Below, one piece after another: positions 1 to 32,000 of a stretch of 32,000 bases of DNA (the stretch's first letter is position 1; each line of letters begins with the position of its first letter). A program made the position numbers and the translations under genes. The notes beneath the pieces are model-generated. The model did no database searches and had not been told where the DNA came from. It saw only the letters and a program-made list of their open reading frames with translations. Origin of the DNA: Haloquadratum walsbyi C23 (lineage in GTDB: Archaea > Halobacteriota > Halobacteria > Halobacteriales > Haloferacaceae). The stretch spans positions 240,001 through 272,000 of the forward strand of contig NC_017459.1 in NCBI RefSeq assembly GCF_000237865.1. The letters run 5' to 3'.

Positions 1-1
1 G

Positions 2-190
2 AATGCAACTCTTGGACGGAATGGGACTCTTCAGATTCGACTTCCGAAAGATGGGCGTCATCAAACGGTTGCAGTGAGTGAGGCTGATGAAAATAATGAG
101 CATGACGAGATGATTGATTCAGGTGACTCAGACGCGAGTACTGCAAACAATACTGATGATGCTAATCATGATCCCGATACTGATAGCTAA
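2..190 (+). CDS. 3' end of a gene that starts upstream of the window; acidic C-terminal tail, product unknown
   Basis: Frame 2 is open from the window edge to TAA at 188-190. The tail ...VAVSEADENNEHDEMIDSGDSDASTANNTDDANHDPDTDS is D/E/N-rich, as in haloarchaeal proteins. It is absent from the ORF track because it has no start codon in the window. Confidence 0.35.
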   Translation, partial: NATLGRNGTLQIRLPKDGRHQTVAVSEADENNEHDEMIDSGDSDASTANNTDDANHDPDTDS

Positions 191-285
191 AATCAGTCCT
201 GCGGCAGTGAACTAACTGTATTTGATTTCGTTTTGTATTTGCTCTATTATTTCATCTCACCGATTATAGAAATGCAAGGTGAATA

Positions 286-355
286 CACCCGCCTTCCCGT
301 GAGGAACGAGCGTTACGACCGGGACGGTCGTAACCGAGCGACGAACAGGCGGGTG
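286..355 (+). other. Compound hairpin, candidate left-end subterminal palindrome of the IS1341-type element
   Basis: The outer stem CACCCGCC (286-293) pairs with GGCGGGTG (348-355). The inner perfect 10-bp stem GTTACGACCG (312-321) pairs with CGGTCGTAAC (325-334) around a 3-nt loop. Confidence 0.4.
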
Positions 356-427
356 ATGAAACCGACATGGGCGAGTCATATCTACACCACACTAACATGG
401 CCGGATATTCCACGGTCTGACCACAAA

Positions 428-440
428 TTTTATAATAAAA
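428..440 (+). promoter_or_regulatory. TATA-like box of the original tnpB promoter, now separated from tnpB by the nested IS
   Basis: TTTTATAATAAAA lies about 31-43 nt upstream of the ATG at 471-473, which sits in the left copy of the duplicated target GAATGCTG. Confidence 0.35.
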
Positions 441-468
441 CAATTATAAACGATTATACAGACGTTTA

Positions 469-476
469 GAATGCTG
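469..476. repeat. Left copy of the 8-bp target site duplication GAATGCTG
   Basis: Identical to 2075-2082 and directly abuts the IS66-family left inverted repeat. An 8-bp TSD is the expected size for the IS66 family. Confidence 0.85.
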
Positions 477-503
477 GTATGTGTTTACTCCCAGAACGAT
501 TTC
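477..503. repeat. IS66-family left terminal inverted repeat
   Basis: GTATGTGTTTACTCCCAGAACGATTTC aligns with the right-end reverse complement GTATGTCTTTACCCCGATGATTCA. Thirteen of the first 15 positions are identical, and the match continues further with small gaps. Confidence 0.7.
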
Positions 504-545
504 GCCACTCTCTAGTAAATTGCTCTTGACTCTGCGATAGAGCAA

Positions 546-610
546 TGCAGACGACAAGGTGTTTTCTGAGGGACGGTCTCCCTGCCGGAGACCGTCCTGT
601 GTCGTCTGCA
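546..610 (+). promoter_or_regulatory. Two-tier perfect hairpin immediately upstream of the IS66-type transposase start
   Basis: The outer 11-bp stem TGCAGACGACA (546-556) pairs with TGTCGTCTGCA (600-610). The inner 11-bp stem GGACGGTCTCC (571-581) pairs with GGAGACCGTCC (587-597) around the loop CTGCC. Candidate start codons lie at 615 (TTG), 627 (GTG) and 630 (ATG). Confidence 0.5.
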
Positions 611-629
611 CTGGTTGAGGTGTATTGTG

Positions 630-2066
630 ATGGTCACTGATAAGAAGGTGGAGCAACTGCTTGAGCGGATCACTCATCTCGAAAATCGCATTGATGAACT
701 TGAGCAGGAGAATAAAGAGCTCAAGCAAGCAAATCAGCAACTCCGGAAAGAGAACAAGCGTCTCAGAGCCAAGCTTCGGTGGTACGAGGGACCACATACA
801 CCACCGAGCAAAGACCAATCGGACCAGGAGGAGTCGTCCTCGTCCACACCGGACGAGGACGACGAACAACCACGTACTGACGGTGGCACCCCTGGTCGAA
901 AGTCCGGACATGATCCGGAATGGCGCGACGCTCCTGACCCTGATCGAGAAATCGAGGTTACCTGTGACTGCTGTCCAGACTGTGGTGAAGCGTTCGACGA
1001 GTCGGCGGGCGTCAGCCCCCGACTCGTCGAGGAACTCCCGGATCCACAGCCGCCAGAGGTCACACAGTACAACCGCCACCACTACGAGTGTCACTCTTGT
1101 GGTGCCGAAACTGTCGCCTCACATCCCGACTGCCCCGATGAGGGGCAGTTCGGGGTGAATGTCATTGCACAGGCGGCGCTCTCTCGGTACGATCACCGCC
1201 TTCCCTACCGGAAGATCGGCGATCGCTTCGAACAACTCCACGGACTGGAACTGTCAGGCGCGTCCGCATGGCACTCGACCGAGCGCGCTGCGCGCGCCGG
1301 TCGCTGTGAATACGAACAGATTCGCCGTCAGATCCAGCAAGCCGGCGTTGTCCACGTTGACGAGACTGGAATCAAACGCGACGGCGAACAGGCATGGATC
1401 TGGACGTTCACTACCGAGGAACACACGCTGTACGCAGTCAGAGAGAGTCGAGGAAGTGATGTTCCCGCGGAAGTCCTCGGCGAGGACTTCGCAGGAACGG
1501 TCGTCTGTGATGGGTGGACGGCGTATCCGGCTTTCAGCAGCAACCTCCAGCGGTGTTGGGCGCATATTTTACGGGAGGCTGAAGATGCCGCCGACAAACA
1601 GGTGGAAGGCGAACCAATCTACCGTGCCCTCAAGCAGCTGTACGTCGCTCTCCAGACCCGGCTGGAGAGCGACTTGACAGTCCGTGAGCGAGCAGAACTC
1701 CAACTTGTGGCGCGGAGAGAGCTTGAATCGCTGATAGAACGGTCAGTCCCTGACGGACCAGTGGCAACACTACTCGGGAAGATCGAAAGGGGTCTCGACC
1801 ACTGGCTCACCTTCATTGGTGAGCCAGCGGTCTCTCCAACGAATAATTCGGCTGAAAACGCCCTCCGTGAGCCCGTAGTTCTCCGGAAAATCATCGGAAC
1901 TCTCCGCAATGACCGCGGGATGTTCGTTCACGAAACGTTGCTGTCCCTGCTGGCGACATGGCGCCAGCAGGGACGCAATCCCTATGGCGAATTCAAGCGG
2001 GTCTCCCAAGATAATGAGATGATTCCACGGGCTCAAACCGTGCCGGCAGTTGAATCATCGGGGTAA
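630..2066 (+). CDS. IS66-family DDE transposase
   Basis: N-terminal leucine-zipper/coiled coil (LENRIDELEQENKELKQANQQLRKENKRLRAKL). Cys pairs CDCCPDCG...CHSCG. IS66-type catalytic region motifs VHVDETG, WIWTF, VCDGWTAYP and QRCWAHILRE, plus C-terminal TNNSAENALR. I prefer the ATG at 630 to the TTG at 615 used in the ORF track. Confidence 0.9.
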   Translation: MVTDKKVEQLLERITHLENRIDELEQENKELKQANQQLRKENKRLRAKLRWYEGPHTPPSKDQSDQEESSSSTPDEDDEQPRTDGGTPGRKSGHDPEWRDAPDPDREIEVTCDCCPDCGEAFDESAGVSPRLVEELPDPQPPEVTQYNRHHYECHSCGAETVASHPDCPDEGQFGVNVIAQAALSRYDHRLPYRKIGDRFEQLHGLELSGASAWHSTERAARAGRCEYEQIRRQIQQAGVVHVDETGIKRDGEQAWIWTFTTEEHTLYAVRESRGSDVPAEVLGEDFAGTVVCDGWTAYPAFSSNLQRCWAHILREAEDAADKQVEGEPIYRALKQLYVALQTRLESDLTVRERAELQLVARRELESLIERSVPDGPVATLLGKIERGLDHWLTFIGEPAVSPTNNSAENALREPVVLRKIIGTLRNDRGMFVHETLLSLLATWRQQGRNPYGEFKRVSQDNEMIPRAQTVPAVESSG

Positions 2067-2074
2067 AGACATAC
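2051..2074. repeat. IS66-family right terminal inverted repeat
   Basis: The reverse complement of 2051-2074 matches the left inverted repeat. It overlaps the last codons and the stop of the transposase gene. Confidence 0.7.
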
Positions 2075-2082
2075 GAATGCTG
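2075..2082. repeat. Right copy of the 8-bp target site duplication GAATGCTG (contains the tnpB ATG)
   Basis: Identical to 469-476 and directly abuts the right inverted repeat, which ends at 2074. Confidence 0.85.
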
Positions 2083-3390
2083 GAAGTCCACCGCACCCAT
2101 CAAGCGAACATCCGCAACCACAGTCAGGTTGCAGAGTCACTTGACCGTCACGGGTGGAGTGCCAGTAAACTCTGGAACGTCGCTAACTACCACTCCCGCG
2201 AAGTCTGGGAAGAGACGGGCGATATTCCTGATCATGAGGAGTTAAAAGCCGGGTTGAAGACTCATCCAACCTACAAGGGACTGCACTCACAGTCCAGTCA
2301 GCGGGTTCTGGAGGAACTCGCTGAAGGCTTCAACTCGTGGTACGGCTCCGAAGACGACAGGGACAACCCACCGGGCTACCGCAAACAAAACTACTACGAC
2401 GACGAGGGTCGTCGTGTCCACGAAGAACACCCACGCAGTACGGTGACGTGGAAGCAAAACGGATTCAAACACGACCCCGAAAACAACCGTGTCCGCCTCT
2501 CTAAGGGCGCGAATCACAAAGAGCATCCGAAAGCGTGGGAGTACATCCTTGTCGAATACGAAACCCGCCCCGGCATCACGGTCGAGAACATACAGCAGGT
2601 CAGATCCGTCTACGATCAGCACAAAGAGCGATGGGAACTCCATCTCGTCTGCAAAAACGAGATTGAGACACCCGACGCTCCCGGCACCGAGACGGCGGGT
2701 ATCGACCTTGGTATCAGCAACTTTGCCGCTGTCGCCTACAGCACCGAAGACGCTGACCTGTACCCCGGGAACCGCCTGAAACAAGACGGCTACTACTTTC
2801 CGAAAGAGATTGCTACGTGCGACGACGCGGGTGGTAACCGAGCTACCAACTTACAGAAGAAGTGGTCAGAACGACGCACTCACTTTTTCCACAGCCTTGC
2901 GAAACATATCGTTGAACGCTGCGTTGAGAACGGTGTTGGTCGCATCAACATCGGTGATTTGGAGGGTGTTCGAGAGGATGAAGACGGTAGCTCGAAAAAC
3001 TGGGGCAAACATGGCAATCTTGACTTACATGGATGGGCGTTCGACCGATTCACCAGTATCCTCGAATACAAGGCGAAGGGTGAGGGAATCAAGATCGTGG
3101 AAGTGGATGAGCATGATACGAGCAAAGCGTGTTGTGTCTGCGGTCGGACAGACGAGAATCAACGTGTTGAACGCGGGCTGTACGTCTGTGAGTCGTGCGA
3201 TGCAGCGTTCAACGCTGATGTGAATGGGGCGGAGAACATCCGTTTCGAGTTGAACCAAAGTAACTCCGAGTCTGCACCTGATTTGGGTGGAGATAGGAGT
3301 ACCGGCTGGTTGGCACAGCCAGCAGTCTATCTTCATGACTTGTCCCACGGATTCTCACCGCGGGAACAAGTGGTAGACTGCAAACCCTAA
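2077..3390 (+). CDS. tnpB: TnpB (IS1341-type OrfB), RuvC-like RNA-guided endonuclease family
   Basis: Haloarchaeal TnpB N-terminus (SASKLWNVANYHSRE). RuvC-I motif AGIDLGISNFAAVA. Zinc ribbon CCVCG...CESCD. RuvC-III motif FNADVNGAENI. The ATG at 2077 lies inside the duplicated target. The TTG at 2050 used in the track would overlap the transposase gene and the right inverted repeat. Confidence 0.9.
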   Translation: MLEVHRTHQANIRNHSQVAESLDRHGWSASKLWNVANYHSREVWEETGDIPDHEELKAGLKTHPTYKGLHSQSSQRVLEELAEGFNSWYGSEDDRDNPPGYRKQNYYDDEGRRVHEEHPRSTVTWKQNGFKHDPENNRVRLSKGANHKEHPKAWEYILVEYETRPGITVENIQQVRSVYDQHKERWELHLVCKNEIETPDAPGTETAGIDLGISNFAAVAYSTEDADLYPGNRLKQDGYYFPKEIATCDDAGGNRATNLQKKWSERRTHFFHSLAKHIVERCVENGVGRINIGDLEGVREDEDGSSKNWGKHGNLDLHGWAFDRFTSILEYKAKGEGIKIVEVDEHDTSKACCVCGRTDENQRVERGLYVCESCDAAFNADVNGAENIRFELNQSNSESAPDLGGDRSTGWLAQPAVYLHDLSHGFSPREQVVDCKP

Positions 3391-3457
3391 TATCCCAATC
3401 CAGCGGTTCGGTGCCGTGGGATTCCTCCGTCTTCAGGCGGATGGAGGATGTCAAATG
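3260..3457 (+). ncRNA. Candidate TnpB-associated omega/right-end RNA scaffold overlapping the tnpB 3' end (5' boundary is a guess)
   Basis: By analogy with IS200/IS605 TnpB systems, the guide RNA scaffold spans the 3' end of tnpB and the right end. A stem-loop TCCTCCG(T)C-TTCAG-GCGG(AT)GGAGGA followed by GTCAA lies at about 3423-3454. A related module follows the second tnpB remnant at 6386-6430. Confidence 0.35.
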
Positions 3458-3550
3458 AAGTGAATACCTGAGAGAGCCGACTGAGAGCGTTATATCATCT
3501 CGAAGACCCATGTTAATTAACCAATTAATGATTGTATTTGAAACAATCTA

Positions 3551-4159
3551 CTATATCGGGAGATCAGAATCAGGATCAATCACACGATCAACTTCTTCCG
3601 GTGCACTCCAGTCAGTTGTTAATTCAAGTAACTGAACGAGCATTCGACCGGTTGCACCCCACACAGTATACCCATTAACGTAGAAAAAATGAAGTCGAAT
3701 CGCACCATGGACTGGGTGTTCGCGCCGAGTCAGTTCATAATTGCTCAGATCAGTGAGCGCTGAGACTGGAAGTGGAACAATCTCAGCCACCTCACGCTCA
3801 TCAGGGTGATACTCACGATAAGGAATACGGACGACAAACGGTCGAACAGCGTAGTCCGTAACTGTAAGGATATCATCAAGTCGCCCATGGAATTGTGCCT
3901 CTGTTGAGTCAAGTCCAATCTCTTCATTTGCCTCACGAAGCGCAGTCTCTCGAAGGTCCGTGTCACTTGGTTCATGCGATCCCCCAGGGAAGCTCATCTG
4001 ACCAGGATGCTCACCAAGATGATCTGCACGTTTCGTGAATAACACATGTCGCTCAGCGCCAATTCGCACAATTGGTGCAATGACAGCTGCGCGTCGACCA
4101 GCATCTATGACTGGTGTTGGGGCGTGAGTATTCACTGCCGAGAGGTTCATGTACAACAT
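3551..4159 (-). CDS. NUDIX hydrolase (CoA pyrophosphatase-like subgroup)
   Basis: NUDIX box GGSHEPSDTDLRETALREANEEIGL, preceded by PGQMSFPGG. The start is ambiguous (GTG 4162, ATG 4159, ATG 4150). Confidence 0.85.
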   Translation of the reverse strand: MLYMNLSAVNTHAPTPVIDAGRRAAVIAPIVRIGAERHVLFTKRADHLGEHPGQMSFPGGSHEPSDTDLRETALREANEEIGLDSTEAQFHGRLDDILTVTDYAVRPFVVRIPYREYHPDEREVAEIVPLPVSALTDLSNYELTRREHPVHGAIRLHFFYVNGYTVWGATGRMLVQLLELTTDWSAPEEVDRVIDPDSDLPI

Positions 4160-4370
4160 CACATATTAGTTATGCAACCCGTATAGCCGTGATGGTTGCA
4201 TATAATATGGCATGGATACTAAAAATCAAACCGTAGGTATTCTAAAAGCATCCTCGCAGTTGATCGGAGCTATACACATGATTCGGGGGCATGTTAATAC
4301 AGTCCATCTCATCAATCTCAGACTCATAAAGAGAGCAAACGAATCTAGTGCCAGAAATTAGTTATTTTGT

Positions 4371-4955
4371 TTAATCCTCGGCTAATGCAGAATTAAGCCG
4401 GCACCGCACATCGCTGATCAGGTCATCATTTGCTGTTGCTACTCCAGCCCATGTTTCAATATCGTATGTGACATCACGGAGATATCTCATTAATTCAATA
4501 TCATTATTTGTGATTGCTTGTTCGGTATCATCACGGAGTCGATTTATGACAGCATAAGTGGCTGCTTCGTGGTCGATTGCCTGACCATCTGTCTCAAGAA
4601 TTCGCGGGAGATCCTCAGCATGCGCCGGAAGTGTCGGAAATGCGGTTGGACCAGGCGCAATCCGATTTAATTTTGTTTCATCGATATTAGAATTGATATC
4701 ACTCGACTGTTCATTCGGATGTTGTATTGAACGCATCTCATCCTCGGTGGATGGATAGATAATAAGTCGATATTGATTGATCGCGGTTGTGATCATCTCC
4801 TGTCGTGTGTCAGACTCAACCTCGATACCCTGTCGAAATGCCATTTCAACAATTGCAGTATCGACTGCGTCGTGAGTCAATGTCCCGAAGAGATCAACAA
4901 TACCAGCCAATTCATCGAGTGAGATAAACTCCTCAGTCATTGCTTGAGTGCTCAC
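4371..4955 (-). CDS. Acidic hypothetical protein (conserved-haloarchaeal-like, no recognisable domain)
   Basis: 194-codon ORF with an ATG start and strongly acidic composition. AT-rich intergenic DNA lies on both sides. Confidence 0.7.
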   Translation of the reverse strand: MSTQAMTEEFISLDELAGIVDLFGTLTHDAVDTAIVEMAFRQGIEVESDTRQEMITTAINQYRLIIYPSTEDEMRSIQHPNEQSSDINSNIDETKLNRIAPGPTAFPTLPAHAEDLPRILETDGQAIDHEAATYAVINRLRDDTEQAITNNDIELMRYLRDVTYDIETWAGVATANDDLISDVRCRLNSALAED

Positions 4956-5159
4956 AGTGTGGGTGTATTAGTCTATCTCTGTTTTGGACTGTATCTCATA
5001 TCTTACTATCGATAGCATAGATGCATATACATATGCATATATATACAATCACACTGAGGTATCTTGACCTGCTTGCGCTCATCACATATTAACAAGGATA
5101 GTTGATTCAATAAAATATCAAGTATGATTTTGCGTATACTCTTCGATATAATGAGCTAC

Positions 5160-6290
5160 TTATTCAATTGATGAATCAGTATCATCTTCAGTCAATTCAG
5201 TGTTGACTGCATCAGCATCTGCAACTGCGGCATCAACAACAGCAGATGGTGTTATATCAACATCACTCCACGCTGGAAGATAATCTGGGCTTCCGGGCGG
5301 TTGGATACTCTTTGTGTATGTCTCAATCTGCTCGCGCTCACGAGAGCGAGGATATTCGAATCCATTGAATGTAGCATCAATTGCATACTGATCAAGAAGT
5401 TGCTTTGCTGTGTTTCGATATCGGTGTGGAAGTGTTTCGAAGTCAATCGAAATATCATGTTGTGCGATTGTTCGAAAGAGTGTTTCACCAACTGAGCGAC
5501 TCATCTCTGAGAGTCCAGTGGGTCCAGAGACAGCCCTATGATCATGCTCATACCGACCAAGATCAACCTGCGCTGTATGTGCAAATCCAGCAGCATCAAA
5601 CGCATCAGCAAGCGTTCCGACCTCAAGTCCCCACGAACGAGGAGCCCGAATCTGTGTAACCATCTCGGCAGTTGCGGCGAACTCTCCTGCGAGTGCATAT
5701 CGAAATGAATCCAAATAGCGGAGATATGATGTTGGATGTGCCGTGCGAAGTGCACGAATAAGTGGGACGTAAAATAATCTAAATAATCGCCCGTACAACT
5801 GCCGATCCTCAACACGTGCATAGTATCCCTTTGTGAATTTGAATCCGTGCGCAAGCGGAAAGAGCAATCGCGTGAGAAATGAGCTATCATAACTCACTGT
5901 ATCCGCATCGTGTACGACGACAAATTCTTCTTCAGCTGCACGACCAAGTGCAAGCCACACATCACGACCCTTGCCACTTCGTCCCTCAAGTCCAGCCCCT
6001 TCTAAGAGCTTAGAAACACGAGGACCATCACACCAAAGCACCTCAAGTGTCAGGTCGTATGTTGCAAGCCACTGTCGAAATGAAGTAACCCGAGTTGGTG
6101 GTGCCCGAAGTGGGACAATGACCCTGGCTGGATTGAGATCTTCGAGTGTAGTGAGCACACGGTCAGCCGCAAGTCCAGCGTATTCCCGCTCGGTCATTGG
6201 AACAACTACAGATGCACGTTCGATTGGTGCTGATGGCCGAGGATCATCAAGTTCGTGCAAAGTCGCGATTGATGATTGCACATACTCCAT
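5160..6290 (-). CDS. Glycosyltransferase, GT2/GT81-like (resembles glucosyl-3-phosphoglycerate synthase type)
   Basis: SVVVPMTERE near the N-terminus, GKGRDVWLAL, a DxD motif in VVVHDADTV and FTKGYYARV. This arrangement resembles GpgS-like retaining transferases. The specific substrate is not established. Confidence 0.75.
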   Translation of the reverse strand: MEYVQSSIATLHELDDPRPSAPIERASVVVPMTEREYAGLAADRVLTTLEDLNPARVIVPLRAPPTRVTSFRQWLATYDLTLEVLWCDGPRVSKLLEGAGLEGRSGKGRDVWLALGRAAEEEFVVVHDADTVSYDSSFLTRLLFPLAHGFKFTKGYYARVEDRQLYGRLFRLFYVPLIRALRTAHPTSYLRYLDSFRYALAGEFAATAEMVTQIRAPRSWGLEVGTLADAFDAAGFAHTAQVDLGRYEHDHRAVSGPTGLSEMSRSVGETLFRTIAQHDISIDFETLPHRYRNTAKQLLDQYAIDATFNGFEYPRSREREQIETYTKSIQPPGSPDYLPAWSDVDITPSAVVDAAVADADAVNTELTEDDTDSSIE

Positions 6291-6385
6291 TTAATTATCT
6301 CTATTTGGGATAGGTCAAAAGCATCTGGATTATCGACGCCAGACCTGTCTTGATATTGAAAATAAGACGGTGGCAGTGACGATGA

Positions 6386-7200
6386 TATTGACTTCCTCCA
6401 CACGACTGAACTCGTGGGATTCCTCCGTGGGTAATCCAACCAGTCGATTACCCCGGCTGTGAACTTGCGGGTTCGCTGACGCTGGGTTGGTCAAATGAAC
6501 GCGACTGTTCCCCAAATTCGGCGGGTATCCAGTCGTGCTCATTCCACTTCCAGTACGCCCCATTAGAGGGTGCGTCCCTGTTGCGTTCAACACACAGGGC
6601 AGCAGGCCGAGCCATCGACCCAACTTCAGACTGCATGATGTTCCACGCCCCTGCCACGTCACTGTGACCCTTTGATTCACACTCATGACAGCTAAACGAA
6701 TCGCCAGTCCGAGTCACATCGTTACTCCCGCACTTCGGACACTCACTACTCGAATCAGCTTCGCTCACTTCTTCAACAGCAATCCCAACATCACCGAGTG
6801 TCAGTTCTATCCGCTCCAGTAGTTGCCGATGCGACCAGAAGGCGTAGTTCTTTTCGTTCACGTCAGCACTCCAATGCGTGTCTAACACATTGATAAGCTC
6901 ACCAACGTACACGGTGTCAATGTTCCGTTCGAGCAGCCACTCTGTGGCGTGTTTTACTGCCGCATTGCGGCTGTGATCTCGTATTCGTGACCGCTCTTCG
7001 TACAGGCATTGGATACGGCAGCTCGTGTACTTGTCATCTGGGAGCTCCGATTGGAGTGTAGCGATTCGCTCAGAATAGCTCAGGAACCGCTCAAACTCTG
7101 GACGAGCGTGATACACCGCCGTCTCACCATGTTCAGTGACGACAGCCAACGTGTTGTTTGCACCTACGTCGATGGCAACTGTCTGCGTCGTGTTAGATGA
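6386..7200 (-). mobile_element. 5'-truncated IS1341-type element remnant (right end retained, left end and first third of tnpB missing)
   Basis: On the minus strand the right-end module GGAGGAAGTCAA corresponds to 6388-6399. The tnpB reading frame is closed by an in-frame TGA just upstream of the RuvC-I motif. An unrelated gene ends at 7282, leaving no room for the missing part. Confidence 0.7.
6448..7197 (-). pseudogene. tnpB: Truncated tnpB (C-terminal RuvC plus zinc-ribbon part only)
   Basis: The translation reads SSNTTQTVAIDVGANNTLAVVTEHGE... (RuvC-I) ...ECPKCG...CHECE (zinc ribbon) ...HSDVAGAWNI (RuvC-III). There is no N-terminal WED/REC-like region, and a stop codon lies directly upstream at 7201-7203. 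Confidence 0.75.
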
Positions 7201-7281
7201 TCACTTGGCTTTCGGTCGGCAGAGACTCTCAGATATGGATAATCAATGACAAGGCAGGGGCATCGTGTGTGGATGTAGCTA

Positions 7282-8472
7282 TTACTCAAATATCGCATCA
7301 AACGCTTGAGCACCGAGTGGGTCAAATGTTCCAGCGGCAACGTTCTCAGAGACATGCTCTGGGGATCCAGTGCCAACAAGTGCAGTGGTGACTCCTGGGG
7401 CACTGCGAGTAAAATTAATTGCTCGTTGTGCCGGCGTTTCCCCTGATAATTCAGTATCAACAGCTGGCGGGATTGCATCTCTATTTGTGAGGTCACCTTG
7501 CGCAAGCGTTGCACTTGCAATGACGTTGATTCCACGCTCTTGTGCATATTGAAGCGCGCTAACCTCTGTAGTCGTCTCAGTATCTGTGTTTGTATTGTTA
7601 TCGAATATACTCTGATTTTGAGCAATACCGGTAGTATCTCCCTGCACAGCCGTATCGTCTCTATGTGCTGGGTCAGGGTGTGCCATTGTAGTAAATGCAT
7701 CTGACATTTGAATACTGAATGGAAGCTGTATCGCCATGAATCCACATTCATCGACTCCAACGGTATCAGCAGCCGCTTCGGCACATGCAACAACGCGTGG
7801 AAGTGACAAATATGAGTCGTGATCCGGAGAGACACGGAATGCGTTCCAACTTGCGACGCCATATCCCCCAATATCCCCAGTCGCGCAACGGCGCTCAAGT
7901 TGCTCAAAAGCTGCAGTTAATTGTTCATAGACAGCTGTCTGAGAACGAACAGTGAGTTGTGTCTCAGGATTATGGACATAATAGCAATCAATGTCGTCAA
8001 CACCAAGATTTCTTAGAGACTGATCAACCATCGAATCAATAAATGCCGGAGTGAGAGCATGACATCCACGAGCCAGTGAAGCAGCGTCCAGGGTTCCATT
8101 CTGAATAAATTCCTCAGTAATGTATTCACCCGGATCTGCTGGTTTCTCCCCATCAAAAGGAATAAATCCGCCTTTTGTTGCAAGGACAATCGCATCGCGG
8201 TCAACGGTTGCATCAGCGATTGCATCTCCGACAACCCGTTCGCTTCGTTGGCATCGATAATTGATTGCAGTATCAAGATGATTGACACCCGACTCAATTG
8301 CATCGACTAATGCACGGTAGTAGCGGTTATCTGCATCATCTGTTGCTGCTCCAAGGTATGTTCCAATCCCAATACTGGAGGTAACGCCTGGATCAAATCG
8401 GCGGAAATATGTCCGACCAAACTCCTCCCCAAATTGTTTTCGATAATTCCACGTACCCCGCTTCGTCGCCAT
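7282..8472 (-). CDS. Aldo/keto reductase family oxidoreductase
   Basis: N-terminal GIGTYLG and the AKR signature GVNHLDTAINY, then VLATKGG and CYYVHNP. It carries an internal T/N/D-rich insertion. Confidence 0.85.
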   Translation of the reverse strand: MATKRGTWNYRKQFGEEFGRTYFRRFDPGVTSSIGIGTYLGAATDDADNRYYRALVDAIESGVNHLDTAINYRCQRSERVVGDAIADATVDRDAIVLATKGGFIPFDGEKPADPGEYITEEFIQNGTLDAASLARGCHALTPAFIDSMVDQSLRNLGVDDIDCYYVHNPETQLTVRSQTAVYEQLTAAFEQLERRCATGDIGGYGVASWNAFRVSPDHDSYLSLPRVVACAEAAADTVGVDECGFMAIQLPFSIQMSDAFTTMAHPDPAHRDDTAVQGDTTGIAQNQSIFDNNTNTDTETTTEVSALQYAQERGINVIASATLAQGDLTNRDAIPPAVDTELSGETPAQRAINFTRSAPGVTTALVGTGSPEHVSENVAAGTFDPLGAQAFDAIFE

Positions 8473-8717
8473 ACATTATTTATCAATCACGCAGATAAAC
8501 GCCCATCGGTGCTGAAATATAGATATACTCCATCATCTGTGGATGTCAAATACAGATAGTGACTTTGAGCGTATCTGATATCGAGTAGCTCTGTTTCTGA
8601 TATGAATCATAGTGATTAGTGCAAGTCTTTACCGCCGTGATTATCGGTGTCGGTGATGGGAGCCGCTGAATCCGCGTCATTCGACACCGTCAGTGAAACT
8701 ATTCAAACTAATCACTA

Positions 8718-9626
8718 TCAGAGCGTGTCCGGGTCTGCTCCATCGGCGACAGCCGCAGTTGGTTCAGCGTATCCCTCACGATACGTCGGATATGAAAACG
8801 TATAATCAAGTTCATGCAGATAATCGTTTGAACATCGCTTACTCGTTCGGACGCGCCGTTGTGCTGTCTCAGAGAGGTTTGATTTCGCAAGTCGCTCCGA
8901 AACAGTCTGTTTGGGTGGGTCAGGGCGACCACATGCCGTTGCAATCCAATCAGCGAATGTCCATTTATGAGCCGGCTCATCATCGACGGCAAGGACACAT
9001 TCCTCACGAGCGACGTCTGCAGTAAGTACGTGATTAATGACACCGGCTGCATCATCGCGATGGATCATATTGAGATATCCCTCAGTTACCGGTCCTGAAA
9101 GATATCGCGTCAATCGATATCGATTTGGACCGTATAATCCAGCAAATCGAGCGACAGTTCCATCGATTCCGACATCCCCTGTTTCCTCGAGTGCGATTGA
9201 TTCTGCTGTTTTGAGAACTTGTGTTTTCTCAGTTGTTGGATCAAGCGATGTTGATTCATCAACAAATTCACCATTATGATCACCATATACACCGGTTGAG
9301 GATGTGTATATGAGTCGATCTGTCGACTCGCGTTCAGCGTATGTAGCAATTGCATTTCGAAGCCCATCAACGTAGATTCGTCGGGCTGACTCAGCACCTC
9401 GACCACCGGAACTGGCGGCGAATATGATCCATTTAGCATCTGGGAGTGTCGAAAGCGTCTCCGGATGGGTTACATCAGCCTGCTGGGCATGAAATCCTGC
9501 TGCCTCAATCGAATTCAGCCCACTTTCTGAGCGTCGAACACCAGTCACCGTGTGCCCGGCTGCCTGAAGTTGTGTGCCAAGTTCAATACCGACGTATCCG
9601 CAACCAATAATAACGGCATGAGCCAT
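8718..9626 (-). CDS. NAD(P)-dependent epimerase/dehydratase-like SDR family protein
   Basis: N-terminal Rossmann motif VIIGCGYVGIELG, and YTSSTGVYGD typical of extended SDRs. Its ATG overlaps the stop of the upstream gene by 1 nt (TAATG at 9624-9628). Confidence 0.8.
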   Translation of the reverse strand: MAHAVIIGCGYVGIELGTQLQAAGHTVTGVRRSESGLNSIEAAGFHAQQADVTHPETLSTLPDAKWIIFAASSGGRGAESARRIYVDGLRNAIATYAERESTDRLIYTSSTGVYGDHNGEFVDESTSLDPTTEKTQVLKTAESIALEETGDVGIDGTVARFAGLYGPNRYRLTRYLSGPVTEGYLNMIHRDDAAGVINHVLTADVAREECVLAVDDEPAHKWTFADWIATACGRPDPPKQTVSERLAKSNLSETAQRRVRTSKRCSNDYLHELDYTFSYPTYREGYAEPTAAVADGADPDTL

Positions 9627-10078
9627 TACTGATCATTACGTTCAGCAAGGAACTGCTGAATCGCTGCAAGTTGTGCAAGCGTCATTGCCGCTCGACCCTC
9701 GAGTGCCTGTTGCACTTCTTGACCAGAGAGATCAAGATCAACATTTGACGCAATAATATCAACATCAACAACGGTTGTGGTCATTGACATCAGTAGATGA
9801 TCACGAAGCTCAAAAATGACTGACTCCGCATCAGGACGAGTCTGATGAACCGCAAGGATTGCTGCTGCATCTTCAGTCCGGAGATCTGGGATTACTGGCG
9901 TGTCTGTATCGGGATCGATATTCGAAAGCGTCTCAATTGTCTTTGCATCAACGTCTGTCTCTTCGGTGACAGTATCAACCCCAACATCGGTGATGACATC
10001 ATGAAGTTGCTGTTCATACGCTGCACAAAGTGCATCAGGTGTCAGTGAACCAGGATTATCTGCTGCATCATAGAGCAT
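9626..10078 (-). CDS. Small acidic hypothetical protein, translationally coupled to the SDR gene
   Basis: The ORF has an ATG at 10078 (the track uses the TTG at 10090). It has acidic composition and a 1-nt stop/start overlap with the downstream gene. Confidence 0.65.
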   Translation of the reverse strand: MLYDAADNPGSLTPDALCAAYEQQLHDVITDVGVDTVTEETDVDAKTIETLSNIDPDTDTPVIPDLRTEDAAAILAVHQTRPDAESVIFELRDHLLMSMTTTVVDVDIIASNVDLDLSGQEVQQALEGRAAMTLAQLAAIQQFLAERNDQ

Positions 10079-10248
10079 ATCGCCTGTCAATACCGCGGCG
10101 ATAAAACAGTTGTTGACATATCGATGCGACCTCCTACCATATGGTCGATATAATGGAGTCCGATAGAAATATCACATAAGATAATGTCAAGATATAAATT
10201 CAGATTAACTCAAAGATTCCTATATACTATATTATCACGGGTAATAAC

Positions 10249-13200
10249 TCACTCAGGTGGGCAGTATCCGGTCGGGGTTGTGCATTGTGCGTCAGCGCCT
10301 GCCCCTGTCCACCCAACAGAACGCTCATCCATATTTCCATCAACATCTCCAACACCGAATGGACCAGATGGGACGACCACAACCGTGGCGGTTCGAACGG
10401 TAAAATCAATCCGTTCATTCCGCCCGAGTGTTTCTGTGGTTCCATCGCCGTCTATATCGAGCGACACTGCTGACCCATCACGAACATACTGCATTGACCC
10501 GGATGCAGTGCCAACGGCAAACCGCCCATATGCGCCGCGAATATCGACTATCCAGAGGTTGACCGTTGCAACCCATGGATTGAATGTCGGGAGTATCGGA
10601 AGTCCGGCAGGAATTGTTGTCACTGTTCCTTTTGTTGCCCGTGTTACAGCACGTTCGGTTGCATTCGCCGCCGCCCCAGAGGCGACTGATTGAGCACCCT
10701 GTTTGAGTGATGACATTGTGTCATCGACTGCTGGCTTAGGGACTTGAACTGACTTACTGGTTGCTACTTTTCGAAGGTCAACTCGTAATGCGGTCTCAAC
10801 CCGATCATACTCATGCTCATGTCCATATGTATATGCTTCGCTTCCCCGGCTGAGTGCTTTCGTTGAGATAGCTTTGGCAAGCGACCCATTCGCAGCGGCT
10901 AATGCGACCGAACCACCATCCCACATTGCAATCGAATCATCAATCGCTGCTGTCCGCGCTGCATTCGAGAGATCTGTTTCCGATTTGAGTGTATGGTCAG
11001 CTTGTTGTTCAACATCTTCCATTGAGTCATTAATTGCTGCTGCGAGTGTATTGCGCCGGGTGCGTAAGGTTGTATCCGGGGCAACGGCAAGACGAGTATC
11101 CGCTGCAATCAGCGCTTGTCCAGCTGTTTGGAGTGAAACACGCCCTCCAGAGCCGAAGACCTGGGATACAATTGTATCGGCTGTATCAGCATATGGAATG
11201 GCAAACACATTCTGATTGCGTGCTGCAAGCGGGATGTATGACGTCTCATCACTAACACCATCGACAAGTGTTGCATTAACAGGGCTCACTCCAAGGTATG
11301 CGGGATCACCGTCAGGGATGATAGTCAGCGGAGCAGAAACACCATTGGCAGTGCCAAGTGTTCGACGGGGTGGCGTGGTCATCGGAGTCAACCCTGCAAG
11401 TTTGTTTATATGAGATGCAGATATCCCTGGCAGATCAAGTCTCTCCGTTATTCCATTGTTTTGTTGCGTTGTCTGCTCTGATTGCTCTTCGAGTTGGGCA
11501 ATGACAGCGTCAATATACGCCCCTCTCATTGCGACTCGAACACGGTCGGCAACGCCATCATATCGCCGTGGTGGGTCAATCAGAGAATATCGCCGACGGT
11601 GGAGTATGTCTGTAAGCTGTTCTGCAGCGTTTGCTTGTCCTGTTGCGATATCATCACCGCTGACCGTCACCGAGATGGTTCGAACCTGCTCACGGAGAGA
11701 ACTCACATCCTCATATATCCATGTTGAAAGTGATTCCGGTCGTTGACCCCTGACAGTCCGGGTTGCAGTCACATCACCATTTACTGCCGCTCGTCGTGCG
11801 ATATCGTCATAGCCACCATTATTTTTTATTAGTCGTTGTGCTGCATCCGTCGTTTCAACGAGATTCGGACCGTCAATTGCCCCACCGGGTTCAAAACTGG
11901 GGGAAATCCCACGCGTCGGAACCGCGAGTGGTACAACTCTCCCTGTAAGGTGTATCTGCACATGCGAGCGCTGACGCCACGAGTCCGTTGTTGTCCGAGG
12001 AGATTTCTCTGGTGCATGCCATGTCCATTGCACTGTTGAGTCAACTGTTACTGAGCGTGCAGCGATATTGATCGTTTGTCGCCCAATTCCATCACTAAAT
12101 CGAGGGCTCACCCATGTTGGAGAGGCAGGCGTCACAGTCACTTTGCGTGATACATCTGTCTCAGCAAGCGTCCAGTTTGCTCCTGGCGGGGTAGGTGTTG
12201 TCGGACGCCCACGCCACTGTATATCGACATCAGTTGTGAGTTGAGCCCATGCCGTATAGCCGGTCTGACTGATCTGTTTATATGATGCTGTGGTATCCCC
12301 TTCTCGGATAACTGCAAGAAATGCCTCATCAGCCGTGCCGTTCACCCCGACTGTAATCGTCCGCTCTGCTGAGGGGACTGGATCGGGATATTTTGACTTC
12401 GTTTCGCGCACGCGCAACCGTTCAGGGGCGTTTGGTCCTGGGATTGCACCGGTAACCACAGCGGAAACACGCGGTGGTGTCAATGGGGTAAGAACATCAT
12501 TCATCCCTGTATTGAGTGTTGCTATTCGGAGTCCTGCAGCAGCATCGGGGTCACTCCGTCCAAAAACCGCTCGCTGTGAGTCAACAAGACCAGCATTCGT
12601 TGAAAGTGTCACATGTGAATTCGATAAAACATTTTCAATTGGTGCACCAGCATACTGTCCCAGCCCACGAGCCTGTGTGACTGCATTTAACCCGATTGTT
12701 GTCCGTCGAGCAAGACCTGGACCCCCAAGCGCATCAGCATCAAGTCGACGCTGAAATTTCACTGTTTGATCATGAAGCGCAAGAACGGGAACCGCAACCG
12801 TCATGCTTCGATTAATAACGCGAGTATTGACAACGCGGTTATCACGCATGACTGTCAACTGTATTCCTCGAACCGTCGTGCGGAGCTCAGTCCCATCATC
12901 AACACCTACAACGGAGACGTGTGTAAGCAACGGTTCAATATCACTATACTGTGGGAGTGTAACACGTGCGGCACTTCGACCACGCTGATGCTCAATATTC
13001 ATCAATGCCTCACGCGTTTGAAGATAGATTCTCAACTCAAGCGCTCGACGAAATGTGGCAGTCGTCCCAAGCGCACGTCCAACAGCGCTCTCAGTGGGGA
13101 TAGTAACAGGCTCTCGGGCTGCAGCATGGGCTGCACGACGGATCGCACCACGAAGGGCAGCAGTTGTCTCAGCGTCGACACGGTCGGCAACCGCATCAGC

Positions 13201-13332
13201 TGTCCGGTCAACTGGTGCTGCCCCAGGTGTCGCAAGTGAAAACGTAATCATTGAACTCCCAACAAGCAAGAGCACACCAACCAGCGCGAATGGAACACGA
13301 GCACGATCATCAGACCCGATTGAGCGACCCAT
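10249..13332 (-). CDS. 1027-aa protein with an N-terminal hydrophobic helix (pilin-like anchor), last gene of the pilus-like operon; function unknown
   Basis: The long ORF starts MGRSIGSDDRARVPFALVGVLLLVGSSMITF. Its ATG overlaps the upstream stop (TAATG at 13330-13334). No second TM segment is obvious. Confidence 0.85.
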   Translation of the reverse strand: MGRSIGSDDRARVPFALVGVLLLVGSSMITFSLATPGAAPVDRTADAVADRVDAETTAALRGAIRRAAHAAAREPVTIPTESAVGRALGTTATFRRALELRIYLQTREALMNIEHQRGRSAARVTLPQYSDIEPLLTHVSVVGVDDGTELRTTVRGIQLTVMRDNRVVNTRVINRSMTVAVPVLALHDQTVKFQRRLDADALGGPGLARRTTIGLNAVTQARGLGQYAGAPIENVLSNSHVTLSTNAGLVDSQRAVFGRSDPDAAAGLRIATLNTGMNDVLTPLTPPRVSAVVTGAIPGPNAPERLRVRETKSKYPDPVPSAERTITVGVNGTADEAFLAVIREGDTTASYKQISQTGYTAWAQLTTDVDIQWRGRPTTPTPPGANWTLAETDVSRKVTVTPASPTWVSPRFSDGIGRQTINIAARSVTVDSTVQWTWHAPEKSPRTTTDSWRQRSHVQIHLTGRVVPLAVPTRGISPSFEPGGAIDGPNLVETTDAAQRLIKNNGGYDDIARRAAVNGDVTATRTVRGQRPESLSTWIYEDVSSLREQVRTISVTVSGDDIATGQANAAEQLTDILHRRRYSLIDPPRRYDGVADRVRVAMRGAYIDAVIAQLEEQSEQTTQQNNGITERLDLPGISASHINKLAGLTPMTTPPRRTLGTANGVSAPLTIIPDGDPAYLGVSPVNATLVDGVSDETSYIPLAARNQNVFAIPYADTADTIVSQVFGSGGRVSLQTAGQALIAADTRLAVAPDTTLRTRRNTLAAAINDSMEDVEQQADHTLKSETDLSNAARTAAIDDSIAMWDGGSVALAAANGSLAKAISTKALSRGSEAYTYGHEHEYDRVETALRVDLRKVATSKSVQVPKPAVDDTMSSLKQGAQSVASGAAANATERAVTRATKGTVTTIPAGLPILPTFNPWVATVNLWIVDIRGAYGRFAVGTASGSMQYVRDGSAVSLDIDGDGTTETLGRNERIDFTVRTATVVVVPSGPFGVGDVDGNMDERSVGWTGAGADAQCTTPTGYCPPE

Positions 13333-14183
13333 TATGATCTACCGCCATGATCCCATGTTCGAATGACAATCTCGACCGTCGACACCGATACCGCCTCAGT
13401 TGCCACTGCTGGTGTTTCATATCGATCTCGAAGATCACTCGTGATTTCTGGGGCAAGTGCCGCTGTCAATCGTTCATTTGCCTCAGAGGTATCCTCTATT
13501 GCCAGTGGCTCAGCAAGCGATGCATTGGTCAATGACTGCAATTGAGCGTAGCGATGCCGAGTGAGAGTTATCTCTGGTTCATCATCACGCATCATGACCC
13601 GTGCTGGTCCTGGTGGAATAACAACAGCAATAATACGCGCAGCAACAGCAGTTCCAAGAGTTTGAAACTGGTCATGGGTATCGATTGCGAGTGGCTCAAC
13701 GCCGACGGGGATGCTTACAGTCGCGGTATGCACATCATCAGACAGTGGTCGTGGACCAACACTGAAGTGAGCAAATAAAGGCGACCCTGGATATGGTATC
13801 CAACGAGCATCAACACGGACACGCCCACCTGTTCGAGCGCGGACAGCGTTGCGAACCCGAAGGCGAAACATATCATCTATCCGTGTGATTTGTGCTTTTT
13901 GTGTTCGAGTTCCGCTGATTGTCGCATGTGTAATAAGTCCGGCAAGTGTCCCATGAGTCCGACGAGTGAGGTGATGACGGTCAGGAGAGATTGCTTGATC
14001 AGCGAGATTATTGACTTCTAACCGTGGTGAGTGTTCAACAGTTGTGGTGGTGGTTGTGAGTGTATTAGCAACGGTATCAGCACGGTCAATCCGTGTTGGT
14101 GGTGATTGATCGACGGTAAGAACGCCTGCAATCGCAGCCGTAATGAGTATAATACAAACAAGTGCATCAACGGCTGCATTCAT
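13332..14183 (-). CDS. 283-aa protein with an N-terminal hydrophobic helix (pilin-like), unknown family
   Basis: I prefer the start MNAAVDALVCIILITAAIAGVL because its ATG forms an ATGA overlap with the upstream stop (14180-14183). The mature part is Arg-rich. Confidence 0.75.
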   Translation of the reverse strand: MNAAVDALVCIILITAAIAGVLTVDQSPPTRIDRADTVANTLTTTTTTVEHSPRLEVNNLADQAISPDRHHLTRRTHGTLAGLITHATISGTRTQKAQITRIDDMFRLRVRNAVRARTGGRVRVDARWIPYPGSPLFAHFSVGPRPLSDDVHTATVSIPVGVEPLAIDTHDQFQTLGTAVAARIIAVVIPPGPARVMMRDDEPEITLTRHRYAQLQSLTNASLAEPLAIEDTSEANERLTAALAPEITSDLRDRYETPAVATEAVSVSTVEIVIRTWDHGGRS

Positions 14184-14662
14184 TGCCACACTCGAACAAT
14201 AATAATACCCCAATCAACACCACTGTCAACGGCAACACCAACCGAGCGGGTGACACTGTCAGTGTGAGCATTGTCTACCGGTGGGTGTGGTCCATACTGC
14301 CATTCATCAGAGTCAGTATAAATTGAAATATTCGCTTGATATCCCCGAGGAACAGACATCGATGCTGACGTAGGAGCGACAGTCACGTTGGTTGGGTCAA
14401 GCACACCACCGGGTGCGTGAATATCGATAATTCGATCTGCAGTCGGTCCGGCGAGTTCACGATCAGATGATGACTGAAAGATGTCTGTTAGTGTCGTTGC
14501 ATACAGTGATACGCCCACGCAAACAGCGAATAATGCAATTAGTGCAACAATTGGTGGTGTTTGTGCGCGACACTCAATAGAATCAGGATTAACATCAAGA
14601 CTAAAATCACGATTAGCCATCCAGGTATCTGGTAATATTGACAATGGTGTCCAAGAGCGCAT
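14180..14662 (-). CDS. 160-aa protein with a class III-like signal/hydrophobic helix (pilin-like), unknown family
   Basis: The ATG at 14662 lies 1 nt after the upstream stop (TAA-T-ATG). The sequence ...ECRAQTPPIVALIALFAVCVGV resembles the R-A/G-Q prepilin cleavage context. The track start at 14728 would overlap the upstream gene by 65 nt. Confidence 0.7.
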   Translation of the reverse strand: MRSWTPLSILPDTWMANRDFSLDVNPDSIECRAQTPPIVALIALFAVCVGVSLYATTLTDIFQSSSDRELAGPTADRIIDIHAPGGVLDPTNVTVAPTSASMSVPRGYQANISIYTDSDEWQYGPHPPVDNAHTDSVTRSVGVAVDSGVDWGIIIVRVWQ

Positions 14663-14663
14663 A

Positions 14664-15188
14664 TTACACCCCCACGAGGACAACATCTTCGTCATTCCAT
14701 GAGACACGTCGAATGACAACAGGACCATCGACAGGACGCCATGTTACATTCATTCCATTCGCTTGGGCAGTTGTGACTGCATCAAGAAATGCAGCTTCTG
14801 AGTCAAAGACGTATGTTGGTGGTGAGCCATACAGAATATCACGAAGGCGGTTATCATGTGAGTTATTCGATTCAGAAAAGACGGGCGTGACTGGACCAAA
14901 TGCAAGCGTTGCATGGGCAGTTCCAGCATCTGATTTTAGTCCAATACGATATGTTCCAAGGCGAATTGCATCTGCAGTAAGCGGGTGTTCGGCTGTTGCA
15001 GGATACTCTGCTGCCCCAACGCGGTCAATCGTCGTTGCAACAGCCGCTGCATCTGGTGGCTTTGTTGTTGGAAGACCACTAACAGCACCAATCAGCGTAA
15101 TACCCGCAATGGAAAGACCAATCCAAGCATACCACGCATCAACAGGAATATTGAACATGCTGTGAATGGTTTCGGTGTCATATATCAA
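14664..15188 (-). CDS. About 165-174-aa protein with an N-terminal hydrophobic helix (pilin-like), unknown family
   Basis: Hydrophobic segment DAWYAWIGLSIAGITLIGAV. The start is either the TTG at 15188, preceded by a GAGGTG Shine-Dalgarno-like motif, or the ATG at 15158 (MFNIPV). Confidence 0.7.
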   Translation of the reverse strand: MIYDTETIHSMFNIPVDAWYAWIGLSIAGITLIGAVSGLPTTKPPDAAAVATTIDRVGAAEYPATAEHPLTADAIRLGTYRIGLKSDAGTAHATLAFGPVTPVFSESNNSHDNRLRDILYGSPPTYVFDSEAAFLDAVTTAQANGMNVTWRPVDGPVVIRRVSWNDEDVVLVGV

Positions 15189-15319
15189 CCTACACCTCAG
15201 AATATAGCGATATTACCGAGTGAAATAGCCTGTACTACTATAACCAGTCGAATTGCTGATTGTCTCTATGTGAAGTATATCATCAATAATACTGTAACAT
15301 ATCAGTATGTTCGAATTGG

Positions 15320-17155
15320 CTAAAATACTGCTATTGCACCGATATATGCAGTAAAATACGTCGCTGTTCCTGACAGAAGCGCAAGTCCGACACGATATCC
15401 GACAAGCGAGCGTTCAAGCCCTTGTTCTAGTCCTGTGGCAAGAATGGTAAGGATAGCTGCTAAAAGAAGAATATAAATACCGACAGCAATCCCAAGTATC
15501 TCTGGTGGAATTGCTGTTGCACCGCTGACGGTGGACCCAACAGTCGGAGGCTGTGAAGATGGTCCAAGAGCCGGTCCTGTTGTTGCACTCATCGAATCGG
15601 TTGAACCGCTTGCCTCAGCCATTTTTGTTGCCATTGAAACTGTTGCCCCACCCACAAGCGGTCCAAACAGTGCTGCTGTGTGGCTGAGTGTTCCAGTAAT
15701 ACTCGCGAGTTCACGTCGTGCGGCTGACTCTGTTTGTTGAACTGTTCGAAGATGATCGGCGAGTGTCTGAAGCGTCTCACCAGCAGGTCGCCCTTCTCGT
15801 GCTGCAACCCCGATGAGCACTGCTGTTGCACGTGCTCTATCACTGGGAACATCTGAAAGCGCGCCGTATGGACCCAAGAATGCTTGCTGGATATCGACAC
15901 GAAGGCGATGTTGAACACCGGCAGCTGTTTTGAAGACAGTGCTTGTCTCACCAATCGTTGCATCCGCAGCAGCGGTCAGTGATGTTTCGACTGCCTCACC
16001 TGCTCCAACACGTCGCCCGATAACAGCGGTTGCGTCTGCGAGTCCCGATTCAATATCTGCAACTTGCTTTCGAACCGCCGCAGCAGGGTGATATTGAACG
16101 GTAAGCCCAGCACCGACTCCGATTCCACAAGCAGCGATTGGACCACCCCATGGGACGACTGTCGAGCCGATACCCCATCCAATAAGGGCACCAGCTGATA
16201 CAGCAACAATACCACGGACACTGCCGGCTGGAAGCGCAGGATGTGAGCGTGGGATCTGTGTTGGGGCAAACGCAACCGGGCGCTGAAGCAGTATCCACCC
16301 GCTTGCAGTCAACAACCCGATAGGAAGCAGAAAATCATAGAATAAAACGAATGCACCCGTTGGGATGGAAACACCACCAGCCCGGGCGGCTGGAAGAACC
16401 CCAACAAGTGCAAGTGGAAGCAACACCCCAAACGCGTAGAGACCACTCGCCGGTCCACGGACTGTCCCCGCAAACCCAGCCGTTGTTGAGCGGATCCCGG
16501 AGAGGACGGCATCAATTCCACTCTCAATCGCGTCAGTACGATCTTCAGGCGGGGTATCGACTGCTGCCCGAAGTAAAGTGAGTGACCGCTCAAGTGGGCG
16601 AAACCAGGGTTTCCACTCCGAAGCAAAACGCATCAGTCCGGCTGTTGGACCCATGTTTGTCTGATCAACATGTGCCTGCAGACTTTCTGCAAGCGGTCCT
16701 GTTCCAGTCCGCGCAGCGAATGCAGATGCACGCTCTGGTGGACCATCAAGTTGGAGTCGAAGACCAATCCGACCAACAAGCCCTGGTGTAGCCCCAAGTG
16801 CCCGAGTGCGACGCAGCGTTGCAAGTGCAATTGGAAGTGTCTGAGTGAGATATGTCACGCCAACTCCAATGGCACCCGATAGCAATAATACAACACACAG
16901 CGCTCTGAGAGAAAGAGAAGTGCCAATCAGAGCTATCCCTCCGATCAAGCATACGGAAGTAAGTATCCCAACAGGGACGGCAAGCACGTATCCAGCGGCG
17001 ATGATCGTCTCTGGACGGATAGATACATTTAGAAATGCGAGCGCTCGAACGAACTCAGGTGTCGCTGAGACATCTCCTGGATACTGATTGGCGAGTATTC
17101 TTGTGAGCTTCTTGATTCGACTTGCAGTATTATCGAGAATGAGTTCTCGTCGCAT
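15320..17155 (-). CDS. Polytopic membrane platform protein, TadC/PilC/FlaJ-like (type II secretion system F-like)
   Basis: 611 aa with many hydrophobic segments separated by soluble helical regions. It lies immediately downstream of the secretion ATPase and is coupled to it by a 1-nt overlap (TAATG at 17153-17157). The family call rests on position and topology, not on a specific motif. Confidence 0.75.
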   Translation of the reverse strand: MRRELILDNTASRIKKLTRILANQYPGDVSATPEFVRALAFLNVSIRPETIIAAGYVLAVPVGILTSVCLIGGIALIGTSLSLRALCVVLLLSGAIGVGVTYLTQTLPIALATLRRTRALGATPGLVGRIGLRLQLDGPPERASAFAARTGTGPLAESLQAHVDQTNMGPTAGLMRFASEWKPWFRPLERSLTLLRAAVDTPPEDRTDAIESGIDAVLSGIRSTTAGFAGTVRGPASGLYAFGVLLPLALVGVLPAARAGGVSIPTGAFVLFYDFLLPIGLLTASGWILLQRPVAFAPTQIPRSHPALPAGSVRGIVAVSAGALIGWGIGSTVVPWGGPIAACGIGVGAGLTVQYHPAAAVRKQVADIESGLADATAVIGRRVGAGEAVETSLTAAADATIGETSTVFKTAAGVQHRLRVDIQQAFLGPYGALSDVPSDRARATAVLIGVAAREGRPAGETLQTLADHLRTVQQTESAARRELASITGTLSHTAALFGPLVGGATVSMATKMAEASGSTDSMSATTGPALGPSSQPPTVGSTVSGATAIPPEILGIAVGIYILLLAAILTILATGLEQGLERSLVGYRVGLALLSGTATYFTAYIGAIAVF

Positions 17156-19239
17156 TATTCACCTAGATTTTGGGGATTTGTTGTATCCCACGAGACAGCA
17201 CCTTGTTTTGGATTGACTAACTCAATCTCAGCGCGGCGTTCAAGTGTCTCATGACGGTCAGCAAGTGCGGTTCGAAAATCAGCGTATGAATCTGTTGTCC
17301 CTCGACAGAGACGCTCAATAATACGGCTATCTCCACGTTCGATCACGCCGGTTGAGGTAAGTTTCCCATCAATTCGGGTGAATAATGAGACAAACTGAAT
17401 ATCGTCAGTTGTTTTTCCGGTTCTGACCTCCTCAACATGAGATACAAATCGGTCATCACCACGACGAGTACAGGTTACAATGAGGTCTGTTGCACTGAAT
17501 GCAGAGGCTGGTACTCCAAGATCCGAAACGACCCGTTCACGGACAGCGACGCCGGAATCACCATGGATTGTTCCAAGGACAGCATGACTGTGTGCACCAA
17601 CGCGCATCGCCTCATACAGTGCTGCCGCCTCCTCACCACGAACTTCCCCAATCGCCAGTGCGCCATTCCCAAGTCGAAGTGCTGTTCGAAGTGCGGTAGT
17701 CGGCGTAAATGTGGCTCCAGTAATTCCAGTTGTGTCTGTCTCAGTATACAATGGTTGTATATCACGACCATGCTCACGTAATGCTTCAACAGGAAGTTCA
17801 GGTGTATCTTCGACGCTCACAAGACGGGTTGTATGTGGAAGTTCCCACAGGAGCGCCCCGAGTAATGTTGTTTTGCCAGCACCGCGGGTTCCTGCAACAA
17901 TCGTTGCTGCACCACGAGCAGTTACGACAGACAGAAATGCGGCTGCAGCGGGGGTGAGTGACCCGACAGTGAGCAATCGAGTGAGTGTCCATGGCGTCGT
18001 ATCACGAGCGCGAAATGCAAATCCAAGCCCGTCACTCGCTGGTGCTGTAATACCTGCAATACGGATTTGTCGACCAGTCTCAGCAGTGACAGTCGCATCT
18101 AGTGTGGGTGTACTTCGAGAGAATGCACGACCACTTTCACGACGAAATCGCGAGGCAAGCGTGGCTGCACCGGATGGTCGCAAACGGATATTCGTCGCCA
18201 TGCGCTCGTCATCAAGGACAATTCGAATCGGTGTTTTACTGACTGGTGATGACGCAATCACATCGGAAATACGATCATCTGCAAAGAGATGTTCAATCAC
18301 CCCAAGTCCCTGGGTATGACGAGTCAGAATCGCCGTCAACGTTTCAACAGGATCCTCATCAGTGGCGACATACCGGACAGCACGACTTGGTGCCCGAGAG
18401 CCATCTCCACCACCGCCATCGACTGACCCTGTTCCAAGACATTCATACGCCATTGCTAGTGTGTCAATTGCGGTTGAATCGAGATTATGAAATGCCGGGT
18501 CAAGATGATAGTACTGTTTTGCTTCAGTATTGCTATCGACATTCGTATCGGTGGAATACATCCGAGCTGTTGCGTCAGTCGAGAGGTCTGTAACATCGAG
18601 AAGTGTTGCATCCGGTGGTGGAGAGCGTTCAAGATGTGATCGAGACAGCGTCGGGGCGACAAATGGACTGAGTGCTGTCTCAACTGCAGTCTCTGTAAGT
18701 GAATCAAAGCCTGTGTCGGTAGCGATATCCCCAACGGGACCGGCTCGACCTGTTGCGTGGTATGCGGCTTTTCCAGGATCCTCTCGAGCGCGAGTGGCTA
18801 TCTCTGGGTCATGAAACCGGACACGCTCGATAAACCGCCCAATCGCTTGAAGCGTGGCTGCAGCGTCATCTGCGTATGTTCGCTCAATTCCATCGGATAT
18901 CGTTCGAATAATAGCGACGTTATTGTGTGTGAGTGCGTCAATGACAGTCTCTCGACAGGCAGATGCGGATGCAAGGTCACCACTACCTGGACAGTCCGTT
19001 GCATCAACAACAAGTTCACTTCGATCAGGTACCCCAGTTCCAGTTGGTGTTTCAACGGCAACACAACAGCGACATCGGGACTCTTTATCCGAGTTTGCAT
19101 TATCAGACAGTGCATTCATCTCGATTGTTGACGCTGAAACAACAGACGATAGATATTCACAGACTGATGATGGCAGTATCCGTCTGAGATATGCGTTGAT
19201 ACCAGTCATACTCGCAGTATCAATAGATAGGATCGACAC
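17155..19239 (-). CDS. Type II/IV secretion-system ATPase (PilB/TadA/FlaI/VirB11 superfamily) with a long N-terminal extension
   Basis: Walker A GTRGAGKTT, Asp box VSVEDTPEL, Walker B ALAIGEVRGEE and His box LGTIHG. About 450 residues precede Walker A. The exact start is uncertain (Met at residues 1, 11 and 41). Confidence 0.9.
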   Translation of the reverse strand: MSILSIDTASMTGINAYLRRILPSSVCEYLSSVVSASTIEMNALSDNANSDKESRCRCCVAVETPTGTGVPDRSELVVDATDCPGSGDLASASACRETVIDALTHNNVAIIRTISDGIERTYADDAAATLQAIGRFIERVRFHDPEIATRAREDPGKAAYHATGRAGPVGDIATDTGFDSLTETAVETALSPFVAPTLSRSHLERSPPPDATLLDVTDLSTDATARMYSTDTNVDSNTEAKQYYHLDPAFHNLDSTAIDTLAMAYECLGTGSVDGGGGDGSRAPSRAVRYVATDEDPVETLTAILTRHTQGLGVIEHLFADDRISDVIASSPVSKTPIRIVLDDERMATNIRLRPSGAATLASRFRRESGRAFSRSTPTLDATVTAETGRQIRIAGITAPASDGLGFAFRARDTTPWTLTRLLTVGSLTPAAAAFLSVVTARGAATIVAGTRGAGKTTLLGALLWELPHTTRLVSVEDTPELPVEALREHGRDIQPLYTETDTTGITGATFTPTTALRTALRLGNGALAIGEVRGEEAAALYEAMRVGAHSHAVLGTIHGDSGVAVRERVVSDLGVPASAFSATDLIVTCTRRGDDRFVSHVEEVRTGKTTDDIQFVSLFTRIDGKLTSTGVIERGDSRIIERLCRGTTDSYADFRTALADRHETLERRAEIELVNPKQGAVSWDTTNPQNLGE

Positions 19240-19323
19240 AGACTGCGTGGTGACGGGATATTACTTGAGCATCAGGCTGTGCTCGTCTATGTGTGAATAT
19301 GATTCCGAGTGATAATGAGAATG

Positions 19324-19797
19324 TTACCCGCGTGTGATGACAATCACCGTACGTGATCGCTCACGGACGAATGAGAGAATAATATTATGAGAACCCGCTG
19401 ATTGAAAAACGACAGGTCCTTGTGGTGTTCGAACCGGGACAGGAAGTGAGATCACGCGACGAGGAACCGATGTCTTCGCCGACGTCGCTGAGAGAGCGTA
19501 TGTAACTACAGGTTGGTTTCCAACAGTATTCGGAGAGCCACCGATAGCCACAAATTCGGTTTCTGGTGCAGTCAATGATTGTATAGGAATTGTAATATCA
19601 ACATGCCGTGTTGCTGCATACAATCGCGACCGCGTTGCATCCTCATTCATGACTAATTCGCGACCGGCGCGCTCAATTCGGTCAGCAGCAGCGTCATATT
19701 CAGTCGCCGTCCGCGTTTGTGTTGCATCTGTAATTGCGGGGATTGCAATCGCCATCGTTGCAAGGAGTAACACAGCCGCAATGACCAGTCGGATCAC
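19324..19797 (-). CDS. 157-aa protein with an N-terminal hydrophobic helix (pilin-like), unknown family
   Basis: The GTG start gives MIRLVIAAVLLLATMAIAIPAI. It forms a GTGA overlap with the stop of the upstream gene (19794-19797). Confidence 0.7.
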   Translation of the reverse strand: MIRLVIAAVLLLATMAIAIPAITDATQTRTATEYDAAADRIERAGRELVMNEDATRSRLYAATRHVDITIPIQSLTAPETEFVAIGGSPNTVGNQPVVTYALSATSAKTSVPRRVISLPVPVRTPQGPVVFQSAGSHNIILSFVRERSRTVIVITRG

Positions 19798-20657
19798 TCA
19801 AATGCTGCACGAAGGCGAGCCGCTAATGATGTTTCATCCGAGTCATCAGTGTGATTCTCCGCTGTGTCCTCTTGATCGGATGTATTATGATTCCGGTGAG
19901 ACCGTGATTCACTCTCAGCATTGTTTTGATCTCTTGTCGGCGTGTCTCGCTCTGCAGTTGATCTCGGTACTGATTGCTGTTTCACCGCATCATGCGCTTT
20001 CGGGCGATGTGTTGCCATCCCTTCACAGGTCGCACATGTCGATATGTCGTGTGTCGCGGTTTGGTTTGGATTAACTCCCGATGAACGGTCGCTTGAGGGT
20101 GCTTGATTCTTGTATTGTTGGTTTAGCTGTGTTGTCTCCGATTCTGTTGTTATGTCTTGAGTTCCGTCCTCTTCAAGCCGTGATTCGACTGCTTCAATTT
20201 TCGCAAGCGCAATGTTCGCTCGTTGTTCGACGGCTTCATCAACTGCACTCACACTCTCAATAAGTCCGCGGATAGCCGCCAGTTCACCGGTAATCGCGTT
20301 GAGACGTGATTCAATCCCTCCGACTCGATTCATAATCTCTGGACCTGTCTTTGTTTTTGTCTTTGTCTCTGTCTCTATCGGTGTTTCCTCGCCTGATACT
20401 GATGATGACATGTCGCTGTTCGTATGTGCAGGGTGCGATGTCTCCTCAGTAATCGTTGAATCCGGATTTGAACTTTCAGGGTCGATTGTATCGGACATGT
20501 CGATAGCCTGGAGATCTGGCACTGATGAGAGATTCACACCACTATTGTGATCCGATGATACCTCAGTCGAATCGATTGTATCGGTTACTGTCGATTCACT
20601 GACAGCGCGTTCGACAGCATCAAGACGGGCAGCAAGCGCATCATCTGCGGAGTCCAT
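19794..20657 (-). CDS. 287-aa highly acidic protein with coiled-coil segments, first gene of the pilus-like operon
   Basis: ATG start. Helical heptad-like stretches (IESRLNAITGELAAIRGLIESVSAVDEAVEQRANIALAKIEAVESRLEE). LAARL motifs occur at both termini. No TM segment. Confidence 0.75.
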   Translation of the reverse strand: MDSADDALAARLDAVERAVSESTVTDTIDSTEVSSDHNSGVNLSSVPDLQAIDMSDTIDPESSNPDSTITEETSHPAHTNSDMSSSVSGEETPIETETKTKTKTGPEIMNRVGGIESRLNAITGELAAIRGLIESVSAVDEAVEQRANIALAKIEAVESRLEEDGTQDITTESETTQLNQQYKNQAPSSDRSSGVNPNQTATHDISTCATCEGMATHRPKAHDAVKQQSVPRSTAERDTPTRDQNNAESESRSHRNHNTSDQEDTAENHTDDSDETSLAARLRAAFE

Positions 20658-20680
20658 GCACGTCAGTGCTAACCTTCTCG

Positions 20681-20688
20681 AATATGTA
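20681..20688 (-). promoter_or_regulatory. Candidate TATA box for the pilus-like operon (leaderless-type spacing)
   Basis: On the minus strand, TACATATT lies 24-31 nt upstream of the ATG at 20657. Confidence 0.25.
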
Positions 20689-21073
20689 TCTCCGGGTCGA
20701 CAAAATCAGCTGAGAGTTCTGCGTGTGATCATACATGAGTGAATACCAGTGTATACTCCGCTCTATCGCCTGATCCAAATCACGGATACAAAATCGAATA
20801 CTCAATCCTGATAATTGGGTTATATCGGTATTGTGATATCTTGATCTCCCCTTATGATTATTCTATTTTATTGTCGAGTTCAAGATTTATTTTTATATTA
20901 ATTACAGATTCAACCAATTTTGATATCCAACCCCGAACAGAGGATTTATACTACTGATTCGGATTTTAGATTCTACTCAGACACGCAGATAGTGGCGCTG
21001 TCTTTAGATGGCGCACTGGGTGCACCGGGAGCACGTACTTAAAACCCGAAGATAGTCACAACTAAGCCTATAA

Positions 21074-24000
21074 ATGTCAAATCATAACTACGGACGCGCG
21101 GTTGTACTGTTCATTATCCTCTGTCTTGTTGTAGGAAATTGGTATGTAATTGGCAGCGGTTCAGCCTCAACAACAAATCAAAGCAGTATCACGCTTGATA
21201 GAAATCTCTACTATGAAAATGATAATATCCGTGTCACGCTTGATGATGCTAATTTGTCGACGGATACGAATTATATTGTAAATATCGGGTCTGATACTGA
21301 AAACCCCATACTTAGAGAAGAAGCTTTACCATCGAGTGTCAGTGTTTACACGACTAATCATCCAGTTTCGAATAGGAACAACGATGCCGTGCTGAACCAG
21401 AGTGATTTTGATTATCAATATACTGGATTTGCATCAAATTCCATTGAATCTGTCCAAGTAAACCTAGATAATACCGTTACAATATCGTTTACTGGGGAGA
21501 CAAGCGGTTTTGATGATATAACATATGACCAAGGAGAAACTGTTACTCTATCACACGCTGGCGACACAACGTTCACCGGGACAATTGATGTTAGTCAGAC
21601 AGATGCGCTCGGAACACTCAACGCAGGAGATGGGGATGCGATCACTGTCCGGTATTACGATGTGAATGCACAGGAACACCGAACAGATAACGCGTCATTT
21701 AGCGCGGAACTCTCACCAACAGCAACCCCAACTCTGACACCCACACAAACACCGACTCCAACTCCGACACCGACGCCGACACCAACACCGACGCCGACAC
21801 CAACACCGACGCCGACACCAACACCGACGCCAACACCAACTCCGACACCGACGCCAACACCAACTCCGACGCCGACACCAACACCGACGCCAACACCAAC
21901 TCCGATTCCGACTCCGATTCCGACTCCGACGCCAACTCCGACACCGACTCCGACACCAACTCCGACACCGACGCCAACCCCAACTCCGACTCCAACGCCA
22001 ACACCAACCCCGACACCGACACCGTCTCCAGCGACATCGACTAGTGACAGCGGAGGGGGTGATAACACCGATACCGATGATGACTCGGCGGGAGATTCAA
22101 CAAGTGAGGGTACAGCGACACCTACTCCGGAGACACCGCGAGCATCAACGTCGCGTCTTGAGGCTGGAGTCGCAACCGGGATTCATGCGGATAACACCAC
22201 TCAGGTTCAGAGTGACGTTGAGAGTATTATTGAACTGCCGATGAACGCACCAATCGTGAGTGCTCGCAGTGATAACCCGATTGTGCTTGGTGCTGACCTT
22301 GTTGTTCGCATCAATGAAGAAAATGTCACAGAGACGTTTCGTCTCCTGCAAAACGGGGCAGAAACCGGACAGATACTGCTTACAACATCAGCGCGGTTGA
22401 ACCCAACAGATGAGCTTTTGGTTGACCTTGCTGCAGTGCAGAATACAACAACTGATGAGACAATCGATGCGAGTGAACATACCGTTCGTTTGATCGAGCA
22501 GGTTGCTTTTATGCGGAATGCGCGGACGGAAATAATCGAATCAACCAACTCACATCCAGTGGCTGTACTCACGGGAACAGTTGGATCAGATGACGTCACA
22601 CAGATAATCACTGTCATTGGAGAGGACGGAGTCACACTCGAGAAAATTCAAACGGGGGCAGGAAGCCAATTTGCCGTGTTTAACCCGAGTAATCACGAAC
22701 TCGGAGAATATACACTCAAATCTAATCAAGGAGGTGAGACGACTCTTAATCTTAAATCACTGGAACTCACTGCGACAGTCGATGAAACAACGGCTATACT
22801 CACACAGGGACTGAGTGGACGTGTCACCGCCGCTGTTAATACATCACGAGATATCACACTCGCGCTTACTGATGAAACTGAAACAACTGTTATGAACACA
22901 ACCGCAGAGATTCGTCCAGATGGGATTGGGTCATTTATATTTGAACCTGCATCATTGTCCACTCTCACACCGGGAGCGTACACAGTCGTCGGAACGGATA
23001 TCGAAACCGGGGTGCAGACACAAAGCGATATAGTAAATCTTCAGAGAAATACAAACGCGACTGCAACATTCACACGGTCGATACATACTGGCACGCGCGG
23101 TGGCACCGTCTCAATCCCAATTCGGGTTGGTGTAAATCAGACAGCCACAGTGAGAATCAGAAAGAGTAGTGATACTAATGCTGACAATAGCGATAATGAG
23201 TATGCACATTCGACTGCAGTCATTCATGATCGAAACGGGGATGGCATCATTACACCCCGAATCAACACATACGCTGCGAATCAACAAGCGCTTGATGATG
23301 ACACCGCTGGGTCGGTGTTTATCATTGGGGATGAAACTGAGACACGAGCGAGAACGGGGGATGGGAACATATCCGAATCAAATATTGATACCGATATTAT
23401 CCTGAGTGAGGATATAGGATACGATACCGCAGATGCGACTGAGACAGCCGTGGAGTCGGAATTGATATTGTCGTCTGGACAACACAAACTCACAGTCTGG
23501 AATTACACTCATGGAATGAGACATCCAAATGATACCGCGACACTACAACTGAATCCACCGACAATCGAACGATTTCGATCGTACACTGCTCCTGCCGGGA
23601 CACAGACGAGGACACTCACAGGATTGAATACTATAACTGAGACAAATCAATCAATATCGAGTGAAATCGTTGCTCAGGGTGATACTATTATATATGAACT
23701 CATTGCTAGTGGACTGAGCGGGCGTCTTGAGAGTGCTGAAACATCACCGGCGCAAGCATTTCGTGCGCTGGTGAGTGACCCTGATGATTCATATCGAGTT
23801 AGTATTGCGATGCGAACGGATGCAAAAACGAATCTGGAGAACTCATCAATCAACATTCAATCGAGTGAAGACATATGGGTAGTTACCGACAGTGCGAATG
23901 ATACCTATTATCTTGGAATGAGGGTCCCATCTGATATCGATCAAAAGCCCCTCTCGATGGGGAATACAACAGAATCAAATTCAACTATTGAATCAGACTA

Positions 24001-24751
24001 TCCTCAAAAGGAACTACTCACGACAGTCTCCCTACATAATTACCTGACAGAATCAAATTCAACAACAAAGCAAATACTCACAAACGTTCTTCCAGGGCAC
24101 GTACAGATTGACTCTGGACTCTCTGTTCTGCCGGCACCACAGCAGTCGATTACCGGAACAACGACCGTTGCACCGGGAACACAAATATCGATTCACCTTC
24201 GCTCCAATAATTCACAATCTGCGTTCAATCAAACGGTCACTGCGACTGTTGGGAGTACTCGTACCTGGGAGATGCTCATCAACGCTTCTTCGATGACACC
24301 TGATACGTCATTTACCCTCCAATCGATTGATACACGCTCGGGGGTCGAAACGATCGAAGGCTACGCTATCGGATATGTTCGAACGGATGCGCAGTCAAGA
24401 GAAACGCCGAATGAAACCACCGCCGATACAAAGAGCAGCACGGGTGGCGGTGGTGGTGGACGAATTGCCAGTGTGATATCCAGATTATTTGGTGATGATG
24501 TTGATGATGGGCGAGGACAGGGGCAATCTGAAGAGAAAACCCCGTCTCAATCAGAAACAGAGCGTACAACAGAAGAGACGACTCTGGGGAATCCACAGGC
24601 TGTCGTCGGCAATCTCGCAGACGCTGTCCTTGGAACGGTCGTTGAAAATGTTGTTAGGTCATCATTGCTTGGTCGACTGTCGCGTCCCGCTGCAATTGCT
24701 GTTGGAGCCCTCCTAACAATCGCTGTAGCATTCCTCTATCGACGGCATTAG
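21074..24751 (+). CDS. 1225-aa secreted, C-terminally anchored cell-surface protein with a long Pro-Thr linker
   Basis: N-terminal signal/anchor [20 protein letters not shown] (PT)n region of about 106 codons. Many N-x-S/T sequons. A Gly run followed by a C-terminal [22 protein letters not shown], with no PGF motif. Confidence 0.85.
21713..22030 (+). repeat. Coding tandem repeat (period 6 nt, higher-order about 18 nt) encoding (Pro-Thr)n
   Basis: ccgaca/ccgacg/ccaaca/ccaact units are repeated throughout. The minus-strand ORFs at 21655-22068 and 21699-22037 are by-products of this repeat. Confidence 0.9.
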
Positions 24752-24993
24752 TGAGTTCAGATATATGTCAGAATTTGAATATAATTAATCTGTTATGTGG
24801 TGGATATAACTCAGATCTGCAGTCGAACACACAAAGTATTTACCAGATACATTGTATTTTTAATCTACACCCCTACCTATGTCGCCAACGACGAGTATGG
24901 ATATATCGGCTCATTGGTGTGCTGTGTGAGTTCGAGACAGAAAATCAGTGGTGACGATTGCGATTACGATAACGATACAATCAAAAACAAACT

Positions 24994-27462
24994 ATGACAA
25001 ACGATAATAATCATAAATTACGTGCAGTCATCCTGGCTGCAGTGATGGTATTCTCCGTCATTGCGATGTCAGGGGCTGCATCTGCTGAGATTGTCCGTGG
25101 AAACGGAAATGCCCAGTATGACGTGAACACAGAAGGCGAAGGGAAGTTTAACAATGTTACAGATGGTGCTATTATTTTCCAGGGTGAGGAAGATATTGTC
25201 TTCCGTAATAATACTGATGATACTGATCCCATTCCAGCTGGAACACTCTCACGGGCCGCTGAGGCTGGTGGCGAGACATTAACTCTTCCAATTCCAGAAG
25301 GTCAAGCTGTGGGACAATATAGTACACCGCAGAATGATTTCAATGTCACCGTCCAAACACCTCGTATTACGACCTTTGACGTGAATAATAATTTCACAGA
25401 CGTCAATGGAGGGACGATAACTACTGATCAGACCGGCGCAAACGTCGTTGTCGAATACAACTTCCAAGATTCGGAGAACATCACACTCACCGTTGAAGAT
25501 GAGTCTGGTCAAGAAGTTACACAAGAGTTCCTCCGTGGTAGTCAATCTGACACAATTAATGGATCTTCACAGAATGGTGACGTTACATTCAACATCACAC
25601 CAGCAGATTCCGATGAGGGTGAATACACCTTCACTGTCGAAGGTGACGATGATCTTGACTTCGGCGAAGCATCGCAGAGCACCACAGTAACGATTGTCTC
25701 TGATCAGAAGGCAAACCTAGACCTTGCTGAAGAAGAGACTGTTCAGGGTGGCAATCTTGACTTCACAATTACAAATCGCCAAACCGGAACTTTCCATTTG
25801 GTCCGTATTGACCAAAGTGAATTCCGAGATAATATTGATGTCTCTGATGCCGAAAACATATTCCGTAATGTCGATGATACAGTCCAAACAGGAATTATCA
25901 ACGGCACCAATGTTAGCGCAGGCAGCATAAGTGAAGTTGACGCAGCATTTGCCGTTGTTGAGATGGATGATGGATTTGGTGGATCGATTGAGACACAGTT
26001 CCTCGATGATTCAACGATCACAGTTGATCTGCTTCCATCCAATGCATCAGCATCACCATCATACCTAGAGAACGATAGGCTGACAAATGCAAGTCTAAAT
26101 AATGCTGGCGGTGACCTCGCTGACGCTACAACAGATGATGATGTTGATTTCAGCATTAACGAAGGTGAAGTTAGCATTACGAATCCCGCTGGATCATATA
26201 TCGTCGGATCTGATGTTGATATCACTGGCGATGCAAATGAAGGCATCGACGATGTATCAATATACGCACGAGATCAAGGTGATTATGAACTTGTCGACAT
26301 TGATAATAGCCGCTCAATAGCAGTCGAAGGCGACAATCAATTCGATGAAGAAGATGTCCAACTGAGTAGTTCCGGTGGTGACCTTGGAAACCGTCTGTTG
26401 TCACTCCCAGGCAACTACCGACTTGGTGTCATTGATGCACAAGATGCACAAAATGATAGCGGCATCGTTCGAGATACACTAACTACGTCTGAGTTCAATG
26501 GTGGCGTGAGTAGTGCAACCTCAATTGTTGTCACAGATACCGAACTTGATGGTAACTTCACAACATACAACGGACAGATTGCAGTTGAAGACGAAAATAA
26601 TGCTGTTGATGTTCAGGGCGTTGCACCTGGCAAAGATGAAGTGTCTGTCATATTTGTCGGTCCACGCGGAAACACTGAAAGAAATGCCATCACCGTTGAC
26701 AGCGACGACACATTCGATGAAGAAGATCTAAGTGTTGCAGGCCTCGCAGAAGGAACTGTCTCAGCACACATTATCTCATCCGGTCGTGATAATGAGTTCG
26801 GAGACGACTTCGCTACAAGTGTCAGTGGATTCAACAGTCAGGTCGATAATAACTTCAGCGGTACTGCTGACCAGGTTCGGTCACAGATTGTCGCCAACTC
26901 CGTTGATGATACGGCAAGCGATGATCTAATTGTTACCGAAACATTCCGGAAGGCGGATGGATTGACAACAATCGAATCACTTACCGATCCAGTCGAAACT
27001 AACGGCACGGTAGAGATTCAGGGTCAAACGAACCGCGTACCTGATGACAATACAATCACTGCTGAAATACTCACTCAAGACGACAACGTAGTTACCAGCA
27101 CGAGTACCGATACATGGGGTTCTGACGGCGTGTACAGCCTTAACGCTGAATTGAGTAGCGTCGAACCAGGTAACTACACGGTTGAAGTTGACGACGGTGA
27201 CAATACCGACCGCGCATCAATCACCGTTGTTGAGCAGGTTCAGGAAACACCAGAACCAACACCAGAGCCAACAGCAACGGAAGAGCCAACTCCGACAGCA
27301 ACACCAGAGCCAACGGCAACGGAAGAGCCAACTCCGACAGCAACACCAGAGCCAACGGCAACACCAACTTCAACACCGACCGGCACGCCTGGATTCGGTA
27401 TTGTAGTTGCACTGATAGCACTCGTTGCTGCGGCACTGCTCGCGGTTCGCCGTAACAACTGA
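24994..27462 (+). CDS. csg: Major cell surface (S-layer) glycoprotein, PGF-CTERM anchored
   Basis: The signal peptide MTNDNNHKLRAVILAAVMVFSVIAMSGAASA is followed by long stretches that, from my memory of its sequence, are colinear with the Haloferax volcanii S-layer glycoprotein. Examples are GEYTFTVEGDDDLDFGEASQ, AFAVVEMDDGFGGSIETQFLDDS, YRLGVIDAQDA, LTTSEFNGGVSS, ASDDLIVTETFR and YTVEVDDGDNTD. A Thr/Pro/Glu linker and TPGFGIVVALIALVAAALLAVRRNN close the protein. Confidence 0.92.
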   Translation: MTNDNNHKLRAVILAAVMVFSVIAMSGAASAEIVRGNGNAQYDVNTEGEGKFNNVTDGAIIFQGEEDIVFRNNTDDTDPIPAGTLSRAAEAGGETLTLPIPEGQAVGQYSTPQNDFNVTVQTPRITTFDVNNNFTDVNGGTITTDQTGANVVVEYNFQDSENITLTVEDESGQEVTQEFLRGSQSDTINGSSQNGDVTFNITPADSDEGEYTFTVEGDDDLDFGEASQSTTVTIVSDQKANLDLAEEETVQGGNLDFTITNRQTGTFHLVRIDQSEFRDNIDVSDAENIFRNVDDTVQTGIINGTNVSAGSISEVDAAFAVVEMDDGFGGSIETQFLDDSTITVDLLPSNASASPSYLENDRLTNASLNNAGGDLADATTDDDVDFSINEGEVSITNPAGSYIVGSDVDITGDANEGIDDVSIYARDQGDYELVDIDNSRSIAVEGDNQFDEEDVQLSSSGGDLGNRLLSLPGNYRLGVIDAQDAQNDSGIVRDTLTTSEFNGGVSSATSIVVTDTELDGNFTTYNGQIAVEDENNAVDVQGVAPGKDEVSVIFVGPRGNTERNAITVDSDDTFDEEDLSVAGLAEGTVSAHIISSGRDNEFGDDFATSVSGFNSQVDNNFSGTADQVRSQIVANSVDDTASDDLIVTETFRKADGLTTIESLTDPVETNGTVEIQGQTNRVPDDNTITAEILTQDDNVVTSTSTDTWGSDGVYSLNAELSSVEPGNYTVEVDDGDNTDRASITVVEQVQETPEPTPEPTATEEPTPTATPEPTATEEPTPTATPEPTATPTSTPTGTPGFGIVVALIALVAAALLAVRRNN
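27262..27363 (+). repeat. 2.4 copies of a 42-nt coding tandem repeat (PEPTATEEPTPTAT) in the csg C-terminal linker
   Basis: 27262-27303 and 27304-27345 differ at one position, and a third, partial copy starts at 27346. Confidence 0.85.
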
Positions 27463-27467
27463 TAACT

Positions 27468-27521
27468 AATCGGACACTCGCAGTTCGTCCGATTCTTTCG
27501 AAGTAATTTCTTTTATTTTTT
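27468..27521 (+). terminator. Candidate csg terminator: hairpin plus T-tracts
   Basis: AATCGGAC (27468-27475) pairs with GTCCGATT (27487-27494). It is followed by TTTCTTTTATTTTTT (27508-27521), starting 6 nt after the TGA stop. Confidence 0.5.
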
Positions 27522-27922
27522 CACTCGCGATAAGCGATAGCTAGCGAAGCATCGCTGAAACTGTGAGACAAAAGTATGATTATCCACGAGATTTCCATGC
27601 ACATTTCACTGAAAAATGATTCATAAATAATTGACAATATACACAAAGCTCAGATCATTTCTTATGATTTCGAATCAGTAAGATTAATTATTATTTCATA
27701 ATATTTGTAATACTAAATCTAATCTAGTATAAGTGATATTCAGATATGATTTATTATCTCTTCAAAATAAGATAAGCTGGAATTTATATTCACTTCACGC
27801 TACAAATTTAAAGAAGCGTACATATGATAATTGACTCATTTATTTGCGTGGTCAATCACCGTATCATTCAGCGTATAACCCACTAGCTGAAGTGAAGAGT
27901 CACTCATTCCGCACTTTCACGG

Positions 27923-27930
27923 TATATTTA
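27923..27930 (+). promoter_or_regulatory. Candidate TATA box for the 132-aa membrane protein gene
   Basis: TATATTTA lies 26-33 nt upstream of the ATG at 27956. Confidence 0.3.
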
Positions 27931-27955
27931 TCCGATATGCGACCAATCATTCCAT

Positions 27956-28354
27956 ATGTCAACCACACAGCGAGATAGTTCAACGACATTTTCACTTCCT
28001 ACAAATAGCGTGGGATATGTCGCAATTGTCGCTGCAGTTGTGACTGGTGTTTTGCATCTAGTTCTTGGAATCGTATTCCTTTCTCAGGGAGGAATTTCAT
28101 CGATCACTGCCATCCTCACGCAAACACTTCCTGTGTTATTTATCCTCAACGGGATTGGATTTCTGGGTGGGATTGGTGTGTATCTCTCTCAATATTGGCG
28201 ACGTGAACTGCATCTTATCGCTGCTGGCTATGCCGGTGCGACAATCGTTGCATTCTTTATGTTCAACGGTGGATTCAGTCCTGTTGTTGCCATTTCGAAG
28301 ATTGCAGAGGTCATATTCATTATTTCGGTTTTATATCTCTATACCATCGAATAG
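27956..28354 (+). CDS. Small integral membrane protein (about 4 TM), unknown function
   Basis: 132-aa ORF with four hydrophobic segments (VAIVAAVVTGVLHLVLGIVFL, LPVLFILNGIGFLGGIGVYL, LIAAGYAGATIVAFFMF, AEVIFIISVLYLY). Confidence 0.7.
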   Translation: MSTTQRDSSTTFSLPTNSVGYVAIVAAVVTGVLHLVLGIVFLSQGGISSITAILTQTLPVLFILNGIGFLGGIGVYLSQYWRRELHLIAAGYAGATIVAFFMFNGGFSPVVAISKIAEVIFIISVLYLYTIE

Positions 28355-28368
28355 TGATTATACTCGAC

Positions 28369-28398
28369 TAGACAGGGATATGTGCCGATGTGTCTACC
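28369..28398. promoter_or_regulatory. Palindrome TAGACA-N16-TGTCTACC upstream of tetR, candidate operator
   Basis: TAGACA is at 28369-28374 and TGTCTACC at 28391-28398. It shares its half-sites with the palindrome at 29288-29309. Confidence 0.3.
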
Positions 28399-28504
28399 AG
28401 TAAGTTCCACACTCAAAAGCGAATCAAATCCTCAAATGAGCTGACGAGTCGGTGTGTATAACAGGACAGGTTGATGTGCACGCATCCATTTTCAAAGAGC
28501 AGAC

Positions 28505-29209
28505 TTGAAAGACGACACAACAATTCTGCCAAACGCGCCCGATGACACCCATACTGAAATCCTTCGGGCTACCTTTCGGGTTCTTTGCGAGCGTGGGTAT
28601 ACTGGCGTGACAATCTCACGGATCGCTACTCGGACAGATATCGCGAAATCAGTCGTTTATTATCATTATGAGGATAAAGACGATATTGTCCAGACATTGC
28701 TTGATCAGGTACTCAGCGAGTTACTTTCAGAGTACTTCCGTGATTCTGATGATGATCCTGCCCATCGTCTTGAGAATTTCTTTGGATTTATTTTTGCCGT
28801 TGCTGATGGGGATATCACCGACACAAAACCGGATAGCGATATGGATGAGAACGCAGATCTGAACACAGACTCGTCACATACCGTTGAGAAAGGATTCAAA
28901 CATTATGTTGGTGCGCATAGCCAGGCGTATGTCGAATTGCGGGCGCAAGCTGCCCATGATCAGGTCTTTCGGGAGACAATCCAGGCAAATGAAACAAAAC
29001 TTCGAGATGAATTACATGCGTGTCTTGACGCCGGTGTCGCCGCTGGAACGTTTGATATCGATAGCGTAAATGATGCAACAGAGTTCTTATTAACACTGAT
29101 TGAAGGGGCTATTTTTCGGGGGGCGACGACCGACGAGATTGATACTGAGGCACTTGCGGATATTATTGAACGAAAACTCGGCATTATTATTCATGAAGCG
29201 GATTTATGA
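28505..29209 (+). CDS. TetR/AcrR family transcriptional regulator
   Basis: N-terminal HTH region ILRATFRVLCERGYTGVTISRIATRTDIAKSVVYYHYEDKDDIV. TTG is the only in-frame start near the N-terminus. Confidence 0.85.
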   Translation: MKDDTTILPNAPDDTHTEILRATFRVLCERGYTGVTISRIATRTDIAKSVVYYHYEDKDDIVQTLLDQVLSELLSEYFRDSDDDPAHRLENFFGFIFAVADGDITDTKPDSDMDENADLNTDSSHTVEKGFKHYVGAHSQAYVELRAQAAHDQVFRETIQANETKLRDELHACLDAGVAAGTFDIDSVNDATEFLLTLIEGAIFRGATTDEIDTEALADIIERKLGIIIHEADL

Positions 29210-29287
29210 ATATAATATTATATAACGACCATTCGATAGGAACCTTCATACTCGAAGAGCCAATTACTGTATATACACAATAAACTA

Positions 29288-29309
29288 GTAGACATAGACC
29301 ACTGTCTAC
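29288..29309. promoter_or_regulatory. Palindrome GTAGACA-N8-TGTCTAC between tetR and the downstream surface-protein/exporter genes, candidate TetR operator
   Basis: The 7-bp perfect arms at 29288-29294 and 29303-29309 lie 36-57 nt upstream of the ATG at 29345. Confidence 0.35.
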
Positions 29310-29344
29310 CCCGACGTGACACTTATTATACTCATAAAGAACGA

Positions 29345-30973
29345 ATGCGACAGAAGATACTCACATCAATTCTTGTATTGTTTATGATTACCGCTGGATT
29401 TGCTGGACCGGTTGTTGCTGCCGAAGAGATTGTTGTTGGATCTCCGAATATTACTGCCAGCGCTGCTGATGTACAATTCCGTGCCAGTGAATCAGCGACG
29501 CTGAGCGTGACAGTAAATAATGATGGACAACTGACCGATGGCGGTCGAGACGAATATGAGAACGAGGTGCAGACCGCACAAAGTGTCCAGATTGATATTG
29601 CTGAGGATCAAATTGACGCCCCCATCGAAGTTAATACAGGGACACAGACACTCGGCAGCCTGAGCGATGGGCAGAGCGAAACAGTTGATTTTGCATTAGA
29701 AATCGGACGCGCGACACCAGGAACATATCAGATTCCTGTTGAGATTACGTACAGTCATTCTCGAGTGATTGCTTTCGGTCAGTTCGAAGATACTGACCGA
29801 CAAAATCGCGAGCAGACAGTCACAGAGGAAATTACAATTCGTATTGAGGACCGCCCTGAATTCGATATGAGCGAAGATGAAGCGAATGCTGTGACTGCCG
29901 GTGATAACGGTAAAATTGGGTTTAATTTACAGAATATCGGAACCGAAACCGCACGCGATGCAACGGTTCGCTTACAGACACAAACGCCAGGTATCTTCTT
30001 TGGAAAGCAAACAAGCCAGTCAGTTGATACATCAGTGTTTGTCTCTGCACTTGAGCCAGATTCGAGTGAGCAAATAACCGTTCAAATGGGTGCTGGTCCG
30101 GATGTCTCTGCTGGGACATATACAGTAACTGCGATTGTTGAATATGAGGATGAAAATGGGATTACACAACAATCAGATCCATTACAAGCTGGTGTGACGG
30201 TGCGCGAAGAGCGAACATTTGAGCTTGAGAATGTCGAATTGACTGACTTCCGTGTCGATGAGCCAGAGGCTCGAATCGAAGCAACGGTCATCAATCGCGG
30301 ACCAACACCCGCACAGAACGCTGTTGTCTCAGTCAGTGGGACAGAAACGATTGCTGTGACGAGTGGTGAATCCGCAGTTGGTGATCTCGCGGTTGGTGAT
30401 AGCGCTCCTGTTTCATTCACACTGAATATTCCGGGCGAAGCTGAGCCCGGATCAATCTCACTCCCATTCGCTGTTGAATACGAGAACGAGGATGGTGATG
30501 TGTTGCAGACAACAACACCTATTCGACAGTCCGTAACAATCCAGCCAGAACAGGATCGATTTGAGATTGTTGGAACTGAAACAGGTGTTACCCCAGGTGG
30601 TAGTGCAACGCTTGCTGTCACACTGCGATACACAGGCAGTGAGCCGGTTTCAGATGCAAATGCAAAGTTATTCACCAGCGATCCAATATCGTCAGCCGAT
30701 GATGGAGCATTTCTTGGAACTGTTGAACCAGGGACGACAACAACGGCGACATTCCGGGTAAGTGCATCAAGCGACGCTATTGCGAAGGAATACGCATCAA
30801 GTGTCGAAGTACGATACGACGAAGCCGACGGTGACACACGCTTCACTGGATCACTTCCGATTGGTGTGTCGGTCTCTGCTGGTGATTCCGGTGGGCTTCC
30901 ACTGATGCCGATTGGTGTCGCCGCAGTGATTGCTGTTCTCGGTGGCGGCGTCGTGCTCTACAGACGGGTGTAA
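29345..30973 (+). CDS. Secreted, C-terminally anchored protein with repeated beta-sandwich-like modules (COG1361/CARDB-like S-layer domain protein)
   Basis: Signal peptide ILVLFMITAGFAGPVVAA. Four recurring modules (ATLSVTVNNDGQ, IGFNLQNIGTETARDATV, IEATVINRGPTPAQNAVV, ATLAVTLRYTGSEPVSDANA). C-terminal TM IGVAAVIAVLGGGVVLYRRV. Confidence 0.8.
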   Translation: MRQKILTSILVLFMITAGFAGPVVAAEEIVVGSPNITASAADVQFRASESATLSVTVNNDGQLTDGGRDEYENEVQTAQSVQIDIAEDQIDAPIEVNTGTQTLGSLSDGQSETVDFALEIGRATPGTYQIPVEITYSHSRVIAFGQFEDTDRQNREQTVTEEITIRIEDRPEFDMSEDEANAVTAGDNGKIGFNLQNIGTETARDATVRLQTQTPGIFFGKQTSQSVDTSVFVSALEPDSSEQITVQMGAGPDVSAGTYTVTAIVEYEDENGITQQSDPLQAGVTVREERTFELENVELTDFRVDEPEARIEATVINRGPTPAQNAVVSVSGTETIAVTSGESAVGDLAVGDSAPVSFTLNIPGEAEPGSISLPFAVEYENEDGDVLQTTTPIRQSVTIQPEQDRFEIVGTETGVTPGGSATLAVTLRYTGSEPVSDANAKLFTSDPISSADDGAFLGTVEPGTTTTATFRVSASSDAIAKEYASSVEVRYDEADGDTRFTGSLPIGVSVSAGDSGGLPLMPIGVAAVIAVLGGGVVLYRRV

Positions 30974-30977
30974 ATCA

Positions 30978-32000
30978 ATGAAACAATCTCGTCGATTCTT
31001 CTCTCGGATTGGACGGTTTGTTCAGGCACATCCAGTTATGACGTTGTTGCTTGCCGTTGCGCTCATCGGGGTTGCCTTCGTCGGTGCTGGTCAGATTGAG
31101 AGTGTCACCGGTGATCGTGCATTTGTTGGGTCGAATCCAACGCTCGATACATTTGATGATGAGTTTGATTATGGAAGTGTCGCAACACTCGTCCGCGGGG
31201 AGGTGACGGACCCAACGACGATGCGGGCAATTGATCGCTATGATCAGCGGATGAGCGCGGTTGAAGATGTCCAAACGGTCAATAGCCCTGCTGATCGGGT
31301 GCGTGAAGAATACGGACGGATACCCGACTCACAAACGAAAATTGAGCGTGTCATTGGGAGTCCTGATACTGCTGTCATCGGCATTGTTAGTGATGCCGGG
31401 ATGACTCAACAACAGTCACGACCAATCTATACGAAAGCAGTTGACCGCAAAGAATGGGTGCAGTTCCCTGCTGGTGTTTCTGTGACTGTGACTGGGTCTG
31501 CTGCATTCTCGACGCAATTATCAGCGCTCATTCAACAGAGCACACAACAATTGCTTGGACTTGCGGTTGGGCTGATGACCGTTGCATTGTTCTTCCTTTT
31601 CCGTGGGGTTCGACTTCGATTACTCCCGATTGTCGCTGTCTTTGTTGGTGTCATCTATACGTTTGGGGCAATCGGATATGCGGGCGTGCCAAATTCAACG
31701 CTAACGAGCGCTGTATTCCCGATCCTCATCGGACTTGGCATTGATTATTCGGTGCAGTTCCATGAACGATATGAAGAAGAATTGGAAACACATCCTCCGA
31801 AACAAGCGCTTCCACTTGCACTCGGTGGGATTGGACCACCCGTATCGATTGCTGCGATTGCAGCAACGCTTGGATTTGGAGCGACGTGGATCTCCTCGGC
31901 GGGGACTCCTGCATTTGTCTGGTTCGCACAGACATCGATGTTCGGAATTGGGCTGACATTCCTATCGGGCATTATTGTTCTTCTTCCAATATTGACGCTG
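30978..32000 (+). CDS. RND-superfamily/MMPL-domain exporter (COG1033-like), 5' part; continues beyond the window
   Basis: The frame is open from the ATG at 30978 to the window end (341 codons), so it is absent from the ORF track. MKQSRRFFSRIGRFVQAHPVMTLLLAVALIGV is followed by a periplasmic-type loop and a TM bundle with FPILIGLGIDYSVQFHERY. It starts 4 nt after the upstream stop. Confidence 0.85.
   Translation, partial: MKQSRRFFSRIGRFVQAHPVMTLLLAVALIGVAFVGAGQIESVTGDRAFVGSNPTLDTFDDEFDYGSVATLVRGEVTDPTTMRAIDRYDQRMSAVEDVQTVNSPADRVREEYGRIPDSQTKIERVIGSPDTAVIGIVSDAGMTQQQSRPIYTKAVDRKEWVQFPAGVSVTVTGSAAFSTQLSALIQQSTQQLLGLAVGLMTVALFFLFRGVRLRLLPIVAVFVGVIYTFGAIGYAGVPNSTLTSAVFPILIGLGIDYSVQFHERYEEELETHPPKQALPLALGGIGPPVSIAAIAATLGFGATWISSAGTPAFVWFAQTSMFGIGLTFLSGIIVLLPILTL

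Follow-up and report, generated by a model that had tools for sequence, protein, structure and literature searches.

We found that eight minus-strand genes of Haloquadratum walsbyi C23, at positions 10249 to 20657 of the analyzed window (32,000 nucleotides of contig NC_017459.1), are probably the Haloquadratum-lineage version of a type IV filament-like system known from haloarchaea as "subclade 4F" and from Haloferax as the PilB2/PilC2 regulon; this judgment covers the 4F identity and the PilB/PilC-driven assembly mechanism proposed below together. The cluster is already known. It was catalogued as a whole, gene for gene, in 2016 as the "subclade 4F" system (Makarova, Koonin and Albers 2016, Table S4; PMC4858521), handled again as the cetZ2-linked pilB2/C2 regulon of Haloferax volcanii (Brown and Duggin 2023; PMC9856176), and termed subsystem 4F in a preprint (Sivabalasarma and Albers 2026; bioRxiv 10.64898/2026.04.22.720090), and the view taken in a preliminary description of this DNA that the architecture of the accessory set was uncharacterized was therefore wrong. 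The same description had left six of the eight proteins without a recognizable family. A Pfam family now exists for every protein, and a Pfam scan placed the products in T2SSE, T2SSF (weakly), DUF7310, DUF7311, DUF7283, DUF7285, DUF7284, and DUF7286, with all six accessory proteins matching their DUF families above the gathering score. The genes have the same order and sizes as the Haloarcula hispanica subclade_4F rows of Table S4, including arCOG04674 and a WcaG epimerase downstream; arCOGs were matched to Pfam families here by the order and size of the genes rather than by comparing sequences with arCOG members. Both 4F hallmarks given in that paper, an intracellular coiled-coil component and a Cys-rich N-terminal ATPase domain (four invariant Cys), were found in the window. 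No experimental function for the 4F (PilB2-C2) system was found in the literature searched.

The eight ORFs were confirmed at their positions and are all intact. The five overlaps quoted earlier, GTGA (19794 to 19797), TAATG (17153 to 17157), TAA-T-ATG (14660 to 14666), ATGA (14180 to 14183), and TAATG (13330 to 13334), were also confirmed, but the genes are not all chained in this way, since overlaps occur at only five of the seven junctions and the other two are gaps. The DUF7311-to-pilB gap is at least 84 nt and reaches about 205 nt with ATG 19119 as the pilB start, and the pilC-to-DUF7283 gap is 131 to 161 nt, depending on the DUF7283 start. This AT-rich interval (15159 to 15319, 161 nt) may contain a putative internal promoter, and the AT-rich divergent intergenic region 5' of the first gene (20658 to 21073, 416 nt) is presumed to hold the operon promoter. 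Beyond the latter lies a divergent gene for a 1,225-amino-acid (aa) secreted repeat protein, where relatives often carry a cetZ2-like gene. The dN/dS ratios of all eight genes were 0.13 to 0.40, calculated against locus L001 of a Haloquadratum MAG (13 to 40 % diverged). The genes are real, because their Pfam scores reach 1,098 bits and their dN/dS ratios lie in this range. As stated previously, the window ORFs scanned encode neither an archaellin nor a Fla accessory protein nor an A24 peptidase; no clear major pilin was identified in the window either, which counts against our preferred reading.

The first gene (19794 to 20657) encodes the DUF7310 protein (287 aa; 47.4 bits against a gathering score of 40), which was confirmed to be an acidic coiled-coil protein (pI 4.41) and has no predicted hydrophobic segment, consistent with a cytoplasmic location; by position it is arCOG07564, the "aspartate-rich component" of subclade 4F (PMC4858521, Table S4). 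The DUF7311 gene (19324 to 19797; 157 aa; 126 bits) follows with the GTGA overlap. Its product is strongly basic (pI 10.3; orthologue median, 11.2) and begins with a hydrophobic helix from the outset (M-I-R-L-V-I-A...), without a leader, as do 44 of 45 orthologues. By position it is arCOG10216, the "predicted major pilin" of Makarova (PMC4858521); the absence of a [KR][GA] cleavage site from this published major-pilin candidate counts against our preferred reading.

The secretion ATPase of PilB2 type (VirB11/T2SSE family; 17155 to 19239; T2SSE, 67.6 bits) has an uncertain start (GTG 19239, ATG 19209, or ATG 19119) and an N-terminal extension of about 290 aa with four invariant cysteines (C56, C58, C83, and C95). 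The motifs GTRGAGKTT, VSVEDTPEL, ALAIGEVRGEE, and LGTIHG were all verified. Its closest solved structures are afGspE (2OAP) and CpaF, followed by FlaI, with the match confined to the ATPase core (residues ~292 to 622). Against NCBIfam it scored 106 bits for the TadA-like model (cut-off, 373) and 79.6 bits for FlaI (cut-off, 550), both far under the cut-offs; the FlaI score speaks against an archaellum, and the original assignment to a PilB/PilC (type IV filament, Tad-like) locus was borne out. Overlapping pilB by TAATG is the gene for the PilC/TadC-type platform protein (15320 to 17155; 611 aa), which is polytopic as described, with at least six strongly hydrophobic segments predicted, and is by position arCOG01814 TadC (PMC4858521, Table S4). 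It reached 16.5 bits for T2SSF, under the gathering score of 25.2, and T2SSF was matched by 12 of 19 PilC orthologues (best, 2.3e-7).

Four further genes encode anchored proteins, and a single N-terminal hydrophobic helix was indeed present in each of these and in DUF7311. The DUF7283 protein (14664 to 15158; 181.7 bits; by position arCOG04673) is more likely 164 aa long, with its start at ATG 15158 according to alignments, than about 174 aa as first proposed. A membrane anchor without a leader (MFNIPVDAWYAWIGL...) is joined by a proline-rich linker to a compact alpha/beta domain, and the protein is leaderless in every lineage, as is DUF7311. The DUF7285 protein (14180 to 14662; 160 aa; 100.9 bits; by position arCOG05166) carries a class III (prepilin-type) signal with predicted cleavage at R32-A33↓Q34 (the arrow marks the cleavage site), followed by a hydrophobic helix; R32, Q34, and P37 are invariant among its relatives, the motif [KR][GA]Q..P occurs in 74 of 78 orthologues, and the arCOG05166 family is FlaFind positive according to Makarova (PMC4858521). 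The DUF7284 protein (13332 to 14183; 283 aa; 263 bits; by position arCOG06291) is leaderless in the window (M-N-A-A-V-D-A-L-V-C...), its start codon being fixed by the ATGA overlap, and in Haloferacaceae, whereas about 32 of 71 relatives have a class III leader of 3 to 6 aa (M-R-[GA]↓[VI]-S-T-V-L-D). The last protein, DUF7286 (10249 to 13332; 1,027 aa; 1,098 bits), by position arCOG02945, a "surface protein" (PMC4858521, Table S4), has a class III-like N terminus (D-D-R10-A11↓R12-V-P-F-A-L-V-G-V-L-L-L-V), and R[GA]R.PF is found in 72 of 80 orthologues. Thus, the claim that all five anchored proteins lack the class III signature held for DUF7311, DUF7283, and DUF7284 in the window and failed for DUF7285 and DUF7286; in many relatives, with DUF7284 added, three of the five carry the motif, against two in the window. 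None of the five matched the Pilin_N domain at E values up to 10.

The AF2 model of DUF7283 (pLDDT, 87.6) is predicted to lack the continuous N-terminal helix of a pilin, that is, it is not of canonical pilin shape, and no PDB structure matched it in Foldseek (best E, 0.43; TM at most 0.2). This non-pilin model, with a Pro-rich linker after the anchor, was counted against our preferred reading. For DUF7286, AF2 predicted a large mixed alpha/beta ectodomain (pLDDT, 76.7; pTM, 0.53); Foldseek searches of PDB and BFVD returned nothing with E < 1e-3 (TM at most 0.1), and a PDB sequence profile search returned nothing. Besides, we confirmed that several ectodomains are non-acidic (pI 10.3 for DUF7311, 6.2 for DUF7284, and 6.3 for DUF7286, against 4.05 to 4.3 in neighboring secreted proteins), a character conserved among orthologues (DUF7286 orthologue median, 7.5).

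A synteny survey of 80 related species-level genome loci showed conservation of the gene order. DUF7283, DUF7285, DUF7284, and DUF7286 were present in all 80, and among the 67 loci whose sequence extends far enough upstream, pilB and pilC were detected in 63, DUF7310 (by profile HMM) in 61, and DUF7311 in 60. In five related loci the DUF7283-DUF7286 module has no pilB/pilC upstream, and the persistence of this module in some genomes without adjacent pilB and pilC was likewise counted against our preferred reading. Downstream on the minus strand lie the gene for a very acidic DUF5791 protein (9626 to 10090; 154 aa; 142.9 bits; 57 of 80 loci; dN/dS, 0.05), by position arCOG04674, a predicted HTH regulator (PMC4858521, Table S4; also PMC9856176), and, with its start overlapping the DUF5791 stop, that for an NAD-dependent sugar epimerase/dehydratase (8718 to 9626; Pfam Epimerase and NAD_binding_10; by position arCOG03095 [WcaG]; 55 of 80 loci). 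A cetZ2-like gene stands divergently upstream in 46 of 80 loci, in agreement with the published pilB2/C2-cetZ2 linkage (PMC9856176); this linkage is missing in the window and in Natrialbales.

We propose that a hexameric VirB11/PilB-family ATPase, with its N-terminal four-cysteine domain, would dock on the polytopic PilC/TadC platform, and that the acidic coiled-coil DUF7310 protein may serve as a regulator or adaptor on the cytoplasmic side. Class III precursors in the membrane, DUF7285 and DUF7286 in the window and DUF7284 also in many other lineages, would be trimmed by PibD, encoded elsewhere. The ATPase/platform motor would then draw these subunits out of the membrane and build them into a short structure resembling a pilus or pseudopilus, on which the large DUF7286 ectodomain would be carried or displayed, possibly with an adhesive function, while the leaderless DUF7311 and DUF7283 may remain membrane anchored as accessory or scaffold subunits. 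In H. volcanii lacking pilB3, archaella were reported as the sole visible appendages (PMC13286277; PMC7305310); therefore, under laboratory conditions the orthologous PilB2/C2 produces no obvious pili, which counts against our preferred reading.

The last observation, with no PilB3-independent pili seen in H. volcanii (PMC13286277; PMC7305310), favors a reading that we consider rather unlikely, namely, that the genes encode not an adhesive surface pilus but a (pseudo-periplasmic) complex embedded in the cell envelope and linked to the CetZ2 cytoskeleton as well as to the chemistry of cell-surface glycans. In this case PilB/PilC would build no more than a short piston or anchor, and the majority of the five anchored proteins would belong to a stator or scaffold, in the manner of ArlF/ArlG or of the T2SS assembly platform. 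Such a complex would suit the two proteins that are leaderless in all lineages, DUF7284 in Haloferacaceae, the DUF7283 model, a mixed DUF7286 fold without an adhesin or Ig-like match, and the non-acidic, often basic ectodomains of DUF7311, DUF7284, and DUF7286 beside acidic secreted neighbors. Tight linkage to cetZ2, DUF5791, and the sugar epimerase and survival of the downstream module without pilB/pilC point the same way. However, the conservation of class III signals in DUF7285 and DUF7286 speaks for pilin-like handling of at least these two proteins, the missing visible pili may merely reflect a lack of laboratory expression, and the window and Natrialbales have no cetZ2 linkage.

Natural transformation of some methanogens is reportedly aided by type IV-like pili, and a competence-type pseudopilus, in which nucleic acid is bound at the cell surface by DUF7311 (strongly basic) and by DUF7286 and DUF7284 (neutral to basic), would account for the high pI of DUF7311 and DUF7286 orthologues in a lineage whose secreted proteins have a pI of about 4. 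We regard this as very improbable: charge by itself is a weak argument, the lineage is not established as naturally competent, and a DNA-binding domain, a nuclease, a ComEC-like channel, and DprA are all absent from the window and the conserved neighborhood. It is extremely improbable that the cluster encodes an archaellum-related (FlaI/FlaJ) motor or is a decayed, nonfunctional remnant in the host genome. The ATPase has FlaI among its detectable relatives, and the window copy has lost its cetZ2 neighbor and has two enlarged intergenic gaps, but the FlaI equivalog score, the absence of archaellin and Fla/Arl accessory genes from the window, and eight intact ORFs under purifying selection since divergence from the Haloquadratum relative all speak against it.

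Among known systems, those of subclade 4C (H. volcanii PilB1-C1, HVO_0620/0619, and Halobacterium salinarum pil-2) resemble the window cluster in being PilB/PilC operons confined to haloarchaea, in which predicted prepilins are co-transcribed and the ATPase and TadC are of clade 4 ("crenarchaeal") type, whereas they have another accessory set within 6.9 kb and seven ORFs, for which a coiled-coil or roughly 1,000-aa protein is not described. pilB1-C1 has a measured adhesion phenotype (PMC6491452), whereas no phenotype has been reported for 4F. The PilB3-C3/PilA1-6 adhesion pili of H. volcanii (clade 2) likewise have a PilB ATPase, a PilC platform, and PibD-processed subunits (predicted in the window) with an N terminus of R-[GA]↓x-S/V-P type, of which DUF7286 shares the Pro at +3; unlike the window proteins, PilA pilins are encoded in trans, have a DUF1628/Pilin_N domain, and form visible pili. 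Four anchored proteins of rising size, presumably co-transcribed and the last very large, 3' of the ATPase and platform genes may be likened in their possible mode of action to the tip sets of bacterial type II secretion and Tad pseudopili (GspH-I-J-K; CpaF/TadA ATPase), and the closest solved ATPases include CpaF; no sequence or fold similarity of the window proteins to pseudopilins was detected, and the window differs from these systems in its single platform gene, in having no Flp-type pilin or secretin, and in its TadA equivalog score of 106 bits against 373. From other 4F systems the window copy differs in having the 1,225-aa repeat protein in place of an adjoining cetZ2, in its longer DUF7310 (287 aa against about 170 in Haloarcula), and in gaps instead of overlaps at the DUF7311-to-pilB and pilC-to-DUF7283 junctions. 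Nevertheless, it shares with subclade 4F, in the same order and sizes, an Asp-rich coiled-coil protein, a small anchored protein, an ATPase with a Cys-rich N domain, TadC, three small anchored proteins, a ~1,000-aa surface protein, an arCOG04674-type protein, and a WcaG epimerase, and the published cetZ2 linkage is present in its relatives.

The eight open reading frames (ORFs) of the locus occupy positions 10249-20657 on the minus strand, and they are real genes under constraint. Toward the closest genome found, the Haloquadratum walsbyi J07HQW1 MAG (locus L001), all eight showed amino acid identities of 60 to 87% and dN/dS ratios of 0.13 to 0.40, values that lead us to reject a dead remnant. 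The five stop/start overlaps named in the preliminary description proved exact when the sequence was reread, that of pilC with pilB among them; however, the chain of overlaps is not continuous, since the remaining two of the seven junctions (DUF7311-pilB and pilC-DUF7283) are gaps. Between the DUF7311 stop (19324) and the earliest possible pilB start (GTG at 19239) there are at least 84 nt, and because the first 50 residues of this pilB ORF lack conservation among relatives, the real start may be ATG at 19209 or ATG at 19119. The second gap, from the pilC stop (15320) to the DUF7283 start, spans 131 to 161 nt; ATG at 15158 with a 164-amino-acid product is favored because orthologs start with M-F-D/N. 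The G+C content of the window is approximately 0.45 to 0.55, in keeping with a Haloquadratum-like organism, and neither an Rfam nor a tRNA scan found a match in it.

Six of the eight proteins had been described as having no recognizable family, but all six match Pfam DUF families. The 287-amino-acid acidic protein (pI 4.4, no transmembrane segment) belongs to the coiled-coil family DUF7310 (47.4 bits against a cutoff of 40) and the 157-amino-acid protein to DUF7311 (126 bits), and the other four were assigned to DUF7283 (181.7 bits), DUF7285 (100.9 bits), DUF7284 (263 bits), and DUF7286 (1098 bits). The ATPase matched T2SSE (67.6 bits), and the 611-amino-acid membrane protein, PilC, for which at least six hydrophobic segments are predicted, matched T2SSF weakly (16.5 bits, under the cutoff of 25.2), a family also matched by 12 of 19 PilC orthologs with a best E value of 2.3e-7. 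No accessory protein was assigned to an NCBIfam family, a literature search with the DUF numbers and the presumed HVO locus tags returned nothing, an exact-sequence contig look-up for DUF7284 gave no match, and sequence-profile searches of the PDB with DUF7286, DUF7285, and PilC found nothing meaningful. Besides, profile-profile comparison of the five anchored families (DUF7311, DUF7283, DUF7285, DUF7284, and DUF7286) detected no significant paralogy, the best pair being DUF7283/DUF7284 (probability 35%), and sequence comparison therefore cannot show that these families arose by duplication.

The pilB product carries the Walker A, Asp box, Walker B, and His box motifs of the VirB11/PilB family, as had been quoted for it. 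Against the NCBIfam equivalogs it scored 79.6 bits for FlaI/ArlI (NF058587, cutoff 550), on which we reject an archaellum-type motor, and 106 bits for the TadA type (TIGR03819, cutoff 373); thus, the ATPase is the equivalog of neither the archaellum motor nor the bacterial Tad ATPase. Its closest solved relatives are Archaeoglobus GspE (2OAP), CpaF, and FlaI, which cover residues ∼292 to 622 only, and the N-terminal extension of ∼290 amino acids had no solved homolog. Cys-56, Cys-58, Cys-83, and Cys-95 were conserved in 97% of 66 aligned PilB2 sequences, and we regard these residues as a candidate metal-binding or disulfide module. They lie within residues 52 to 100 of the ORF (17155-19239, minus strand), with the spacing C-x-C...C...C. 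In the window ORFs that were scanned, neither archaellins nor members of an Arl/Fla family were detected, nor was any Flp-like or A24 peptidase match, and a pibD gene is absent from the window. Furthermore, the bacterial Tad/Flp pilus uses paired TadB and TadC, whereas the locus here has one platform gene.

All five anchored proteins had been thought to lack a pilin-type signature, a view contradicted by alignments of ortholog N termini for DUF7285 and DUF7286 and, in some lineages, for DUF7284. In 74 of 78 DUF7285 orthologs, a short leader ending in R-[GA] precedes Q-x-x-P and a hydrophobic helix; Arg-32, Gln-34, and Pro-37 are invariant, with cleavage predicted after Arg-32-Ala-33 and before Gln-34. 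The window protein reads ...I-E-C-R-A/Q-T-P-P-I-V-A-L-I-A-L-F (the slash marks the predicted cleavage site here and below), and this N terminus is of the archaellin/pilin-type class III pattern. DUF7286 starts with M-x-x-(L)-A-D-D-x-R-[AG]/R-[VI]-P-F-A-L-V-G-V-L-L-L-V in 72 of 80 orthologs; it shares Pro at +3 with PilA-type pilins, whereas its Arg at +1 is unusual. For DUF7284, a leader of three to six residues (M-R-[GA]/[VI]-S-T-V-L-D) was present in ∼32 of 71 relatives; it occurs in Haloarculaceae-type genomes (loci L022, L032, L034, L039, L058, and L065 were compared). In the Haloferacaceae (L002 to L021, the Haloferax loci, and the window gene at 13332-14183), the start codon directly precedes the hydrophobic segment, and the start codon in the window is fixed by the ATGA overlap. 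The prepilin leader of DUF7284 has been lost in a lineage-specific manner, and as a result the primary product starts near the position of the processed N terminus of its leader-bearing relatives. No leader was found in any lineage aligned for DUF7311 ([MV]-[IL]-R-[VL]-V...) or DUF7283 (M-F-D-V-P-V-D-A-W-Y-x-W-L-G), and the Pfam family Pilin_N/DUF1628 matched none of the five N termini even at E values up to 10.

The remark in the preliminary description that several ectodomains are not acidic is borne out by the pI values: 10.3 for DUF7311 (median of 11.2 in 40 orthologs), 6.3 for DUF7286 (median of 7.5), and 6.2 for DUF7284. DUF7283 and DUF7285 are acidic, and three secreted proteins encoded near the locus have pI values of 4.05 to 4.3. 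The nonacidic ectodomains might be buried within a permanent assembly, or they might bind the acidic S-layer, glycans, or nucleic acid. AF2 models were built for DUF7286 (from 40 sequences) and DUF7283 (from 88), and a homolog search for DUF7311 returned 12 sequences, not enough for reliable modeling. The DUF7286 model was moderately confident (pLDDT 76.7, pTM 0.53) and consisted of a low-confidence anchor followed by mixed helices and long beta-hairpins, with helix 17-30 apart from helix 43-73. The DUF7283 model (pLDDT 87.6, with residues 31 to 164 mostly above 90) has an unmodeled low-confidence anchor joined by an invariant Pro-rich linker to a compact domain of the alpha/beta type. Foldseek searches with DUF7286 against the PDB and BFVD gave nothing significant (best E value 2e-3 and TM score ≤0.1, the matches being TolC and levivirus maturation proteins), and that with DUF7283 against the PDB gave no pilin, archaellin, or other match. 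The canonical pilin layout, a continuous N-terminal helix on a beta head, was seen in neither model. The Foldseek matches (TolC, levivirus maturation proteins, and RPA) were at chance level with TM scores ≤0.2, and we did not accept the labels "TolC" and "adhesin-like."

We then surveyed related loci, anchoring on a DUF7283 alignment with one genome per species and calling genes by profile HMMs. The 80 loci obtained represent Haloferacaceae, Haloarculaceae-type genera (Natronomonas and Halorientalis), Halarchaeum, and others. The order DUF7283-DUF7285-DUF7284-DUF7286 was found in all 80. The upstream half was judged in the 67 loci with enough upstream sequence, where pilB and pilC were present in 63, DUF7310 in 61, and DUF7311 in 60; downstream, DUF5791 occurred in 57 and the epimerase in 55 of the 80 loci. 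A cetZ2-like gene lies divergently just upstream in 46/80 loci, but neither the window nor L001 has one. Five loci (L045, L051, L060, L069, and L073, from Haloglomus and unclassified Halobacteriales) carry DUF7283-DUF7285-DUF7284-DUF7286-DUF5791-epimerase without pilB, pilC, DUF7310, or DUF7311 in up to 9 kb upstream. Together with the AT-rich gap of 161 nt in the window, these detached downstream halves suggest an organization in two separable modules, possibly with an internal promoter. The regulon has been proposed in the literature to be mobile, as an element of its own; we found no DUF7286 homolog on PLSDB plasmids and no DUF7283 relative in IMG/VR viral contigs. A JGI metagenome protein of 1156 amino acids (P0162) combines DUF7286 and DUF5791 in a single ORF, which could be a genuine fusion or an artifact of assembly or of a frameshift; if real, it would tie the "regulator-like" DUF5791 physically to a surface protein.

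DUF5791 itself (9626-10090, minus strand) is the most constrained gene of the neighborhood (dN/dS of 0.05 versus L001); it encodes an extremely acidic product (pI 4.05), and the stop codon of the gene overlaps the start of the epimerase gene. On the other side of the locus, the divergent position held by a cetZ2-like gene in related loci is occupied by a gene (21074-24751, plus strand) for a secreted protein of 1225 amino acids without a Pfam match, with a C-terminal hydrophobic anchor and a long Pro-Thr repeat (21728-22029; 18/24-nt units, ∼17 copies). Two more very acidic surface proteins (pI 4.05) are encoded at 24994-27462 and 29345-30973 on the plus strand, one with a PGF-CTERM archaeosortase signal and the other with CARDB, NEW3, DUF11, and a C-terminal anchor. 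Mobile elements of the IS66 and IS605 types lie a few kilobases from the conserved cluster: an IS66-family transposase gene (615-2066, plus strand), directly followed by an IS605 OrfB/TnpB gene with a Cas12f-like TNB domain (2050-3390, plus strand), and a second, truncated tnpB (6448-7149, minus strand).

As to function, a generic type IV filament mechanism is most likely. PibD, encoded elsewhere, would trim DUF7285 and DUF7286, plus DUF7284 in some lineages, and a PilB hexamer on PilC would lift the trimmed subunits from the membrane to form a structure, pilus-like or pseudopilus-like, that bears the large DUF7286 ectodomain, while DUF7311 and DUF7283 would stay anchored and DUF7310 would act in the cytoplasm. 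The main competing explanation is an envelope-embedded machine that works with CetZ2 and is not an adhesive pilus. It draws on the leaderless anchors, the nonpilin model of DUF7283, the unusual ectodomain charge, the conserved association of the locus with cetZ2, DUF5791, and the epimerase, and the occurrence of the downstream module in detached form; moreover, H. volcanii without pilB3 has been reported to be pilus free (PMC13286277, PMC7305310). We consider this explanation rather unlikely.

The envelope machine could also take a hybrid form that makes no conventional adhesive pilus and joins four properties, a combination to which, as a whole, we give only a minor chance. Of the five anchored proteins, two or three at most would be prepilin-type substrates; the others would be permanent anchors, at least one of which (DUF7283, the sole one modeled) is predicted to have a fold unlike solved structures; several ectodomains are nonacidic, which is unusual for a salt-in archaeon; and the machine would work with the CetZ2 tubulin-like cytoskeleton, DUF5791, and the sugar epimerase on cell-surface architecture. 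A DNA-handling role was considered too, but charge is the one argument in its favor.

The operon is a catalogued system whose proteins all have database families, and it is no discovery as such. A type IV pilus-like system centered on Halobacteria, subclade 4F, was defined by Makarova, Koonin, and Albers in 2016 (PMC4858521), and Brown and Duggin (2023) treated the same cluster as the pilB2/pilC2 regulon beside cetZ2, arCOG04674, and arCOG03095 (PMC9856176). For 4F (PilB2/C2), the literature reports no phenotype, filament, or substrate, although the system is conserved in at least 80 species of haloarchaea and has a genetic link to CetZ2. Handles for work in Haloferax volcanii are the class III-bearing subunits, the lineage-specific leader loss of DUF7284, the conserved nonacidic ectodomains, the DUF7283 and DUF7286 models matching no solved fold, and a downstream module detachable from pilB and pilC.

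In Haloarcula hispanica, the 4F order begins with an aspartate-rich component (arCOG07564) and arCOG10216, which is predicted to be a pilin and has been put forward as the major one, and continues with the arCOG01818 ATPase, the arCOG01814 TadC protein with nine transmembrane segments, arCOG04673, arCOG05166, the FlaFind-positive arCOG06291, the surface protein arCOG02945 of ∼1000 amino acids, arCOG04674, and the WcaG epimerase arCOG03095 (PMC4858521, Table S4). A 2026 preprint refers to subsystem 4F and terms arCOG02945 "adhesin-like" (bioRxiv 10.64898/2026.04.22.720090). The window shares gene number, order, sizes, and signal flags with this arrangement, and position and size point to the equivalence of the Pfam DUF families and the arCOGs. 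The intracellular coiled-coil protein arCOG07564, the unique halobacterial component of 4F, has its counterpart by position in DUF7310 at the head of the locus, and the additional N-terminal cysteine-rich domain often found in 4F ATPases (PMC4858521) has its counterpart in the four conserved cysteines. The downstream neighbors are represented by DUF5791 (9626-10090) and an NAD-dependent epimerase (8718-9626); 4F often includes cetZ2, whereas the window lacks it. The preliminary interpretation is partly supported, in that the locus is of the Tad/PilB-PilC type, but the system had not gone unrecognized, having been described in 2016 with every protein in a named family. We regard the identification with the 4F (PilB2/C2) system as secure with high confidence, and the locus is an ordinary member of this already known system.

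Follow-up and report, generated by a model that had tools for sequence, protein, structure and literature searches.

A large DUF7286 family protein as a candidate extracytoplasmic subunit of the haloarchaeal subclade 4F filament machine

Subclade 4F loci and the gene at their end

Members of the Halobacteria carry several type IV filament loci, and pili have been tied to one of them (i.e., pilB3C3 in Haloferax and pil-1 in Halobacterium). The subclade 4F (PilB2C2) system, which adjoins cetZ2 in many species, has no known product or function. As described by Makarova, Koonin, and Albers (2016; PMC4858521), the 4F operon comprises arCOG07564, arCOG10216, an ATPase, TadC, three predicted pilins, and a surface protein of approximately 1,000 aa (arCOG02945), after which come arCOG04674 and arCOG03095; the Haloarcula hispanica entry in Table S4 of the same study has the same gene order. 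In that study and in a 2026 preprint, the large protein is called a T4P-associated surface or "adhesin-like" protein. The family is already catalogued, and the idea of a T4P-associated surface protein is not new. No member has been studied experimentally, and a literature search on DUF7283-7311, DUF7286, and guessed HVO locus tags returned no papers. The example GI given by Makarova et al. is presumably from Methanocella. Papers on the "PilB2" of Natrinema and Halobacterium use the same name for different loci and were set aside as evidence (Halobacterium pil-2 is Makarova's subclade 4C, and Natrinema PilB2 adjoins pilA genes).

The window (i.e., the whole stretch of DNA analyzed here; 32,000 nucleotides of the Haloquadratum walsbyi C23 genome) carries the arCOG02945 gene as an open reading frame of 1,027 codons with an ATG start (10249 to 13332; minus strand, as are all features described below). 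The first-pass annotation had given these coordinates and the N-terminus (MGRSIGSDDRARVPFALVGVLLLVGSSMITF) correctly while leaving the strand unstated. An exact-sequence look-up showed that the encoded protein is identical to H. walsbyi C23 WP_014555106.1 (CCC39191.1), which NCBI names "DUF7286 family protein." It matches Pfam DUF7286 (PF23957) with 1098 bits against a cut-off of 27, and the match covers profile positions 1 to 1000 of 1000. A first search returned 220 homologues, and an exhaustive profile search of a database of 1.84 billion representatives matched 567 cluster representatives. Nearly all homologues are approximately 1,000 to 1,100 aa long, and nearly all of the 150 listed of the 567 are full-length members of the family. 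Given the full-length profile match and the hundreds of homologues of similar length, this is a real gene rather than a chance open reading frame. On the basis of that match and the shared operon, the protein is a member of arCOG02945/DUF7286, the mapping from Pfam family to arCOG being drawn from identical gene order and sizes. From the standpoint of genome annotation, the result is an ordinary one: the gene was called correctly and belongs to a DUF family that already exists. A scan of IMG/VR found no viral copies. One apparent fusion of DUF7286 to DUF5791 (P0073) was discarded as a Rosetta-stone link; it occurs on a single 4-kb metagenome contig, where a normal C-terminus runs directly into the adjoining gene, and is therefore most likely a read-through or assembly error.

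The block that ends with the DUF7286 gene begins with DUF7310 (arCOG07564; 19794 to 20657), an acidic cytoplasmic coiled-coil protein (pI 4.4; Pfam; section 12 of PMC4858521) whose gene overlaps that of DUF7311 by 4 nt. DUF7311 (arCOG10216; 19324 to 19797; Pfam, 126 bits) is the "predicted major pilin" of subclade 4F (Tables S1 and S6 of PMC4858521). Next come the PilB2 secretion ATPase (17155 to 19239) and the PilC2 platform (15320 to 17155). PilB2 belongs to the VirB11/TadA/FlaI superfamily (Pfam T2SSE, E = 1e-18), has a Cys-rich N-terminal extension, and also matches the NCBIfam TadA-family and FlaI models, both below the family cut-offs. PilC2 is a TadC-like polytopic membrane protein of 611 aa with a weak T2SSF match and several transmembrane (TM) segments, and arCOG01814 TadC holds the equivalent position in the Haloarcula locus (PMC4858521). 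Three small predicted pilins or pilin-like proteins follow, i.e., DUF7283 (arCOG04673; 14664 to 15188; one TM segment; Pfam, 182 bits; Table S4 of PMC4858521), DUF7285 (arCOG05166; 14180 to 14728; Pfam), and DUF7284 (arCOG06291; 13332 to 14213; Pfam, 263 bits). The start of DUF7285 is uncertain, since its listed reading frame is 5'-extended. From the N-terminal alignment, the true start of DUF7284, a protein marked FlaFind-positive in Table S4 of PMC4858521, is probably the ATG at 14183, which would give an ATGA overlap with DUF7285.

The stop codon of the upstream gene shares one base with the DUF7286 ATG (TAATG), and further up the operon there are ATGA overlaps or overlaps of 1 nt. On the 3' side, a 158-nt AT-rich spacer precedes the next gene, which makes the DUF7286 gene the last of the translationally coupled block. 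It occupies the last-gene position of the subclade 4F operon (ATPase arCOG01818, TadC arCOG01814, and three predicted pilins), and the earlier description of a start/stop-coupled terminal gene of a pilus-like operon is borne out in a conserved T4P locus. Beyond the spacer, outside the coupled block, lie DUF5791 (arCOG04674, a predicted HTH protein; 9626 to 10090; Pfam) and an NAD-dependent sugar epimerase (arCOG03095; 8718 to 9626; Pfam; PMC9856176). Across 80 haloarchaeal genome loci, the order ATPase-TadC-DUF7283-DUF7285-DUF7284-DUF7286 is colinear in essentially all, with gaps attributed to contig ends or weak tblastn matches. DUF7283 is syntenic in 77 of the 80, and DUF5791 and the epimerase lie downstream in 65 and 64, respectively. 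In a comparison with one other locus (Haloferax mucosum, L032), a DHH-family gene between the epimerase and an aldo-keto reductase was present there and absent from H. walsbyi.

Leader, membrane helix, and ectodomain

A 94-sequence alignment delimits a short charged leader at residues 1 to 11 (MGRSIGSDDRA; 13300 to 13332), which is followed by a hydrophobic pilin-like or anchor helix at residues 13 to 33 (VPFALVGVLLLVGSSMITFSL; 13234 to 13296; predicted N-in, C-out). The motif D-x-R-[A/G]-R-V-P-F-A-L is found family-wide, and R10 to L17 are kept in about 90% or more of the 94 homologues. R10 is present in 92 of the 94 sequences and R12 in 93; position 11 is A in 61, G in 31, and T in 1; and V13, P14, F15, A16, L17, G19, V20, L21, L22, and L23 are each at least 90% conserved. 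DUF7285 carries the canonical class III motif R-A-Q-T-P in the same register, and its RAQT is conserved in 67 orthologues. The conservation of the DUF7286 leader motif, a new finding of this analysis, resembles that of an archaeal prepilin-peptidase site, and we predict class III signal peptidase cleavage at the leader end (R10-A11/R12).

For archaeal class III signal peptidase sites, a basic -2 residue and a small -1 residue have been named as decisive (PMC3387779), and every archaeal type IV pilin feature taken from that source (i.e., a charged leader, a basic -2 residue, G/A at -1, and a hydrophobic stretch of approximately 20 aa) is present. In a Kyte-Doolittle scan (19-residue window), residues 15 to 33 form the sole TM-like segment (score, 2.18; next-best window, 1.19). 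The single N-terminal helix with no further TM segment and the pilin-like N-terminus, both noted in the first-pass annotation, were thus recovered. At +1, the nearly invariant Arg stands outside the FlaFind pattern (Q, A, V, L, I, F, and similar residues, as accepted by FlaFind or found in known substrates) and is atypical for known archaeal pilins. In Table S4 of PMC4858521, arCOG02945 is not flagged FlaFind-positive. The AF2 model places a helix at residues 15 to 32, a Pro/Gly break at 33 to 43, and a second helix at 44 to 73; together with Foldseek, it gives no continuous long alpha1 helix leading into a pilin head (i.e., an Ig-like beta-sandwich or alpha-beta roll). Two other N-terminal signals were considered. 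A Tat signal (S/T-R-R-x-F-L-K) was rejected, as position 9 is Arg in just 38 of the 94 sequences and Phe stands 5 residues after RR. An N-terminal lipobox Cys is absent, and the TM scan and Pfam gave neither a TM segment nor a PGF motif at the C-terminus.

The five single-TM proteins of the operon share a layout of TM helix, Pro linker, and xDR[VI] motif about 35 to 40 residues on, and a profile comparison of DUF7286 with DUF7285 (hhalign) gave E = 5e-4 to 2.5e-3.

The charge distribution (i.e., positive before the helix and acidic after it), the enrichment in sequons, and a conserved Cys pair indicate that the region after the helix is probably extracellular and glycosylated. N-X-S/T sequons occur at 11.0 per 1,000 aa against 3.7 expected, and eight positions are conserved. 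The only cysteines of the protein, C1017 and C1024 (10261 to 10284), are kept in 65 and 79 of the 94 sequences and probably form a disulfide loop. Two calcium-type loops lie in the C-terminal beta domain (residues 921 to 1010; 10303 to 10572), which is defined by the conservation profile and by AF2 strands at 922 to 1004. Loop 1 (D959-I-D-G-D-G-T-T-E967; 10432 to 10458), picked up by a motif scan, is DxDxDG-like, with D959, D963, G964, and E967 each at least 90% conserved; in loop 2 (G993-V-G-D-V-D-G-N-M-D-E1003; 10324 to 10356), conservation reaches at least 90% or is complete at G993, V994, G995, D996, D998, G999, and E1003. As judged from the motif, loop 1 may bind metal. The threefold sequon enrichment, the Cys pair, and the two putative DxDG..E calcium-type loops are newly described here, as are the AlphaFold model and the PilC2-like degree of conservation treated below.

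AlphaFold gave a confident full-length model (pLDDT 83). The N-terminal ectodomain (residues 41 to 306; 12415 to 13212; sub-model pLDDT 85.7) consists of a 30-residue helix and a five-stranded antiparallel sheet with 15-residue hairpin strands, followed by a helical bundle. The central region (residues 323 to 730; 11143 to 12366; mostly pLDDT above 90 in the full-length model) contains very long beta-strands at 360 to 466 (15 to 22 residues each) and long helices at 493 to 646, and a further helical bundle spans residues 731 to 890 (10663 to 11142; AF2 secondary structure). The best-conserved stretches include the first approximately 25 residues, residues 176 to 250, and residues 921 to 1010.

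Foldseek searches with the full-length model yielded no real structural match in the PDB or BFVD, all TM-scores being 0.26 or less. The PDB matches to TolC, SecDF, SecB, and OmpX/Ail were rejected at these TM-scores with very large rmsd values. A TolC-like channel, the UniRef name of one homologue, reached E = 7e-4 in Foldseek but had TM-scores of 0.05 to 0.11, an rmsd of about 50 A, and a probability of 0.3; of the signs of a TolC fold (4 beta-strands and long helical hairpins, internally duplicated), neither an internal repeat nor a Pfam OEP match was found. In BFVD, nothing was returned at E <= 0.001, and the weak matches listed were mostly levivirus maturation proteins at E > 0.02. When residues 1 to 310 were compared with the PDB, no pilin was among the top 50 (best E-value, 0.04); SPLUNC1/BPI-like and actin-capping matches (E >= 0.04) were dismissed as generic helix-on-sheet arrangements. 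A helix with an antiparallel sheet is indeed present in the N-terminal domain, but this topology is generic.

Sequence searches led to a similar outcome. Apart from DUF7286, relaxed Pfam scans of five fragments (residues 1 to 131 and four covering 323 to 1027) gave no family, and NCBIfam gave no match to the 1,027-aa protein. The PDB sequence search (i.e., full-length profile, C-terminal fragment, and C-terminal profile) gave no genuine match; a phage fibre and an adenylate kinase (both E = 0.7) were noise. The C-terminal domain profile found truncated DUF7286 fragments only and no PDB sequence; thus, this domain is not shared with other families. All-against-all hhalign comparisons of seven sub-domain profiles gave probabilities below 4% and thus no internal repeats, in agreement with the earlier remark that internal repeats are not obvious. 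Searches with Pfam, NCBIfam, PDB sequences, and Foldseek turned up no catalytic domain; a membrane-bound enzyme with a recognizable one and an uncleaved signal anchor was among the findings that, according to the first-pass annotation, would overturn its proposal.

Candidate roles in the 4F machine

We propose that DUF7286 is a large dedicated extracytoplasmic subunit of the haloarchaeal subclade 4F (PilB2/PilC2) filament machine, with a probability of roughly 45%. In this proposal, the protein would insert N-in/C-out via its single N-terminal helix, and PibD, the class III signal peptidase, would cut off its leader after R10-[A/G]11. The helix would let it join DUF7283, DUF7285, and DUF7284 on the PilC2 platform, where DUF7286 and the three small pilin-like proteins could together initiate, as a complex, a short filament or pseudopilus with the PilB2 ATPase as its motor. 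In this way, the N-glycosylated ectodomain of approximately 990 residues would be carried outward, towards or through the S-layer, in a role that may parallel that of GspK in the type II secretion tip, PilY1 with minor pilins, or TadG.

In favor of this proposal we count the full-length DUF7286 match, the operon order, the translational coupling, the leader motif, the R-A-Q-T-P motif of DUF7285, the signs of an ectodomain, and the negative searches for an enzyme or any other family; the layout shared by the single-TM proteins and the hhalign match to DUF7285 add weak evidence. Family membership, operon linkage, the leader motif, the single anchor helix, the sequon enrichment, and the lack of a known fold or catalytic domain are shown by this analysis. 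Against it we count the +1 Arg, the Pro/Gly helix break, the lack of a pilin match for the N-terminal domain, and the planktonic life of H. walsbyi, which has no obvious need for adhesion. No pili have so far been ascribed to the 4F operon. Also counted against it is the 2026 preprint, according to which pilB3C3 alone, of the five pil clusters of H. volcanii, forms visible pili.

The tip or adhesin role suggested in the first-pass annotation fared less well than the pilus-like operon and pilin-like N-terminus on which it was built. No adhesin-type domain (i.e., PilY1/PilC, DUF2341, Ig-repeat, vWA, lectin, or beta-helix) was found by Pfam, NCBIfam, or Foldseek against the PDB and BFVD, and there is no pilin head. 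Additionally, the degree of conservation of DUF7286 is about that of the PilC2 membrane platform and above that of the small pilin-like proteins; its length hardly varies, and family members are colinear from end to end. The conservation and near-constant length are more in keeping with a component of the machine than with a variable adhesin, and they agree equally well with a static component and with a tip subunit.

The latter point, together with the lack of an adhesin-type fold, makes it possible, though doubtful, that DUF7286 keeps an uncleaved type II anchor and stays at the base of the 4F machine as a pseudo-periplasmic structural part. Its function could then be that of a stator, of an alignment element, or of a collar that opens the S-layer (compare ArlF/ArlG of the archaellum, the PilN/PilO alignment proteins, and membrane-bound TadG). 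The conserved Pro/Gly linker, which breaks the helix after the membrane segment, agrees with such a role. So does the Arg-rich, non-acidic composition of the family (median pI, 9.1; Arg, 13 to 16%), which is unusual for an exposed haloarchaeal exoprotein and would suit contact with an anionic membrane or the S-layer. [quoted passage not shown] However, the strict restriction to A/G behind the invariant Arg, like the short charged leader, is what one would expect of a prepilin peptidase site, and the position of the gene directly after three pilin-like genes, with translational coupling, mirrors minor-pilin sets.

A more far-reaching reading, which we consider improbable, takes DUF7286 to be no adhesin at all but the conserved, new-fold structural core of a machine derived from type IV filaments but lacking a classical pilus. 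This could be an envelope-spanning or S-layer-gating assembly of five proteins sharing one N-terminal module, the Arg-rich, non-acidic surface of DUF7286 might bind a polyanion (e.g., DNA, a sulfated glycolipid membrane, or S-layer glycan), and the assembly might be linked to the neighboring CetZ2 cytoskeleton and cell-envelope genes. If true, it would explain why a planktonic square archaeon that is neither adherent nor motile keeps the operon intact.

Several other large surface proteins are encoded nearby in the window, and DUF7286 might be a generic cell-surface or S-layer-associated glycoprotein that is co-transcribed with the pilus genes and independent of PilB2/PilC2. This is distinctly improbable: in 80 of the 80 loci examined, wherever the contig extends far enough, the gene comes directly after the pilin-like genes and lies on their strand; it shares one base with the gene upstream; and the C-terminal domain and the DUF7286 family occur in no other architecture. 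An extracellular enzyme that is anchored in the membrane and whose catalytic domain has diverged beyond recognition is very improbable. Only the protein size and the invariant polar residues (H187, H240, R101, R222, N246, D261, N490, and N708) speak for it; against it, Pfam and NCBIfam yielded no catalytic family, even when fragments were scanned at E up to 10, the PDB sequence search gave no match, and no structural match to the confident model exceeded a TM-score of 0.26.

The DUF7286 protein is the largest and most distinctive component of the subclade 4F system. Its conserved prepilin-type site, probable glycosylated ectodomain, relative-less predicted fold, and machine-like evolution provide concrete handles on that system.

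Comparison with known systems

With archaeal pilins and archaellins (PilA/DUF1628 and ArlA/B), DUF7286 shares a charged leader, a basic -2 residue, G/A at -1, Val at +2, and a hydrophobic helix; haloarchaeal archaellins carry D-R-G-Q-V, to be compared with D-R-A-R-V in the DUF7286 protein. However, DUF7286 is 5 to 10 times longer and carries Arg at +1, and Foldseek revealed neither an Ig-like head nor an alpha-beta roll; a scan of the N-terminal fragment gave no Pfam pilin or archaellin match. GspK is the large minor pseudopilin that caps the tip complex (GspI-J-K) of the type II secretion pseudopilus. Like DUF7286, it is encoded by the largest and last of the pilin-like genes after the ATPase and platform genes and combines an N-terminal hydrophobic pilin-type segment with a large extra domain. 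In contrast, no similarity in sequence or fold was detected, and DUF7286 is approximately 3 times larger, archaeal, and marked by the Pro/Gly break.

PilY1/PilC proteins, which are adhesins associated with the tips of bacterial type IVa pili, are likewise approximately 1,000 aa long and encoded with minor pilins. The C-terminal domain of PilY1 has a regulatory calcium-binding site, to which the two conserved DxDG..E loops in the C-terminal beta domain of DUF7286 may be compared; unlike PilY1, DUF7286 has no beta-propeller, vWA domain, or Pfam PilC/PilY1 match, and PilY1 uses an ordinary signal peptide rather than a pilin-like anchor. TadG of bacterial Tad/Flp pili, too, is the product of a large last gene after tadC and small pseudopilin genes (two in Tad, tadE and tadF) and has a single N-terminal hydrophobic segment of pilin type, but DUF7286 lacks a vWA domain and a TadE/TadG N-terminal Pfam match (PF07811 and PF13400; no match at E up to 10 on N-terminal fragments, nor with the full-length protein). 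An origin from archaeal T4P is probable for Tad systems. As for the arCOG02945/DUF7286 operon of subclade 4F described by Makarova, Koonin, and Albers (PMC4858521), the H. walsbyi locus has the same architecture, without difference.

DUF7286 gene and its homologues

The ORF at 10249-13332 (-) starts with ATG and comprises 1027 codons, and its translation begins MGRSIGSDDRARVPFALVGVLLLVGSSMITF, as the first-pass annotation had reported; the strand (i.e., minus) is our sole addition. The single N-terminal hydrophobic helix and the lack of internal repeats that it described were likewise borne out. A hydropathy scan detected one TM-like segment (residues 15 to 33; score, 2.18; all other windows, ≤1.2), and every profile-profile comparison among seven sub-regions yielded a probability of <4%. 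The start/stop coupling to the upstream gene consists of a one-base overlap of the upstream stop codon with the DUF7286 ATG (TAATG). Since an AT-rich spacer of 158 nt lies 3' of the stop codon, DUF7286 is the last gene of the translationally coupled block.

Membership of the protein in DUF7286/arCOG02945 is established: it matches Pfam DUF7286 (PF23957) from end to end (1098 bits) and is identical to WP_014555106.1/CCC39191.1 of Haloquadratum walsbyi C23, which NCBI labels a DUF7286 family protein. A word-indexed search returned 220 homologues (nearly all of about 1000 to 1160 aa among the matches listed), and an exhaustive search of 1.84 billion representatives returned 567. Those with a named source all belong to Halobacteria, except for a few mis-assigned MAGs. 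The family was present in 375 species-representative loci of a genome scan, and none was found in a scan of viral contigs. The gene is an ordinary member of an already catalogued family. One metagenome homologue (P0073; 1156 aa, on a contig of 4152 nt) continues directly from DUF7286 into DUF5791 (arCOG04674, predicted HTH). We rejected it as a true fusion; as the only instance, and on a short contig, it is probably a read-through or assembly artefact.

Operon and genomic surroundings

DUF7286 closes a subclade-4F PilB2/PilC2 type IV pilus-like operon (10249-20657 (-)). Upstream on the same strand lie, in order, the genes for DUF7310 (an acidic coiled-coil protein), DUF7311, a VirB11/TadA/FlaI-type ATPase of 694 aa (i.e., PilB2; 17155-19239 (-)), a TadC-like polytopic membrane protein of 611 aa (i.e., PilC2), DUF7283, DUF7285, and DUF7284. 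Across the 80 genome loci retrieved, the genes were colinear (ATPase-TadC-DUF7283-DUF7285-DUF7284-DUF7286) wherever the contig allowed, with DUF5791 downstream in 65 and an NAD-dependent epimerase in 64. Under the name "subclade 4F", the same gene string was described for Haloarcula hispanica (Makarova, Koonin and Albers 2016, PMC4858521, Supplementary Table S4). It starts with arCOG07564, arCOG10216 (predicted major pilin), arCOG01818 (ATPase), and arCOG01814 (TadC), includes the predicted pilins arCOG04673, arCOG05166, and arCOG06291, and ends with arCOG04674 and arCOG03095. The long N-terminal extension of PilB2 (about the first 100 residues), with its Cys cluster SRCRCCV...DCPG...AC, agrees with the variable Cys-rich N-terminal domain reported for subclade-4F ATPases (PMC4858521). 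At its N-terminus, the longest ORF of DUF7285 (14180-14728 (-)) is extended by about 50 residues that are missing from its orthologues; because the conserved part begins just ahead of an R-A-Q-T-P class III motif, its start codon is probably internal. The DUF7284 start is probably the ATG at 14183, through which the gene would overlap DUF7285 (ATGA).

Both the family and its suspected role had already been published. The operon was described as the pilB2/C2 regulon, which adjoins cetZ2 in Haloferacales and Halobacteriales (Brown and Duggin 2023), and a 2026 preprint, which noted visible pili from only pilB3C3 among the five pil clusters of H. volcanii, named arCOG02945 an "adhesin-like protein homolog" of subsystem 4F. 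The first-pass reading of a giant minor pilin or tip adhesin is reasonable but supported only in part, and such a role had already been proposed for this family. Our literature searches found no experimental work on the family.

The downstream string of DUF5791, epimerase, and aldo/keto reductase (7282-9626 (-)) is kept in most genera (loci L014 to L076). In Haloferax mucosum (L032), the epimerase and reductase genes flank a DHH/DHHA1 gene that H. walsbyi lacks; Halobellus loci have neither DUF5791 nor the epimerase beside the operon. This variation among neighbours agrees with the published view of the pil block as an inserted module. Divergent from the operon, the gene at 21074-24751 (+) encodes a 1225-aa protein with a signal-like segment at its N-terminus and a TM anchor at its C-terminus. 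About 100 of its residues form a run of Pro-Thr repeats, reflected in the DNA by tandem repeats of 18 and 24 nt (21728-22029). The protein had no Pfam match, and of the 80 loci, only that of Haloquadratum J07HQW1 contained it. Two further large surface proteins follow. One, of 822 aa (24994-27462 (+)), carries a PGF-CTERM archaeosortase signal and, close to the C-terminus, repeats rich in Thr, Pro, and Glu; the other, of 542 aa (29345-30973 (+)), contains CARDB, NPCBM_assoc, and DUF11 domains. The operon therefore lies within a cell-envelope gene cluster. On its other side are mobile elements, namely an IS66-family transposase gene (615-2066 (+)), in a stretch with a GC content of 0.60 versus about 0.48 elsewhere, directly followed by an IS605 OrfB/TnpB (Cas12f-like) gene (2050-3390 (+)), and a truncated TnpB of 233 aa (6448-7149 (-)). 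A 376-aa ORF (5160-6290 (-)) had no Pfam match at E ≤ 0.001.

N-terminus and ectodomain

In an alignment of 94 sequences (35 to 86% identity to the query), the DUF7286 consensus reads M-R-L-A-[DE]-D-[RD]-R-[AG]-R-V-P-F-A-L-V-G-V-L-L-L-V-G-S-S. R10, R12, V13, P14, F15, A16, and L17 each occur in at least 86 of the 94 sequences, and position 11 is occupied by Ala in 61 sequences, by Gly in 31, and by Thr in one. The protein has the short charged leader, basic -2 residue, and small -1 residue that are reported to be decisive for substrates of the archaeal class III signal peptidase (PMC3387779). DUF7285 carries the canonical R-A-Q-T-P, in register with DUF7286 as R-A-[R/Q]-[V/T]-P. However, the +1 residue of DUF7286 is an invariant Arg, which, judged against the FlaFind pattern, argues against a classical pilin. 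So do the interruption of the modelled helix by a conserved Pro/Gly linker (33 to 43; second helix, 44 to 73) and the lack of a FlaFind-positive flag for arCOG02945 (PMC4858521, Table S4). Membership among type IV pilins is only partial: the signal-peptide features are present, while the +1 residue does not conform and the model shows neither a continuous alpha1 helix nor a pilin head. The five single-TM proteins of the operon (DUF7311, DUF7283, DUF7285, DUF7284, and DUF7286; 13234-20657 (-)) share a layout in which a TM helix of about 22 aa comes first, followed by a Pro/Gly-containing linker and a moderately conserved x-D-R-[V/I/A] about 35 to 40 residues from the helix start. This layout may represent a common assembly module, and hhalign (E = 5e-4 to 6e-3; probability, 6 to 32%) weakly supports common ancestry of these N-termini.

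The AlphaFold2 model from the 94-sequence alignment is confident (mean pLDDT, 83.4; pTM, 0.66; 591 residues at pLDDT ≥90). It comprises a helix-plus-sheet domain at the N-terminus, very long beta-hairpins (residues 149 to 179 and 360 to 466; strands of 15 to 22 residues), helical bundles (183 to 295, 535 to 646, and 734 to 889), and a C-terminal beta domain (922 to 1004). Foldseek searches against PDB and BFVD returned no credible fold relative, and TolC-like matches (TM-scores, 0.05 to 0.11; probability, 0.3) were rejected. A separate model of residues 1 to 310 (pLDDT, 85.7) likewise matched no fold, and no pilin, in PDB. Pfam, NCBIfam, and PDB sequence searches with the whole protein and fragments returned nothing but DUF7286, and the C-terminal domain was not found in other protein families. 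Tests of membership in the adhesin, TadG, GspK, PilY1, and TolC families were negative.

The ectodomain is predicted to be extracellular from the helix-flanking charges, which agree with the positive-inside rule, the N-X-S/T sequons (11.0 per 1000 residues versus 3.7 expected from shuffling; eight positions kept in at least 45% of members), and a conserved Cys pair (C1017 and C1024, the sole cysteines of the protein). Conserved sequons lie at family positions 156, 331, 442, 552, and 815. Two nearly invariant loops of the C-terminal domain (D-x-D-G-D-G-x-x-E and G-V-G-D-x-D-G-x-x-D-E) are of the DxDxDG calcium-binding type and would bind metal. With a median pI of 9.1, Arg at 13 to 16%, and Lys at <1%, the family is non-acidic, which is unusual for an exoprotein of haloarchaea. 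The H. walsbyi protein has a pI of 6.3, and per-domain net charge differs widely among species (about -20 to +19).

Proposed role in the 4F machine

Conservation was compared as tblastn bits per residue at the same loci in three divergence classes. DUF7286 (0.88, 0.71, and 0.45) tracked PilC2 (0.94, 0.70, and 0.57) and exceeded DUF7284, DUF7285, and DUF7311. Along with the constant length of the protein, this result speaks for a structural role that is conserved and has fixed partners, rather than for a diversifying adhesin.

Our tentative reading, to which we assign a probability of about 0.45, and which is the best supported, is that the 4F type IV filament machine has in DUF7286 its large, dedicated extracytoplasmic subunit. 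The protein would be anchored through its pilin-type N-terminal helix and probably processed at that site; together with the three small pilin-like proteins, it would assemble on the PilC2 platform, and PilB2 would drive this assembly outward, where it would serve as an initiation or tip complex. The main rival, somewhat unlikely but the closest, takes the helix as an uncleaved anchor and gives the protein a static place in the same machine, as a pseudo-periplasmic scaffold or an S-layer-gating component. A generic surface protein is improbable, and a cryptic enzyme is the least credible reading by far. The remaining interest of the family is that its fold, although predicted with confidence, has no known relative, and that it belongs to a widespread haloarchaeal machine. 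For the subunit reading that we prefer, bacterial GspK, the minor pilins with PilY1, and TadG offer possible parallels in role.
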